Source of the DNA: Macrostomum lignano
Lineage: Eukaryota
Reading direction: 5' to 3'
NCBI GenBank assembly: GCA_002269645.1
Contig: NIVC01003956.1
Span: forward strand, 3,573-67,572
Length of the DNA stretch: 64,000 nucleotides
Shown here: positions 1 to 64,000 of the stretch, in pieces
How the letters are laid out: each line of letters begins with the position of its first letter
How positions within the stretch are numbered: the stretch's first letter is position 1
Notes under the pieces: generated by a model
Told to the model about the DNA's origin: nothing
The model's database searches: none
The model's input: the letters and a program-made list of their open reading frames with translations, nothing else
Translations under genes and position numbers: made by a program

Positions 1-596
1 TCCCATGGCTTTGCCTGCGGCAGAGTTGAGCTATGCAAACACATAGGCGCCCTTCTGATCCGGGCCCACGGAATTTCCGTGGCTTTCCCTGCGGCAGAGT
101 TGTGTTCTCCTCTACTACTAATAGTTAGCTGTATTTCTGTTTTCTTATTTTGATCCCGACAGCAAAGCAAATAATGCACTGTTTCATTTGAAATCCATGA
201 ATATTACTAAAGTCGCCGGCAGACTTTCCAGTTTTTGGGGATTTCGACTGGAGTATAATTAGCTAACCAAGCAGATGCATTCCGGAGTACCTGCACAGCA
301 AAAGCTAGCCAATTATTCGCTATTCAAATCGAACAGCAAACAACATTGCGCAACAAGAAATGATAATGATCGCTTCGATCAATAAGAAACTTACCTCTGT
401 CACGTGCGGGCCTGTAAGAGTCACGGCAGTCCACCTGTCCTTGCAGGGCACGTTGGAGAGCTTTGACACCGATGGCATTGAGTGCTGCTCACAGCTGGCT
501 TATATAAGCAGGAGTGCAGGCACTAGCTGTTCCATCGAACTGACCATCTCAGCTGCAATATTGAGTACACCATCTTGCACTGTAAGACCGGAGAGC

Positions 597-1373
597 ATGA
601 AACTGCTACTGCCTACTCTGCTGCTGCCCGCACTGCTGCTCATGAGCTGCAACAGCGTCACAGGTGAGAGCTTGTCTGCTGAGGTCAATTTCCTCATTCG
701 CAGCTGTTGGGATGTCCAAAGTCAACCGCACACGTGCATTTCCCATTGCAGCCAATCGGTGGGCAGCCACCTTAACACCGGAAGCGAAAACTGACTGGGG
801 AGACTGGGGCAACTGGGAAAGCTGTCCTGACGGATCGTTAGTTAGCAGGTGAGGCTTGCAAGTCAGCTGCATCACACGTAGAGTTGTCACAGCCGCATGT
901 CCCATCAAGGACGACAGTCAGCGATCCGTCACAAATGCATCAATCCTTTCAGGTTCCAGCTGAAGGTGGAGGACAAGCAGGGCAACGGTGACGACACGGC
1001 CCTGAACTCTGTGAAGATGTTCTGCTCACATGACGGTAGCTGGGGAAGCCACTCGCTGGAAAGTGCAGCTGGCAGCTGGGGCAACTGGCGCGAATCCTTG
1101 CACTGCAGCAAGTTTTACTCAGGTATCCAGTTCCGCTCGGAGTCGTCTCAGGGCGGTGGTGACGACACGGCTGGCAACAATGTCCGTCTGCTGTGCGACG
1201 GCAACTGGCAGGATGGTGGCGGCCTGGACTGGGGCAGCTGGACCGACGCCCAGTACTGCCCTCACAACAGCTTCATCTGCGCCCTGCGCACCAAGGTCGA
1301 GGGCTCGCAAGGCGGCAGGCGTGACGACACGGCCCTCAATGCGATCGAGGTCCAGTGCTGCTACATCAACTGA
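597..1373 (+). CDS. VMO1: Vitelline membrane outer layer protein 1 family (beta-prism), secreted, 210 aa; exons 597-663, 704-848, 953-1373
   Basis: Signal peptide MKLLLPTLLLPALLLMSC. GT-AG introns 664-703 and 849-952 give one continuous frame (67+145+421 nt). Three DDTA repeats (GDDTALNSVKMFC, GDDTAGNNVRLLC, RDDTALNAIEVQC) and WGxWG motifs. Confidence 0.93.
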
Positions 1374-2557
1374 CCTGACTGTGTGCTGTAGCAATTTGTT
1401 TTACTTGTGCCAGTCAATACAATCGTTCTTCCTGGACTGTGGTCTCATTATTTATGGAATGTGTTTCCTACACTCAGCGGACTGTGTTTGTATTTATCAA
1501 TGCTCTGCAGCTTTTACGGAGTTTAGATGTGGGGAGAGAACATAGAGGCTCCACGCGAGGTATTTTCAGGAAGTAGATCGGTCAGCATGAGAGAGGAATT
1601 CTAACGGTTGCAGCAAAGACAGCCCAACCCCTCGAGTGTGTTTTTTAGAATCAGTTATAACGTACTTCTCAAATATTCAGCTTACTCTTAATCACCTGGA
1701 CCAAATTATGCGAAAAAGACTTCGTGTGCAATACTTTACTGATCCTTAGAGTAGATTAGAAGTACATTAGACTTACATTAGCTTTTGTAACGCATTGACG
1801 TCTTAAAGTCGTGCGTGCAGGGCTCCGGGGAGGATGGCAACACGCACGAGCACCTGGCCAAGATAGTGAAGTCCAGGGCTTGGAATAACTGTGCCTTCGG
1901 GGCCTTCGGGTGACCAATAAACTGGCAGGTGAATTTGTGATTTCCAAACCAGATACTGGGTTCGAAATGCCAATTAAAAACTGCAAATACCTCATTATAA
2001 TCGAAAATGGGGCGCACACGAAATCTTAGTTTGTCCTAACTGACAGTTTTGTTCCATGAATTTTTGCACCGTGCTTTGGGATTGGCCAAACGCAGTTTCA
2101 TGACAAGCAAAATCCAAGCAGCAATTTTGTAATGGCAAATATTGGGATTGAATTGGGATTTTCAACTTTTCAATTTTTCGGTGCTCACTTGTTTTGGCGT
2201 TAAGAAAAGCCAGTATTATGAAGCCCTCCGAAACATTTAAGCAACAAATTATGCAAGAATTGTAAATAATTCAGAAATAGTCTTTGACTTTCACTAAGAA
2301 GTACTTCTGCCAGTAATTGATGAGATACAATAACTTGTTCCCAAGCGATAGCGATTGGATCGAAAAACTGTCAAAATAATTAATACTTTTGCCACAAAAA
2401 ACTGCGTACTAGCTAGAAATGACTTTGAAAGCGTTCGTTAAGAAAAATATATCAGTTTACAAGGGAAATAAACTAACATGCACTTCCGCCAGAGTCACCT
2501 GTCAGATTAAAAATTTTCAAACAGGACGTCAAAAGTAAAAATACAAGTGAAAGCTGT

Positions 2558-4540
2558 TGTGACGAATTTAATCTGGCAGTCCTTGGCAGAACAAGACCGA
2601 ACAAGACCGAAGAAAAATGCAAGCATAGCGCAGTCCAATATTCAATTGAATTGATATATTTTGCTTGCTTAGTTGGCCAAGTTTTTTATTTGTTTTTTGA
2701 GTAGCGACGAAAAACGAACAGTTAATATAAAACGATAGATGATACAGCGAATTGTAATTGGCTGAGAGTTACGATGGGCGCTGGGCAAATTATTGATTTG
2801 TTAAAAATTCATCACTTGCTGACATATAAAAGCCGATTCAATGAATGTACTCGTACACAGAATTCATACAAAATATGATACACTTACGTAGTAGTCTACT
2901 GATAGTAAAAACGATAGTAAAACAATGAAGTTTTCCACAAGTCCCCCGTCACACTCGCCTTCCTCTAAAAGAAAAGATATTTGCACTCTAATACATGTAG
3001 TCAATATTAATTTGAATAACATAAGTGAAAATGCAGACAATGATTACGAAATGAGCTGAGGAACATTTTTAGTAAGCACACAAGAGAGCGCGACAGCACG
3101 CGAGAAGAAAAGTAGAGACGACTAGTGCACGAATAGCATCACGCTGCAGAATGCAGAGCAGACAACGCGCCGAATGCGCCAGCCAACAGACGGCTCACCG
3201 CTGGGCCGGTCCCGATGGACCGCACGGGCGCGACCCCAGTGGGTCGCAGATGCCTCCCAGCCAACGCACGCAGAGGTGCAGAGAAGGACAGGCACAAAGA
3301 AGGTCGCAACGAACTCTGAACGACGCCAAGGGCGCCCGGCTGACGAGGACCGCGCAGCAAAAAATGGTACGGCTCACGGGCCCGTTGCTGGGGAAAAGGA
3401 AACTAGATCGACAGGAGACAGAAGCAAAAGATGGAACAGAAAAAACATTTTAATAGCACAAGATGACAGGGACATGTATATGAAAGGCGAAAATGATGAA
3501 ACTCACTGAATTATAACAATACATGCGTACATGTATTTTGATATTGGATTAAAAACATTAGTTTCACAGTGCAAGCAATAATTATTTGAAGCATTTACAT
3601 TTTTACATGCAAAATATCAACCTTGGTTTAGAGCAGCTGTTGCAGATTTTCAGTTGACGGGACGGTAAGCTGGTCTGAATGGGGTAGCCGGTACAGTTGA
3701 ATGGACTGAAACGGCCCTTTTAGGTCGCAGTTGGTCGGAGCTGGCCACGTCGTGTGGGTACCGACGAAACGACGTACGAATATGTAGAATGTTGAATGTT
3801 GAATGATCGCCTAAGCCGCCGAATAGAGATGATATGGTGAGTTTCGCAGGCAGGCGAGGTGTAACGTCATGTAAAACTGCCCTTTTGAGGCCACAGCCAC
3901 TTGCTGCGGTGATGCAGAATACGAGTCGAGCGATACGATGGCGGACTGAATTTATGGCATTACTTAGATTCTCAAGATGCACAAATGATCCATAGGGGAA
4001 TGACGACTGGGAGGAACGCGCTGAATTGGGTATTGTCGCTGCGCTCAGCCTCAATCTCTCCTTCCTCCTCCGATCGGAAAGTTGTGTAGCAGTAGCACGT
4101 CTCGACCCAGGGTTCGAATCTCGAGGTGGGACCCTCCATTAAAATGTGACGAATTTAATCTGGCAGTCCTTGGCAGAACAAGACCGAACAAGACCGAAGA
4201 AAAATGCAAGCATAGCGCAGTCCAATATTCAATTGAATTGATATATTTTGCTTGCTTAGTTGGCCAAGTTTTTTATTTGTTTTTTGAGTAGCGACGAAAA
4301 ACGAACAGTTAATATAAAACGATAGATGATACAGCGAATTGTAATTGGCTGAGAGTTACGATGGGCGCTGGGCAAATTATTGATTTGTTAAAAATTCATC
4401 ACTTGCTGACATATAAAAGCCGATTCAATGAATGTACTCGTACACAGAATTCATACAAAATATGATACACTTACGTAGTAGTCTACTGATAGTAAAAACG
4501 ATAGTAAAACAATGAAGTTTTCCACAAGTCCCCCGTCACA
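2558..4540 (-). mobile_element. Non-autonomous small LTR retroelement (TRIM-like), 1983 bp
   Basis: Two 396-bp LTRs (2558-2953, 4145-4540) with no difference seen, TGTGACG...CGTCACA ends, 4-bp TSD CTGT, minus-strand PBS TGGAGGGTCCCACC after the 5' LTR, and PPT AGAGGAAGGCGAG before the 3' LTR. No gag/pol motifs inside. Confidence 0.92.
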
Positions 4541-4796
4541 CTGTGCTGTCATATTCTGAGATTGATGAACAAGCCGGCCATGAAGCCTTAATGAGGCGAG
4601 CGGACAATGCTGCAACTAAAACCAAGGTATCGTGAGCCAACTGCAGTATCATAAAGTGCTTAAGCCAAAAAATAGTACAAAGTAGAAAAATGTTAACTAG
4701 CAAAGCAGGTTGAAGTAAAAAATAGCTGTAGCAGAGGAAAATCAGTTTTACAAAACAATGTAAAACTGAAATGAATCAATGTTTGATGTGTATAGT

Positions 4797-5103
4797 CCCG
4801 CATAGCAAAATTACGTATCCAATAGAAAGTGGGACGTCTCCGATACGCAACTTTTTTGGTTGCAGGAACGTCCTTGATACGTATCCAATTTTTATGATCC
4901 TCTAAAGAAGCTCGTTTCTACAAAAATAGTGGAATAAATCATCAATAAAATTACAAGCATTATCTGTTCACCATTTTTGTAGAAACGAGCTTCTTTAGAG
5001 GATCATAAAAATTGGATACGTATCAAGGACGTTCCTGCAACCAAAAAAGTTGCGTATCGGAGACGTCCCACTTTCTATTGGATACGTAATTTTGCTATGC
5101 GGG
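4797..5103. mobile_element. MITE/foldback with 131-bp perfect TIRs, CMC/EnSpm-like ends
   Basis: 4797-4927 is the exact reverse complement of 4973-5103, around a 45-bp spacer. Ends CCC...GGG; 3-bp TSD AGT. Confidence 0.88.
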
Positions 5104-5168
5104 AGTTAATAAGCGGAATTGTGCGGTGAAATAGAAAATAATAGAATAGAAATAAGGCGAAAGCTCAA

Positions 5169-5530
5169 GGGGGCCGTAGCCCAGCGGTCTAGCACAGGCT
5201 CTGGTGTGCCAGCGACCCAGGCTCGATTCCAAGTGCAGTCACATTAATTTGGGGCTGAATTGGAATCTCGGCTTGGCTCTGCTCGTGCAATTAACGGCCT
5301 TGAGAGCCAACCCCCCCCCCCCAAGGCGCAGTGAAGTGTACATGCCTAACGATAATATAAAGTTAGGGCCGCTGTACACTCCTGTGTGAGTGTGTGCCTG
5401 CGTACGTATCCGCGCGCTTGTATGCCTGCTCAGGGGAGTCGGCGGAATGGGCAGTAATTCCTCTCGCCGGTTGTGTGCCTGTCGCTTAAAGTGCGCCAGG
5501 GTGCCCACAACCCCCCTGCCTTTAATAAAA
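5169..5530 (+). mobile_element. tRNA-derived SINE
   Basis: Head GGGGGCCGTAGCCCAGCGG (A box) and GGCTCGATTCC (B box); tail TTTAATAAAA; 15-bp TSD AAGGCGAAAGCTCAA at 5154-5168 and 5531-5545. Confidence 0.88.
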
Positions 5531-6904
5531 AAGGCGAAAGCTCAAAACACAACTGCGAGTGTAATTTTTTGTGTCCATTTACACGAGTAGTTGTACCGTT
5601 ATAATAGTTGGAAGATTCGCGCAAGAAGTGAGTGGGTTCGTTGATAAAAGAAGCCTAAAAAGACGGGTTAGACTAGAAGAGAAGTAAAACACACTAAGTT
5701 ATAAAGAAGCAATTAAAAACTTTCTTGCATCCATGAACAAAAAACACGCAACTATGCGCGACAGTCTACTTTATCAGTAGGAAGAATGCGCGAAGCCGAG
5801 GAAAATAGTGCATATGTAAAGTATGCCATTTCGAGGCGAGTTTTATAGAACCGCATATGATCCGATGTAGATAAGTAATAAAAACGCGACAATTAAGCGA
5901 GATCTACGGGAGTTGTAAAATGTGTTTAGCATCTCCCTGCGACAATGTAAGGACTGCAGCAACTGCCATCGTAAAATATGTATAAACGACTGTCCCTAAA
6001 GCCTGATAATAATACCGCGAACGAAAAAAATTCATGGTAGCTTTTGGAACGAAGCTTTGCAACGACGATGGTGAATTATCGTTATCCCCGGCCGTCGCTA
6101 AGCGGAGCCGTAACCGGAACTCGATCCTTGCGAAGACACGGCGGATAGCTTTCGGCGTCTAGCGGTTCACAGAGTCTACATTCAAATCCGGATAGCGAAG
6201 CATTAATTTGGCCAGCCACTCGGCCAGATCTGTCTGAGTCTGCTCGTGGTATTTCACTAAGTCGTGGCAGAGCAGGCGCTGATATTTTGGTCGAAGATTG
6301 ACGTCCTGATCATTAAACTGAAGAATTACAAAATCAGCGTTGGGATATACGAATATGAATACAAAAGTTTTGTATTCATATCGGCCAATACAGCATTGCC
6401 GATAAAATGTTAAAGCACGATCGAGATACTAATAAAAATGCGGTTAATTTACTTTTCTTCATTGATGTAATTAGGCGAGTTTTCTAAATACAAAATCGAA
6501 CTCAATTTTTCTAGCGTACATTTTATGGCATTTACACGCATAAAAAGATAAGGCGGCTGGACAGAAACAAGTCGATGTTACGTTTGTCTGTACATATTGG
6601 CTGAACTAAGAAATAAAATTAACGAAATAATTTATCGCCTGGGTTTATTCCTGGCATCACCTTGGAAATTTTCCAAGGAAATATTTTCAACAAAAAATAG
6701 GCCTATGAAAATATCAAATTTTTTTAAAACCTTAGGTGATAGTTTAAAAACTAGAACTTAGTCAGAAAAGAACTTCGTTTGATACTTGAGGAGGCCTTAA
6801 AAAACTATTGCCATGACACTCTAACTTCAAATTTAAATTAATCCAGTAAACACTTTACTTTAAGTAAAGAGAAAACCTATGTCTATCGAGTCTCTCCACG
6901 CTTT

Positions 6905-7585
6905 TGTTGTGCTGTGCACTTTTACAGTGCTAGTGCACCTAGCCTAGCTGAGCCGGCGGCGGGCTTGGTGCTGCCGTCCCGGGGGGGGGTTGGCTGGGGG
7001 TTGGTGGGGTGGTGGGTTAGAGAGCGCGTGGCCCTCCCCCCTCCGCGGGTGTGTGCTATTTAGCATCGCTCGCGGCAGGTTGGAGCGGTGCGCGGCTCGG
7101 CTATCCCCCTCTCTTAGAACTCTGCATTCCGTCAGCGCTATACAGCCACCAAAATTACGATCGTACGACCTGAAAAGAAATATATCGGAAAGGCCACCTA
7201 CCTGCACCGGCCCTGAGCGACCGCCGCTAGCTGAGTAAGTGCACATTCTGCCTTCCTTCTTTCGGTTGCCTAGGGGACACAGAGAGTCCGTGTGTCCTGA
7301 TGCCAACTCAGCTCGATTAGAGGGAGACGTCAGAAGGGTACCTACCGTACGTACCTACGCCTTTACGCCAGCCAGTGCGTCCCGACGCCTCGCTGAAGGC
7401 GGCCCGCACCACTGCGTCCCGACGCGTGGTAAGGCTGCGTGGGTGCGTCCTGACGCCCCGCAGACTGTCAAGGAAAGTGCTCGCCCTAGCGCCCGCGCGC
7501 AGGCTAAGCAAGGATCCGCTTGTACCCGATACTGTACCCTGTAGGACCACCCTACTGCCGGGCCGGGGGCTGCAGGGATACAACA
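6905..7585 (+). mobile_element. Solo LTR (681 bp), Ty3/Gypsy-type
   Basis: TGTTGT...GGGATACAACA termini, shared with the LTRs of the 54-63 kb element; 4-bp TSD CTTT at 6901-6904 and 7586-7589. Confidence 0.85.
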
Positions 7586-7745
7586 CTTTCCTTCATCAAA
7601 CTGCTCCAAACCTAAATGCTGACGGCACGCTGTACCTGCCACTGCCAGTAACGACAGTCGTGGACTCGTGGTAAGGTTCCCCGCTGTGAAATTAAGCTCA
7701 CACAGCACACAGAAACCTCACTACAGATATCATTTTTAATCAATT

Positions 7746-8877
7746 TGTGGTAGGCCGGTCTTTCACTGTGAGGATAAACGGGAGACGTGACTCTGACGGA
7801 AATGTTTTCCCATCGCTGACGCTTGATGTCATTTTGTTCCCCCGTTTGGCCCATTGCCTGTTTTCTCCCGTTTCCCCTGTTGTCCCTTCCGTTGTCCCAT
7901 CTGTTTGTCTCATTCGGTGCCCCCATCTTTTGTTTTGTTTTGTTGCGTTAACCCAGCCGCCGGTTTTTTCTCTTTTTCTCCGCCGGGTGACCCACCTGCT
8001 GCTGCTCCATCTGGTGCCCCACCCCCTGGGATTAACTGTGCATATTGTATAAATATCTTGCGTGTTTCACCATTTTTCTTCTCATGCATTGGCGTTTGCG
8101 TTTTCGCGTTTTTGTCCAACCCCCCTTTTTTGCTCTTACGAATTGAATCTTTGCTTATAGTTGGACCATTTGATAATTGATAGTCAACTAGTAATCAGTT
8201 GACCTTTAATATTTATTTATATCATACAATTCGCCCCTCGGCACCGCCGGATCCCTATCTCTTGCGCGTGGGTTAACAAAAATAATATAGTTTTATAATA
8301 GTTATCTGCTGGCTTGTGACGGGTTTGTTTGAATAATTTAACATGAATAATATCCAGCTTATAATAATAATAATTAAAATTCACTATATATTTATTCATC
8401 GTTCATTAATCGAAGCCCATATAGAGTTAACAAACTATACAAACTATAGTTTCTATTGAGTCATTTGCCCACGGGGCGTGAAACAACCTATTAGTATAAT
8501 GTCAAAGAAAGCTCTGAGACCTCAACGTTCCGTAAATACGAAATTACCGTGTGGTGGCAGCGCTACTCTACTATATGATAGTAACCAACTAATAAGCACA
8601 TCGACGAATCTTGAAATTTACGGTGTCTGAGGACCCAACTGAACGACCGTGCCTGCTAAAGACCGCTCGACTGCGATTACGACTACGGCCCGCCCCCCGG
8701 ACTTATGAGAGGACGACCCGACAGACGGTGTATATACAAGGAGATAAGTACTGCAACGAAACGGTGCTATTTTTCAGGCTTCACGAGTGACGAAATAACG
8801 AAGGCGGCAATTCAAAGTTCAAACCGCCCCAGCAACTAACAAAATTTTATCTTCTTCGCCTCCTCCTCAAATTTACA
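7746..8877 (+). mobile_element. 3' fragment (3' UTR, PPT-like tract, putative LTR about 8479-8877) of a retroelement family, homologous in inverted orientation to about 40930-41830
   Basis: Shared blocks GTGGTAGGCCGGTCT, TTTCTATTGAGTCATTTGCCC, AAAGAAAGCTCTGAGAC, GGTGGCAGCGCTACT and AAGACCGCTCGACT. GGGGCG is followed by TGAAA, and the segment ends TTTACA. The LTR call is an inference. Confidence 0.6.
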
Positions 8878-11169
8878 TTACTTTTCCAAAAAGTTATTAT
8901 AATAAAGTTTAACAAACTCAGCAAAATTAAATGCACGTTTTTCTGAAAAACTTTATTAATTTACACGTATTGTCATTTTATTGTTTATTGAGTCTTTTTG
9001 TAATTTTATGCAAATTACTATAGTTTGTTTTCGCGTACTATTTTAAGAGTAAAAAAATCTTTATTTTCTGATCCGATTTACTGTCTGGACTGTGACTTCT
9101 CTCTATAAGTAGAAACACAAAACGAACCATTTTTAGTTGTTGCATTAATAAGTTTCTGGTGTTTTTCTTTCTTTGCTGTCTTGATCTTTAAAAAGAAGCC
9201 ATTTAAAAAACACCCTACTTGTCTTGTATATCGACTCTTTTTCAATTATTGGCCTACCCCTGGCCCTAGCCACAGCTAGTCTAAGCCCTAGGCCCCTAAT
9301 CTAGAAGTTGAATGATTCGGTTCGGTCGTGACTAATTTTAGTCAGAAGTTTTGCTGCACTCACTTCAGCTCTGAGCTCTATCTAAACTATTAGACTGCAT
9401 TATTTATAGCTTTGTTAAAACAACTTTTAGGCCTATCTAATTTTAAATATTTGCATTTGATATCTTTTAGGCCTATATTCCCATAAAGTCTCTTTTGCCA
9501 ATTTTGTCCAAATATATAAATAAAAATGGGTTTAAAAGACATAATTACTTTTGCTTTTGCTACAATTTTGTTTTTGATATATAGCACTGCTGCACAGTCT
9601 ATTAATGTAAGTATTTCATATTATTTAATCTTTATAACTATTTGTAAAAGTTTTTTAACAAATAAATTGCTGGCTAGGCCAGGGCATATTCTTCCATTAT
9701 AAAATCATTTATTAAGTTTCTATGCATTTTGGTACCTGTGCTTTTCAGTGCCTAGTAGGCCTATTTAAGTGGGACTTTTTCAAGTTGGACTTTTAAAAAG
9801 TGGGACTTTTTTAATTATATTAATAAAATACTTCTAATTTTCCAATTTTTTTGAAATTTTCATTAGACACTTAGACTTAGTAGATGCCCAAAATGATAAA
9901 AGCAAAAAATCACCCAAAACTGCATTCTGTGGTGATGCAACTGTCACAATTATTGGCGTAGCGGCTAACTATGGCTATGACCCTTAAAAGGGCCGGTTTG
10001 ACGAGAGTTGTAGAGAGTCGTAGTCTCAAAATAAGTTAAAGTCAACTCTTGTAAAGCGGATTTTGTAGCGGAGCACTTGGCGACAAAGGCAGGAACTGCC
10101 GTAGTTGTTTTTATTGGTAGTATCAATATTAGGCTTGGTTATTACTGTCAATACACAAACTATAGCTTTCTGGGCACTGGCGGCTGCAACAATGGTTTTT
10201 GAAGATAAATTGAATGTGAAGTCAAGTGGCAGACGAATGATGCAATGGTGACGTAACATGACGAGCAATGGAAATGAGCACAGTGAAGGCAGTGAGACGC
10301 AGTAGGCAGGCAGATAAGCAGTGGCGAGGTTGGCGTCAGCCGTGGCGTGAGATAAGGAGGCTCGAGGCAGCCAGACAGAGAGAAGGAAAACAAGGCTAGA
10401 CAAGGCTGGCCAAACCAGATGGAAAACACAAGGCAGAAAACACATAGGCAGTGAGGAGAGAGAGGCACGAGATGGGACAAATGAAGCCCCCAGCCTGCCA
10501 GGCGAGGGTTAATAAAGAGTGCAAAAGGGGGTAGCATAAAACACAGAGTTTTCTTGGTGAGAACTTGAAATTATTGATCGTGCCAAAATTTACAGATGGG
10601 CGCAAGGCCTACCAAATACACAGTGAATTAGCAATTGATACAAATTATTTGCACGCTACTATAAGTAAACGTTAAAATAAACTATTGGAGAAATTAAAAT
10701 GAGAAATTGCAAGGGAAACTATAGTCCAACAGCCCTTTTGCGGGACCACTTAAACTAGCAACGTCACACAACCTTAGTTTATTAATTGATTATAGTGTCA
10801 AAAAGAATTTGAAAAAATGTTGCAATAGGCCTAAAATTTGTTTCTTCTAAAACAAAAAAATAAGTTAGCTTGTGTTGTAAATATAAAATTAAGAAATCAC
10901 AAGTAATATTTATCATTTTACAATTATAATGTATAGTGAATGCAAATGACTTTATCAAATTTGATATTGAGTTTTGTTATAATGTTAAATAACTGCTTTG
11001 TCATAGTTTTCTTTTTTTTAAATTTGCCACATCTACAATGCGCAACAATTGTCTCCCGCATGCTGATTTGTTGCTACTTTTGCCATTGTGGTCAACAATA
11101 ATACCTCTTGCCAAATGGTTTAGTGATGAAAGTAATTAATCATATTATAGATGTTTGTAATATTCAAGT

Positions 11170-14100
11170 TTGGATTGATAAAACCAACCTCCATTAAAAA
11201 TCCCCTACCCAAAAACCCCTTATCCCATTCCATGCCCCAATACTTGGTTATTGACCTTTTTGTAAGGATTAGTGACTGGTCCCTCTTTTTCTGAGTTTGC
11301 AATTTGTCAACACCCCAGGATGGAATTCTTGCACGAAAATCGCAACGCATTTTTGTGTTCAGGAAAAAATTGCGAAAAATTGTGCAACACAAAAAAAATT
11401 GCGCACCTGTACAGGTTGCAAAAAATGCAAAAAAAAATCCGAATTATTTTGTGACTGTTTGCACAGTTTAAATTACTGACTTTACTGTATTAAATGTAGA
11501 ATCACTGCAAAATTTTTTTCGTTATTTACAAACTGTTCAAATTGTTACAGGGCTCCTGGGTAATCTATTAGAATCTCACTGATGTCACTAAAATCTGTTG
11601 TAAGGTGAGATTACTGACTCCTATTCTATCAAATTATTACAAGAGACTTAATTGGGGAATAAAGAAAGATGCAAATTCTACTACTGACAGGAGTAAGCCA
11701 TAGGTTGCTCCGGGGGGGGCGTGAAGTGTCCGAGCAGCAAGACACAGTTTTTCTATTCAGTCCGGGGGATATAAATGGGGAAATTTAAGGGCTTTGCGGT
11801 AGATCAGAGTTGCCTGGGGAATGATCGCGCAGGGGAATTTCCTAATGGGGAATGCTTTCGCAGAGGGTAATTTGCTTAATAGGAATGGCGCCAAAAGCTG
11901 GTAGGACCCTTAATGGTTAGGGGAAATTCTGGGAATAGTCTTCAGAGAAGTTAGGCAGTATGCCAAGTCAGCAGGGAGGTTAGAGACGGGCTTGAGACTG
12001 GGCAATCCGCGGGTCTGGGTGAGAGAGTTGGCGGAACTCTAGATCAAGCTGGGGACTGGGGAAGGGGGGGGGTTGAAGGGGGAGGGCTGTACACTTCTGA
12101 CTGAGCAAGCCTGGAGGGAAAGGGAAGGCTGAATGCCTAAATGAGGAACAGTGAGTCAACCTTTTTTTAGAACAAACTGTTCATACTCTAGACTTAGCAC
12201 GGAGGCAGACAAGGTTAGTTTTCTTTTGCTGTATATTTGCGAGTATATATAGTATTTCCACTAAATATGGCGGACAATTTTTAACAAATGTTACGAAAAG
12301 AATTATTTAGCAACAAATTTACAATATAAAACTAACTACTTACTCATGTATATTTACTTCTAATAAGGCTACAAGTAAGAATGATAAAAATAGTGAATTT
12401 GCGTCAAAAATGTAAAAACTAATGTATTGAGGCCACTTGACTACTAGTAAGGCATACAAAAATAAGCATACAAGTATTAATGAGTACATAGAATAATGAG
12501 CCTGCCTCAAAATTTAATATTCTCTACTTAAAAAACAAAGGTATCAGTTAAATATTTATTGTAATGAGTTGTCAAAAAATGCAAGTATGAGACTATCGCA
12601 AAACATTATTTTGACAATTGGTAATGCTAAAAACTGCGCCACTAAATTTTGTTTAAGATTGTAAAAGATTGCATTTGGTTCAATATGGAATTGTGCACCA
12701 AAAAAAATTCGCAATTTTCTGTTTTATATGTCAGATGCAAGAATTCCATGCTGGTCAACACCTTCTTCAATAGGTCTCTAAGTCTCTATTAAAGGTTATA
12801 TTGATAAAATCAAACCCCTATCAAGGATCCAGGTCTGGAATTTATCAACACCATCTTGAATAGGTCTCCATGCCTCTATTCAAGTTTGTTGATAAAATCA
12901 ATCCCCATGAAGAATCTCCCCACCTTAAAACCCTATTCCCCATGTCCCAGTGGTTGGTTTGAAGTGCCTACATATAGTTGGGTTAAAGCTACCAAAAAAT
13001 AAAGCTCAAATTTGAAATCAGCACCATCAAAAACCCCTTTAGAGACAAAATTATGCTCTTGTTAAAATTGCAACTAATTTATCAGTATAAACTTAAAGAA
13101 GTCCCTAGTTACTAATACCAAAATTATAATGAAAAAGAAATCCTATAGTATAACAAATATAATAAATACTTTACAAAGGTTCAATATTCCTTTTTATAAA
13201 AATAGTATTCATTTTGTTAAACTGGCATGTTTCTTAAATTTGAAAAAATCTGGTCAATTTAATTGCATGCATTTGCTATATCTGATATCATTGTATATAC
13301 AATATTAGCTGGCTGCACTCAGCAAGCATGCTATAAAGACTTAGTTAGGTAATGTTGAAATCTATCAAAGATACTATGCTATATATAGTTTTGATCAAAA
13401 TTATAAACTGTAACAAGTTGGAATTCTTGAACTTTAGGTAGATAAAATAGCTGCAATTTTGATAGGATCATGATTTTGTCAGTATAGTGCTGATTTCAAA
13501 TTTAAGCTTCATTTTTAGTAGCTTAAAGCCACCACCAGGGCATGGGAAATAGGGGTTTTAGGGTGGGGAGAATCTTCATGGAGAATGATTTATGTACCTA
13601 AACTTCAATAAAGGCATAGAAGTCTATTAAGGATTAGGTAGATAAATTTGGAGGCTAAGGAGAGGGGGCAAGTCTTGGGGATTGTGACATTGTGGCGATA
13701 TGCTAGTGTATTTTTATTATTGCAATATTATGCTTTGTGCATTCTTAGTTAGTTAAAGTATTTGCATGCGCGCTAATTGGCTAGTGTGTTTCAGTGCATG
13801 TGCACTGCGTCGGGTTGTTTGCGTTTTATGTGTGGCTAGCATGGTGGGGTCTAGGCAGTCAGGCCAACCACCCTCTTTAGTCCTAGGGTTGATGAATAAG
13901 AATAAACAAGTCATATAAGAGCCCAGTTGTGTGTACTGGCTCTCCACATTTAACTTTCCTACACATTCACTACAAGCCTTTAGCTTCATATATTACAGGG
14001 ATAAGGGGGGGAGGCTAACAACCATTAACAACAAGGCATGGGGATAGATTTTATGTACCTAAACTTCAATAGAGACATGGGGGTTTATTGAAGATTAGGT

Positions 14101-14320
14101 AGATAAACTCCAAACTGAAGGGGGAACCCAAGGGGGGGGGTCTAATGGGGGTTGGCTAATAACCCCCAACCACTGAACCACCAAGGCATGTGGAATGAAG
14201 GGTTTTAGAGTGGGGAGAATCTTCATAGGGATTGATTTTATGTACCTAAACTTTAATAGAGGCATGGGGGTCTATTGTAGATTAGGCAGATAGTTTTGTA
14301 AACTGAGAGGGTCCAGAGAG
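11170..14320. repeat. Cluster of degenerate copies of an AT-rich dispersed repeat in both orientations
   Basis: Recurring AAAACCCT/CCTATTCCCCATG...TGGTT blocks and reverse complements near 11210, 12930, 13540 and 14185; about 12860-13025 is inverted relative to about 13485-13640. Confidence 0.55.
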
Positions 14321-17074
14321 GAATTGTAATGAAGCTTAAATAAAAAATTCAGCTAGTTAGGCCTATCAAACACGTCCACCCACTGGGACTCAACTTTGAG
14401 ATTTTGCAAACTGTCAGTGTAATTTCAGTCTGATTTTTACACAATTTTCAATGATTTTTGTGGCGGCATTTGACTAAAGTTATTTGATACTCTATATTAT
14501 TCTACATTATCACAACTTGTTTATTATATTTTTGTTCTTACTTATTTTATTCCACTGCAAGTACATACTCATTTTCTCTAGAACACTCTGTCTACCTGTG
14601 TGCGCCTAGCCCACCACCCCAAATATTGTCACCTTCCACCACTCTCTCCTGATCACTATATATAATATCTCGGTGTTGATTTTCGCTCATTGAAATAAAG
14701 AATTTATCTCGCCTTGCTCTAAAACTAACACTGAACAGAATGAACTTTTCTTAGTCATTTGCGACACAACAAATTTCATAATTGAATCAAAATATGCCCA
14801 AATTTTCTCTGACTTTTTGCTTGTTGTTAGGTTGATGAAATATAGACAAAATTCGGAGTTGTTTTGGCTCAATTTTCCACCGACATTTCCCCGATTTTCA
14901 CCTAAATTTGTCTGTGAAAAGAGTTCGTTAAAGTTCGGCACAGTGTTGGGACACAGTATAAGAGACGCCTAGTAGGGGCACAATATGGGCTTTTTGCCAT
15001 TATTTAGCCACTGGAGCCAGGCCCCTCAAAGCCCACTGGTCAGCCCACTTTAATTAGTAAGCCCACTGCTTATTCCAGCGCATATTCGAATGGATGACGA
15101 CGATTAAAAGTAACTCCATTGTGGTATATACTGAAGACCTCCATCAGAGCCTCCACCACTAATGTTGCTCGTATAGAACAAAACTATTCTGTAATATGTA
15201 CTCTGTTATGTACTGTATTATTATTAGTTAAAAAATATTTTTAAAGAAAGACAGTTGCTGCTACATTAATTTCATTTCATTTACGAAGCAGATTATCATG
15301 AGAACTTATATACAGTACTTGTCTTGTAGCAAAACTTAATTAATTGAGCATCATTTTTCCCAACCACACTAACTGTATGCACACACCAACCGTATGCATT
15401 AATATTGGACCTTCAGTGTCGAGTGATAGTCATGTAGCAGTTGGTCTGACTTGTGCAGATGAATGTTGGTGAAAATTGGACAGACATACATTGTCATATT
15501 TATACATATATTAAACACAGTTGATAATCATAGTTATATTGGGTGAAAGTCAAAGTAGTCATTACATTTTTTAAGGAAATCGATAAGTTGTCTACTTTTT
15601 TGGTCCGACTTTAGTCTTTCAGTCTGACAAAAATGGAAGAAAATTGTACAAAGATAAATGTTATCCGATTTTCATACATTCTTGCCTATTTTTGTCTGTC
15701 AAAAATCAAGCCAACGGCACCAACTTTCCAACAAGATGAAAATCGGGTATAAAATGACAAAATTATCCTTTTTGAGTCAGTTTGTTTAAAGTTGAAAGTT
15801 AGAGTTGAGTCCTAGTGGGCATGGAGAAAAATTATAATCCAATCAAACTAATTGATATCAGCAGCTGTAGTTACTTTTAGAAGGGAGAAAACAATGCAGA
15901 TTAGTAGAAATGAGTATAGGTAAACAAGTAAAGAAAGTACAGCTAGTCACAACCATGAAAAAACAACAGCAAATCAAAAGCAAGAGGTAAGGGGTGCCAG
16001 CAAACTGAGAGTCAATATATTAAAAAACACTAATCTGATTGGCATTCTTGCTGCATTATAACAAACTGAGTGAAAAAAATAGACACTCTTTTTATTAAAG
16101 TTAAAGTTCTAACCCTCTAAATGTTCTTTTAAAACAAATTCGCTAAATTGTAGACAATATTTATGTTCAAAAGTCAAGACTCTAAAAAGTTTAATTTTCA
16201 AACATACAAACATACAATTTTCAAAACTGCTTGCATCAAATTATCACTAAGTACATGGGGATTAAAAAATCAAGCTCCTGTTAACTCTGAAATTATTTTT
16301 TGCAGTTTTTTTGCTTTATTATCATTTTAGACTGGCAGGAGTTTTAGAAAATTAGAAAATAAGAATTATTTTATGTACCTAAAGTTCAAGAGGTCTGACA
16401 AGTCTACTCAAGTATTGATGTTTTAATCATACAATTATGTTTTTATGTCATAAAACTGCCTAGGAAATGAAGCAAGTAATTATTTAATGAGCTTAAATCT
16501 TTTGTAGCATAACTATTAGACCATAATCTATAAGATTTTACTATAAGCACATTTGGGGCATACATTGAAATTTGACAATGCTAAGACATGGCTAGCAACA
16601 TAAAACAAAAGTAAATTGAATTGATTCATCAAGAGTCCATACAAAGAAAAAATAAATCAAAATAAAATGAAACCATTTTTTAATTTAAAGCACTAGTTCA
16701 GTTTAACAAAATGAATAAGAATAATATTTTAGTTTTCTAAAGTAAATAAGTACTGCAAAAACAAAGCACAAACTGCTAAATAAGGGCTCAATTTTTATTT
16801 ATTGTGTCCAATTCTAATGTATAATTTAGGCATCTAAAAGCAAGCTAGGGCACCAAAATGCCAGGCACCAAAAAGAATAGGCACCAAAAGAGTGGATACC
16901 ATTCATTCTATATCTATAAGTTCTCTTTCTTCAAAAAAAGAATGACAAAAATAATTGGGTTATTCCTTTTTCAAGATGAAAAATCATTTAGCTTCCCAAT
17001 CTAGATCCCAAGATAGCCTAGCTTCCTAATATAGACCCTAGGATCATCCAGCTTCCCAGTCTAGATCCCAAGAT

Positions 17075-17598
17075 GGGTACACAACAATTGACTGCCACAG
17101 TTTGACTGCCACAATTTGACTGCTGAGAAATTTGACTGCCAGCAAAATGACTGCCAAACAATTTGACTGCTGACAAAATGACACAGATAGAATGATTGCA
17201 GAAAAAATGACTGCTGACAATTTGACTGCCAACAAAATGACTGCAAACAAAATGACAATTTGCTCTTTATGAGTGAAGATGCAAGCCACGTTTGCCTTTC
17301 AGCAGCAATACATGCTGAATGTCTGCAATCATTTTGCTAGCAATCAAATTGCCACAGTCAAATTGTTGGCAGTCATTCTGTCCATAGTCATTTTGTTGGC
17401 AGTCAAATTGTTCGCAGTCATTTTGTCCGCGGTCATTTTGTAAGCAGTCAAATTGCTCAGCATTCAAATTGTCTGCAGTCAAATTGACCATAGTCAAATT
17501 GCTCACAGTCATTTTGTCTGCGGTCATTTTGTCGGCAGTCAAATTGACCATAGTCAAATTGTGGCAGTCAAATTGTGGCAGTCAATTGTTGTAGACCC
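17075..17598. mobile_element. MULE/foldback-type MITE, 524 bp, built of about 15-nt subrepeats
   Basis: TIR GGGTACACAACAATTGACTGCCAC / GTGGCAGTCAATTGTTGTAGACCC; 9-bp TSD TCCCAAGAT on both sides; arms made of (AAT/AAA)TTGACTGC units in opposite orientation. Confidence 0.88.
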
Positions 17599-17716
17599 TC
17601 CCAAGATCCCTAGATCCAGCTTCTAGCATCATCCAGCTTTCCTATTTTATTTCCCAATGTCATTTTCTATTAAGCAGACAGCTAAGCATTGCAAATACCT
17701 TGAATTCTCCATATAG

Positions 17717-20523
17717 GATGATGAATTCGGCCAGGTTTTGCAGTTCACCTTAGAACACGAGCTTGTCAAGGGTAAGTTAATTTACCAGTTTACCTGTTGA
17801 TTCTTTTATTATGTGTAGTATGCAAGCAGCTTTGTATGCCGCATTAACAGGAAAATTCACGAAGCGCGGCATTCTGTCAGTGCACTCCTACTCCAGCGAG
17901 CATGTTCTATACAGAGACGAGGCTCCACTAACTGACGAAGATTTGCTATCTCTAATTGTAAATTTTCCTGCATCATACTACTGCTATAAATTCTCTCTAA
18001 GTAGTATAAATGGAGGTTAACTTGATTATCTTTGCTTATTGTAGAAACTGGCTGAGGCCAGGGACATCTACCGAGCCAGGGTGCTGTTTAAAGTTGGCAA
18101 CAAGGCCGAATATGTCTATGGCTTTGTCTATGCGGTGAGTGGCTGTTAGATATCTGAGTACATAGTTTTTTGCTGGAATGCATCTGCAAACCGTTGTTGC
18201 TGGATATTGAAACTCGTGTGGCAAACAAATAAAGCAGAGTCTACAGTTTAAAAGTAAGCTAACAGTGTACATCTGCATCTGCACTTCTCACCAGTTTTAC
18301 TCGGTTTAAACTGCGCCATAAGGCATCGCTTTGATACTACTGACTAATACTACGTTTTTTTCAAATCCTGTTAATTTTTTTTACTCACAGTGGATGATTG
18401 GCCAGCCTCCTAGATCCTCAGGCTGGTCTGTCACTGAAACCCATGCTTGGGCGCAACCTAGGTATTCACCCGGCCGTTTCTATTGGCAACACACGCATGT
18501 AAGTCGCTATTGGACAAAACAGTAGTCACGTGACTGCTCTCATCCTATAGCGACTTACATGTGTGTGTTGCCAATAGAAACAGCCGGATGATTCCCAAGG
18601 TTGCGCATGTATGCTGACACCCTCCCAGATCTTCAAGCTGGTCTGTCACTGCCAGTCTCCCAGATCCTCAGGCTGGTCTGTCACTGCCAGCCTTCCAGAT
18701 CCTCAGGCTGGTCTGTCACTGCCAGCCTCCCAGATCCTCAGGCTGGTCTGTCACTGCCAGCCTCCCAGATCCTCAGGCTGGTCTGTCACTGCTAACCTCC
18801 CTGATCCTCAAACTGTTCCGCCACTGCTATCCTCCCAGATCCTTAGGCTGGTCTGTCACTGCCAGCCTCCCAGATCCTCAGGCTAATCTGTCGCTGCCAG
18901 CCTCCCAGATCCTCAGGCTGGTCTGTCACTGCCAGCTTCCCAGATCCTCAGGCTGATCTGTCACTGCCAGCCTCCCAGATCCTCAGGCTGGTCCGACACT
19001 GCTACCCTCTCAGATCCTCAGGCTGGTCCGACACTGCTACCCTCTCAGATCCTCAAACTGTTCCGCCACTGCTACCCTCTCAGATCCTCAAACTGTTCTG
19101 CCACTGCTACCCTCTCAGATCCTCAAACTGGTCCGCCACTGCTACCCTCTCAGATCCTCAAACTGTTCTGCCACTGCTACCCTCTCAGATCCTCAAACTG
19201 GTCCGCCACTGCTACCCTCTCAGATCCTCAAACTGTTCTGCCACTGCTACCCTCTCAGATCCTCAAACTGTTCCGCCACTGCTACCCTCTCAGATCCTCA
19301 AACTGTTCCGCCACTGCTACCCTCTCAGATCCTCAAACTGTTCCGCCACTGCTACCCTCTCAGATCCTCAAACTGTTCCGCCACTGCTACCCTCTCAGAT
19401 CCTCAAACTGTTCCGCCACTGCTACCCTCCCAGATCTTTAGGCTGGTTTACAAATGCCTGACTTACTTGACTTAGCAGCAGGGGACATCATTCAGCGGAT
19501 GCAGCGAGAAGACTGTGGAGACCGCCCATTACTCTAGCCCCTGGCGACCAATGACTCCATCGAAGTGCTCTACCAATGCCACCCTCCCAGATCCTCAGTT
19601 GATTCGCCGTGCCCTTAAAACTTCGTATCTTCCAGTGAAACACAAAATGTTTCTTAGCAATCTGAAAGCTTCCACAAACTCCGAACCAATCCTCCAGTGC
19701 GACCTGCTGCACAGCGGCCTTCGCGACAACCTGACGCTTGCATTCAACAGTCACGGCAGTCTGGTTGGCCTCCATCTCAGCCTGACCGACTCATCAAAGG
19801 CCGCCTTCGAATCCTGCACGGTGAAGTCCGGGCACCTGTCGCCCGCGAGTTTGCCGAGGGTCTTCATCTCGCACGCTGCCGCACTGAGGCCTGTCCAGGG
19901 ACCCGCGTGAGTAGCTGGGCGGCATTGATGAGAATAATGGGATCTATATAATTGTAGAGTAGCTAGCTGAAGTGACTGGTAAGACTTAAAGTGACATATT
20001 TCTTGATCTGACATACATAAGTTTATGCCTTCCATTCTAGAAAAAATGCATCACTGTATTTGTACTTATTAAGTAAAGATTACTGCCGCAGTAACTCTGG
20101 ATGGGGACATTAAACTTAGTTTTCAACGTTATGGTTTCTTAGAAAAGGGAGGCCCGATGAATGGATGAGGACCAAATAAAAAGCCTGGCTCAGGGCATTA
20201 CTTCGTGGAATCCGGCAGCCCCCAGAACTTTTCTCGCTAGTCACTTCCGCTATCTTGAAGCGGTACATAATATCGAGGTTTTGAAGACTGTAATTAAGAA
20301 TTTGAAAGCCATTGCACTGCCCTGCCCCTTCCCTTCCGGCAGCCCGGAGACTCAAATCTACATCGCCAGAGTAGAAGAGGAGAAGAAGCGCAAGCATGAG
20401 GCTGAGCAGGGCGACAATCGGCCATTGGTGATGAAGTACTGGATGTACATCGTGCCGGTGGTGCTGGTGTTTATGGTGATGAGCGCCCAGGATCCCAATG
20501 CTCAGGGAGGCGGTGGCAGCTGA
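17717..20523 (+). CDS. EMC10: ER membrane protein complex subunit 10; coding exons 17717-17771, 17851-17957, 18045-18134, 19698-19906, 20343-20523 (5' exon not located)
   Basis: All phases join through GT-AG sites. FTLEH...KFTKRG, DNLTL, GPAPET, and the C-terminal KYWMYIVPVVLVFMVMS...GGGGS are characteristic of EMC10. Confidence 0.92.
18451..18606. mobile_element. Small palindromic MITE-like element in an EMC10 intron
   Basis: About 60-bp imperfect inverted arms (GCGCAACC...GTAAGTCGCTAT / ATAGCGACTTAC...GGTTGCGC) with a central AGTCACGTGACT palindrome. TSD unclear. Confidence 0.7.
18620..19445 (+). repeat. 35-bp minisatellite, about 23-24 units, intronic
   Basis: Unit A GCCAGCCTCCCAGATCCTCAGGCTGGTCTGTCACT grades into unit B GCTACCCTCTCAGATCCTCAAACTGTTCCGCCACT. 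Confidence 0.92.
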
Positions 20524-23510
20524 GAGCCCGCTGCACGCATTCTCCAGCAACTTTCTCTTCTTTTCCCAGAATTGCAGGTCCTCAAAAACATTTCCCTGTT
20601 TTAATTTTATTGCATAACTTATGACTTTTCGTGTTGTTGCATCATCACTGTTGTTCTGTTTCCTAGCTGAATGTTGTGTCACTGCTGAATCGGTAATACA
20701 GTCTTCATGTTGGTCTGTCCTGATTGAACTGATTTTTGGAGTTCTGTAAAAAATCATAAAAAACCCACGAGTATGCACTACCTTCGGCTGTGCGATTTAT
20801 TTTGTAGATGTCGCTGTCAATCGCAGCCTCGGAAAATCTGATTAACTGCATTGTTGGACAGACTAAATAGAATCAACTGGCCTTGACGCTGGCATGACGT
20901 TCAATATAAATGATAAAATCGCATGCATAGATTGCCCGCCACTCCAGACTAGAACTCCGAGATCACAGATGACCCGGGATTTGTGGCCAATCCGTCTCGC
21001 TCGAGAAAGACGAGTGCGCGATGCCGAGATGTACTTGTACTTTTGTGCAGTAGCATCAGTGCTGTATGGTTTGTCGCTGGATACACTTACCGGGAGAGAC
21101 TTGCTGAAGCGGAATACACACGCAAATTGCACATTGCTTTTGCTGCATGAACTCTGCTCGGAGTGTCAAATCTTTCAAATAGTTAGCTAACACAGTAAAA
21201 TTCGACCCACTCAAGAGTGCTTTACATGAGTGCTCTGTATGTCAGTGCCACATGTACCTAATTGATGTGTTATATATTGTTATATTGTTATATTGATGCA
21301 AAATATGAGTTCATTGTACATGTACAGTAAATATTCGCTTTTGCTGTAGCTATAATGTTATAACGAAAATGAGCAAATTAGCGTAAGGCGTAATTTCATG
21401 CAGTTTAAATGTTCAGCCGTAGGAGAAGCATTGCCTTATTTTTGAGGTTATTTGAAAATATCATTTATTACGCGAATTCATTTAAGATTATAACTATACA
21501 TGTAAACCCTGTTGTTCGACTCTAGCCATGTCTGAGCGCTAAATGGCCGGTCTTAAGTGAATTGAGTTGTTTAACACAAGGTGCTTGTTAATACGAGCTA
21601 GGTTTTAATTCGCATCGAAAGCGAGCCTAGCCTAGGAGGGAGAGGAGCATAGGGAGCAAAATCGCGCTCCGCTCCTCCTTTTATTTAGTCTGGAGTGGCC
21701 AGCCCCATGTTAATCCCATGCAGTCCCCCATTTCTGTTCCCTTCCTGTACGTTATAGGTCTTTTTCCTCATCGGCCTCTTCCGGTCATCTCCTCGTGCAA
21801 GGTCCGGGCCTACTCCAAACCGTCCAGGCCGTCCGGCCGCGGGTCCCTGAGGCTTTTCATATTACCAATTCCAGAATCAGAATCGGTTCGGATCTTCCAA
21901 GAAAAACAGCAGTATAACTATTTAATTCTGTTGAATGTTTGACTGCCTTAACAACCTCACTTAGCACAATTTTTCACTTTCTTCTTGGCGATTGTCATTC
22001 AATAATAAAAAACTTTATAGCATGTATCTTCCTCTAGTTATAGAGACAAAAAGTTATACTTCACAAATTAGTTCTGGTTCTGGAACCAGAACAAGCAATA
22101 TGAAAAGGCCCCCTCTCACCTTCCTGCCGTTGCCATGACGGAGTTCGAAACGATCTCGTTTCCTCTGGACTGCGCGGTTCTTCATGGCCAGTTCTTACAT
22201 GTACTTGCAGTTCAGGCCGGATTTCTCGCTGCAATATGGCCTTGACTGGGTGGGGCCTTTCTTATCACTCCTGCTAGTGCCCATTGAACCTTCTCCTGTG
22301 TCTATTTTTAGCTCTGGCTCATTCGTTGTCCTTCTCTATCTATCTTTCAGATTTCTAATAACTCCTATATACGTACGAGCTACCAGTAAAATTATTGAAT
22401 ATAATTAATTAATCCGTTTTCTTTTCAGCAGTCTTCCGACTGGGCTGCAATTTTTTGGCAAAGACCACTGACGTATATATACAAGGTCCTTGGTCTTGGG
22501 CTTGAGATCGAGGTTTATATAGTTAGTCAGCTTTATTTGGGTGCAGAGTCGTACACGAAAAAAATAATCGATGTACTTATTAGTTGTACGTGGTAATATA
22601 GTAATAATATAAGGCTTGAGACGACTGCTGTTAGCAAATTCACTTATCAAAGTTTAGTATCTAGTTCTAGTATGTCTTCTAGTTTTCTTCTAGCTCTAGT
22701 ACCGCTACAGCGTGTGATATTAATTCAAAGTATACAGATGTCTCATGGACAAAAATTTAATATTAATAAAACCTCAATGTTTTTAAACTTTTATATTTAC
22801 TTGTTTAAAAAACAATAAGATATGCTTTTTATAAATAATTGTTTAAAATGTAATATTTTTTAATACTAATAAAAAAAATGAAAATGTTTTTCGTATGTTT
22901 TGCGTATAACGCTGCTCTGGTCTGACCAGCCTGGACGTGTTATTGGAAGATCCGAATAATTGTCGGTCTTATACTCTTATGAATTTATTTCCCAAATGTC
23001 CACTTTAGTAGGACAAGCCTATACTCCGGCATTTTCCTTTATTTTCATCTCAGAGGACTGCAGCTATGTGAGTCTTTTATCACTTCTGTTTTTGTGTTAA
23101 ATAGCTTTCCAGCTGTTTGGCACTTATGCCAATGGCTACACTGTTTAGACTAGGCCCTAGTTATATGCCGGCCTGGACTTCAGGTAGATAAAATAGTTGC
23201 AGTTTTGATTTGCAGTTTTGGTTTTTGGCAATCTTTTACTTTACTGCGTTTAATTATTTTTTGCTTTTCTTTCTCATTTCAGCCAATTTATTGATGGCTG
23301 GAAGGCCCTCTGTGCACACTACGATTGATAGTGGATTTTAAATTTGAGCTTCATTTTTTGTAGCTCTAAGTTAACCACTGGGTGACTAGGGCATAGAGAA
23401 AGGGGGTTTTAAGGGCCTTCTTGAACTTTAGTAGGTACATTAAAATACTTCCAATTTCCAATTTTTTTGAAACTTTTGCCAGAGTCTTAGAGGCGGTCCA
23501 AACTAATAAT

Positions 23511-23931
23511 GGCGCATGACCAAGACCGCCACATACCAAGACCGCCACAGCTCTTACTGACTATTGGAATTGAGGGGAAGCTACCAATCTTCCAGCATTG
23601 CTATTGGTTATGATGGGTTGTGGAGTTAGATGAGGAGGAAGTGTCCTAAGATTGGTCACTAATAAGATGAATAAGTGGCCCAAAATGATTGCAAGTCAAC
23701 CAGGGCAATTTTAACAATTCAAATTAAATGAAAAAAACAAGGAGCCTGGCTCACTCACCTACCTAGCCAGGCTAGCCTGCTTACCAGTTCCTCTCTCGTG
23801 GCCTTGTCTTGCTGGCTCTCCCCATCTCACCCCTCCTCAGCCCTATCCAATAACATGGCAAGCCAAATTCCTCCCTCCTATCTCCCCCAAGTGTGGTGGT
23901 CTTGGTGTGTGGCAGTCTTGGTCCTACACCC
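23511..23931. mobile_element. Degenerate MULE-like MITE
   Basis: Inverted ends with duplicated ACCAAGACCGCCAC subrepeats; TSD only partly conserved (TAATAA). Confidence 0.5.
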
Positions 23932-25214
23932 TGATAATAAAGCAAAAAAAACTGCAAAAAATTACCATCAGAGGTAACAGGAGGTTGATTTGTTAATCTC
24001 CTGAGTAACTAGTGTTAATTTGATCCAAGTAGTTTTGGAGAATTGTGTGCTTGAAAATTGAACTTTTTTTAGAATTATAACTTTTAATGTGAATATTTTC
24101 TAACCTTTTATAAATTCATTCTAAAAAATATTTAGAATGTTCAAGTTTTATTTCTAAAAATAGTGTCTAGAGACTACTCTAATTTTTCTTCACTCAATTT
24201 GTTATAGTGCAGCAAGAGTACTATATCAATTTTATTGTTTTAAAAAAATGCTGACTCGCTCACTTTTGCCAAAGTTAAATGCATTCTTTTGTAACAGGCA
24301 TTTTGGCTCTTTATAAAATTCCACCGATATGCCACCAAAGTTGTAATAGGCCTTTTTCTTCTGTCTTCCAACTAACTTTACTAACTGTCACCAAGTTGTT
24401 ACAGGGGTTATTCCTATAGTTATCCTGATTATACTTGTTTTTACTCCCTAATTATTTCTTAGAATTTCATTTCAATATTTCTAAGTAACATTCTTAGTAG
24501 CATTTCTGGTAGCGTTCTGGTAGCTTATGGCCTAAGTGGTCTAATACTGGTATATGTATTAGTGAATAGTCCTAATCTGGCGTTACTGGGACTAGAGGGT
24601 CATGGCACCTCTTGTAATACTTCTGTGAATTATTCCCCAATTCCCTTTCTTAGCAAATCTCTTGGAATTGTTTCTCAGACTTTGCAAATGAATAAGTTGC
24701 TATTCAACTCAAAAGGCTTTGAAAGGTTTAGATTAAATTGCTTATTTTGTTTGCAATCTTGCTCACAGGTAAAATACAGTTGGTTTATTTGCTACAAAAT
24801 TGCTCTTATATATATAGTGGTTTCCCCCCATATGATTAAAACAAAAAAAATAATTCCCCAATTTATTTTGCCATAGACATGTTGGCTGGTGTATGCTTTT
24901 TCTATGGGCTGCCAAAATTTAAGTCACTTTTGCCAAAGCCAAGCTTGAAAAAGTATATTAACAAAGTATAGACATTGTTAAATAGTTCCCTATCCCATTT
25001 CCTATCTGACCCCATTCCTTTCCCTTTTTATATTTCTTAATAGACAAATAGTTTTAGAAGAAAAAAGCTTTTTTATCTACTTAGTACATTAGTAGGCTTA
25101 GACAAATTAACTTTTTTAGAATCATGACTTTCAAATATTTATATTTTCTACAATTTATTGAATTCATTTTAAAAGAAAATTTAGAAATTAGAATTTTCAA
25201 TGCAAATTCTCCTG

Positions 25215-25610
25215 TTATAAGGGTGATTCCATGTCTAGTAAAATATTCTTAGGTTCCTTTGTAGTTTTATTGATGCATACATAATACAACTGGTAGGTGG
25301 GATAAGAATTTTTATAGTCTGATAGTTTCTGATAATTCTTTTCACGACTTGATGAATTTTCCGTGTTATCAGAAGATTTAAGCTCTAATGCAATCTTTCG
25401 CTCAACTTGAACCAGGTCTATCTTTTTTACCTTCTCGAATCCAAAATAATTTTCTGCTAAAATTTCATATAGTCTGCTTAGTCTCATTTGAATAACTTTA
25501 ATCTTGTGTGAAATTATTAACTCTTCTTAGAAAAGATCATGAAGAATTTGATCATACCCAACCTTATCATCAATTGGTTTCAGAAGGATTTTTCGAATTG
25601 TTTGCTCCAT
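25215..25610 (-). pseudogene. PD-(D/E)xK restriction-endonuclease-like ORF with one in-frame stop, possibly viral
   Basis: ATG at 25610 is in frame with the 90-aa ORF across one TAA; motif IDLVQVERKIALELKSSDNTENSSSREKNYQKL. Family resemblance is from recall only. Confidence 0.6.
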
Positions 25611-25688
25611 TTTTACTTTAGAAAATTTAACAAGTACTTATTTGATGACTAGCAAGGACATTGACTTTCTCACTCAGGCCACAACGTA

Positions 25689-25818
25689 ACCTGCGAAAGA
25701 ATACCCTGGAATATGAAATTCGCCAGGATTTTCCAGTAGAGAAGATGGGTGGTAGTTTTGTTATAGCTGACTGAATATCTAAAGCATTTCCTAGAAACAA
25801 TGGTTTACTGAAGGCCAT
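25689..25818 (-). pseudogene. N-terminal fragment of a parvovirus-VP1u/Polinton-type PLA2-like protein
   Basis: DIQSAITKLPPIF, then after a frameshift LLENPGEFHIPGYSFAG, resembling the Ca-binding-loop motif HxPGYxYxGPG. Truncated before the HD catalytic motif. Confidence 0.5.
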
Positions 25819-27009
25819 TTTATATGTATAAAATTTACTATTGTTAAATTAAATGACACTTTCATATTCTGTATACCTGAAATTGCATTGAATTGACCTG
25901 TGAATACTACTTTTCTCATGGTTTTAGAGCTGGAATCGTGAAAATTGCACTTTTTCAAAATATTTGAAAATCACAAAAAACCGCTGTTTTCAAACCATTT
26001 TCACCTGTTTTTAGTCATTTTTTACTTATTTTTAGTGATTTTAAAAATGAGTGAGAAACAATGCGGCAGACTAAAGCTATATCGTTAGGCACATATATAA
26101 CGTGTAATAAAAGCTTAATATATTAGTACCATTGATTTAGTAGTATTAAAACAGTAAGAGGTAATATGATATTAAGGCTGAGCGCAGCTAATTGCTGATC
26201 GTCAATGTTATTAATGTAATTATTTTTGTTATAGTTATTAATTATCCTCCGGGCGTCGGCACTTAGGTGGTACTAATAAGTACATGAGGCCGTTGATTGG
26301 GATACAGGCCGCCTTGAACCTACACCGTATGTTGTCGAGGGCTTCGAACATTGCCCTTTCTCACTAGGGCCCTCCCGCTCTGCATTTGGCCTCTTGTATC
26401 ACACTGCGTCTTCTTCATCTTGGCCCTCCCCACAGGGCCTCTCCTCACTTGGCTGTCTGTCTCTGGTTCCAGCACCACTTGCAATATGATGGCTGAATAC
26501 CACTCTTCGCCGTACTATTCCCGCACCTCCATTCGCGTTGGCTCGTACATTAGCGCCTCATCCATTGCTCGCCAGTCATCGAATGTGAAGCCTTGGTACT
26601 GGCCAAGTGTCAGTTTTTTTCTCGGACTTCTCCAGAATTTTGCCGTTGTCCATGAAGAAAATAATGAAGCAAATACCCGTCCTTGCCGGCATGTTTCAAA
26701 TGTAATGTAATGCTGGAAATATAATGCAGACTGTGGAAACAACGAATTTTGCAGTCAGAGTGGGAATATACTACATTAAAATTCACGTAAAACGATTGAG
26801 TTGTTTTCAAATAATTGAAAAGCGTCTAGTCGCATGATGAAAATTCGAAGCCCTAAAACACAAACATTTGTAATTAAAAACGAAAAAACAATATTTTGCA
26901 CCCCTTTCTACTATCGCAAGTAATAAAACCAGCTGGAGAATTTCAAAGGGTCATTTTTCAGCTGACTAATCAAATTTTATCAGACTGTCGAAAATTTCAG
27001 GTCGCAGGT

Positions 27010-27590
27010 TCATAAAGTTCCATAATTAAAAATTAACCCTAAACAAACTGACTTCTCGGCAAATGGAACATTTACACAGCGGCAGAAAAGGTTTATTAAT
27101 TTTTGGATCGTCGGATCTAAACGGACCATTGTGAATGAATAACGGACCCACAAAAGTACAATGATGACGAACTTTTTAACCATAAAGAAACTGCAATCCG
27201 GCCTTTTAGGGTAATTGAACGCTAAAATTAGAATTTTTCTGCCAAAGCCGACGCACCCCTTACAAGAACACTTCGGCATCCGAAAGACGTCCGCCTGAGC
27301 CTATTACACCGGGCTGATCAAGGCCAGTCTCGGAGGACAAGCAGATGACCATGTCATCTGCGAATGCTGCAGAATTAACCGTCTCCTCACCTGTTGGAAA
27401 GGCAAAATTCAGATACAAGCTAGCTAGGACCTCATTGACGACAAAATTGAAAAGGATGAGTGATAAAGAGTCACCCTGCTTAACTCCTCTACCTAGCCTG
27501 ATCTTCTCCCCGAAGACTTCGGTAGTATTGTTACTGTAAAGACTTTTAACTAATTGATTAGTAATTCCGGTATTCCTAGTCTCGCAGGTC
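27010..27590 (-). mobile_element. R2/NeSL-like non-LTR reverse transcriptase fragment
   Basis: GRGVKQGDSLSLILFN and AAFADDMV motifs; frameshifted continuation toward 27010. Confidence 0.85.
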
Positions 27591-27596
27591 ATCATA

Positions 27597-27725
27597 CTCG
27601 GGTAGCTTCTTCAACGCGTTGTCGATTGGGAGTCAGAAGTCACAGCCAAACAACAGGTAGTGCGGCGTGAAACCTGTCACCAGGTGTACACTGGAGCGGA
27701 GAGCCATCAGGCAGGCTGGGAGGAA
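27597..27725 (-). mobile_element. Ty3/Gypsy integrase fragment
   Basis: My translation LPACLMALRSSVHLVTGFTPHYLLFG resembles the integrase ORF at 44998-45966. Confidence 0.7.
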
Positions 27726-27894
27726 GGTAGATTCATGGATTCATTCTTTAGGAATTTGACCCTTTAAAAATCGAGTAGAATTTTTGGGAATGCAATAGGT
27801 TTCGAGAATCATTTAGCATAGTTTTTGCATTTTATCTTACTACTTCTAGTAGTCCGCTTTGTACTGAATTTTGGAGATCTCTACAGCAGCCGTT

Positions 27895-28100
27895 ATTTAC
27901 ACTGCTTAGCAAAATGATTTGCCTAAATGCACTTTGTGCAGGACTTTTTCAGGTTGGGCATTTTTTCTTTTCTCAGTTTGTGTTGTCCGCCACAGAATTT
28001 GCAGGCCATCCTGGAAGTGTTGGTCGGCGGTTTTCGGTTCCTTCGTCGGCTGTTTTTCCTCATAGGCGGCATGATGAATGCTTTTTTCATTAGGTGGATT
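27895..28100 (-). mobile_element. Degenerate Gypsy gag zinc-knuckle fragment
   Basis: My translation CKFCGGQH...SCTKC..NHFAKQC, with disruptions. Confidence 0.6.
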
Positions 28101-28821
28101 TGTTCCTCAGTGTAAATAAGTTGTGATTAACAGTCACGATGGATCTTTTCTTATGCAATGATCCGCATTATTTTCTTATGCGGCATAAAACGCTCTTAAT
28201 TCATTTTTAAATCTTTTCACGGCGGGAAGCTTTGGAACAGGCTAGAAGTAATATTGTACGAGCTAGATCACACTGATCGATAAACTACTCAAGTATTTGG
28301 AAGTAGACTTTTGCAACCAACATTGGATACTTGCCAATTCATTCAAAGTATATCTATAATAACCTACTGAAACTATGTTAGGCAATCGCCTCGGAGATTC
28401 TGCAGAGTCATTCTCCGAGTTTCATTTGGTTATTGAAATGTATCCCACGAATGCAAGGAGCGGAGAATATTGACTAAATTCGCGGAGATTATGAGTATTC
28501 TCTGCTCCCCGTATTCGCGGGACGTTTTGTCTATGGTAGAAGAAAGTGTTCAATCAACCTCACTCTGGCTCAAGGCGGTCTATGGCAGCAGAAGTTACTT
28601 AGTGAGAATATCCACTAGCAAAGCACTAGCGACATTGACAAGGCGTACAGGCAAAGTGGGATACATTCTTATAACCTTGTCAAGTACTTGGATCTATTGC
28701 GACCAACTGACCAGGAAACTTGCCAAGTCATTTAAAGCAGACCATTCTGATAAATTGTCAAATACTTGTGAGTAGGCATTGTGATCAATATTGTCTACTC
28801 TTCATGTATCACAAAGTATTA

Positions 28822-30255
28822 TAGCATTTTGCTAGCTAGTAGAGAATGCGAGCAAGCAATTAAATAATTGATACCAAAATCAATGGATTTTCTTATTGTC
28901 TATGGTGAAAGGCATGAGCATTACTGCAACCAAATAAATAATGCGGGCACGCAATTGATAAAATCTCAGCGAATTTCTATTGCTCTTCAAACATCAAAGT
29001 TCAAAGATCGACAGCTAACCGTGATACTGTATATTTAATAAGCCAAAAGGTAGTACAAAAAAGTGACTATGTAATATGACGAACCAGAGAAAAAAACTGG
29101 TACGCACAACTCAGGGAAAAGTATAAAATGAAAATAAAAGATTTTATTCAGTGAAGCTCTCCGATATGACAGAAATCAAACAATGTCCTCTCCAGCGACA
29201 CGTCTAGGGATGAAGCGGAGTGCATTCCGAAACCATGCTCCACACTTGGCCGGTGTGATTCTGGAAGTTGCTTCCTCTGCAATTCTCTAAAGAACGAGAA
29301 TTCGCCACTCGCATTGTGTTGTCTGTGGAGGCGGATTGTCAAGTTTAAGCTGAATTTGGGGCAGAGACAACTGAGATTTTATTGACGCCTCAGGCCTCAA
29401 GCCTCACGCCGATGTGGAATCGAGCACCGTCCATTATGATGCAGAATTGACCCACATTCTCGTTGACTTCTCTATTGTTGACAGCGTCAAGTAACTCCTC
29501 GATGAAAAATTGAAACACGTCTGGCCAAAAATCTTGTGGTGTACCAGGCCGAGTCCAGATGAGTTTGCTAAGCAGTGTAAATCTCAGCCTAAGCACTTCA
29601 GCGTGATCAGATGTTTGTCTAGAGATCTTGCTAAGTGTGGCCTCGCTCACCTGAAGACCTTCAAACAAATGCTGCAGTGTGCGCTGCAACTCTTTTAGTG
29701 TCAGTAATGGATTGGCAACCAGTGAATCCAGAAGCAGTTGCACGTGCTGGTTTCCTAGCTCTGACGTTCAATCTCCTCGACGGAGTCGATCGCGGCGTCC
29801 CGTCAGTTCATAGTGCCGTTGGATTGTATACACAGTTTGTGCCTTCCATTAAAAAACCTGGAAATCGGCACAGCACTGTCTCCTCGCTCAAGCGCACTCA
29901 CTACCAGTTCATATTTTTCACATCTTGTCCATTCATATCCAGTTAATATCTTGGCGTATGGACCCCGTGCGGTTGCCGCCTGAACTGGTTCTCCAGGAGC
30001 GTTCTCCGCGGTGACAAAACTCTCTCCATCCTCCTCCACATTTTCGTCATCCTCGATTTTGATTGCGTCCATTTCGAGCTGCTATCGAGATCAGTTCACA
30101 TAAGAACTGAGAAAATTTATCAATTGCGTGCTCGCATTATTTTTTGGTTGCAGGAATGCCCATAGCTTTGAACATAGACTATAAAAAATTCCACTGACTT
30201 TGCTATCGATTATTTAATTGCTTGCTCGCGTTCTCTACTAGCTTGCAAAATGCTA
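28822..30255 (-). mobile_element. IS630/Tc1/mariner-superfamily element with a decayed, internally deleted transposase
   Basis: About 148-bp imperfect TIRs (28822-28969, 30107-30255) flanked by TA; HTH-like LTLKELQRTLQ...VSEATLSK and DDE-like CIIMDGARFH. Confidence 0.8.
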
Positions 30256-30260
30256 TATAT

Positions 30261-31305
30261 ATATTGTCCCATGACTGAGCGTGCGTTTTTGGTCCAAAAA
30301 GCGTGCATTAATCTTTCAGGCTATGGCCCAACCCTATGCGGCGTAGCCAAAAAAGCGTGCAGATAATTAAAAAAGCGTGCAGATGATGAAGTAGAAGACG
30401 ACGTTGTAGTACGTCTTATGCAGAAGGAGAGCGGGAGTGCTACGGTCGAAGTAGTCACCCAGTTTCTGTAGGTCCGATGGCTCCATGGCCTGGAAGTGGT
30501 CCACGCGGCCACCGCAGGCAAAGAAAAGACGCCCACCGGCCTTCAGCATTTGATTTGCAGAGTAGAATTGACCATCGGAAATGATGTTGATGCCCCGGTT
30601 CTTCATCAGGTAGCGGAACAAGGCAGCGCTAATGCACACGAGGCTGCTAGGAGCATACGGCTGGCCATCAGTCTTGCGAAGAGTGCCGTAAAAGTAGCGC
30701 AGGCCAACGCTCAGCTCCTCAGGTTGCGAGGTGTCCAAATTGACGCGCAGGTGCGGATACTTGGCCAAGAAATCGCGAAATTTCGCGACGTATTGAGCCT
30801 CATGCTTCTTAGATGATTTTACATCGGTCTCTTGCTCCAGCACCCGGATTGATGCGTCAAGGTCGATCGAGGCCAAGTCGTCGTTCAAATCAGGGATGGG
30901 GTCGAATAGGCGGTTCAGCTCCTCGCTGTCGTCCACACTAGTTGCTTGGAGACGTAACTGCTCGTCCACAAGCTTCTCAACGTTGGCCCACTCCAAATGG
31001 TGGGAAATCTCACCGGCCGTCATGCCACTTCTCATGCCGTTAGGAAATAATGAATCCATATGGGGCCAAACTCACGATCAGAAGCTTGTGCATAGCAAGA
31101 AATTGTCTATGGTCACAAAGAAAATGTCTATGGTAGGAACTCCTAGCTGCACGAACAAAAAGCGTGCAGATAATAAAGTACAGTGCTGTGACGAAGAATT
31201 TTTTCAACGCACGCTCAGTCATGAGACAATATGCCTACTCGTGCGATAATAGTCTATGGCACTCGTGCGCTTTGCGCACTCGAGCCAAGACTATTATCGC
31301 ACTCG
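30261..31305 (-). mobile_element. Crypton (tyrosine-recombinase, DUF3504/KCTD1-like) element, 3'-truncated; ORF 30367-31059
   Basis: LRYFYGTLRKTDGQPYAPSSLVCISAALFRYL and INIISDGQFYSANQML. Inverted subterminal blocks at 30261-30290 and 31203-31231; hairpin GTGCGATAATAGTC...GACTATTATCGCAC at about 31241-31303. Confidence 0.85.
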
Positions 31306-31659
31306 AAAGCCTAGTAGTAATCTTACATTAACTTTGCGTATTTCGTATTGAAGTAGAATGCTGTTTGCTTCCCGGTTTTACGCACTTAAGTTTACCTTAA
31401 GTCTCGGGCCTCTTCTTGGGAAGTCTTCTTAACTCTTAGTAGCGTAGGCAGTGCTGCCACCAGTTCCTTCAGGTCTCGGCCTTCGGTGAGGTGAGCTTCC
31501 CGTCGGAACGAAATAACAAGTCAACAAACACAGCACGACGTGCAGATTTGCAGCTCAACGTACAAGGCGTCTCGTCAGCAGCACCTGCCGGGCCTGGGTG
31601 GTACAGAGCGGGCTGAGTTAGCCTCTTGTAGGCTTGGGGTTTGCTTTAGTAGGGTCTCA

Positions 31660-34600
31660 GACAGACCAATAGCAGAGAACCAAGCAGGTCGCAAAACTTC
31701 TTGAAAGCTGAGCCGGTGAAGTTTTTGTTGTTGTTATTTCCGGCCGGTCAGTCCGGGGGGCGGGTTTGAGCCCCGACCTCCTTCAAGAAGTCTATCACCT
31801 GCCTGCTGATGTTGCTGAGCGTCTGGAGGCTCGGGTTTTCGCCGAGGTGCCGTTCTCTGGCCTGTTGGTGAGAGCGGCAAACATTGATCAGGTGCTCCAG
31901 GTCCTCATCGGCTTCGCCGCAGTGCGGAAACGTAGGGCTGTCGGCTTGGCCAATGCGGTGACGGTACTGCTGGAGCAAGGGGAGTGACCAGTTCGGAGTT
32001 GGGCGAGGGACAAGGAGTTCCCAGATCGTACAGCAGCCCGGAGATCGCGCTTTCGCAGGGCCTTGCTGGAAGGAGCGGAGAAGCGCCTGGGAGTCGGTGA
32101 GACACCTGATGCGGTCGGGCATGTGATTGGAGTAGATCCGAAGGACCGCTGCAAGGCCGAGGTGGATGGCTTCCTCTTCGGCCTGGAAGGAGGTAATAAT
32201 TCCAGCCGGGCCGGTGATCCTGTCCACCACGGTGCGGTTCTGGACGATGACGGCTCCGGCGCCGCTGTGGCTGCCGTCCTTGGCCGAGCTATCCGTCCAG
32301 ATCTCGACGTCCGCAGCTGGGAGTTGGTCAAGCGTCTTGAGGGCGGCGAGTTTACGGATGTGAGGCGGGTCCTCCCTGCTCGAGTTGGTCTTCGTGTTTC
32401 AAGAGATGGACACTTTGGACGTATCAGACCAGGGTGGCGGGGCGAGGGTATCCATGGCGCGTGGGGTGTCGATAAGGCCAGCGTCCGTGGAAGCGTTGAT
32501 AGCCTTACCTCGCCAGTCTTGACGGAAGGCGCCCTGTCTTCCGTGCGCACGAAGGCGCGGTCGAGTCGGTGTCTTGTTCGCGAGGCGGGAGAGAGGAGTC
32601 GGTTGGCGTTGCTGAGCGGCCCTCTTGAAGAGTTTGGCGGCCGCAGCCTTAGCGAGGGTCGGGAGAGGGAGCATATCGGCTTCAGCAAGAAGAGCGTTGA
32701 TAGGCGTAGAGCGGCAGCATCCGGTGATGACTCTGGCCGCCGAATTGTGGACGGTTTCGACTTCCCTGCAGCAGCTCTCCGAGGCGATGGTCATCCAGGC
32801 GCTGGCACCGTAAAGAGCGACTGACTGGACGTAGTTCCGGTAGAGCCGGCTCAGCGCTTCGGCGTTTTGGCCCCAGTCGCGGCCCGTTAGGCACCGGAAG
32901 CCACGCTGCCGCCTTCACATGGCGGGACTGTCCGGTGGACTCTGTCCACTGGCAAAGTGAAGCGAAAAACCGGATCCTCCCTGCGGGGAGCCTACCACTA
33001 CGAGTCGGTGAAGTTGGTTCCTTGGTCGGTGTAGAACCAGCATGGTACACCGAACTCGGGGATGAAGCGCTCCTGCAGAAGCTTGATGACTGTCTTGGCT
33101 TTCTGGTTTCTCATCGGGTAGGCGAATGGATACTTCGAAGTCGCATCGCACAAGGTCAGGATGTAGCGGTTGCCGCTCTTGCTCTTCTGCGCGATTGGTC
33201 CTACTACATCACAGTGGATTCTACCCAGAACTTCGCAGACTGGGAAGCTCTGGACCGGAACTCTCTCTCGCCGTCGCGATTTACTTTCAAGGCATGTGCG
33301 GCACTTACTGATTAAGGTCTTGGTAGCACAGGCTAATCCGGGTCTCCAGAACCGTTCTCGTAGCCGCAGTAACGTCTTCGTCTCCACACAGTGGCGAACT
33401 GTGGAGCTCCTGGAGCACCTGGGCGTCAAGGGCCTCAGGCAGAACAACCTTTGGCGGCTGCTGGCCATCGGACAGGTCAATCAGCAGCAGGCCGTTGTCC
33501 TCCTGCAGGTTCTCGTAGTATCCGAGCAGATTCCACTGCTCCTTTGTCAGTCGCAACCGGGCGTCGAACTCAGGCTTCGGGGCTTCGTTCTCGACCAAGT
33601 TGAGCACGTAGCTGAAGGCTCGGTCAGCGCGCTTGGCGTCAACGAACTGTTGGCGAGTCATCGGCAGCTTCAGAAAGTCAGTGAGCACGGTGCGGCATGG
33701 CTTAGGGGTCCGGATTCCCGCAGTCTCCGCTTTAATGGCTCCAGGTCGATCACAGGGCACCGTCTTGTCGGCGTCAGGATTAGGTCGCTCCGAGGGACTT
33801 TGTCTCGCAACGTCGGCGTTCGTCCATTGATCTCGTCTTGAAGTTCTCTTCGTCGCTCTCTTGACAGAAAATTCCGCAGATGGAGCAGTGCACATGCCTC
33901 CACTGCCTAGCCCAGACGACTCTTGGCTGTAGGTCGAGACACAACACGTGAAGCACGCCTCGTCGCAGGCAGCCGTAGCCGTCGGCTCAATCATCGTCGA
34001 ATCTGGGTGAGTCTTCTGCACTGGGCGGTGTCGCAATGTGGGGTTCGACATCCGACCAGGCGATGAGCAGCTGTCTGTCGGCCCGGAAGACGGAGCTTCG
34101 ACCTTGCAGCTGGCGCGAGATTCTGGCCCCTCTCAACATGGCGAGAGATCTCAGCGAAAGGCTCAGAGGGGTTGTAGTTAGATTGCTGTCCTGGAGTTGC
34201 GTTGCGGGATGTCATCAGAAGGGCTGCTGGTGCGGTGGCCTTTGAATTTTCTTTGGGCGTCTCCAGATTCCGAGACCGGAAGTCTTGGGCGTTGTCAAGG
34301 TCTGCGTCAGCGGTGGCCTCTAGGACTTCGTCCAGGTTGGTCTCCAAATAGCGGCAGTCGTGAGCATCGCTGCAGAGAGCTGTTGTCGCAGTGGCCTCTG
34401 GGTTGTCGTCCAGGCGTTGACTGCAGCGGTGGGCGTCGTGCTGAAAGGCTGCTGGCGCAGTGGCTTCCAGGTCTTCGTCAAGGTCAGTCTCGGTCTCCAA
34501 GTAGCGAGGGTGGACAGTCTTCGGGAGGGCTGCTCTGGCAGTGGCCACGGGAGTCGCGTCCATGTCCGGTTCCAGGTCGAGGTCGTCACCTGGTCGGGCT

Positions 34601-35550
34601 GCAGAACCGGGTTGCTCCAGCAGTCGGCCATGCTCGAAGAAGATCGGCGGCCCCTCCGGTCTTCTTGACAGGGCATCAGCGTTGGCGTGGTCCTTGCCTT
34701 TGCGGTGGTTGAGCTGGAAGCGGAACTCGCTTAGGCGTTCGATCCAGCGGCCTAAAATACCTGTGGCCTTAGTTTGGTTCAGTAACCACAGTAAGGCCCG
34801 ATGATCGGATCGAACTTCAAACTTCTTGCCGATTAAGTAGTGACGGAAATGTCGCATAGCGTCCACAATTGCAAGCAGCTCCTTCTTCGTGACCGTGTAG
34901 CGCTTCTCAGGATCGCGAAGAATGCAATTGGACGTTCGACGCCGTCGGATTGCAGTTGTCCAAGACAAGCGCCTATTCGAATATCAGAGGCATCCGTATC
35001 GAGGACAAACTTCACTGCAAGATGAGAATTAAACTCGGGCAGAGTGAGAACTACAGTTGAACATAAGTTCTTCTTCAGAGTGTCGAACGCGTGCTGATGC
35101 TCGGAAGTCCAGTGCTGCCGCAGGTTGCCAATGTCCTTTCGCGTCAGGGCATGCAGCGGCGCAGTCACTCCAGTGTAGCCGTCGACAAACTTGTGGTAGT
35201 AATTGGCGAGGCCCAGGAATTGTCTCAGTTAAGTAACGGACTGTGGCACGGGCCAATTACGGATCTGCGCAATCTTGTCCTCACAGGTCTTCAGGCCGTC
35301 GGGAGTCACGACGTGACCTAAATAATGCAGCTCCTTGAGGAACAAATGACACTTTTTCGGTTTCACTTTGAGGTTGGCTGCGATGATGCGCTAGAGTACA
35401 GTTCGCAAGTTGTCCAGCTGCTCCTTGAAAGTCACTGAGTGCACCACGATGTCGTCCATGTAGCCAAGCGCAGTCTTTGGCGTCAGGCCGTCCAGGAGCT
35501 TATTGATGCAACGCTGAAATCTGCCAGGACTATCGTGGAGACCCATCGGT
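31660..35550 (-). mobile_element. Decayed Ty3/Gypsy pol (RT C-half, RNase H, integrase) interrupted by a LINE
   Basis: GYMDD, VLDTDASD, RSDHRAL, HANADALSR, HCDVVGP and TDQGTNF motifs; several stops and frameshifts. Confidence 0.92.
31724..33001 (-). mobile_element. 5'-truncated Ingi/I-group LINE (RT thumb, partial RNase H, C-terminal Cys motif, (AAC)n tail)
   Basis: NSAARVITGCCRSTP, FQAEEEAI and CLTDSQALL motifs; tail AAATAACAACAACAAAAAC; 14-bp TSD with 1 mismatch (31710-31723, 33002-33015). Confidence 0.85.
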
Positions 35551-36849
35551 AGAGACTGTCGGACTGGGCATTGGCGCCAGGGGAGCCGCAACGGCGACAT
35601 CCGCAGAGCGGCCAGAGGAGCCGCCACCGGCGACGTCCGCAGAGCGGCCAGAGGAGCCGCCGCTGTTGCCGTCGCTTGAAAAAGGTATAAACCTTAGCTC
35701 GCTGCGAAAACTGTACACGCGCCGCAGCTCGGCTGAGTTCATTTCCCCGGGATTTTTTATTTCCGGCATGAAAACACCATTCAGGTTATTGGAAGTTAAT
35801 TTTGCAACCCATACCGGCGGCAACTGAAATTCATAATTTAAAACGATGAATTTTATGAATGATAAACTAAAATAAATTGTATAGCAAAATCTGGATAATT
35901 GCAGAAAGAATAAAAAGAACTCGCCTAAAATAGACTACTTAAAGTTTAATAAATTGTTTTAGGGCTCACCATAAGCCATTCGCACGGCTGCGCGAACCTC
36001 CTTCCGCATCAAATCAACCGTAGGTTGTCGCCCTGACGATTGCGTAAGCTGATTTTCGGATGACAGAAGTTCAAATTTCTAAAAAACGCCGTGCGTCGAT
36101 TAGTATAGGAGATTAAAGAGATAACCAGTATCCATACATTAGATATTACAAGCAGAACCAAACAGAAGGATATTAAAATATAAATTCCTACTGAATTTCT
36201 TTCTTGACATACTCTTGCTAGTCCTTAAATACTGTTATTATAATTACCTGGATAAGACCACACTCCGCGTGGAGAAATTCGTCTAATCCTGGAGACGCGC
36301 ATACACGGAGATTCGTCCCGTCGCGCTTCTTAGAAATAACAACTACATGGTAGTTGTTAAACATCGCACGGGCCTAGACGAAGAATTGCGTAACGTCATT
36401 ATGGAGGGAGAAAAAAACAGTTCAGCCCAACTGCCGATCTGATCATTTACGAAAAAATATATTTCTGATAGCTAAATTCCATATCGTACTTAGCTTTACC
36501 ATACTGTCTATTATTACCAGTTCCTCCAACTCAAGCCCCGATGGGCATCGCTGATGGCTCTGCTCATTTGCCTCCTTGGTAACATTCTAGCACGGCCCTG
36601 TCGTCATCGGTGAGTTTCTTGAACTCATTAGCTAAGAAAGCCATCGGTTCCATCGAAAAGCGGTCTGAAAGATAAATCCAAACAGTTTAAACGAAAACTA
36701 AATTGCTTAAGTCACTGATTTTAAACTTAATGAATAAAATATGCTAAACTTACTGGATCCTCTTAGCTTCACAAACATGGACCATGCACTTCTTTTTCGA
36801 ACTTTGCCAAGGCGGCCTATAGTTAAAATAAAAGCACTTCTGGAAAAGC

Positions 36850-37156
36850 ACTTCTCGCACTTCATCTCAAACATTTCGAGCCAAATTCGAATGTCCATTG
36901 ATGGCTTGTACTTGGCGATTTTAATCTGCTTTTTAATCTGCAGATTCATCTGCCGGTTCATATTTACGAGCAGGTTTTGCAGCAGGTTAGCACTTACGCC
37001 TGCGCCAAGACCTCTAATGAAGTCTGCGTCTGCTCCAAATATGCCACCATCAGGGCTAGCGCATCGAGATGCGGCTGCAGCGGCGGCTGCGCCCCTGTTC
37101 TCATTCGGAATTTGCTCTGAACCACTCTCTAACGAACGGGATCGGTTCAATGACAT
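36850..37156 (-). mobile_element. Gypsy gag N-terminal fragment
   Basis: IKIAKYKPSMDIRIWLEMFEMKC parallels PKPVKYTSSMNFRLWLRSFNAYC in the gag at 61283-62263. Confidence 0.65.
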
Positions 37157-37176
37157 TCTCACTTCTATAAGGCGAG

Positions 37177-37276
37177 AGTAGTAGTATGTTATAAGGGGTT
37201 GCGCCACACTTTATTGCTCGGGCGCATTGCGCGCCAGCTCGCTGGATGACTCAACCCCTTATAACATACTACTACT
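37177..37276. repeat. 100-bp hairpin element with (AGT)3 termini
   Basis: 25-bp perfect inverted arms AGTAGTAGTATGTTATAAGGGGTTG / CAACCCCTTATAACATACTACTACT. Confidence 0.85.
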
Positions 37277-37583
37277 ACCAGGAGGTCATGGGTTCAAGTG
37301 GGATGTGATAAATATAAAAACCCCGTAACGTGGCACATTTTTGTCTATTTTTAGAACTAGAAAAAAATGAATGAAGCAAACACAAAATACTCTCAGACAC
37401 ACAGAGTGGGTGGCTCCACTGGAGCACAAAGGCAGCCTTTATTTCAAAAGAGTTGTTTTCAAGGTATATACTAAGGTAAGTAGCGCGGAGTGAATGTTTG
37501 AATGATAATTGTCACTTTAAGTAGTAGCATGTCAATTTTTCTGGACGTCCAGAAAAAATTCTGTATATTGGTCTGTCATGTGT

Positions 37584-38430
37584 TTATTCATCAATAGAAG
37601 CGCTTCCCATTTCGCTAGTGGCTGCTTCAATCGTGTCGTTCTCTTCTTCATCAAGCATGCTGTCATCCTCTCCTTCAAAGTGCAGTTCGATGTCGAGTTC
37701 GAGGCGGCATGCGAAATTCTCATCTTCTGATGCTCTTTGTTCAATTGCCTTCTTGAACGTCAGAATGGTCTCAAAGCAATATCCAGAAATTACCAGACTC
37801 GGGTACTTTGTTGTTAGCTTGTAGAATGTAAATAGTCGCTGGGCAAACTTCACATCTATATCTAGCTTTCTCGCAACTCCTTCAATGCTCAGTCCGAGTT
37901 TTTCTTGCAACGCAGCAATTACTTCTGCTTGCTTCTTCCTGGCAATACAACCCAGCACTTCAAGGTCGGCGATGAAACCTTCCAGTTGATTCAACCGTTC
38001 GATCATGCGAGTCTCATCATCGCCAATGATAGATGTGCACACTTCTTTTGCGTTGTAGAACCTATAATGAAAATGGACTCAAATTATGATATTTGCTTTT
38101 ATTCAATGAAATTATGGAGAATGAAACTGAAACTTACCGAGTCCTGATAGTTGTTACTTCGTTTGTCACTCCTCTCATTTTTTCGATAAGGCGTTCAATA
38201 AATCGGCTTTCTCTAATAGATTTAGAATCGCTCTCTTTGCTCTTCTCTTCCTTCTTATCCTTCTTGAAGGACTCACATTCAATCTTTCGCAGTTTTTCCA
38301 GCAATGAGTTCTGCTCCTCGCTAGACAAGCGACTAACTGCAACTGCTGAACTTGATTGGTCTTTTGAGCTAATACTCTTAATCGTGGAAACTATCTTAGA
38401 TGGAAGCTTTCTATCGCTGGAAGAAGCCAT
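37584..38430 (-). CDS. Intact two-exon ORF, 256 aa, unknown function; exons 38430-38138 and 38061-37584
   Basis: ATG at 38430; 76-nt GTAAG...TTATAG intron joins the two ORFs in phase with no stop. HTH-like LGLSIEGVARKLDIDVKFAQRLF and an acidic C-terminus. Confidence 0.65.
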
Positions 38431-39914
38431 TTGAAATATGTTGTATAGATAGAATTCTAAACCTAAAGTAAATTTTCTCTTGCTCTTGCTTGCTAAGCTA
38501 AATGAAACTAATATAGCGATGGAGGGGAGGGTCGCAGTCAGCCGATAACAGGTTACAACTAGCAAAAGTGTGTGGGTGTGAGCCACGCGTTAAACTTAAT
38601 ATGATGTGTGTGAGTGTATTAGTTTCAACAAAGAATCTCTAACAATTACTCACACACCCGTTGTGCGAATTGAGATAGAGAGTATCTTTTAATAAACACA
38701 CAAATAACTAGCATAACGTTTTAGAGTTGGTGAGTGTGCCAGTCCTGCATCAGCCTGTAAATTGTTGTGAAAGACAGCTAGCATGAGGGGCACGCCTAGT
38801 GTCTTTTATGAGTTGAATGAGGGGGTTTGATGAAGATGAAAAAACACTGAACTCCTGTGAGAGTCTCGGAGAGTGGCAGCGGAGTGTGGTGTGAGTCAGT
38901 CTCCCCTAACTCCTACTAACCTAATAGCTACGTCTCGCGCAAATGGGCGGCGAGGAAATAGGTCTATGCGCCTGCGGCAGCAATAGACTCTAGGCCTATA
39001 AACTAACAGCTATTTCTTAGAATCGCGCACGAGTGCTGCGACTGCACACTCACTCTCACTCTTATTCGCGCCTGTGTCGCGAATAGACACGAGCAGAATG
39101 GCTTCAGCCCACTGCTTTCCTGCCAATAGGGTAGGCTGGAAAACCAGAGCTATAGCACTAGCAATGCTCTACCAGCGTGCTTTCTGCTTGAGCGCTGCAA
39201 TGCTCTGCCAAGACCTGCTCAGGAGCTTGCGTCTGCTTAGCGATGCTTATAGCTCTACCAAGACCTGCTCAGGAGCTTTGCTTCGCTGTTAACCGGCGCT
39301 AGAGCGCTTTCTCGGAGAAGATTCTCAACGAGTCTGACCAGCGGTCAAAACGGTTCTGAGGAAAAATTCAGACAAGAGGGCCTGCATTCGTTAATATAGA
39401 ACGCGGAGGGTGGAGCGTTTGGGCATTCCGTGGCTTGACCATGGAACTGCAGCCGAAAAGTGCGGATAATGATGCACAACAGATATTGATTAAACATGGG
39501 GGAAATAGCTTGCACGAAGCGCGGACAGTCGCCTCAAGCCACTAGTGACAATAGCATGCCAAATTTGGGCTTGTGCGCACAAGGCTGCACGTAAGGGAGG
39601 GTTAAGTTCGGGACACGGGGTCCGCGAAACCCTCAGTCTAAAAATAGAATGACGCATGGGGAGAGGCTCGGCACCTAACGGCCGTGGGCTAGCCAGACAA
39701 TCCACTAAACAAAAAATACGTGGCTAGCCAGGTGGCTCCACCGTGGACCCACACAGGCTAGCCCTTGCGAGTCCACACAGTGCGCACAGTGATAGTACGC
39801 TAGATATGCTAAGGAACGCTGCTTTTGGTCCGTGTGGGCTAGGGTGGGCTGGTCGAGTGCACCCGCGGACGGGAATGAGAAGTCTGGGAATTCTCTGAGT
39901 GTTAAAAATAGACA

Positions 39915-39986
39915 CCGCTAAAAATTGGTCGAGTGGCCAGTGGGCCTGACTTGAAATTGGAAGGTTTGAGGTTCGAATCCTGCTAG
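39915..39986 (+). other. Degenerate tRNA-like / SINE head
   Basis: A box TGGTCGAGTGG and B box GGTTCGAATCC; anticodon arm pairs poorly. Confidence 0.45.
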
Positions 39987-40929
39987 ACAAAATATCTTAA
40001 TGTAAATATTGTGCGTGTAAAAAAGCAGAACTTGCAGAAAAGCAGAAATTAGAATTTGAGTGAACAAACGGTAAATTATGGTAATGAGGATTATTATAAG
40101 GATTAAAGGATTGCTGGTTTAAGTGATGAAAATACACGTATTAGAAAAGTAGTATCGAAAGAGTAAAAATTATTATTTATTCGAACATAAATAAAAAACA
40201 GTGGAAATGACTTTTTTAATTTTAGTATTAGCACCCATACTTCTTCGTCTGTAATCATATTACTTTAAATCAGTAGCTCATTTTGGGATTGAAGAATTTA
40301 AGTGATTAAGCTCTCGATAATGTATTGGAGAGCCACTCATAAGCCAAATTGATATTAGGTTAGCCAATAGCCTAAACTAAGATGCACAGGGAAGGCCCCT
40401 TGCGTGCACGCGCTCGCAGCTCACACTGCTGCTAATATCAGTAGTAGTCTGAAGGGTAAGCTCAACCGCCTGCAAGTTAGCGATGTGGCAGTCCATTAGT
40501 GTAGCAGTTGCAGGCCTAAAGTAACTCTCATGAAGTCACGGACTCATGGTCCCTATTTTATTGGCTTGTTTTTCTTTTGGTACGGTTTGAGTCTAGCAGT
40601 ACTAATATTAATCACATAGTAATCTTTTGTAACACTTGGGGTGAAGCACATTTAGTTCCTGTCATATTTATTGTCATTGAAGTCGAAGATCAATTGTATA
40701 CCGGTGCCGTATTGATGTATCGTATTTTTTAAAAAAAGATTATTTATTTGGAAATTTAACTGTTGTGCTACCTTAGATACATTTTCTTCTGGTAAAAAAG
40801 TCTTCAGTTTTAAATGTATTGTGATAAAACTTGAAAACTCTCCTGCTTCTATCATAAACAAGTTATAAAATCTTAAAGTAAGTTTAGTTTTGTTAATGTT
40901 TTCCGTAGCTGTTGACAACAGGAACTAAT

Positions 40930-43013
40930 TACCTTTTGAGGTGGGGGTGGAGAAGAAAATAAAATTTTTGAAATTGTAGAATTAGGGTTTGTCGTCGGCA
41001 CGTAAAGCCGGAAAATTGCACAAATTGCTGCGTTGAGTCTTCTCCTTGGAAACTCCGTCTGCCGGGGTCCTCAATTCCGGGGGGAGGGTAGTCGTGTTCG
41101 TAGTCGAGCGGTCTTGTAGCGGCCCGGGTCGTTCAGATTGGTTCCTCGGACACCGTAAAATTCATAGTTCGTCGAAAATGCTCGCTTGGTTACTAACAGT
41201 AGTAAAGTAGCGCTGCCACCACCGTAAATGTCGTTTTACGGAACGTTGAGGGTCTCAGAGCTTTCTTTGAGTTGAGACTGACTGGTTATTTTACGCCCCG
41301 CGGGCAAATGACTCAATAGAAAACTAAAGGCTTCGATTCTGAACAACTGAATAAATATTATTAATATTTACTAACTTATTATGATTTCGTTATTATTATT
41401 ATTATCGTTAATTATTATAGCTACGCGAGATAATTGAGCAAAGACCAGAAACAAAGAACAAAACAAGCTAACCAACAACCAACAGGAGGGGGGATAGAGA
41501 AGAATTGAAAAAATGGTAGTAAACGCAATGATTTTTATACACAAATAATACATAGATCCAATTGGGGAAACACCGAGGGGAACACCGGGGGGAACACTGG
41601 CGGGAAAAAAGGCAAACCCCGGAAGGAACACAACAAAACAAAGTGGGACCAAGGGAAGGGGCAACTATTGGACCAAAGGTGGGGGCAACGAAGGGAAAGC
41701 GCACAGTTCATCCGGGGGAGCAGAAGTGACGTCAAAATTATCCCACCGGGTGGAGGCGCTTCGCGCGTCGCCAACCGTTGCAGGAGCCCCAGTGGTAGAC
41801 CGGCCTACCACAGGCGCGGGGGCGCCGGGGGGGGGACCTGGCAACAGTTGACGAGCGCCTCCGTTCGTCTTCTTAAGTTCGGCGGCCCCGTGTCGCCGGC
41901 CGGCCTCGGCGAGCAGGGGCATCAGGGTCGGACTGGGCGGAGCTGGCGACGCGAGCGTGGTGGCTGAGCTGCAGAAGGGCCGGGGTCAGCCCTCGCCCCA
42001 GCGTCGCAGCATTGTCCACGAAATGGCCGACCAGCGCGCAGAATGTCCCGTAGGGCAGACCTCCCGCTGACTGCCGCAGCCGTTCGCACAGAAAATCGGC
42101 AGTTGCGGACACGGCACGGGCCACAGCCGGTTGCCCTCGGGTCTGGGCATAACTGCGCCAGTGGCGGCCGTCTGACATCCGCCGATTGTTGCTGTCCCCG
42201 GCGAATTCCCACAGCAACAACTCGGCGAGGTGCTGGACTGGTTCGGCCGGGGGGGGGGGGAAGCGACTGCGGCCTCCACTGGCGACGGCTGGCTCGACCC
42301 GTTCGTCCAATTCGTCGGCGGAAATGGCGGGGTGATGAAGGGGTCTGGTCCCAACACGCGGACGGGCTCCGGCTCCTGGGCCAGGGGGACGGCATCCACC
42401 TGGTCTAGCAGCCGGTGCAGGCCGGTGCCGAGGCTACTCGCTGGCGAGGGCGCCGGAGCCGGTGGGGCCAGGCCAGGTGCGGCTTCGCTGAAGGGGTCGA
42501 AGGCTGCGAGCAGGTCCTGATCGAATTCCTCATTGTCGGCTTCGTAGCCGTTGACGTGCTCCAAAGCCTCGCGGATTTCGCGGCTGAGCGGAGACTCGTC
42601 TCCCATAGGATCGTCGGCAAACATAGTAGAATAGGTGATGTAGGAATCTCGCTGAGCAATTTCGGCCGGACGAACAGAATTGATGAAAAAATTAGAAAAT
42701 GGCTCCTTTAAATAGGGCACAAAATATTCCAACTGGTGGAATTGTAAACCAACCAGAGGAAATAAAATTCAACCGCTGGAATTGAGCCATCACCCCTCGT
42801 GCACTCTAAGGTGGCACACAGAGTTGGGGTGGGCGCATGAATCAAGGAGTCATAAAATAGATAACCGCGCGGCAGGGGTCCAAAATCAGAATGAATGAAT
42901 GGGGCGCCTCGCACGGCTCACAACAGGCTGGCGGTTAGAGAGAGGGGGGGCTGAATAATCGCATAAACAGTAGTTTAGAAAAATAGTAAGAAACATAGGT
43001 AGTTCCTAAAAAT
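40930..43013 (-). mobile_element. 3' region of a retroelement with an accessory ORF (42624-41873, one frameshift at the G12 run 42249-42260), 3' UTR and putative LTR
   Basis: Homologous to 7746-8877. Acceptor TTGCTCAG lies 27 nt before the ATG. Link to the pol at 45-47 kb is inferred from colinearity. Confidence 0.55.
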
Positions 43014-43015
43014 TA

Positions 43016-44009
43016 CGAGGGGTGTCCAAAAAGTAGTGATACTTTTAACCGTAGCTCTCGTTCTGTAGCTTCCTGTGATTTAAAATTTTATGAACTGATA
43101 GCGGGAAATCTATTCTACAGACTGCTTTTTGAATTTTTAAAATTGATACTAGAGAACAAAAGTTATACCCACGAAAGTAACAGTACCTGTACCATAGAGT
43201 TACACAAATTATATCGAAATTTATAGTAGTTGACTTCTGCACTCATTCATTAAGAAGGCATCGATAAATGTCTTGTTTAAGCAATACCAAACCCCAATTG
43301 CAAAATGTTGCTCACTGTGACTGACTGAAATTTATCTATGGACGGGATCAGGCGCAGAAAAATAAAGCATTAAATGCATTACTTTACTTGCAAACAGAGG
43401 ATCGCTTGCATTTTGCGATTCGTTCATGATTTCATTGCCCATACTCGACAACACACATGAATGTGCACTCAGTTGTTGCTCAGCAAAGTACTATCTTCAC
43501 TCTTTGGGGCGCTGGCCATGGTGCCTCAGAAATTCACGCAAAACTTTGCTCTGCGCACGGATCCTCTGCGGTCAGCAAAATGACAGTTTATCGATGGATG
43601 GAGCAGTTCAGCGAGGGAAGGATTGACTTGGCAGATCAGCATTGGACGGGGCGGCCATACGTTCATCGACCTGATGTACTGGCGGACTCCATTCTGAATC
43701 TTCTTGACGAGGACTCCCGAATGACCATTAGAGAGATCGCTGACAGGTTGGACAAGCCGAAATCAACAATTCATCGAAGCTTACTCGGCATGGATCTCGT
43801 GAAGCTCAGCCTATAATTTGTGTAACTCTATGGTACAGGTACTGTTACTTTTGTGGGTATAACTTTTGTTCTCTGGGATCAATTTTAAAAATTCAAAAAG
43901 CAGTCTGTAGAAGAGATTTTCCGCTATCAGTTCATAAAATTTTAAATCACAGGAAGCTACAGAACGAGAGCTACGGTTAAAAGTATCACTATTTTTTGGA
44001 CACCCCTCG
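43016..44009 (+). mobile_element. Mariner internal-deletion derivative, 994 bp
   Basis: TA TSD; about 198-bp TIRs beginning CGAGGGGTGTCC; ORF 43457-43816 has only the HTH regions (VSKMTVYRW, GRP, TIREIADRL) and no DDD domain. Confidence 0.9.
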
Positions 44010-44549
44010 TAGAATAGCAGATAGATACAGGCATGGCTGCTGAGTTAGAATTTGGATCTCCATACGGAGTTACACGAAAGGCAAAAGGCACTGGGAAAAG
44101 GGCTGGACAGGCGCCCTTACAAATTTTCCCAGGCTCGGCTCGGTCAAAACAAAGAAAAATGGGGGCCGTTCACCTCAGATGCCCTCCGCTGAGGACAAGG
44201 CCTAGAGCCAGGGTGGCTAGACCTGAGCGGGGCAAACGACTGGGGGCACAGAGCAACATTGGCTTGCAAAATTAAGAGATACCTTCAGCCATAAGCAAGG
44301 ACTGCAAGGTTTACAACTGAAATAAAAACTTCGCAAGTTAATGACACGCAATCGAGCAAAATTAATAAATCGCATGCGTATAAATAATTTTCGCGTAGGT
44401 GCTGGCCTTTTCCATCAAGCCTAAGGCTAAATATCAGAACGCAGAAGTGCGGGTCGCGTTGAATAAATATGACACCAATTGAGCATGAGCACAATGTACA
44501 AAGGCTTTTGACCGGAAAGCGTAAGGAGCAGAAATTAGGAAAATTAGTT

Positions 44550-44840
44550 GCTTTTGCCCTCAAGCATAAGGAAAGTACAGAAAATTAGTTGCTTTTGCCC
44601 TCAAGCATAAGGAAAGTACAGAAAATTAGTTGCTTCTGCCCTCAAGCATAAGGAAAGTACATTGAGAAACACTGCTTTTGCCATCAAGCATAAGGAAACG
44701 GACAAAAAAATTAGTTGCTTTTATCCCTCAAGCATAAGGAAAGTACATTGAGAAACACTGCTTTTGCCGTCAAGCATAAGGAAACGGACAGAAAAATTAG
44801 TTGCTTTTATCCCTCAAGCATAAGGAAAGTACATTGAGCG
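44550..44840. repeat. Tandem repeat with a 41-bp core and longer compound units
   Basis: AAAATTAGTTGCTTTTGCCCTCAAGCATAAGGAAAGTACAG repeated with variants. Confidence 0.85.
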
Positions 44841-44997
44841 GGGAAAATTGAAAAACTGCTTTCAGCACAGAACGGGTGCAGAGAAAGCTTACAGCAAGAT
44901 TTTTATTCAGAACGCGTTCACAAACTTAACTACTCATAGTAATGCGCAACGGTAATTAAGCTATTAGGCGCAATATTAAATCGCTGGTAAATACCTT

Positions 44998-47400
44998 TTA
45001 GAGCTCCATCTCCATGCCGATGTCAGGCAAGTCCGGGTCGCCTTCGGCGAGCACCTCAGGGTGGCGCAAGCTGGGCTCGAACAGCTGACTGCCTCGCAGG
45101 TCAGGCTGAGCTGTGGCCGGCTGCTCCGGCGCGGGCTGATCGGCTGGGTCGACTTCGCTGTCTTCGCTCGACTCATAGGGCAGCATTGGCCGCTCTGTCT
45201 GGCGCGGCGGCTCCTGTGGTCGATCTGCCATCATCTGCGGCACCTTGATGATGTTGTTGCGGTGAACTAGCATTTCAGCTGGGCGTCCTCGGCGGGCTGT
45301 CGCTGGCTTGATCCAATACGCCACTTCTCCGACTTTCTTGACGACCTTGTACATGCTCTTGTACGGCCGGTGGAACTTGGGCAGCTCTCCCAGTTCGAGC
45401 TTCGGGTTGGCCAGGCAGACCAGGTCTCCGGGCTGCAGCTCCACGGGCTTTGGCCGGTTCTCGTAGTACTCCTCTCGGCGCTGGATCTCGGCTCGCAGTC
45501 GCTGTCGCACAATTCGTTCTGTCTCGGCCAGTCTGCGCTGATGTTTGGCAATGTACTCCGGGAGATCAGCTGATACATCCAGTCGGTCTAGGGTGTTATC
45601 GATCGGATACCGGTAGGGCACTCCGTAGATGACATAATGCGGCGAGAACCCGGTTGTACGATTGACTGCTGATCTTAAAGCTGTTAAAGCGGCTGGAAAC
45701 ATCTTGTCCCATTGCTGATGGTCTTCTAGGAGACAGGTGAGCACCTTCTTGATGTTCTTATTGCACGACTCAGCTTGTCCATTAGCCCATGGCGAATACG
45801 GCGGCGTCGTTGTCTGCCGGATGCCGTAAACTTCGCAGAAGTGCCGGAACTCGTGTCCTGTGAACTGTTTCCCTTGATCGGAGTGAATCCATGCCGGGAT
45901 TCCGGTGATCGGAAACACTTGTTCCTGCAGGAGCATTATGATGGTCTTGGCCCGCTGATTCTTCATGGCGAAGGCGAAGGGGTATTTCGACGTAGTGTCG
46001 ACTTAGGTCAAGATGTACTTGTTTCCTCGGCCTGTCGGGTCTCCAGTGGGGCCCAGGATATCGATTGCACATCGCCCATAGATTTCACAGACCGGAAACG
46101 ATTGTACATGCGCCGGAATTCGTCGCCGTCCTTTGCTCTGAGTACAGGTCTGGCAGGATGCGACATAGTCGGACACTGCCTTGGCCAGAGCAGTGTGAGC
46201 CGTCCCCGTGCGCTGCGCGCTCTTGTCAGCCCCGCTGTTCAATGTACTCTATCTCCCGCCAGCCAACTTAACCCTTCGGCCCTTGCAATATTCAAACCCC
46301 CACCCCATTCAGTTCTTCTCTCCTCTGCAGCCAATCGGCTTGAGCTTTGGCCCTTCTAGCATTATGTACATCGTATTGCATATCGATCAACCACAATATA
46401 TAATAGCACGCAAGGCCAAGTGGAAGCCTAAGCTTTTTTCCATTCGCAATTAATTGAGCCTTTACAGGCAGGTCGCCAGAACCTTTCGCGCACCTTCGCG
46501 ATGGTGAAGTCTCGGCCCATGTGTCCGCAGTAGGGTGAACCGTGGAGGTCGGCGAACACCGTGGCGTCGAGGCTCTTCGGCAGGACGATCCGCGCCGTTT
46601 CCTCCTCGCCAATATCGTCGAAATGAATTACCAGTAGTCCATCGTCTCGGACTTCGAGCTGCTCGTAGAACGCTAGTAGGTTTCGTTCGTCTCGCGTCAT
46701 ATTCAAACGCTGATTCAGCGGCGGCTTCGGCTGTCGGCTTTCCAAAAGATTGATCATCATGGCGATGGCAAAGTCAGCACGCTGATGAGTCTGGAGCTCC
46801 TCACGAGTGACTGGCCTCGGGATGTGATCAGTTAGATTCAATGTTGGGCGTCGGTTAGTTAAATTAGTCGGCGCGGCTTCGGCTGTGGCGGCATGGTTCG
46901 GGGTCTGGAGCTCCCTCCGCATGATCGCTACTCTGGCCGGTTGCCGGGTTGTTGATGTGCCCGAAGGTCGATCCTCGTCGGTATCTTCGGCGTCACTGTT
47001 GTCGGATTCAGATCGGTCAGCAGTTGATGATGAGTCAGCAGAGCTGTCCGCACCGCTGCTGAATCTCACTCTTTTCTCGAACTTCGGGCAGCGAGCGGGT
47101 TGGCAGCTGTCCTCTCTGGCTGCGCTGTGGTCGCTGTCCGTGCCGTCTCCAGCTAGTAGTCGGCGGCTCCTTGACAGGCAACATGTCGTGCTACTGAAAC
47201 TGGTAGGCGACCTCTGCGAGTCATAGTAACGACTGGCTGATGGCCTCGGCTTCGTCGCCGGCGGGTGCAGCTCTGTCAGCGGCTTGCTGTCGGCTGTCGG
47301 TGTTGCTGGCGGCGTAGCCTCGCCGTTGGACTCCTTCAGCTTAGTCGGCGGTTTCCGTCGCTTACGGCGGGTCGACGGCTTCTTGCTCGTCGCTCGGCGG
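44998..47400 (-). mobile_element. Ty3/Gypsy pol 3' part (linker, integrase with GPY/F-like region), 5'-truncated
   Basis: LHGSPYCGHMG, CQTC, IDILGP, HSDQGKQF and GQAESCNK motifs; closely related to the 31-35 kb copy. Confidence 0.92.
46194..46466. mobile_element. Solo LTR (273 bp) inserted in the integrase HHCC region
   Basis: TG...CA ends; 5-bp TSD AGCAG/GGCAG. Removing it restores WRPALAK. Confidence 0.8.
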
Positions 47401-49127
47401 GTCGAAAATATAATAGACTGAGAGTGATAAGTTGATACGTTGCAGTAGATAGAGAAGTAGAGGGAGAGTAATGTATATATATATATCCAATTGTCAGAGA
47501 GTGAGATTCTGAGATGGGAATTTTATGAGAGTGAGATTATGTAGAGAAAGTTAGGGGAAAGAGGCGATGAAGATGGAGAGAGGAATAGACTAGCAGATTG
47601 GGTAGATCTGCTGATTCGGGGGAATCGAATGTCAAGGTACCCTAAATAAAATAAATGAAGTAGATTGAGCAAGTAGGGTTACAATCCTCTCGCACCTCCT
47701 TATCTTCAATGCAGGAAGTGTTCCGACTCCTCTGCTTTTACTGCCGAATCTGCAGCTGTCAGGTGCTCGGGAATTGTTTGGGAACATTCAGTCATTGATA
47801 AACCGATTGCTGTCTGATGCCAGTGTCCTGTACGGTGACATTATAATGACATACAATACCCACGTGCTTTTGCACATTTTGCACATTGTCTGAGCTGAAT
47901 GCTATGGAAATTTGTTTGCTAGGAATACCCGTTTAGCGCATTAGGTATTTCGATTATTTATCTTTGAATGTTTCTTCTTTTATGTTTGCTACGGAATATC
48001 TCATGAAGTGAAATATATTTGTATTTTTATATTTTTAGGAGAGAGTTAGCGTTTTCAATTCTGCATTTTTTCGAGCTTGAACGTCTTGAGTCTGGGTTAT
48101 GAATAATTCATTTCTCTGTTGTTCCTAAAACAAATACAAGACTATTAATACCAGCTATTTCATTTTTGAAGCCTTTCATTTGCACGAAGTGTCAGTTGTT
48201 TGTTGCCACCTGCATTCAGTATTTAGAATCAAAAGCAAGATATATATATATATATGGAAACCTAAAGACGAACTAACTCTACATCTGTTCATGGGGCTAT
48301 ACGGGCATACAGATAAGATATCGGCTGTGCTCCGCTACCTCAGACACTCAATCATCCTGTCATAGACAGTTTTATGGCAGGAAGACTGTTTTAACCGCAG
48401 GCCCTTATCGAAAAATATATGGTCTGTTGCGCGGACCCCGTGAGTAAGTAAGCAACTGGACACGGGGGCAATGCTTCTCCCTCCGTCTTTCCCCCCAGTT
48501 GGGGGCTTGGGGGTCTTTGTTCCACGAGGGAACTTTGTTCTTTGTTTCTTTTTTTCCCTTATTGTAAATGTATCTAAGAAGGCGCATTTCCAACGAATTG
48601 GGTTGATCACTTCCAAACCTGCTTATCAAAATCGAAACTGCATTTTTATTCCTTGGTCTGTTGGGGCTGACTGGGAAATTGAAAATTTTTTGATAGGAAA
48701 AAAGGCAAATTGGCTAAAACTAAAAAACAATGGCTCTGTGAACTTTTTATGCAAAAGGCTTGCGATGGTATGAATGTCTCTCTCTTTCCCTTCTCTTTGT
48801 TCTGTCACGAAAATCTTTACCGGAGAGACACAAGCCTCATTTTAAATACATGGCCTAAATGTGTTAAAAAAAGAATAAAAAATATTCTAGGATCTACGAG
48901 AACTATAAAGTCCATATTCATGTCTCATTCCCTTACCAAACCCAGACATGACTATCACTGGAACCGCGTACAGTTAAGAAAACAAGTATTGGTTTCTCTC
49001 TTACTCGTTCTGAGCGCTTGTGATAAGAATCATATCCATAACTCTATGGCTCGTAGATAACATTTGACATGAATTTCTAACTCAGTGTGCGTGTGCACGC
49101 TCTCGAAATGCACAAGCATACAGTGGA

Positions 49128-52030
49128 GTGAGTGGACTCACTCTGACTCACTGCCCAGTGCCCCACTCAAAAGTTTTTGCCCTTGCTCCTACCCTCTGCT
49201 CTGATTCCATATCCTCTCCCCTGCTCAAAAACAACGAGAACAATTTCATACCAGATGTTTGTTTTCCTCTCCTCTCCATCCCGGGAATTATGCGCTTCGA
49301 AATGTCAGCTGGCAAAACACGAGCCCCTGGAAGGATGTCTTATCCAAGACACATCTTATCTGATGTTCTGACGATCACCAAAGAGCTGCGAGTCTGCAGC
49401 TTGCACTTCCTGTCTACCGCCTACAACTGCCCAGCTTTAAGACACAGTGCCGGAGCACGGCTGCGCTGGGACGCCCTTCCAGACCTCGAACTGACGATGC
49501 CTCGCTTGAGTCTTTACGATATCAAACCAGTGGTAGCTAGAAGTGATGAAGAAGCGGATAACACCTACCCACCTCAGCTCGAGCGCTGGGACAAAGATCC
49601 AGTAGCGGTAGCTATGCCTCATTTAATTCTGTCTACGCAGTCTAGAAATCAGTGTGTTGCAAAATCTGCCATAACCGCTGGGCAAAGCAAGACTTTAGTA
49701 CAGCTAAGAAAAACACGTCAGCGCGTGAGCAGACAACGAGCGACCATCAAGCGTCTGCAGCAGCAAATTTGCAAGGCTAAGGGGATTAAATTCGGAAGTA
49801 CTCCAATGCGTCGTATGGCCTCAAACAGCAGGAAGCTTCACTTCATCGCAGCTCGCGGCATGAGATGGTCAAAGGATGACCTCACCGCTACAATAAGGCT
49901 CCACCATAAAAACCCGGCTGCATACAGGATGCTCAGAAAAGATTGGCAGCTACCCCTTCCTTCGGAGTCTGCACTCAAGCGCCGGACATGTCAGTTCTTC
50001 AAATCGCCAGGAGTCTGCTCAACAACTCTGATGCTGCTGAAACAGAAACTTGCCACAGGCCCAGAACATCAGCGAATAGCAACCCTATGCTTCGATGGGA
50101 TGAGCCTATCACCTAGCGTTCGCTACGATCAACACAAAGATAAGGTCATCGGCTTTGACACAAGCAGCTCCACTGAAAATGCTCAGCAAGTTCTAAAGCC
50201 TATCACGGAAGCCATCGTTGCTGTTTTGCGAGCCGTTTCAGCAAACTGGAAGCAAGCTATCGCCTATTACCCAGTTCATCGAACTCTCGGACAGTCGGGC
50301 TTTGCCGCTGCAATCGAAAATTGTCTCCATGCGAGTCATGCTATCGGTATTCGAGTCATTGCTCTTGTTGCTGACCAGGAGACAACACAGTGGGCACTAC
50401 TCTCTCGAATGGTAAGTTAGTTATTTGGCTACTAACTTGTATTTGTGGGACTATACGAGGACTATATAGTCTATACGGGGACTATATCTATATAACTAAA
50501 TCTGAAATATCATTTACTGATTTACAAAATTCCGAGTAATTAAATGAAAGCTAAATCGCCTAAATGTGATTTGCAGGTCTCACCATCTGCGCCTTTTTTC
50601 GTCACCCAGTGAGCCTAAAGCCGGTGTATGTGATAGTAGACATACCACACTGTCTGAAGAATCTACGCAATGCGCTTGTGAAAAACGATGTGGCTTTTGA
50701 CGGAAACAAACTGGCAAAATGGCAGCATGTTGTGGATTTTTTTGAAGCCGATCGTAGCCGTTCACTTCGATTGGCAAGTCGACTTACTGACGCTCATATC
50801 GCCCTACCGCTTGGACAGAAGATGCGCGTGTCTATAGCAGCTCAAGTGCTCAGTCATTCAGTTGCCAGCGGTATGCAAACTCTTTTGCATTATCAGGAAA
50901 TAGAGCCCAGCGCTTCGCAGACGGCGGAGTTTCTACAGCGCGTAAACGATCTGTTCGATATGCTGAACTCCGCAATAGTGCACGACAAAGGCTTCAAGCG
51001 GCCGATCTGCCGCGAGTCGCTAGCTGCACAAACTAACGAGCTGCGCAAAGCTGAGGCCTTTCTGCAGAGCTTGCGATTTTTACCGAAAAGCGGCAAGCCT
51101 GAAAAGTCGACTATGAAGTTTAAAGAAGCTTGGCGCCTTTCAGCTGCATCGATTCGTGAGCTCTCAACTGCGCTGATCGACGAGGAGAGTTTCGACTACG
51201 TCTGCACTCGCAGTCTTACTCAGGATCACGTGGAAGTGAGTTGTAGAATAATTTTAATGATAATAAATTAAAATAGCGAGTTATCAATTAAATATTCAAA
51301 AAATGGCAACGTTTTGCAGAATCTCTTCAGCATCATAAGAGGCCGAAATGGTTTCAATGAGAAGCCCGAGCTGGCAGCATTTGTCGGAGCATTGAGATCA
51401 GTGGCAGCTAGCGGACTTGATCGCCCTGATTCTGCAGCACGGAATTGTGAAGACGATGGGTGCACTGCGGCTGTGACAGCCAATCTTTCGCCTGCTGCTG
51501 CAGACACGAGCTGCGCATCTCCAAGCGACTTTCCTACGACCAGCATTGCTCAGCAGGCATCGCAGCCATCTCAACCAGATCCTATTCTTGCTGAAGCCAC
51601 TAAGTACGTCGGTGGCTTTGTGCTCAAAACAAGCCGTGTTCTGGAATGCTGTGCATGCAAGCAGGTGCTAACTGCCGCAGAGCCTAGAGGTGTACACCTA
51701 AAGAACAAGCTATTTAGCCATGCAGTCAACGGACTGACGCAGCCTTCAGCCGCTGCCCTTCTTGCGTTTTCAAGATTGGAGGCGTCTTTTTTAGAAAAAA
51801 TTGAAACATGCGCTTTGCTTCCAAAGGTGGCTGCACAAATTGTTAGCAAACTCCTGTCTGATGAAATCCAATTTCCGGCTTGCAGTGCACATTTTTCTGA
51901 TGTGCACAACAGTATTGTCTTGGCATTTGTTCGCTTGCGGTTGCATCATTGGTGCCGGGAAAAGATGCGCAGCTTGAAAGCTGCTGCTTATAAGCGGTGT
52001 GCAGTTCGCAAAGTAAAGAAATTTAATTAA
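49128..52030 (+). mobile_element. P-element/THAP9-like transposase gene, three exons (introns 50412-50576, 51236-51319)
   Basis: RVCSLHF (THAP), LCFDGMSL, DIPHCLKNLRNAL, KMRVSIAAQVLS and TQDHVE|NLFSIIR motifs. One frameshift in the T6 run near 50594; the 5' end is unclear. Confidence 0.88.
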
Positions 52031-52805
52031 TTGACAATAAGTTAGAAGCTGAATATCCTGACTAAACTGTTCTTTTACATTTTTCGTATTTTTCTACAGT
52101 CTTAAGTCTTAAATTCATTTCTTTTTAAATTAGTAAAACTGGGCAGACATGCTTATTTAATTACCTGCTTGTAGAAAGGCAGAGACAGATTTTGCACCTT
52201 TAGAAACTTTAAATTTCGTTTAAAACTATATAAATTTTACCTTCACTTTAATAAAGGCAAAAAACGCTAATTTTACTACTGAAAAAAGAGTAGAAAACGC
52301 ATTTTTTGCGAGTGACATATCTAATTGTTCTAGTATCTGTGGTCTGAACAGGACCAGGTCTCTGATTCATCCATGGGTACGATTCGACTACAGACCATAT
52401 ATGACAGCTATAGTAATTTTAGACTATATTTTTCCGTATTGTGGCGGCCAGATCGGTGCACGGCTGAGAGCGGAGCCCGCCAATACACAGGCCCCTGCAC
52501 GCTTGGCTGCTGGGGAGTTTTGTCCAGTCAGCCAGTTCGATCTCATACGTCCCTATACTTGTTAACTATAAATGACTAGCTTAAACAAATATACGCGAGA
52601 TCTTTTTGCTCGCTTGCTACTTTTCAACTAGCTACCACTCGCAAGCCGCTTTAGTAGTTGAAAACTGGCAAGCGAAGCGACAAAAAAGGCTTCGAGAAGT
52701 TATGTTTTTCTTAAGCTAAGAGAAAACAAAGAGGAACAAAGACCACCAATAGACTCCCAAACTTCTATTTTGAAGCATGAATTTGCTAACTTTTTTGCAT
52801 CAAGC

Positions 52806-52895
52806 AAACACAAGTTTATAACACAACACAAGGTTATAAACACAAGGTTATAAACCAAGGTTATAAACACAAGGTTATAAACACAAGGTTATAAA
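52806..52895. repeat. 14-bp tandem repeat, about 5-6 copies
   Basis: AAACACAAGGTTAT units. Confidence 0.85.
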
Positions 52896-52929
52896 TATGG
52901 ACTTTTACTACTAAATGCGCAAGAATAGT

Positions 52930-53990
52930 TTGGTTGGGCTCATTCACGATAGGATTAGCTACTCACTCACCTCTATTGGGGACATCAGGTCTGGAGACTC
53001 AGCAGGCGTTCGACTCCAGTTGATTTTGTTCTCCTCAATGAATTTCCGAGCAAGCCGGCTGGTATGCTTAGGATCATTGTCCTTATTAAGGCAAAAAAGC
53101 AAGTCAAAGCAAGAATAATATTTCATGGCAATTAGTTTTAGAATAAGAAAATTAACACAGCTAGGACCAGTAACTACGAGACTTGTACACATATACGCTC
53201 GTACACGCATCTAGCGAACACTTACTGCAAACAGTCGGTGGCCATTCGGAAACATGCTCTGAATTGTTGGCAACAGAGCTCTGGCAAGAATTTCGTTGAC
53301 ATAGAACTCGGCTTTCATGATCCCTTTGAAGATTACAACTTGAGTGGCACCTCTGCGGCTAATTCCAGCCCACACATGAACCTAAAGTATGCATGTTATG
53401 CATATTATCGAAAAAAAAGTTACGATTCCAAGCATTGCCTCGTCGCTTAAGCCTTGTCTATAATATTGCCTATAGAGTTCTCACCTTCAATGAATGCTTA
53501 GGCATTTGCATTTTAGGACGAGTAGCATGCATTCTCCGAAAAACAGTGCGGTGCGTTCTGCGAGACATGGCAACTGTGCATTCGTCAGTAAATATCACAT
53601 TCTCAAACGAGTCGTTAAGGGCTAATTTCGTCAAGCTCCAGAGGCACCGAACAATCTGGTTTTTTCTTTTAATCACTTGGCAGTATTGAGTCGTTGTTCT
53701 AATCCACCCTAACTTTCGTCTTATTCTCTTAACGGGGCTAGAGCTAATTTTGAGACCGAATTCTGACTTTACTTTTAGACAGATGTCACCAGCTGAGATG
53801 CGTCCCTCAGATTTCTTAATAAGGGTGTCAATATAAATCGCATGTTCAAAATCCCACTTGGTTTCGTTCTCCCTTCGAGTGATGGTACTTCTTTAAGAAA
53901 TTTGATGGCGTCGAACAGCAGACTGTGAAACCCCAATAGTCCTACTAACGTCATTTACAGTTTTATGCTCTAATAAAAACATTCTCCCAA
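52930..53990 (-). pseudogene. Tc1-type transposase pseudogene
   Basis: FENVIFTDE, DNDPKHTS and TPAESPDL motifs, with stops and frameshifts. Confidence 0.82.
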
Positions 53991-54417
53991 TGTGCATTTT
54001 TTGAGAGGATGATAAACGGTAACCCTGCCTCATTTCGCTACAAAGAAAATTTGTATACTCGTCAGACAAATGCTAGGGCTAATACTGCAGTATATGCTTG
54101 GGACACACAGAACATATATGAATTTTTATATGGTCATTAAATACAGCCAGCCCCCAGTCCCAACCAAGCAATCATGAAAAGTTATAGAAACACTATAAAA
54201 ACTATAGAAGACTGATACCAAGCGCCATGTACATGTGTTGTATCCCCCTTCCTCGCTGGCACGGCCGGGTTGGGTGACGGGTAGCGGTGTCGGGGTTCGG
54301 GTACTGGACTGCCCAGGGCTTACGAGCTCGATCGGCGACCCCGAGGCGTACGGACACTTCGGGGGGAGGTCAAGGTTGAGAAGTCGAGAGAGAGGGGAGG
54401 GGCGGCTGTGGGCGGGC

Positions 54418-54710
54418 GGCCACTCGACAGCCTGGTGAGTCAAGGAAGAGAGAGAGGGCTGCGGGCGGTCGGCCACTCGACAGCCTGGTGAGTCAAGGAA
54501 AAGAGAGAGGGCTGTGGGCGGGCGGCCACTCGACAGCCTGGTGAGTCAAGGAAGAGAGAGAGGGCTGCGGGCGGTCGGCCACTCGACAGCCTGGTGAGTC
54601 AAGGAAAAGAGAGAGGGCTGTGGGCGGGCGGCCACTCGACAGCCTGGTGAGTCAAGGAAGAGAGAGAGGGCTGCGGGCGGTCGGCCACTCGACAGCCTGG
54701 TGAGTCAGAC
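54418..54710. repeat. 53-bp tandem repeat inside the LTR (5 full + 1 partial here; 3 full + 1 variant at 62488-62685)
   Basis: GGCCACTCGACAGCCTGGTGAGTCAAGGAA(G/A)AGAGAGAGGGCTG(C/T)GGGCGG(T/G)C, alternating two variants; each has TGAGTCA. Confidence 0.92.
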
Positions 54711-54830
54711 TGAGGAGAGAGTGAGAGAGAGAGAGATCAGGAGAGCGACCCCGAGGAACACAGGCAATTGTCTCGACAGCTTACCGGGCCGGGTCGATTA
54801 TAGCACTCATACACGGGAAGGCCGATCGAT

Positions 54831-54873
54831 TGCAATAAATTGAGTCTTCGCAGTAAGAGACCGTCTTTACGGC
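54831..54873 (-). other. Spliced-leader exon-like sequence in the 3' LTR
   Basis: Minus strand GCCGTAAAGACGGTCTCTTACTGCGAAGACTCAATTTATTGCA; matches the M. lignano SL as I recall it, apart from the final TG. Confidence 0.85.
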
Positions 54874-55406
54874 TGATCGCTGGTCACGTTCGTTTATTTA
54901 TCGCGGTGGGCGCAAATGGGCGCAGGCACGGTGAGAAAAGGGGCGGGGTCTGAGCGTCGCCTTAAATAACGAGTAAAAAGGGGCAGGGGCGCAAACAAGG
55001 GGGGGGGAGAAAGGGCTTAAACAATGGAGCTGATTGACAGCTGATTGGCTGCGGCGAGGGGAGGGTGGAAGCGCGCACGGCCAGGGAGAGGGAGAGAGAG
55101 CAGAGGCCCAGCCAATCAGCACGGCTAGCCAAAGGGCTAAACAGCCAAGGCGAGAGAGAGAGAGAAAGAGAGCAGAGGCTCAGCCAAAGGGCTCATAGCT
55201 CCAGACTGGCTTGAGCCGGGGGGGGGGTAACAATAATCAACTACCAAAGTCAACAACTATCAAAGTGCACTTGCACCAGGGGAGCACTGTGACACAGGTC
55301 ACAACACCCTCCCCCCTAAAAAAAGAAAACGACGCGCTTTGACTGAATGAAAATGAAAAAAAAAATGTAATGAAATGAAACTGAATGAAAGAGACCAAGA
55401 GTGTCA

Positions 55407-55970
55407 GGCAGCGGCCGAGAGCGCAGGACAGGGGCCGAGGATGTCGGACAGGCCGAGAACACCGGGCACGGCCGAGAATGCCGGACTGTGGCCGAAAACG
55501 CCGGGCATGGCCGAGAATGCCGGACAGCGACCGAGAATGCCGGGCAGCGGCCGAGAACGCCTGGCATGGCCGAGAATGCCGGACAGCGGCCGAGAATGCC
55601 GGGCAGCGACCGAGAACGCCGGGCATGGCCGAGAACGCCGGGCATGGCCGAGAGTGCCGGACAGCGGCCGAGAATGCCGGACAGCGACCGAGAATGCCGG
55701 GCAGCGGCCGAGAACGCCTGGCATGGCCGAGAATGCCGGACAGCGGCCGAGAATGCCGGGCAGCGGCCGAGAATGCCGGGCATGGCCGAGAACGCCGGGC
55801 ATGGCCGAGAGTGCCGGACAGCGGCCGAGAATGCCGGGCAGCGGCCGAGAATGCCGGGCAGCGACCGAGAACGCCGGGCATGGCCGAGAGTGCCGGACAG
55901 CGGCCGAGAATGCCGGGCAGCGGCCGAGAATGCCGGGCAACGACCGAGAGCGCCGGGCATGGCCGAGAGT
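55407..55970. repeat. Array of 19/20-nt monomers in the element's 3' UTR
   Basis: CCGAGAATGCCGGACAGCGG, CCGAGAATGCCGGGCAGCGG and CCGAGAACGCCGGGCATGG units, roughly 28-30 monomers. Confidence 0.9.
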
Positions 55971-56101
55971 GTTCCCCGCCCTTCCTTCGGGGCCGCTCCC
56001 AGTGCCAAACAGAGGGATCACAACGACGATCAGAGGAGAGATGGGATGAAATGAAGGAGTGAAGGTCTCGTGCCCGCCCTGGCATCCTGCCCCAGAACCC
56101 C

Positions 56102-56983
56102 CTAGACCGCCACCTCCGCCGCCCGGCGCAACAACCCCAACACGCGTCCTCCGTCGATTAGTTCAAACTGAGGGATCGCAACACTCATGACGAACCGAGT
56201 GCTTCGCTTGAAGGCAGGCCGCCGCCAGACACGCCGAGCATGACCCCGACACTTGGCGCTGATGTCACGGAGAATGAACTTGACAGTCTGAGCCAAAAGC
56301 TCGGCGATTTCGCGTCGATGATCCAGCCGCTCGCTGCCGCACAGTCCCACCATTTCAGTCAAAAGCCGGAACATCGCAGCTGGACTCCCCGACAACAAAG
56401 CGTGCCGAAGCTCCGACCGGATTCGAGCTCTTCGCTGCGTTGCCTCCCCGCTCCAGGTGTATTCCACCTCGGTACTCGGCTCGCTCCTCATCAGCCACGC
56501 TGGCGACTCCCGTTGGTCGATGACGAGCTCCGGTTCGTCTTCTGACATCGAAGTTTCGCCGTCGGATTCATTCAAGAGCTCTTCTTCCTCTGACTGCGTG
56601 ATTTCACAGCAGCTCTGAGCAGTCTCCTCGCCGCCGCAACCACCACGCTCGCTTCCTTCCGACTCCCTGTCCTCGTCTGACTCTTCTGTTTCGTCTTCAA
56701 TCGTTACGACAAACTCCTCCGGGACGCACATCCCATCCGGCGGGACAAAATACCGGGCGCACTCGAGCGGGTTGCTAACGGCATCCTGCCCGAACCGGTA
56801 GTACAGCGCTCGTCGAAACGGACATAGCAGGACCGCACTCGCATGCTGCAGCCTCTGGAAATTCTCCGTTCCACCGGGTCCACACTTGTCGGGGTGCCGT
56901 CGCAGGCTCTCACGGCGGTACGCACGTCGCAGCTCCTCCTCCGTCGCGAAGGGGCTGACACCAAACTCGGCGTAGAGGTCCAT
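56102..56983 (-). CDS. J-domain (DnaJ/Hsp40-type) accessory protein, 293 aa, inside the retrotransposon
   Basis: MDLYAEFGVSPFATEEELRRAYRRESLRRHPDKCGPGGTENFQRLQHASAVLLCPFRRALYYRFG is a complete J domain with HPD. It is followed by an acidic linker and a helical C-terminus. ATG lies 16 nt after a TTGCAG acceptor. Confidence 0.9.
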   Translation of the reverse strand: MDLYAEFGVSPFATEEELRRAYRRESLRRHPDKCGPGGTENFQRLQHASAVLLCPFRRALYYRFGQDAVSNPLECARYFVPPDGMCVPEEFVVTIEDETEESDEDRESEGSERGGCGGEETAQSCCEITQSEEEELLNESDGETSMSEDEPELVIDQRESPAWLMRSEPSTEVEYTWSGEATQRRARIRSELRHALLSGSPAAMFRLLTEMVGLCGSERLDHRREIAELLAQTVKFILRDISAKCRGHARRVWRRPAFKRSTRFVMSVAIPQFELIDGGRVLGLLRRAAEVAV

Positions 56984-57189
56984 GCCCGGAAAGCAGTGCC
57001 TGCAACAACCACGACTCACTTTTGAGAGCAGGGCAATGGTTCCTTCGAGCCTCTTTGGGGCGCCGATCCTTCATCCCTGATGGCAGGGTTGGGCAGGTGG
57101 GACCTCCACTGACGGGCCTTAAGAGGGGAAATATATATTTTTGTTTGTGAAGCAGAGGCAATAACACGAGCCCAGTTTTCAATAACGCG

Positions 57190-57335
57190 GGTGATGACGC
57201 AGACGATGCTTCGAACCAAATGTTGATGACGCAGGTGATGACGCGGATGATGCTTCGAACCAAATGTTGATGACGCAGGTGATGACGCGGATGATGCTTC
57301 GAACCAAATGTTGATGACGCAGGTGATGACGCGAC
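57190..57335. repeat. 44-bp repeat, about 3 copies, between pol and the J-domain ORF
   Basis: GATGACGCAGGTGATGACGCGGATGATGCTTCGAACCAAATGTT. Confidence 0.9.
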
Positions 57336-57360
57336 ATTGCGCACGCACTCACGCCCGCTC

Positions 57361-60300
57361 TTAATAATAAACGGGCGTTCCATAACGCTGCGGAACCCTT
57401 CGATCCCTCTGGGGTCGACCTTCGATGACTTCAACTGGCGCTTCCGGCTGCGGCTGCACTCCTGGCTGCTGCACATCCATTGGTTCTCCCTCCTCTCGAA
57501 CCCGCCCGGAATGTCGCCACCATCGCTCCTCATCCTCATCGTCCGATTCCTGCGAGTCCTCCCTGACGGATTCCGTCTCTTGAGCAGGACCTGGGTGGTA
57601 CCTCCTTGGTGCAGGACGCCGAGGGCCACCGGTGCCGTCGACCGGGTACTTCCGGTACCGAGGCAGGAGGTTGTTAAAGTGCACCACCTTGATCGGCTTC
57701 CGTCGACCTTCCTGTCGAATCCTATAGCGCGTCTCCGACAGCTTCTCGAGAACTACGGCAGGTCCGGTCCAGGGTGAGTGGAGCTTCGCTTTGGCACCGG
57801 CCTTCAACACGGGGTTGTAGACGAACACCTCGTCGCCAGCCACGAATTCTCGACCCTTCACCTTCCGGTCGTACCAGTCTTTCTGCACTCGTTGATATGA
57901 CGTTATTCTCTCACGCACCACCCGATGGGCTTCCACGAGCGTCTCCCGCAGGTTCTGGACTTCCTCGCAGTACGGTTCGATGTCCAGTGGGCGCGCCACT
58001 CCCAAGTCAACTGGCAGAGACATCTCGCGACCATGCAGAAGGAAGAAGGGTGAGTAGCCGGTGCCGCGGTGCACACTGGAGCGATACGCCATGAGCGCCG
58101 GGGCAACGAATTCGTCCCACCGCCTCTGATCCGGCTCCTTCACCAGGTGCGCCCGGATCACTGCAGTCAGCGTCTTATTGAAGCTTTCCACTTGGCCGTT
58201 TCCAGAGGGGTGATAGGCGGTCGTACGCGTCTTTCGGATATTCAGACTTTCGCACAGCTGGCCGATCAATTGCGACTCGAAATTGGCTCCCTGATCCGAG
58301 TGGATTGTTCCTGGGGCTCCGTAGTGACAGACCCACTCCTCGAGCATTGCCCTTGCACAGGTGCTGGCCGTCTGATCTGGCACCGGTACTGCCACTGGCC
58401 ACTTACTGAACGCGTCCTGCATCGTCAGTATGTATTTGTTGCCTCGGACGCTGGTTGGCAGTGGTCCAATCAAATCCACCATCACTCTTTCAAACACATG
58501 GCTGCTGGGAATCGGCTCCAATGGGGCCTTCCGCCGCATCCCGGGCTTGCTCCGGTTACAGTCGTCACACCTTCGCACAAACTCCTCGACCTCTCGCTTC
58601 AAGCCGGGTCTCCAGAATCGGTTCCTGACTTTCTCCAGAGTCTTTGCTACGCCGAAGTGTCCACCTCCTGGTCCAGAGTGCAGCGTCTGCAGAGCGTCGG
58701 GGATCAATTTCTTCGGGAGAACAGCCCGCGGTGGGTGACGTCCCAGATCCTTGATGACGAGGGTGTTGTCCACAATTTCCAGCCGAGGCTTTTGTGCCCA
58801 GATGGCTCGGGTCGTTGGTGACGCACCCCGAGGTGGCTCTTCGTTTGCTCGGCCGGCGTGCATCGACTGGTAAACTGGAGCGATGTCGTTGTCCACAGCT
58901 TGTGCTGCTGCCAGCTCATCTCGGCTGAGCAACCCGAGCAGCGTCGTTACCCTGACCCCGGGGAGGTCATCAGTCCGGCACGACGGGCAGTTATCCATTT
59001 CGGGATGTCGTCGCGTCGGCTTGCGTGACAGCGCGTCCGCATTCTGATGACGCGCCCCTGGCCGATGCTCCACTGCGAAGTCGAATGGCGCCAACCTCTC
59101 CATCCACCGAGCCAACTGGCCTTCCGGCTGCCTCATACTTCGGAGCCACTGCAGACTTGCGTGGTCGGTGCGCACCCGGAACCTCCGGCCAAGTAGATAG
59201 TACCGGAACCTCTCTGCGAATGTCACCAGCGCCAGGAGCTCGATTCGTGTCGTGCAATAGTTGAATTCGGCCCCTTGCAGACGCCGACTCCCGTACGCAA
59301 TAACCCGCTCTGACCCGTCTTCTTGTACCTGCGACAAGACTGCTCCGAGACCCTGTCGGGTACTTCCATCGGTATCCAAGATGAACTCACCAGCCGTGGG
59401 GTCGAAGTTCGGGTAGGCCATCACGCGGCAACCGGTCAATTCTTCTTTCAGCTTTTTGAAGGCCTCATCGTGTTCCTCTCTCCAACTGAACGGCTTGTCT
59501 TTCTTTGTCAGATCAAAAAGTGGTGCAGCGACTATCGAGAATTCTGGTATGAAGTTTCGGTAGTAACCAGCCAGACCCAGGAACGACTGAAGGTCTTTTG
59601 CATTTCTTGGAATGCTCCAGTCACGGACTTCCTTGATCTTCTCCGGGTCGACATCGATTCCGTCCTTTGACACGACGTGGCCAAGGAATTTGACCTCATC
59701 GGCCAGGAATCTGCACTTAGATGGCTTTAGCCTCAAGTTGGCTGCGCGCAGGCGCTGGAATACCGCCTCGAGATTCGTTAGATGCTCGCTGACAGTTCGG
59801 GACCAAATGATGATATCGTCGATGTAGACGAGCGCCATTTTCCACAGAAGGTCGTGTAGTACCATATTCATCAACCTTGTGAATGTCGCCGGCGCATTGG
59901 TCAATCCGAAGGGCAGCACCTTGAACGCGAATTGCCCCCGATGCGGAATGACAAAAGCAGTCTTTTCTTGATCCTCCCTTTTGACCTTAACTTGCCAATA
60001 GCCGGAGCAAAGGTCGAGCGTCGAAAATACAGCCGCACCTCCGAGCGCTTCAAGTGCGTCATCGACACGCGGGATTGCTATGGCGTCCTTGACAGTTCGT
60101 TGATTCAACTCTCTGTAGTCGACACACAGTCGCAGTTCCCCATTCTTCTTACGGACACAGACCACTGGCGAACTCCACGGCGATTGGGTCGGTTCAATCA
60201 TCTTCGTTGCCAAAAGCTCGTCGATTTGTCGGTCGACTTCGCCGCGCCAATGTGGCGGTAGCCGTCGCGGAGGCTGTTTTACGGCTGTTCCGGTGGTCTC

Positions 60301-60453
60301 AATTTCATGCTGCACGATGTCCGTCGTCCCGAGGCGCGCTGTACTCTCTGCGAAAACATCTGCGTATCGATTCACCAATCTTAGGAAACTCGCTTTGTCT
60401 GCCCCCGTGAGCTGCTTGGAGCCGTGCTGGTTCAGTGCCGCCTCTGGTCCCAT
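57361..60453 (-). CDS. Gypsy pol: RT, RNase H, integrase (open for 1030 aa)
   Basis: LCVDYRELN, LPFGL, YIDD, ILDTDGS, TDHASL, HQNADALSR, HHCC, VDLIGP / SDQGANF / QVESFN (DDE), and SPWTGP (GPY/F). Confidence 0.97.
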   Translation of the reverse strand: MGPEAALNQHGSKQLTGADKASFLRLVNRYADVFAESTARLGTTDIVQHEIETTGTAVKQPPRRLPPHWRGEVDRQIDELLATKMIEPTQSPWSSPVVCVRKKNGELRLCVDYRELNQRTVKDAIAIPRVDDALEALGGAAVFSTLDLCSGYWQVKVKREDQEKTAFVIPHRGQFAFKVLPFGLTNAPATFTRLMNMVLHDLLWKMALVYIDDIIIWSRTVSEHLTNLEAVFQRLRAANLRLKPSKCRFLADEVKFLGHVVSKDGIDVDPEKIKEVRDWSIPRNAKDLQSFLGLAGYYRNFIPEFSIVAAPLFDLTKKDKPFSWREEHDEAFKKLKEELTGCRVMAYPNFDPTAGEFILDTDGSTRQGLGAVLSQVQEDGSERVIAYGSRRLQGAEFNYCTTRIELLALVTFAERFRYYLLGRRFRVRTDHASLQWLRSMRQPEGQLARWMERLAPFDFAVEHRPGARHQNADALSRKPTRRHPEMDNCPSCRTDDLPGVRVTTLLGLLSRDELAAAQAVDNDIAPVYQSMHAGRANEEPPRGASPTTRAIWAQKPRLEIVDNTLVIKDLGRHPPRAVLPKKLIPDALQTLHSGPGGGHFGVAKTLEKVRNRFWRPGLKREVEEFVRRCDDCNRSKPGMRRKAPLEPIPSSHVFERVMVDLIGPLPTSVRGNKYILTMQDAFSKWPVAVPVPDQTASTCARAMLEEWVCHYGAPGTIHSDQGANFESQLIGQLCESLNIRKTRTTAYHPSGNGQVESFNKTLTAVIRAHLVKEPDQRRWDEFVAPALMAYRSSVHRGTGYSPFFLLHGREMSLPVDLGVARPLDIEPYCEEVQNLRETLVEAHRVVRERITSYQRVQKDWYDRKVKGREFVAGDEVFVYNPVLKAGAKAKLHSPWTGPAVVLEKLSETRYRIRQEGRRKPIKVVHFNNLLPRYRKYPVDGTGGPRRPAPRRYHPGPAQETESVREDSQESDDEDEERWWRHSGRVREEGEPMDVQQPGVQPQPEAPVEVIEGRPQRDRRVPQRYGTPVYY

Positions 60454-61179
60454 GGATCGCAGCTGGGTCGTAAAACCGACGCTTGCTCTTCGATGCTGGC
60501 TACCAGAACCTCTTGAGCCGGATCTGATGGTCGAAACCAGCCGATGACAGCTCCCTTCCGCAGCCGCAGCTCGGAGTCCGTGACATTCGCGAAGTGAACT
60601 GGTAGGGTGTTGCCCTGCTGGATGAGGCAGACGCTCCTGGCTAGCATTGGTCTCTCATCGCTCTTCAGTTTTTCGTCTGGCTCGGCGACGCGCGAGCACT
60701 CCGGAATTCTGTGTCGCTGTTCTCCGAATCCTGGCTGAGACGGTCCGTTCGTGATTGGCCGGAATGATCAAGTTTTCGTTCAGGTACAACCGGCAGACGA
60801 CTGGTTTGTGCTTGGTCTCTCGGATTGGCACACGTGAACCGTTCACGCGGAAAACTCCTCCGGCGAAATCGATTTGGCACCGGTGGCGGCGTAAGAAGTC
60901 GGTGCCTAGCAACAGTTCGTAGCCGACCCCTTGGACCACCGCAATTGGCGTCTGTAAAGTTTCTGATCCGAACTGTAGGGGAAGCGACGCGCATCCTAAC
61001 ACATTCATGGGAGTTCCGTTCGCTGAGATCAGGTGGGTTTCCGAAGGGCTGAGTTCAACTCGAACCGACTTGCTCAACTGCCGCCAGGTCCTCTCGTTCA
61101 CCAGCGACATGACCGAGCCCGAATCCAACAGACACGGCAACTCAATCTCGCCAATTTTTACCGACACGTAGATTGACAC
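60432..61179 (-). CDS. Gypsy aspartic protease and spacer region, split by frameshifts
   Basis: LLDSGSVMSLV and LLLGTDFL motifs; frame changes near 60690 and 60450-60500. Confidence 0.85.
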
Positions 61180-61282
61180 GGGATTAAAAGCTGTTGCAGG
61201 TTGATCTCTATCTCTTGAGCAGTCCGCCGGACATCCTGCTGCACGTCGCTCCGGGCTGCATCTTCGTCTCGGGTTGGGGCCT

Positions 61283-62263
61283 CTACTGTCTCGGCGGAAC
61301 TCCCTCGCCCCTGCGGAAGTTCCCCTTGCCGTTTCCCTGTTGCTGACGGGTTGGGCAGTTAGTCGCGATGTGCCCTGGCTTGTTGCAGAAGAAGCAGCGA
61401 ATTCCTCCCGTTCGTCGAGGCTTCTGATGGTCGCCTTCGTCGGAGTCGGTCGGTCGAGCTGCGGCGCTGCTATGCGGTTCCGCTCTCAGCGACTCGAGCT
61501 GAACCACTTTGCCTTGAAGCTGCCTCACCAGTTTCTTCAACTCCTCGAGCTCTTTGTCCTTTTCTTGGGAGTAGGCTCCATCCTCCCGAGGCACAGATTC
61601 CGCCGCGCCGCTCACCACGAAGACTCCTCGGTGGCCGCTGCCAGTTGCTCCAGCCGATCTCGGTCCCTTCGCCGCCTTGGACGCCGCCTCGAGCTGCCTC
61701 ACCGCGCGTTGTGCTGCCACCAGACCTTCGGGCTGCTGCAGGTAGAGCTTCTCTCGCTGGAGGTCGGAGAGTCTCACCCCTTGCATGAAGCGATCCTTCG
61801 CGAGGTCGTCCTGCAGCTCGGCAGTTGCCGCCGGGTAGGCACAGCGCACCAGTTCAAGGAGAGCATCTGCGTAGGCCTCCAACGACTCGCCATCCTTCTG
61901 ATCTCGGGTTTTTAGCTCGACCTTGCTGTCCTGCTCTGTCCGGTACCGGGAGAAGCGAGCCTCCAACCGGGCGGTGAATCCCTCGTAGTCCAGCGGATCC
62001 ACAGGATCGTCGGGTCCCGGCAGGTTCAGATTATCGACCGCAGCGTACGCCGTAGCGAGATCCAGCATGCTCATCAAGTGCTCGCGGCGATGCTCCTCGT
62101 CAATCTCGGCGGAGTCGCAATAAGCGTTGAAAGAGCGCAGCCAGAGTCGAAAATTCATGCTTGACGTGTACTTCACGGGCTTCGGGAGTCTCGGTGGCTG
62201 GGCTGGTCCATCCGCTCGCAGACGCTCGGCTAGCAGCCGAATCAGTTCGTCCACATTCGCCAT
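61283..62263 (-). CDS. Gypsy gag, 326 aa
   Basis: Starts 25 nt after the PBS; CCHC knuckle CFFCNKPGHIATNC. Confidence 0.93.
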   Translation of the reverse strand: MANVDELIRLLAERLRADGPAQPPRLPKPVKYTSSMNFRLWLRSFNAYCDSAEIDEEHRREHLMSMLDLATAYAAVDNLNLPGPDDPVDPLDYEGFTARLEARFSRYRTEQDSKVELKTRDQKDGESLEAYADALLELVRCAYPAATAELQDDLAKDRFMQGVRLSDLQREKLYLQQPEGLVAAQRAVRQLEAASKAAKGPRSAGATGSGHRGVFVVSGAAESVPREDGAYSQEKDKELEELKKLVRQLQGKVVQLESLRAEPHSSAAARPTDSDEGDHQKPRRTGGIRCFFCNKPGHIATNCPTRQQQGNGKGNFRRGEGVPPRQ

Positions 62264-62287
62264 GACAGCTCACAAGCAAACTGAGCA

Positions 62288-62305
62288 GTCCCTGTTCGGG
62301 CGCCA
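62288..62305 (-). promoter_or_regulatory. Primer-binding site, tRNA-Lys(UUU)
   Basis: TGGCGCCCGAACAGGGAC, the canonical 18-nt Lys3-type PBS, 1 nt after the 5' LTR. Confidence 0.93.
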
Positions 62306-62813
62306 ATGTTGTATCCCCCTTCCTCGCTGGCACGGCCGGGTTGGGCGACGGGTAGCGGTGTCGGGGTTCGGGTACTGGACTGCCCAGGGCTTACGAGCTC
62401 GATCGGCGACCCCGAGGCGTACGGACACTTCGGGGGAGGTCAAGGTTGAGAAGTCGAGAGAGAGGGGAGGGGCGGCTGTGGGCGGGCGGCCACTCGACAG
62501 CCTGGTGAGTCAAGGAAGAGAGAGAGGGCTGCGGGCGGTCGGCCACTCGACAGCCTGGTGAGTCAAGGAAAAGAGAGAGGGCTGTGGGCGGGCGGCCACT
62601 CGACAGCCTGGTGAGTCAAGGAAGAGAGAGAGGGCTGCGGGCGGTCGGCTCGACAGCCTACGCTCACGAGCCTGGTGAGTCAGACTGAGAGAGAGAGAGA
62701 GAGATGAGAGAGAGAGAGATCAGGAGAGCGACCCCGAGGAACACAGGCAATTGTCTCGACAGCTTACCGGGCCGGGTCGATTATAGCACTCATACACGGG
62801 AAGGCCGATCGAT

Positions 62814-62856
62814 TGCAATAAATTGAGTCTTCGCAGTAAGAGACCGTCTTTACGGC
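62814..62856 (-). other. Spliced-leader exon-like sequence in the 5' LTR
   Basis: Same 43 nt as 54831-54873; 19 nt downstream of AATAAA (62881-62876) and 46 nt upstream of CCG|GTAAGC. Confidence 0.85.
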
Positions 62857-63552
62857 TGATCGCTGGTCACGTTCGTTTATTTATCGCGGTGGGCGCAAAT
62901 GGGCGCAGGCACGGTGAGAAAAGGGGCGGGGTCTGAGCGTCGCCTTAAATAACGAGTAAAAAGGGGCAGGGGCGCAAACAAGGGGGGGGAGAAAGGGCTT
63001 AAACAATGGAGCTGATTGACAGCTGATTGGCTGCGGCGAGGGGAGGGTGGAAGCGCGCACGGCCAGGGAGAGGGAGAGAGAGCAGAGGCCCAGCCAATCA
63101 GCACGGCTAGCCAAAGGGCTAAACAGCCAAGGCGAGAGAGAGAGAGAAAGAGAGCAGAGGCTCAGCCAAAGGGCTCATAGCTCCAGACTGGCTTGAGCCG
63201 GGGGGGGGGTAACAATAATCAACTACCAAAGTCAACAACTATCAAAGTGCACTTGCACCAGGGAGCACTGTGACACAGGTCACAACACATGTACAGTGGG
63301 AATTGGGTGATTTAGTTTTGTGTGCAGGGGACAGGAAACTCAGTCAGACCACGCGACTGTATGAAAACTGATTGAGTATCTCGGGACAAAGAAGCAACAG
63401 AAAAAGACGAGCGTCAACTATTCAATCATCATTTCTCTCTTTTCAAGCCTGCTTCAAAAATGAAAAATCGAACGTGTAAAAACATAACTTGTTTCGCACA
63501 AGACACCCACTAGCTCCATCTAAAAATGTTGTTTGAAATTCATGTTTCAGGC

Positions 63553-63856
63553 GAATATCTGGAAAGCGGATTTAATCTAGAGACACGATTCTTTCTGCGG
63601 GTGATACCGACTGGCACACTCTAATGATGTGTAGAGTCCCAAAAGTGAGGCTACTGATACAGCTTGGCAATTCCTGATTGATTTTCCCGGATTTGCCCAT
63701 TTGAATGCATTAGAATTTTCCCGAATCGCCGCCTTCGAATATCTAGAAAAGCGGATTAATCTAGAGACACGATTCTTTCTGCGGGTGGATACCGACTGGC
63801 ACACTCTAATGATGTGTAGAATCCCAAAGCTGAGGCTACTGATACAGCTTGGAAAT
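63553..63856 (+). repeat. About 118-bp direct duplication (63553-63670, 63738-63856)
   Basis: Near-identical GAATATCT...GATACAGCTTGG copies with small indels. Confidence 0.85.
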
Positions 63857-64000
63857 GTATACAAGCCTTTTGACTGTCAACTGTCACGTCACCGCGTGTC
63901 ATTATCTCCCGGTTGCGGTTTGGTGGGGGGAGGCTGTCAGTGTTCTCTCAATTGGGCCGCCTTTCAACCAGTGGGAACAAATATTCTATAGAATTCTATA

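Follow-up and report, generated by a model that had tools for sequence, protein, structure and literature searches.

How does an LTR retrotransposon express a gene that lies behind gag and pol, and does a host spliced leader (SL) copied into its LTR contribute to that expression? These questions are raised by a locus in a 64,000-nucleotide stretch of DNA (the window) from Macrostomum lignano. The first-pass annotation of this locus proposed that cis-splicing joins an SL-bearing LTR exon to an ORF for a J-domain protein, giving an mRNA that imitates a trans-spliced transcript. Here we examine the element, its splice signals, and the competing routes to such an mRNA.

The element and its J-domain gene

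The locus is a young, recently inserted Ty3/gypsy LTR retrotransposon with gag, pol, and a third gene (ORF3) for a J-domain protein. The element and all of its features lie on the minus strand:

63288..63291, minus strand: target-site duplication, 4 bp, CATG; other copy at 54232-54235
62307..63287, minus strand: 5' LTR, 981 nt, TG...CA
62288..62305, minus strand: primer-binding site, one base past the LTR
61283..62263, minus strand: gag, 326 aa, CCHC knuckle
60655..61110, minus strand: protease part of pol
57361..60453, minus strand: pol with RT, RNase H and integrase, 1030 aa
56102..56983, minus strand: ORF3, 293 aa, encoding an HPD-bearing J domain, an acidic linker and a helical C-terminal domain that is conserved
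55387..55999, minus strand: tandem array, 19/20-nt unit, in the 3' untranslated region
55307..55317, minus strand: polypurine tract
54236..55306, minus strand: 3' LTR, 1071 nt, with a second SL copy (54873-54831)

Two TG...CA LTRs with a target-site duplication, a primer-binding site 3' of the 5' LTR, which we take to match tRNA-Lys, and a polypurine tract ahead of the 3' LTR were all found. The domain order is PR-RT-RH-IN, as in Ty3/gypsy, with protease matches that fall under the Pfam cut-off (E 0.004). Outside the U5 array the LTR pair differs by one substitution and three one-base gaps over 915 aligned bases. The reading frame of this copy is interrupted after protease and before RT; the public model P0001 continues from one into the other. 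The tree of the element's relatives was built by a quick method from 40 rows of database hits only. Named gypsy clades in PMC12801592 include Mag and CsRN1 as well as Gmr1/Osvaldo; the element's short motifs were not found in the supplements of that paper, where line breaks or gaps could mask a match.

The assignment of ORF3 is based on both profile and fold. DnaJ is its single Pfam family (44.9 bits, cut-off 27.8), and the J fold of its model superimposes on 3apq with a Z of 10.7 and an rmsd of 1.2 over 70 residues. It does not have the make-up of an envelope glycoprotein, since no other Pfam family is present and its model shows helices and an acidic linker. The best structural matches of the C-terminal domain, as part of a larger model, reach Z 8.2 to helical bundles, a fold rated common. 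For residues 175-293 the ESM Atlas returned nothing, and otherwise generic DnaJ clusters only, at 0.86.

J proteins related to this one at about 30% identity follow pol in two further M. lignano families, and one probably lies on a metagenome contig as well; a J ORF is found 3' of pol in the families of P0125, P0123, and P0235. The better supported reading is that the J ORF is not a stray capture and that several related families retain it. All five of the other proteins aligned over the J start begin with the same Met-x-Leu-Tyr, so that an ATG borne on an upstream exon is unnecessary. Wider searches were negative: none of 211 pattern matches to the J protein on metagenome contigs was confirmed, viral contigs gave 0 of 34 for the J profile and 0 of 1 for P0004, 80 pol-related metagenome loci held neither a J homolog nor an SL, and a single-sequence word search with the J protein yielded none from 3015 candidates.

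The spliced-leader copy and the donor in the LTR

The signals at issue in the 5' LTR are the following:

62876..62885, minus strand: TATA-like box overlapping AATAAA, putative promoter or poly(A) signal
62814..62856, minus strand: host SL copy without the terminal TG, putative R region, inside the 5' LTR
62791..62793, minus strand: sole ATG of the 594-nt leader; opens a 9-codon uORF if unspliced, with its stop within the donor, and is in frame with the J ORF if joined to 56999
62762..62770, minus strand: splice donor CCG/GTAAGC
62685..62767, minus strand: candidate 83-nt intron within U5 (branch-like CTGAT, CT tract, CAG), rivaling the J acceptor for the donor
62432..62702, minus strand: tandem array, 53-nt unit with CT tract, TGACTCA, and CAG/G

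In each LTR, 33 bases agree exactly with the 35-nt SL of M. lignano as printed in PMC8629364 (62846-62814 and 54863-54831). The match is far above chance: a given 33-mer would occur in 128 kb with a probability of about 2e-15. Contigs from other loci in three of four public sequence runs agree with this one as far as 62856 and then diverge. That the LTR is itself an SL RNA gene was considered and rejected. By the definition taken from PMC8629364 and PMC12582326, the leader of a flatworm SL RNA gene ends in AUG, with a GU donor immediately behind it; here the terminal TG is missing and the donor comes 46 nt later. Rfam gave no SL match in the LTR, folding in three stretches, examined for the three hairpins of an SL RNA, was no better than that of shuffles (z 0.5 to 1.8), and an Sm-binding site, sought in the 5' LTR by the pattern RAU(3-6)GR, had no match. 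The proposed resemblance of the SL head of a J mRNA to a trans-spliced transcript is hypothetical. The AUG with which flatworm leaders end is missing from the LTR copy, and RNA started in the LTR would be expected to have an m7G cap, as against the trimethyl cap borne by SL RNAs. The latter cap is described in PMC8629364. An unspliced genomic RNA would likewise start with the SL.

The motifs on which the annotation relied were borne out. On the minus strand, CCG/GTAAGC lies at 62768/62767, 46 nt beyond 62814, where the SL match ends, and GTTGTTGCAG/G lies at 57000/56999, with the J-ORF ATG (56983) 16 nt beyond it. These motifs are the confirmed part, from which we infer the joined RNA. The donor is strong, ranking second of 412 GT sites in 62856-55306 by a rough, generic, self-made matrix not trained on M. 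lignano; when LTR-like stretches of 100 nt were resampled 5000 times, 86 contained G/GTRAG. The leader is poor in start codons, with one ATG against a shuffle mean of 5.0 (one or none in 3.1% of 3000 shuffles). AATAAA is the element's sole poly(A) hexamer, one per LTR (62881 and 54898). TGACTCA, presumably an AP-1 site, occurs four times in the 5' LTR and six times in the 3' LTR, and the 5' LTR has no canonical heat-shock element.

The candidate U5 intron is kept in both LTRs, and its acceptor ranks second of 516. Several acceptors outscore 57000 (2.2), namely 62685 (7.9), the U5 repeats at 62608, 62555, and 62502 (4.6 each), and a second site ahead of the J ORF at 57118 (4.6). Because the U5 and 57118 acceptors are both stronger than 57000 and nearer to the donor, the donor has an alternative explanation.

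Routes to an mRNA for the J-domain protein

Between pol and the J ORF lie the features that distinguish the possible routes:

57182..57333, minus strand: 44-nt repeat, three copies, with 7 TGACG/CGTCA words, candidate internal enhancer
57108..57137, minus strand: TATATA (57137) and initiator-like TCAGT (57112), candidate internal promoter; overlaps the second acceptor, CTCTTAAG/G at 57118/57117
57072..57074, minus strand: out-of-frame ATG opening a 54-codon uORF that overlaps the J start
56999..57009, minus strand: splice acceptor GTTGTTGCAG/G

By the generic matrix the acceptor at 57000 is middling, ranking 15th of 516 AG sites in 62856-55306, and is without a pyrimidine tract. Among 5000 resampled spacers, 410 had TGCAG within their final 60 nt, so that the acceptor alone is not above chance. 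Its reading frame is more distinctive. The leader ATG (62793), joined at 56999, is in frame with the J ORF, and the joining of donor to acceptor leaves the ORF3 frame open. Seventeen AGs lie between the pol stop and the J ATG, four of which give the leader ATG an open frame as far as the J stop; among these four, 56999 alone has a positive acceptor score, and it is the sole in-frame one of the four positive-scoring AGs in the spacer. The frame, an argument that the annotation did not make, thus weighs for cis-splicing, yet a frame match is a one-in-three event.

Public sequence runs were searched for the predicted joints. The stretch is contained in 20 of the 24 runs listed, across 7 studies and always as contigs, with no RNA run among the holders listed. 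Joints were sought over 56000-63500 in the contigs of 4 of the 24 runs, skipping the CT repeat at 62674-62722. None of the joints 56999-62768, SL-56999, SL-57117, and 62684-62768 was among those listed in the contigs of the four runs, and in each run one contig bridges 57000/56999 unspliced. Contigs show presence, not absence, and rare forms drop out of them, so only an abundant spliced isoform is made less likely. Contig depth over J and pol, which cannot rank genes, was 29.6/30.6, 16/15.5, 31.5/20.7, and 572/552. SL joints at 57472 and 60891 were rejected, as their sides measure 20-22 nt and their contigs have unrelated loose ends nearby; another at 56173, in two runs, has no AG ahead of it and was therefore discounted as probably fortuitous. 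In run X3 the J contig begins at 57115 with two unaligned letters, near the 57118 acceptor and the predicted start, and upstream cover seems thin; contigs of runs X2 and X4 extend to 57234, and this start, seen in one run, is less than a weak hint.

Cis-splicing from 62768 to 56999, as first proposed, stands as the likeliest single route to a J mRNA, plausible if somewhat short of an even chance. By this account the SL may have entered the LTR when reverse transcriptase ran onto the end of an SL-headed RNA, and would now serve as a short R region at the transcription start, its AUG lost so that the gag leader is kept clean. By analogy with the ORF3 or env gene of other LTR elements, the J protein would be made from a subgenomic RNA, in which an 89-nt first exon (the SL copy plus 46 nt) is spliced to 56999 as a minor or condition-dependent isoform. 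Translation could begin at the exon ATG or at the gene's own conserved ATG. With a client held by the helical C-terminal domain, the HPD J domain would then engage Hsp70, probably aiding the folding or assembly of Gag/Pol particles.

The annotation overlooked, along with the stronger acceptors at 62685, in the U5 repeats, and at 57118, a TATA/initiator pair at 57137/57110, 110-140 nt ahead of the 57000 acceptor. The pair fits the annotation's own alternative, an internal promoter serving a true trans-splice site. An internal promoter is a real possibility, which we hold tentatively: the 44-nt repeats would act as an enhancer, TATATA and TCAGT would start an RNA near 57110, and its 111-nt leader would be either kept or trans-spliced off as an outron at 56999, leaving the LTR donor to serve the short U5 intron or to bind U1 without splicing. 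The TATAWA at 57137 is the only one in the 7-kb inner element, TCAGT follows 25 nt further, no other such pair exists there, and the pair arose in 4 of 5000 resampled spacers. However, the pattern was picked after the sequence had been inspected, its initiator consensus is that of Drosophila, and it occurs seven times (in six places) in the whole window against 1.35 in shuffles, so that the true background is above the resampled estimate. TTGCAG at 57005-57000 fits the M. lignano trans-acceptor motif [T/C]TNCAG (PMC8629364), and the protein sequences of two relatives hint at an AG standing immediately ahead of the ATG (Gln-Met in P0122; a join at a codon boundary in model P0125), which would place the SL AUG in frame. 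At the present locus, by contrast, an SL AUG trans-spliced at 56999 would open an out-of-frame, 29-codon ORF spanning the J start, in the same wrong frame as the ATG at 57074, whose own 54 codons would cover the J start of an unspliced RNA. The missing SL-56999 joint also counts against this route, to the extent that contigs can. Its precedents are the Oikopleura Tor3b/4b env genes (PMC4402516) and the SL1 trans-spliced subgenomic RNA of C. elegans Cer1 (PMC3315495), as excerpts of those papers describe them.

Quite improbable, in our view, is operon-like processing or use of another acceptor, whereby SL trans-splicing, or cis-splicing, resolves an LTR-started RNA at 57118/57117, the stronger site, or at 56999 once the 83-nt U5 intron has used the donor. 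The 57118 site comes after an AU-rich stretch, and about 15% of M. lignano genes are in operons (PMC8629364), but a joint at 57117 leaves uORFs (77 codons from the LTR ATG, 33 after an SL AUG) as well as the ATG at 57074, and no such joint was listed. No more probable is that the family has no dedicated J mRNA, with donor and acceptor incidental and the J ORF decaying or rarely read from genomic RNA. The 7550 nt of 62856-55306 contain 15 instances of GTRAG and 16 of YTNCAG, and the contigs bridge only unspliced sequence. Against this, 293 codons are open, the HPD is kept, and homologs in other families are conserved, which argues for selection on the protein and thus for some means of expression.

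A stronger form of the cis-splicing account appears unlikely. In it the captured SL was made the R region, its AUG removed, and a donor set behind it, so that the element itself encodes an SL-headed, cis-spliced message for an Hsp70 co-chaperone and, without the trans-splicing machinery, obtains whatever stability, translation, or escape from neoblast silencing depends on the SL; the ancestral J gene would have been trans-spliced, and through an SL-made R, cDNA copied from any trans-spliced host mRNA could jump onto the end of the element RNA, giving the element an inbuilt means of capturing genes. It is more likely that the SL head is a tolerated or mildly useful relic than a device specific to the J mRNA.

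Relation to other elements and significance

The following comparisons rest on excerpts of the cited papers. ORF3s are typically expressed through spliced messages (PMC5408684). Oikopleura Tor3a, with env (PMC4402516), and bdelloid elements, with env, GDSL, or DEDDy ORF3s (PMC5408684), share with this element the gag-pol-ORF3 layout, a donor near the 5' end, and an acceptor just ahead of ORF3; here, in contrast, ORF3 is a soluble J-domain protein, the donor lies within the LTR, and splicing is predicted only. Tor3b/4b env likewise sits behind a short spacer with promoter-like motifs, but that internal promoter was mapped by RACE, with no SL involvement in the excerpt, whereas the one here is predicted (PMC4402516). 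Cer1, also a gypsy element in an SL-using animal, makes an accessory protein from a processed subgenomic RNA, the 2.4-kb spliced RNA with SL1. It receives SL1 in trans; here the LTR DNA itself contains the SL, and a separate ORF encodes the accessory protein (PMC3315495).

Parasitic flatworms also have partial leaders within LTR and LINE elements; 597 such loci were set aside, and these leaders have been taken as traces of trans-spliced transcripts (PMC12582326). The excerpt mentions them in passing, with neither position nor function; here the SL lies in both LTRs of a young family, beside the only poly(A) hexamer, with its AUG missing and a donor 46 nt on. The Echinococcus ta-TRIM solo LTR offers another flatworm LTR donor, cis-spliced to a former SL trans-splice acceptor that it takes over, but in a host gene and, in the excerpt, with no SL copy in the LTR, whereas the ORF here is the element's own (PMC4558846). 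Foamy virus has a strong major donor inside its LTR, able to act via U1 binding; that donor is upstream of the poly(A) signal, whereas the only AATAAA here is 114 nt upstream of the donor (PMC3694450).

Retroelements with spliced ORF3 messages and retroelements with SL relics are thus each already known. Open-licence full texts yielded no account of a gypsy clade that retains a J-domain ORF3, nor of a young LTR with an SL fixed at its R position. For annotation, reads from these LTRs may pass as SL-bearing. A retrotransposon with its own Hsp70 partner would offer a simple handle on chaperone use by retroelement particles, and its presence in a worm capable of transgenesis allows a direct test of whether SL sequence acts when it is not trans-spliced in.

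The retrotransposon and the leader copy in its LTRs

The splice sites under study lie in an LTR retrotransposon; it and the other elements of the window are as follows.

63287-54236, minus strand: LTR retrotransposon, 9.05 kb, containing the splice sites
32998-35552 and 44998-46922, minus strand: two decayed gypsy pol remnants, 34-49% identical to the pol of this retrotransposon
49290-51271: P-element/THAP9-like transposase pieces with TNP-like RNase H and GTP-binding domains
52959-53892: Tc1-type transposase look-alike with broken frames, just beyond the 3' LTR, judged by eye
30367-31059: ORF with a sub-threshold QRICH1-like match (E 6.6e-7), adjoining the inverted repeat pair 28820-28937/30140-30257
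17075-17598 and 18401-19543: foldback-like inverted arrays built from 15-nt units, together with a 35-nt satellite

The LTRs (981 and 1071 nt) start with TG and end with CA, with CATG duplicated on either side. Leaving aside their tandem array, one substitution and three one-base gaps separate them across 915 aligned bases, which makes this a recent insertion. Inward of the 5' LTR come, in turn, a primer-binding site, gag (which has a CCHC knuckle), pol with its domains arranged PR-RT-RH-IN, a third ORF and then a polypurine tract. Across RT and RNase H the protein has 100% identity with the M. lignano model BOX15_Mlig001877g1 (P0001), which establishes the species. The pol frame of this copy is disrupted between protease and RT, where P0001 is uninterrupted; the break either is peculiar to this copy or reflects an assembly error. 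The 53-nt U5 unit (62432-62702 and 54309-54791), unequal in copy number between the LTRs (4 versus 6), matches an acceptor on the minus strand and a perfect donor CTG/GTGAGT on the plus strand, and holds, beside GA repeats, TGACTCA, which we take to be AP-1-like. At 55316-55381, directly ahead of the 3' LTR, three strong acceptor-like sites rank 1, 3 and 10 of 516: two are TTCATTCAG, and the third overlaps the polypurine tract.

Both LTRs match, at 62846-62814 and 54863-54831, 33 of the 35 bases of the M. lignano spliced leader (SL) as given in PMC8629364, but lack the TG that would complete the flatworm AUG at its end; no third copy occurs anywhere in the 64-kb window. In three of four sequencing runs, contigs from other loci are identical to the element up to 62856 and diverge beyond, from which we infer that the LTR carries some 43 leader bases but nothing of the DNA that precedes the leader in the SL gene, which would indicate capture from RNA. 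At 62856, upstream sequences of other SL-bearing loci share TGAG...GTTC...TTT words in three runs, possibly the SL RNA gene promoter, and in contigs of two runs a donor comes directly after a variant form of the leader end. That the LTR is itself an SL RNA gene was rejected, as it has no AUG-GU junction, Sm-site pattern or Rfam match and, in three stretches, folds no better than shuffled sequence (z 0.5 to 1.8). Relics of an SL inside retroelements are already known: PMC12582326, in the portion consulted, sets aside 597 flatworm loci with partial leaders inside LTR or LINE elements and takes them for remnants of trans-spliced transcripts. In each LTR the one AATAAA, found nowhere else in the element, precedes the SL copy by 25 nt and shares bases with a TATA-like box. 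Transcription would start at the SL copy and end in or near it, which would make the SL the R region and place the donor in U5.

Candidate routes to a J-domain mRNA

The first-pass annotation proposed that the donor CCG/GTAAGC at 62768/62767 is cis-spliced to an acceptor at 57000/56999, yielding an SL-headed mRNA for the J-domain protein of ORF3 (56102..56983, minus strand). The donor, the acceptor and both distances, 46 nt from SL to donor and 16 nt from acceptor to the J ATG, are exact in the sequence. Sites were scored with a rough generic matrix built for the report, in which the donor ranks second of 412 GT sites. The 594-nt leader contains a single ATG, at 62793, whereas shuffled versions average 5.0; unspliced, this ATG opens nine codons with a stop within the donor, and spliced to 56999 it would add 14 in-frame codons, for 307 aa in total, although such a match of frame is a one-in-three event. 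The pol-J spacer has 17 AGs, of which four score above zero and four leave the frame open; both are true of 56999 alone. A true SL at 56999 would open a predicted 29-codon out-of-frame ORF across the J start, which counts for cis-splicing. As precedents, the parts of PMC5408684 and PMC4558846 drawn on here describe ORF3 as usually expressed via splicing and a flatworm LTR donor observed using an SL acceptor in cis, respectively. Against this, the acceptor lacks a pyrimidine tract and stands 15th among 516 AG sites, J homologs start at the same Met, and a competing textbook acceptor at 62685, 83 nt past the donor, scores 7.9 versus 2.2 for 57000, with further competitors in the 53-nt array (three) and at 57118. 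A strong donor, AAA/GTGAGT at 57014-57022 (rank 3 of 412), lies just 20 nt upstream of the J acceptor.

The J RNA may instead arise from an internal promoter, with or without trans-splicing. The sole TATAWA of the 7-kb inner element is in the pol-J spacer, 25 nt upstream of TCAGT and downstream of three 44-nt repeats, a pairing that arose in 4 of 5000 resampled spacers; it was, however, selected with the sequence already in view, and the window has it at 6 places versus 1.35 expected. The sections used of PMC4402516 (an internal promoter for ORF3 of Oikopleura Tor3b/4b) and PMC3315495 (an SL1 trans-spliced subgenomic RNA of Cer1) supply precedents, but an ATG at 57074 is out of frame with J, in the frame that an SL AUG would have. 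We regard this route as possible, with a likelihood of roughly a third, and cis-splicing from 62768 to 56999, at somewhat less than an even chance, as the best single guess, close to it.

Junctions were sought in contigs from 4 of 24 listed runs, representing 4 studies. Three have adapter ends at the SL and an SL-bin/inner depth ratio of 1331-3537; in the remaining run the ratio is 35. Three runs thus appear to be RNA and one DNA. One contig per run crosses 57000/56999 unspliced in all four, a bridge that genomic RNA would give identically, and the contigs, which drop rare forms, have no listed joint linking 57000/56999 with either 62768 or the SL. Three SL joints listed elsewhere were discarded as chance; one of them, which attaches the full SL at 56173, near the J ORF end, in contigs of two runs, lacks a preceding AG and so probably belongs to another gene. 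The proposal that the J mRNA mimics a trans-spliced transcript is speculation, because genomic RNA would be equally SL-headed and would lack a trimethyl cap.

The J gene and its relatives

A full HMMER search returned relatives extending past the J domain. Full-length alignments at 28-34% identity were obtained for the database proteins P0122, P0124, P0126 and P0283 and for part of P0125; these share with the J protein HPD, a [CSD]P[FY][RL]R motif, an acidic linker and a C-terminal domain that is helical. Alignment of P0139 and P0273 is confined to the later part of the J protein. Three M. lignano models fuse such a protein to pol: in P0125 it adjoins an integrase end matching the P0002 family (98.5% across 202 residues), and in P0123 and P0235 to the pol of a third family. 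P0126 and the pol P0004 each come from a 7008-nt JGI contig, presumably one and the same given the equal length. This J-next-to-pol evidence leaves out P0122, P0124, P0283 and P0139. A quick tree built from 40 pol sequences places the pol of this element in one group with P0004, P0007 and three M. lignano pols (SH-aLRT 100). No second J ORF was found in the 64-kb window by J profile search.

Folded with four homologs, the J protein gave a mean pLDDT of 74 and a J fold (Z 10.7, rmsd 1.2 over 70 residues); its C-terminal bundle is confident in the model, without a distinctive structural match. J proteins are Hsp70 partners, and from this established biology the ORF3 protein is predicted to be one as well.

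M. lignano LTR families are classified in PMC12801592, whose main text, as far as covered and with its 137 family sequences outside scope, has no match for splic, DnaJ or leader; the portions covered of PMC6431247, PMC5408684 and PMC6338049 have none for DnaJ. Among the matches listed from the parts covered of open-licence full texts, none describes an ORF3 with a J domain, or an SL in the R position. The splice-site motifs are real and the element's architecture is unusual. Two other findings are sturdier news than the splice: ORF3, with its J domain, is conserved, and an SL sits at the LTR start. As far as sequence comparison goes, the J gene is cargo of this clade.

Follow-up and report, generated by a model that had tools for sequence, protein, structure and literature searches.

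A host spliced leader in both LTRs of a Macrostomum lignano Ty3/gypsy element as a probable scar of reverse transcription

A Ty3/gypsy element of Macrostomum lignano carries a nearly complete host spliced leader (SL) in each of its long terminal repeats (LTRs), and the anatomy of the junction suggests, with a probability of about 60%, that the leader is a scar of reverse transcription that now travels as part of the LTR. The leader was found twice in the window, the 64,000-nt stretch of contig NIVC01003956.1 analysed here, with one copy per LTR and none in 100 shuffles. An LTR element needs its own 5' end for the first strand transfer, and trans-splicing puts another in its place; this transfer ordinarily depends on the R region, as described in the accessible text of PMC12789967. 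If the scar reading is right, the junction is a base-level record of a trans-spliced RNA that was nevertheless replicated and integrated, in which one can still see where the acceptor and the jump point lay and what was left of R.

The element and its leader

The element occupies 63287-54236 of the minus strand, on which its parts described below also lie, and it is flanked by a target-site duplication. Its 5' LTR (62307-63287) is 981 nt long with the ends TGTTG...CAACA, and its 3' LTR (54236-55306) is 1071 nt long. The duplicated CATG is present upstream at 63288-63291 and downstream at 54232-54235; the bases flanking it are symmetric (63295-63288 and 54235-54228), indicating a palindromic target site. 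An 18-nt primer-binding site (PBS), which we take to be of the tRNA-Lys type, begins one base past the 5' LTR (62288-62305), and a polypurine tract (55307-55317) precedes the 3' LTR. Between them lie gag (61283-62263), with a CCHC zinc knuckle, and a pol region (57361-61485) in the order PR-RT-RH-IN. The TG...CA LTRs, target-site duplication, PBS, polypurine tract and gag followed by PR-RT-RH-IN place the element in Ty3/gypsy (Mdg4), and the Gag-Pol of Ty3 is its best solved relative (E 3.8e-118). Between PR and RT the pol frame is broken, both by a stop codon (60657-60655) and by a segment that reads in another frame; the break reflects either decay or a read error, and the uninterrupted pol of an autonomous copy is absent from this sequence.

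Three 1-nt indels and one substitution are the only differences between the two LTRs outside a tandem repeat array in U5. None of them falls in the leader region, and the insertion is thus young. The array has a 53-nt period and consists of four units in the 5' LTR (62379-62704), with a pyrimidine tract and acceptor-like CAG sites, and of six units in the 3' LTR (54727-54309). A splice-donor-like GTAAG at 62763-62767 lies 45 nt below the leader slot and above the array and is not the donor of an SL RNA gene; a second GTAAG is found at 62394. No sister LTR was found elsewhere in the 64-kb window. Other gypsy remains there are only 34-51% identical to the element in Pol. Two decayed gypsy pol remnants on the minus strand (33010-35552 and 45247-47522) share 34-49% identity with its Pol and have no LTR match.

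The leader is found at 62814-62856 in the 5' LTR and at 54831-54873 in the 3' LTR, with identical flanks. These 43 nt are identical to positions 1589-1631 of JAGQZA010000190.1 (locus L001), a eukaryotic contig within a bacterial genome bin that represents host-type contamination of that record. There, the leader begins an SL RNA gene (1589-1697) with a GTAAG donor and three hairpins (z -4.58, with 0 of 200 shuffles as good), and a U1 snRNA gene (1121-1283) lies 305 nt away on the same strand. A scan of the genome-contig collection returned this SL RNA gene as its only locus and no LTR. By eye, 62855-62814 also provides 42 consecutive matches to the 44-nt leader printed for M. lignano, whose SL RNA gene likewise has GTAAG right after the leader and three hairpins according to the available part of PMC8629364. 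What a sequence-only reading of this DNA had called an SL segment is thus confirmed as a true Macrostomum spliced leader, matching the SL RNA gene at 43 of 45 positions in register.

The limits of the homology are sharp. It begins at G62856; A62857 lies outside the leader, and the gene has a different base there. At the other end, the last two positions of the 45-nt slot (62812-62813) differ from the gene and complete an 8-nt palindrome (62819-62812). Since the homology stops two bases before the donor, the terminal AUG of the leader is absent from the LTR; this AUG is conserved in flatworm leaders, as stated in the accessible portion of PMC12582326. Beyond the exon, the LTR agrees with the SL RNA gene in register at 20 of 80 positions upstream and 18 of 75 downstream, the upstream comparison losing weight because L001 may belong to another Macrostomum species, and the best local matches outside the exon are 8-10 nt long (E 0.28 or worse). 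A homology confined to the exon, with neither upstream nor intron sequence, points to a spliced RNA as the source.

Apart from the leader exon, the LTR lacks what defines an SL RNA gene in M. lignano, so far as PMC8629364 could be consulted, and at L001: there is no GT donor directly after the leader, no intron, no Sm-like site and no three-hairpin fold over the corresponding ~109 nt (z 0.66, with 143 of 200 shuffles folding as well). Four stretches around the junction folded no better than shuffles (z -1.05 to 0.99), and the best fold, which pairs the leader with the downstream GTAAG, is not significant. Rfam gave 0 matches in the window at gathering thresholds, and no 7-residue translation of the leader was found in any of 153 proteins compared. 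The reading frames that cross the leader junction are short, and gene prediction is unlikely to have picked them up.

Anatomy of the junction and the scar reading

The motifs named by the sequence-only reading are present with the letters and positions given for them, namely TATTTAA (62951-62945), AATAAA (62881-62876) and 19 nt ending in CA at 62857. TATTTAA is likely a TATA box; at 94 nt above 62857 it is too far away to serve an initiator there and would instead point to a start near 62921. AATAAA, present only once on this strand in the 981 nt of the LTR, lies 70 nt below TATTTAA, and a start near 62921 would yield an ordinary R of about 65 nt that holds this candidate poly(A) signal. Similar layouts can be seen by eye in M. 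lignano LTRs within the available part of PMC12801592, where TATA and AATAAA are about 66 nt apart in id36 and Mlig-id38 shows TATTTAA after CCAAT boxes and a C-rich tract. In the LTR studied here, CCAAT-type boxes occur at 63098 and 63030, and no canonical heat-shock element was found. A second TATA-like box, GATAAATA (62878-62885), overlaps the poly(A) signal and lies 28 or 29 nt above 62857 or 62856. Both TATA-like candidates are one mismatch off the consensus. While 62857 as a poly(A) or start site is a prediction, the leader is not placed at random, since only 21 of 941 LTR positions lie 10-30 nt below AATAAA and only two of those also follow CA.

A feature missing from the sequence-only reading is a 9-nt direct repeat around the leader. 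The final three bases of copy 1 (62854-62862) are the first three of the leader, and copy 2 (62803-62811), which agrees with copy 1 at 8 of 9 positions, starts at the first base past the 45-nt slot. Directly before copy 1 stands a CAG (62863-62865), the putative trans-splice acceptor, so that the sequence past the leader equals the sequence past the CAG at 8 of 9 positions, a match that is short and was noticed post hoc. The context of this CAG is weak, with no pyrimidine tract and no fit to YTNCAG, the top host acceptor motif, which accounts for 9,551 of 21,754 host sites in the accessible text of PMC8629364.

The repeat is one of only four near-exact repeats with at least 8 matches in 62960-62740, and an anchored test returned a single solution with offset 0, an overlap of 3 nt and CAG before it. 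Under a null with Markov flanks, 81 of 40,000 simulations produced such a repeat exactly at the end of the slot, and 3 of 40,000 produced one with AG before it; when 2 nt of slack were allowed, the corresponding counts were 235 and 12 of 40,000. An earlier run of the null gave 13-14 and 34-36 of 6,000. All of these rates are optimistic, as the test was designed after the repeat had been noticed. The bases at the junction suggest a 3-nt microhomology whose end is at 62854, rather than a blunt fusion to the CA.

These features can be accommodated by a series of events in an earlier form of the element. Transcription would have started about 30 nt below TATTTAA, and the PBS-containing RNA would have been SL trans-spliced at the equivalent of the CAG at 62865-62863, swapping most of R for the host leader and leaving a short piece of R. 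Reverse transcriptase could then have copied U5, the short R piece and the leader as far as the cap, yielding a strong-stop DNA whose 3' end would have re-primed near the 3' end of the RNA on a 3-nt match to the first bases of the leader, at a point 22 nt below AATAAA where the 9-nt unit in the 3' R ends. Once completed, the DNA would have had two LTRs in which the leader was flanked on each side by the short R piece, and it would have been integrated. What was observed is the element, the identity and limits of the leader, the flanking repeat, the CAG, the overlap and the presence of the leader in both LTRs; all five steps, together with the present start and end sites, we infer. On the available sequence, the leader today is most likely internal to the transcript, at the border of R and U5, rather than at the cap, and its persistence there requires no function.

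The sequence-only reading had proposed such an origin, in which minus strong-stop DNA copied from a trans-spliced genomic RNA jumped to the RNA 3' end. The exon-only homology, the 9-nt duplication, the CAG and the 3-nt overlap strengthen this proposal, while its blunt join at CA gives way to the 3-nt microhomology. Trans-splicing of transposable element RNAs has been recorded in Hydra, where it concerns ~30% of the long reads from such elements, and at an acceptor of Cer1. Several points count against the scar nonetheless. The CAG context is weak, 3 nt is a very short priming match, and the full-length RNA of Cer1 is not trans-spliced. The two terminal mismatches of the leader need a later change, perhaps a single event, given the palindrome that they complete. 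In addition, an 11-nt duplication (9/11) around a 43-nt leader describes the region with no more substitutions. The breakpoint also rests on one element, since no leader-less sister LTR was seen in the window. Trans-splicing at the acceptor-like repeats of U5 was considered separately as an origin and rejected, the sequence past the leader being unlike those repeats.

Other sources for the leader and its present use

In an unlikely competing origin, the leader came from a host RNA and not from that of the element: reverse transcriptase would have switched template twice during minus-strand synthesis, with a co-packaged trans-spliced mRNA or SL RNA as donor, or leader cDNA would have been inserted in the manner of a LINE with a target duplication of 9-11 nt. 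Events of either kind also typically leave direct repeats at the flanks along with a short overlap at the 5' end, and here an 11-nt repeat, at 9 of 11, covers both mismatched positions. The leader is carried by ~30% of M. lignano genes according to the available portion of PMC8629364. Such an event would not account for an insert that stops no more than 2 nt from the end of the exon and brings along no host exon, intron or poly(A), for the CAG before copy 1, or for a site that lies within the cleavage window of the single AATAAA. The scar reading is preferred here.

A different question is whether the leader has a use in the LTR at present. The sequence-only reading had placed, beside the scar, an LTR with a short R in which transcription starts at the leader so that the genomic RNA begins like a trans-spliced mRNA. 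The two models address different questions, present use and origin, and both can hold. As written, the short-R model fails, as a +1 and a cleavage site at the same A62857 leave an R of about 1 base. A modified form, itself compatible with a scar origin, uses GATAAATA as TATA and a start at 62857 or 62856, so that the RNA begins with a genome-encoded leader; AATAAA then lies in U3, cleavage occurs up to ~10 nt inside the leader, and the leader serves as R. We regard this form as rather doubtful, while noting that the 28/29-nt spacing of GATAAATA suits it and that, by eye, the apparent box of id115 is a TATA-like word that lacks the first T, in what is available of PMC12801592; together, the spacing and the id115 box keep it in consideration. 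There are retroviruses whose R is 15 nt long and whose poly(A) signal lies in U3, as the accessible text of PMC12789967 reports, and resembling trans-spliced mRNAs might pay in a host whose neoblast genes are 85% trans-spliced, a share taken from the accessible part of PMC8629364. On the other side, R could be at most ~11 nt, against 15 nt for the shortest in the cited account; GATAAATA overlaps AATAAA, and id36 has a similar AATAAA context together with a separate upstream TATA in the part of PMC12801592 that could be viewed. The modified form also leaves TATTTAA without explanation, the terminal AUG of the leader is missing, and 43/45 identity in a young element gives no sign of selection.

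That the captured leader works in the LTR, with the start site at the leader and the leader forming R, seems improbable to us. If it did, the DNA of the element would encode the trans-spliced 5' end of its host and its RNA would pass as an mRNA of the stem-cell type, while element RNAs given the host leader would retain the terminal redundancy needed for strand transfer. Trans-splicing otherwise removes R, and the leader would then be the way in which a retrotransposon has responded to it.

Capture at the DNA level of an SL RNA gene with its promoter, such that U3 now drives transcription from the leader's own start, would place +1 at the leader by descent and is very improbable. A TCACC word noticed post hoc lies 61 nt above the leader, at the place of the proximal element in vertebrate snRNA genes; set against this are the lack of any similarity to L001 outside the exon (20/80 and 18/75) and the lack of GTAAG directly past the leader, a donor by which the host gene is defined. 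An assembly artefact, by a cDNA-derived or chimeric join, is hardly credible, for although the 1-nt homopolymer differences between the LTRs and the pol frame breaks could be read errors, an identical junction occurs in two LTRs 7,983 nt apart within an element flanked by a target-site duplication, and both copies differ from the host leader at two positions.

Relation to known systems and other features of the element

Partial leaders near LTR elements of flatworms are already known, while no description of the junction anatomy was found in the accessible literature. The accessible text of PMC12582326 reports partial leaders at 597 loci close to LTR and LINE elements of parasitic flatworms, which were set aside, and its authors suggest the integration of trans-spliced retrotransposon transcripts. 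The element resembles those loci in having a leader beside mobile-element sequence with other SL RNA features absent, and it differs in that its leader is near-complete, present in both LTRs, located at the predicted R/U5 border and flanked by a repeat. The LTR position, junction anatomy and mechanism are given here and not in that text as far as it is available, and its supplement may hold further cases. The scar offers a testable mechanism for the 597 loci. It also carries a warning that counts of SL loci or SL reads can come out too high when LTR copies are included. Should the leader prove to be a start site or R, the element would be a retroelement that encodes the leader of its host.

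Trans-spliced RNA copied into DNA is likewise seen in dinoflagellate retrogenes with relict leaders (available parts of PMC5585692 and PMC6050394), but in that case the leader stands at the 5' terminus of a single host retrogene copy, whereas here it is a heritable LTR part of a self-copying element. Cer1 of C. elegans, in the accessible text of PMC3315495, is likewise a Gypsy/Ty3 element whose RNA has an SL acceptor; its SL1 is on a 2.4-kb spliced RNA only and not on the 8-kb RNA, whereas the scar implies that a PBS-bearing trans-spliced RNA replicated. MMTV-type LTRs, as treated in the available portion of PMC12789967, have the poly(A) signal above the start and an R of 15 nt, which is the layout that a start at the leader needs, but they involve no host leader, and the layout here allows an R of at most ~11 nt. 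The closest families are the M. lignano Ty3/Mdg4 elements of PMC12801592, which, in its available part, belong to the same superfamily and, by the leader, the same host group; the U3 of Mlig-id38 is similar by eye.

The main text of PMC12801592, in the form available, has 0 occurrences of 'splic', 'leader' or 'DnaJ', and four leader words had 0 matches in its 5 supplementary files, where sequence is given for 6 of the 137 families and long cells are cut short. The accessible portions of PMC9911081 and PMC4558846 held nothing on leaders in LTRs, nor did PMC10309623, with 0 occurrences. Within the accessible open-access literature, no account was found of an element in which each LTR has a leader fixed at R/U5.

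The element also contains an extra ORF of 293 aa (56102-56983) with an N-terminal J (DnaJ) domain that includes HPD (Pfam DnaJ, E 1.3e-11), an acidic middle and a conserved basic C-terminal part. A YTNCAG acceptor ends at 57000, 17 nt before the start codon of this ORF. Relatives close to full length at 33-40% (P0005, P0007, P0008 and P0009) came from a profile search, a plain homologue search having given 0 of 3,015 candidates. The ORF looks like a family trait, since it follows the integrase tail in P0008 and P0006, and the titles and abstracts covered by the literature search described no such ORF.

Just past pol are three 44-nt repeats (57333-57182), whose words we take to be CRE/AP-1-like, and an AT-rich word near 57140; from their sequence, these could possibly form an internal promoter for the J-domain ORF. 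A long tandem array with a 19/20-nt unit (55999-55387) lies between this ORF and the polypurine tract, and P0008 seems to translate a similar array. Elsewhere in the window, an ORF on the minus strand at 30370-31071 has a weak QRICH1-domain match just below the curated cut-off, and pieces of a P-element-like transposase, with TNP-like RNase H N and GTP-binding domains, lie on the plus strand at 49068-52030. The flank upstream of the element holds two copies of a unit of ~185 nt (63552-63856).

What the first reader, a model, noticed from the sequence alone, without database searches (positions are those of the whole stretch)
62814..62856. LTR retrotransposon carrying the host spliced-leader exon in both LTRs (possible SL capture or mimicry)
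Seen: the minus-strand 43-mer GCCGTAAAGACGGTCTCTTACTGCGAAGACTCAATTTATTGCA is identical in both LTRs (62856-62814, 54873-54831) and has the CCGT-AAAG-ACGG 5' hairpin. Recalled knowledge: the M. lignano SL exon is ...CCGTAAAGACGGTCTCTTACTGCGAAGACTCAATTTATTGCATG, and flatworm SL exons end in AUG. The LTR copy lacks that terminal AUG (GCAATC instead), which avoids an upstream start codon. Inference: the element's RNA could present a genome-encoded SL-like 5' end without trans-splicing and so use SL-dependent translation or stability machinery. I am not aware of this being described for LTR retrotransposons.
Basis: partly seen in the sequence, partly recalled or inferred. Interest (0 to 1): 0.95.

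Follow-up and report, generated by a model that had tools for sequence, protein, structure and literature searches.

The report
Spliced-leader relic inside a flatworm retrotransposon LTR
A young Ty3/Gypsy retrotransposon of the flatworm Macrostomum lignano really does carry the first 43 of the 45 bases of the host's spliced-leader exon in both LTRs. It sits at the predicted poly(A) site (the R/U5 border), about 65 bases inside the transcript, so it looks like a scar of reverse transcription of a leader-bearing RNA and not a device that gives the element a leader-like 5' end.

Summary
The 43-mer occurs exactly twice in the window, once per LTR, in the sense orientation of a 9,052-bp Ty3/Gypsy element (54236-63287, minus strand). 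It equals nt 1-43 of the 45-nt Macrostomum SL exon. Homology to a genuine SL RNA gene (L008) starts exactly at SL nt 1 and stops 2 nt before the donor site. No SL promoter, intron or Sm site is present. That pattern points to RNA-templated capture by reverse transcriptase.

Four related elements that lack the SL, three of them from the same genome, show a shared LTR plan: CCAAT, then a TATTTAA box, then a single AATAAA, then a 5' splice site. In the window the SL sits 19 nt after the only AATAAA, right after a "CA", and about 95 nt after the conserved TATA box. It is therefore the first 43 nt of U5 and not the RNA 5' end.

Identity between the two LTRs says nothing about selection, because the LTRs differ by one substitution per kb. 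Only one insertion is known, seen in two duplicated genome blocks, so family-wide conservation could not be tested. Capture is supported; 5'-end mimicry is not. I found no description of this in the papers searched.

The parts
54236..63287 (-). Complete Ty3/Gypsy LTR retrotransposon (9,052 bp) of Macrostomum lignano, flanked by a 4-bp target-site duplication CATG (63288-63291 and 54232-54235)
   Evidence: LTR pair. Termini TGTTG...CAACA and the TSD. The pol is 100% identical to BOX15_Mlig001877g1. The same insertion with the same flank is in GCA_002269645.1 NIVC01003073.1 (L010).
62307..63287 (-). 5' LTR (981 bp)
54236..55306 (-). 3' LTR (1,071 bp). It is longer only because it holds extra copies of a 53-bp tandem repeat in U5.
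62814..62856 (-). SL exon nt 1-43 in the 5' LTR (LTR positions 432-474), predicted to be the first 43 nt of U5
54831..54873 (-). SL exon nt 1-43 in the 3' LTR
62943..62951 (-). TATTTAAGG, the only TATA-like box of the LTR (3' LTR copy 54960-54968). It is preceded by CCAATCAG at 63023-63030. The predicted TSS is near 62921.
   Evidence: The block aligns with CATTTAAGG of the relative L001, and equivalent boxes are present in L012, L013 and L014.
62876..62881 (-). AATAAA, the only poly(A) hexamer in the LTR (3' LTR copy 54893-54898). A 'CA' at 62858-62857, 19 nt downstream, is the predicted cleavage site and directly abuts SL nt 1.
62763..62768 (-). GGTAAG consensus 5' splice site 46 nt after the SL. 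It matches the 5' splice site found 29-66 nt after the hexamer in the SL-less relatives. It is probably the donor for a subgenomic ORF3 mRNA (inferred).
62288..62305 (-). Primer-binding site TGGCGCCCGAACAGGGAC. It is complementary to the 3' end of tRNA-Lys(UUU) and is the same 18-mer as the HIV-1 PBS (from memory).
   Evidence: The same PBS is in L001 and L002.
55307..55317 (-). Polypurine tract AGGGGGGAGGG abutting the 3' LTR
61283..62263 (-). gag (326 aa, CCHC zinc knuckle)
57361..61488 (-). pol frame (PR-RT-RNaseH-IN). It overlaps the gag end in another frame and is interrupted by one in-frame TGA at 60655-60657, which the duplicate locus L010 shares.
56102..57019 (-). ORF3 with a J-domain (DnaJ, HPD motif intact)
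   Evidence: The same layout is found in L001 and L011.

Best explanation
The 43-mer is a relic of reverse transcription. While the cDNA that gave this insertion (or a recent ancestor of it) was being made, the element's reverse transcriptase copied an SL-bearing RNA up to its capped 5' end. The template was either the element's own RNA after SL trans-splicing in its leader, or a co-packaged SL RNA or SL-mRNA reached by template switching. The cDNA then continued on the 3' end of R at the poly(A) site. Normal completion of reverse transcription then placed U3-R-SL(1-43)-U5 in both LTRs. In the present element the SL is the first 43 nt of U5. It is transcribed once, about 65 nt downstream of the cap, as part of the 5' leader. 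It is most likely a neutral passenger. The terminal AUG is absent either because of the switch point or a 2-nt loss, or because uAUG-bearing leaders are disfavoured. What is shown: identity to SL nt 1-43, the exact boundaries, the sense orientation, the absence of SL-gene flanks, and the position relative to the LTR motifs. What is inferred: the TSS, the poly(A) site, the RT pathway and neutrality.
For: (1) There is an exact 43/43 match to SL nt 1-43. Local alignment to a genuine SL RNA gene (L008) covers precisely those 43 nt, with nothing upstream (promoter) or downstream (GTAAGA donor, Sm site). A boundary at RNA nt 1 is what RT run-off on a capped RNA gives. (2) The SL is in sense orientation within the element. 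(3) The 110 nt starting at the SL do not fold like an SL RNA (z +0.8, against -3.46 for L008), and no Rfam family matches. (4) LTR anatomy: one TATA-like box (62951) conserved with L001, one AATAAA (62881-62876), and the SL begins 19 nt after the hexamer, right after 'CA'. (5) Three SL-less families from the same genome share TATA, then 70-258 nt, then a single A[A/G]TAAA, then 29-66 nt, then GGT[A/G]AG. The SL sits inside this short hexamer-to-5'ss interval. (6) There is precedent that a Ty3/Gypsy RNA is SL trans-spliced in its 5' region: Cer1 in C. elegans (PMC3315495). Relict SLs in retro-copied genes are known from dinoflagellates (PMC3229502). (7) The family is low-copy. There is one protein cluster member, against 17 for a sister family. 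The only other copy found, L010, is the same insertion in a duplicated block. This is compatible with a one-off event.
Against: The TSS and poly(A) site are predicted from motifs only, and no transcript ends were available. A canonical first-strand transfer needs R homology. Joining the SL 5' end to the end of R needs a non-homologous or microhomology jump, and no poly(A) remnant is seen at the joint. A trans-spliced template should carry all 45 nt, so the missing TG needs an extra step. No good polypyrimidine/AG acceptor is visible just upstream. No SL-less parent copy was found, so whether U5 sequence was replaced or the SL was simply inserted cannot be told. ATAAATAAA, 20-28 nt upstream of SL nt 1, could act as a second TATA box. 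Neutrality is assumed and was not tested.
Confidence: 0.6

Rival explanations
1. Reader's hypothesis, SL mimicry. Transcription starts at or within a few nt of SL nt 1, using ATAAATAAA as the TATA box. The genomic RNA and mRNA then carry a genome-encoded SL-like 5' end and exploit SL-dependent translation or stability factors without trans-splicing.
For: ATAAATAAA lies 20-28 nt upstream of SL nt 1. The whole SL from nt 1, including the 5' mini-hairpin, is retained. The uAUG is absent, and the leader is ATG-poor.
Against: The same hexamer is the only poly(A) signal in the LTR, and none lies downstream of the SL. R would then be at most about 10 nt. A conserved CCAAT/TATTTAA promoter lies about 95 nt upstream. 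In L012 and L014, reading the hexamer as a TATA box would put the TSS on or beyond the conserved 5' splice site. A Pol II transcript gets an m7G cap, which does not need the SL/TMG-specific translation pathway (established knowledge). Only one insertion is known, so there is no sign of success after capture.
Confidence: 0.12
2. Captured by RT as in the best explanation, but since co-opted for an internal function. Candidates are a downstream element of the poly(A) site it abuts, a binding platform for SL-recognising proteins in the leader, or part of the leader exon of the spliced ORF3 (DnaJ) mRNA.
For: The SL directly follows the predicted cleavage site and contains GGTCTCTT (U/GU-rich). It lies in the exon upstream of the conserved 5' splice site, so it would be in both genomic and subgenomic RNAs.
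Against: The SL-less relatives manage with unrelated sequence at this position. There is no conservation data. The idea is pure inference.
Confidence: 0.15
3. DNA-level capture. A piece of an SL RNA gene, or an SL cDNA, was inserted by recombination or end-joining into one LTR and then spread to both LTRs in the next retrotransposition cycle.
For: It would also give the SL in both LTRs. Cassandra TRIMs show that host small-RNA genes can reside in LTRs (PMC7215508).
Against: Homology stops exactly at the RNA 5' end and contains no gene flank, donor site or intron. The sense orientation and the position exactly at the poly(A) site would both be coincidences.
Confidence: 0.05
4. Chance similarity or assembly artefact.
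For: none
Against: A 43/43 match has 0 expected by shuffling. It is present in both LTRs and in an independently assembled contig of GCA_002269645.1.
Confidence: 0.01

Closest known systems
Relict spliced leaders in dinoflagellate retrogenes (mRNA recycling; Slamovits and Keeling, as described in PMC3229502)
   Same: A genome-encoded SL copy without SL-intron sequence, explained by reverse transcription of an SL-bearing RNA and reintegration.
   Different: There the relic sits at the 5' end of a retro-copied cellular gene, is truncated at an AG by renewed trans-splicing, and is common. Here it is inside the LTR of an LTR retrotransposon at the R/U5 border, runs from nt 1 to nt 43, and is known from one insertion.
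Cer1, the Ty3/Gypsy element of C. elegans, whose RNA is SL1 trans-spliced (PMC3315495)
   Same: A Ty3/Gypsy element in a trans-splicing host. SL addition occurs in the 5' region of element RNA, which shows that SL-bearing element RNAs exist.
   Different: In Cer1 the SL is added post-transcriptionally to the 2.4-kb spliced mRNA only and is not encoded in the LTR.
Cassandra TRIM retrotransposons with 5S RNA in both LTRs (PMC7215508)
   Same: Host small-RNA sequence resides in both LTRs of an LTR retrotransposon.
   Different: Cassandra carries a whole 5S unit with a Pol III promoter and terminator, conserved across vascular plants. Here only the 43-nt exon part is present, with no promoter of its own, no Sm site, and unknown conservation.
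U6/L1 and other chimeric retrocopies made by RT template switching to small nuclear RNAs (own knowledge; a tripartite LINE-mediated example is listed, PMC2104539)
   Same: RT switches to an abundant small RNA and copies it to its 5' end, which fuses its sequence to the retro-copied RNA.
   Different: Those are products of non-LTR (LINE) RT and are dead pseudogenes. Here the product is a complete LTR element.
SL-gene-specific non-LTR retrotransposons (SLACS/CZAR of trypanosomatids, NeSL-1 of nematodes; own knowledge)
   Same: A physical association between a retrotransposon and SL sequence.
   Different: Those elements insert into SL RNA genes. Here the SL exon is inside the element, and the flanks are not an SL gene (CATG TSD).
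HIV-1-type LTR with the poly(A) signal inside R (own knowledge)
   Same: The TATA box is in U3, AAUAAA is in R, cleavage is about 20 nt downstream at the R/U5 border, and the PBS is of the tRNA-Lys3 type.
   Different: This is only an architectural analogy used to read the LTR. It is a different family, and there is no SL.

Membership tests
Ty3/Gypsy (Metaviridae) LTR retrotransposon | Direct long terminal repeats with TG...CA ends, flanked by a short target-site duplication | tested here: met
   LTRs of 981 and 1,071 bp, TGTTG...CAACA termini, TSD CATG
Ty3/Gypsy (Metaviridae) LTR retrotransposon | PBS next to the 5' LTR and PPT next to the 3' LTR | tested here: met
   TGGCGCCCGAACAGGGAC at 62305-62288 and AGGGGGGAGGG at 55317-55307
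Ty3/Gypsy (Metaviridae) LTR retrotransposon | gag with a CCHC knuckle; pol domain order PR-RT-RNaseH-IN | tested here: met
   Pfam zf-CCHC, gag-asp_proteas, RVT_1, RT_RNaseH, Integrase_H2C2, rve and Integrase_p58_C in that order
Flatworm SL RNA gene | Complete SL exon ending in AUG, followed at once by a GU donor site | tested here: not met
   Only nt 1-43 are present, followed by ATCGATC. L008 shows the real arrangement ...GCATG|GTAAGA.
Flatworm SL RNA gene | Sm-binding site and the hairpins of the intron half, with a stable SL RNA fold | tested here: not met
   The LTR 110-mer gives z +0.8 and has no Sm-like motif. L008 gives z -3.46 with AUUUUUAG between hairpins.
Flatworm SL RNA gene | Own upstream promoter shared with other SL genes | tested here: not met
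   No similarity upstream of nt 1 between the LTR and the L008 gene. The L008 species may differ from M. lignano.
SL-relic retrocopy (dinoflagellate type) | Genome-encoded SL without SL-intron sequence, derived from an RNA | tested here: met
   Boundaries at SL nt 1 and nt 43, with no gene flanks
SL-relic retrocopy (dinoflagellate type) | The relic lies at the 5' end of the retro-copied transcript unit | tested here: inconclusive
   It lies at the start of U5, the part of the LTR that derives from the 5' portion of the template RNA. The template's 5' end cannot be observed.
Cassandra-like LTR carrying a host small-RNA gene | Small-RNA sequence in both LTRs | tested here: met
Cassandra-like LTR carrying a host small-RNA gene | Independent promoter and terminator of the small RNA retained | tested here: not met
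   Only the exon nt 1-43 are present
Cassandra-like LTR carrying a host small-RNA gene | Conserved across the family and across species | not testable with these tools
   Only one insertion was found, as two duplicated blocks. The eukaryote genome could not be searched by BLASTN.
   Motif-based prediction places the TSS about 65 nt upstream. No transcript data were accessible.

The most novel reading that the evidence does not exclude
The captured leader is used. A fraction of element transcripts start at or near SL nt 1, from the ATAAATAAA box, or the internal SL recruits SL-recognising factors. The retrotransposon RNA would then pass as a trans-spliced host mRNA for translation, stability or escape from silencing, without trans-splicing. 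That would be a new kind of host mimicry by a retroelement.
Probability: 0.1. Interest if true: 0.85.

Novelty: new variant of a known kind. Interest (0 to 1): 0.45.

Why it matters
If the RT-relic reading is right, this is direct genomic evidence of two things. First, SL-bearing RNA can enter the replication cycle of an LTR retrotransposon in a trans-splicing animal. Second, a non-canonical first-strand transfer at the poly(A) site can still give a complete element with two LTRs. It extends the 'relict SL' phenomenon, so far described for dinoflagellate retrogenes, to a metazoan LTR element. It also gives a datable marker for such events. There is a practical point as well. Genome-encoded SL copies can mislead SL-based annotation: SL-containing reads can map here without trans-splicing, and the 100%-match 35-mer search used to find SL genes (PMC8629364) would miss this copy. 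If the mimicry reading were right, it would be a new host-mimicry strategy, testable with existing M. lignano transgenesis.

Tried and rejected
- **Family-wide conservation test.** The gag search found only three relatives at 44-45% identity from other organisms. The pol search found one 100% hit, which is the same insertion in a duplicated block, and then only 50-54% relatives.
- **Metagenome scan with an SL 24-mer.** It returned six contigs: five trans-spliced mRNAs and one SL RNA gene. None was LTR-like.
- **Rfam on the LTR and on the SL gene.** No family matched.
- **LTR alignment to the distant relative L001.** Only the TATA block and the PBS align, so the pre-capture sequence could not be reconstructed.
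- **R duplication flanking the SL.** This would be expected if RT had switched from the genomic RNA 5' end to SL RNA. No similarity was found between the sequences before and after the SL beyond 'CGATC'.
- **Poly(A) distance calibration on the metatranscript contigs.** They have no tails.
- **Bacterial-type promoter/terminator scan and tRNA scan.** Uninformative.
- **Wasik et al. 2015.** The paper could not be retrieved.
- **'Identical in both LTRs' as evidence of selection.** Rejected, because the LTRs are near-identical throughout.

Full report
**Observation.** The 43-mer GCCGTAAAGACGGTCTCTTACTGCGAAGACTCAATTTATTGCA occurs on the minus strand at 62856-62814 and 54873-54831. Both copies are exact. 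No further match exists at up to 3 mismatches, and none is expected in shuffles. A 19-nt core gives the same two hits. What follows is ATCGATC.

The published M. lignano SL is the 35-mer CGGTCTCTTACTGCGAAGACTCAATTTATTGCATG (PMC8629364). The SL assembled from transcripts of M. cliftonense is the 45-mer GCCGTAAAGACGGTCTCTTACTGCGAAGACTCAATTTATTGCATG, and that of M. hystrix is the same minus 2 nt at the 5' end (PMC10468722 Table S3). The window's 43-mer is therefore nt 1-43 of the full SL exon and lacks only the terminal TG.

**The element.** The two copies sit at the same position (432-474) of two direct repeats. These are 63287-62307 (981 bp) and 55306-54236 (1,071 bp). They differ by one substitution, some single-base indels, and the copy number of a 53-bp tandem repeat.

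- The repeats begin TGTTG and end CAACA, and they are flanked by a CATG duplication.
- The 5' repeat is followed by TGGCGCCCGAACAGGGAC, a tRNA-Lys-type primer-binding site.
- The 3' repeat is preceded by AGGGGGGAGGG.
- Between the repeats, all on the minus strand, lie gag with a CCHC knuckle, a pol frame with protease, RT, RNase H and integrase in Ty3/Gypsy order, and a third ORF with a J-domain.
- The pol frame has one in-frame TGA at 60657-60655.

The pol is 100% identical to M. lignano protein BOX15_Mlig001877g1. Its contig (L010, GCA_002269645.1 NIVC01003073.1) holds the same insertion with the same upstream flank. Substitution divergence is 0.14% in the flank and about 0.45% inside the element. 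L010 also has the SL and the TGA. L010 is therefore a duplicated block or haplotype and not an independent copy.

The protein cluster of this pol has one member, against 17 for a sister family. The next M. lignano relatives are 50-54% identical. Because the LTRs are almost identical throughout, identity of the 43-mer between them says nothing about selection.

**What the 43-mer is not.** A metagenome scan with an SL 24-mer returned five contigs that begin with the SL, read ...TTGCATG, and then continue into coding sequence. These are trans-spliced mRNAs. It also returned one contig, L008, with a genuine SL RNA gene. In that gene the 45-nt exon is followed by GTAAGA, a hairpin, AUUUUUAG and another hairpin. 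This 105-nt RNA folds well (z -3.46).

The 110 nt starting at the LTR's SL do not fold well (z +0.8) and have no Sm-like site. Local alignment of the LTR against the gene covers exactly SL nt 1-43 and nothing on either side. Rfam has no matching family. The LTR therefore holds neither an SL RNA gene nor a gene fragment with flanks. It holds the transcribed exon only, starting at the RNA's first nucleotide, in the sense orientation of the element. That is the signature of copying from RNA by a reverse transcriptase that ran to the capped end.

**Where it sits in the LTR.**

- The 981-bp LTR has a single TATA-like box, TATTTAAGG at 62951-62943, with CCAATCAG at 63030-63023 upstream.
- It has a single AATAAA at 62881-62876, and no ATTAAA, AGTAAA or TATAAA.
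- The TATA block is one of only two LTR stretches that still align with the distant relative L001. The other is the PBS.
- Three SL-less elements of related families from the same genome were examined: L012, L013 and L014. All have LTR pairs of at least 99.7% identity and no SL.
- These three show the same plan. ATTGG/CCAAT is followed by [C/T]ATTTA[A/T]. One A[A/G]TAAA lies 106, 114 and 258 nt downstream of that box. A consensus 5' splice site GGT[A/G]AG lies 38, 66 and 29 nt after the hexamer start.
- In the window the hexamer is 70 nt after the TATA box. The splice site, at 62768-62763, is 113 nt after the hexamer, or 70 nt without the SL.

Reading the hexamer as the poly(A) signal inside R fits all four families. 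This is the arrangement known from HIV-1 (own knowledge). Reading it as a TATA box would put the start site on or beyond the splice donor in L012 and L014.

Cleavage is at the CA at 62858-62857, 19 nt after the hexamer. The SL begins at the very next base. The SL is therefore predicted to be the first 43 nt of U5, about 65 nt inside the transcript, and absent from the RNA's 3' end.

**Mechanism.** U5 derives from the 5' part of the template RNA, and U3-R derives from its 3' part. An LTR of the form U3-R-SL-U5 is what results if minus-strand strong-stop DNA ended on an SL instead of on R and then continued at the 3' end of R. Two routes give such a cDNA.

- **Route (a).** The template was element RNA that had been SL trans-spliced in its leader. 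Trans-splicing of a Ty3/Gypsy RNA in its 5' region is documented for Cer1 (PMC3315495), and 30% of M. lignano genes are trans-spliced (PMC8629364).
- **Route (b).** RT switched at the R/U5 border to a co-packaged SL RNA or SL-mRNA. The 43-mer is flanked by a CA/CA microhomology (GATCA|GCCG...TTGCA|ATC).

Both routes need a first-strand transfer without R homology, and neither leaves the poly(A) remnant one might expect. Route (a) needs an extra 2-nt loss, and route (b) explains the missing TG directly. Without an SL-less parent copy I cannot choose between them. The shared core, RNA-templated capture, is well supported. The details are inference.

**The missing AUG.** From the predicted TSS to the gag ATG (658 nt) there is one ATG against 4.1 expected (P 0.04). 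The leaders of L001 and L012 have none, against 2.2 and 3.1 expected (P 0.04 and 0.02). Leaders in this clade thus seem purged of uAUGs. A copy that kept the SL's AUG may have been disfavoured.

**Function.** Nothing here requires a function. The SL-less relatives have unrelated sequence at this position, and only one insertion is known. The mimicry idea needs a TSS at 62856. ATAAATAAA lies 20-28 nt upstream of that position, so the idea cannot be excluded. It would, however, leave an R of a few nucleotides and ignore the conserved upstream promoter. A Pol II transcript would also be m7G-capped and so would not need the SL/TMG translation pathway (established knowledge of nematode and flatworm SL biology). 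I put mimicry at about 0.1. Other co-option, such as a poly(A) downstream element or part of the leader exon, I put at about 0.15.

**Comparison with what is known.** Relict SLs in retro-copied genes are known from dinoflagellates (PMC3229502). Host small-RNA genes in both LTRs are known from Cassandra TRIMs (PMC7215508). SL trans-splicing of a Gypsy RNA is known from Cer1. Retrotransposons that insert into SL genes are known from trypanosomatids and nematodes (own knowledge). Three full-text searches and the recent M. lignano LTR-retrotransposon paper, which never mentions trans-splicing (PMC12801592), gave no description of an SL exon inside an LTR. The SL-gene search of PMC8629364 required 100% matches to the 35-mer ending in ATG and would have missed this copy. 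I therefore class it as a new variant of known kinds: an SL relic, inside an LTR retrotransposon.

**Verdict.** 'Capture' is supported. '5'-end mimicry' is not supported by the LTR anatomy but remains untested by transcript data. Interest is moderate. It is a neat and apparently undescribed molecular fossil with a clear and cheap set of decisive tests, but it is known from a single insertion and is most likely neutral.

Noticed in passing
window 56102-57019 (minus strand); L001 5865-6659; L011 5987-7534: A third ORF downstream of pol encodes a J-domain (DnaJ) protein with an intact HPD motif. The same gag-pol-DnaJ layout is found in a distant metagenomic relative and in a second M. lignano family, so it is a lineage feature and not a one-off capture. 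One literature search found no description of J-domain ORFs in Ty3/Gypsy elements. This may deserve its own look.
   Followed up: partly
window 62763-62768 and 54780-54785; L012 8427-8432; L013 7211-7216; L014 7589-7594: All four related M. lignano families have a consensus 5' splice site (GGTAAG or GGTGAG) 29-70 nt after the single poly(A) hexamer of the LTR, that is in U5. It is probably the donor for a subgenomic ORF3 mRNA. Its closeness to the poly(A) site recalls U1-mediated suppression of 5' LTR polyadenylation.
   Followed up: partly
window 60655-60657 (minus strand): There is a single in-frame TGA between protease and RT in an otherwise open pol frame of about 1,370 codons. The duplicate locus L010 shares it, and the relative L001 lacks it. 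It is either a nonsense mutation or a read-through site.
   Followed up: partly
window 62379-62702 and 54309-54791: A 53-bp tandem repeat in U5 differs in copy number between the two LTRs, and L010 shows indels in the same region.
   Followed up: no
window 55387-55999 and 57182-57333: There are dense 19/20/39-nt tandem repeats (GGCCGAGAATGCCGGRCAGC-like) between ORF3 and the PPT. Three 44-bp repeats lie between pol and ORF3.
   Followed up: no
window 63603-63856; L011 15203-15340: A 69-nt unit is repeated 185 bp apart in the upstream flank. It also matches (88%) an unrelated M. lignano contig, so it is probably another dispersed repeat.
   Followed up: no
L008 625-733 (JGI contig Ga0302322_100095745); L004-L007 and L009 (Ga0316592): Environmental data sets contain a Macrostomum-type SL RNA gene and SL-trans-spliced mRNAs with an SL identical to that of M. 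lignano and M. cliftonense. The SL is thus invariant across whatever macrostomids these are.
   Followed up: partly
literature: PMC8629364: The 'SL RNA' locus of the first M. lignano genome paper was later found to map to the 5' end of a protein-coding gene (Mlig013257.g1). That is another genome-encoded SL copy outside SL RNA genes, and it might be a second relic of the same kind.
   Followed up: no
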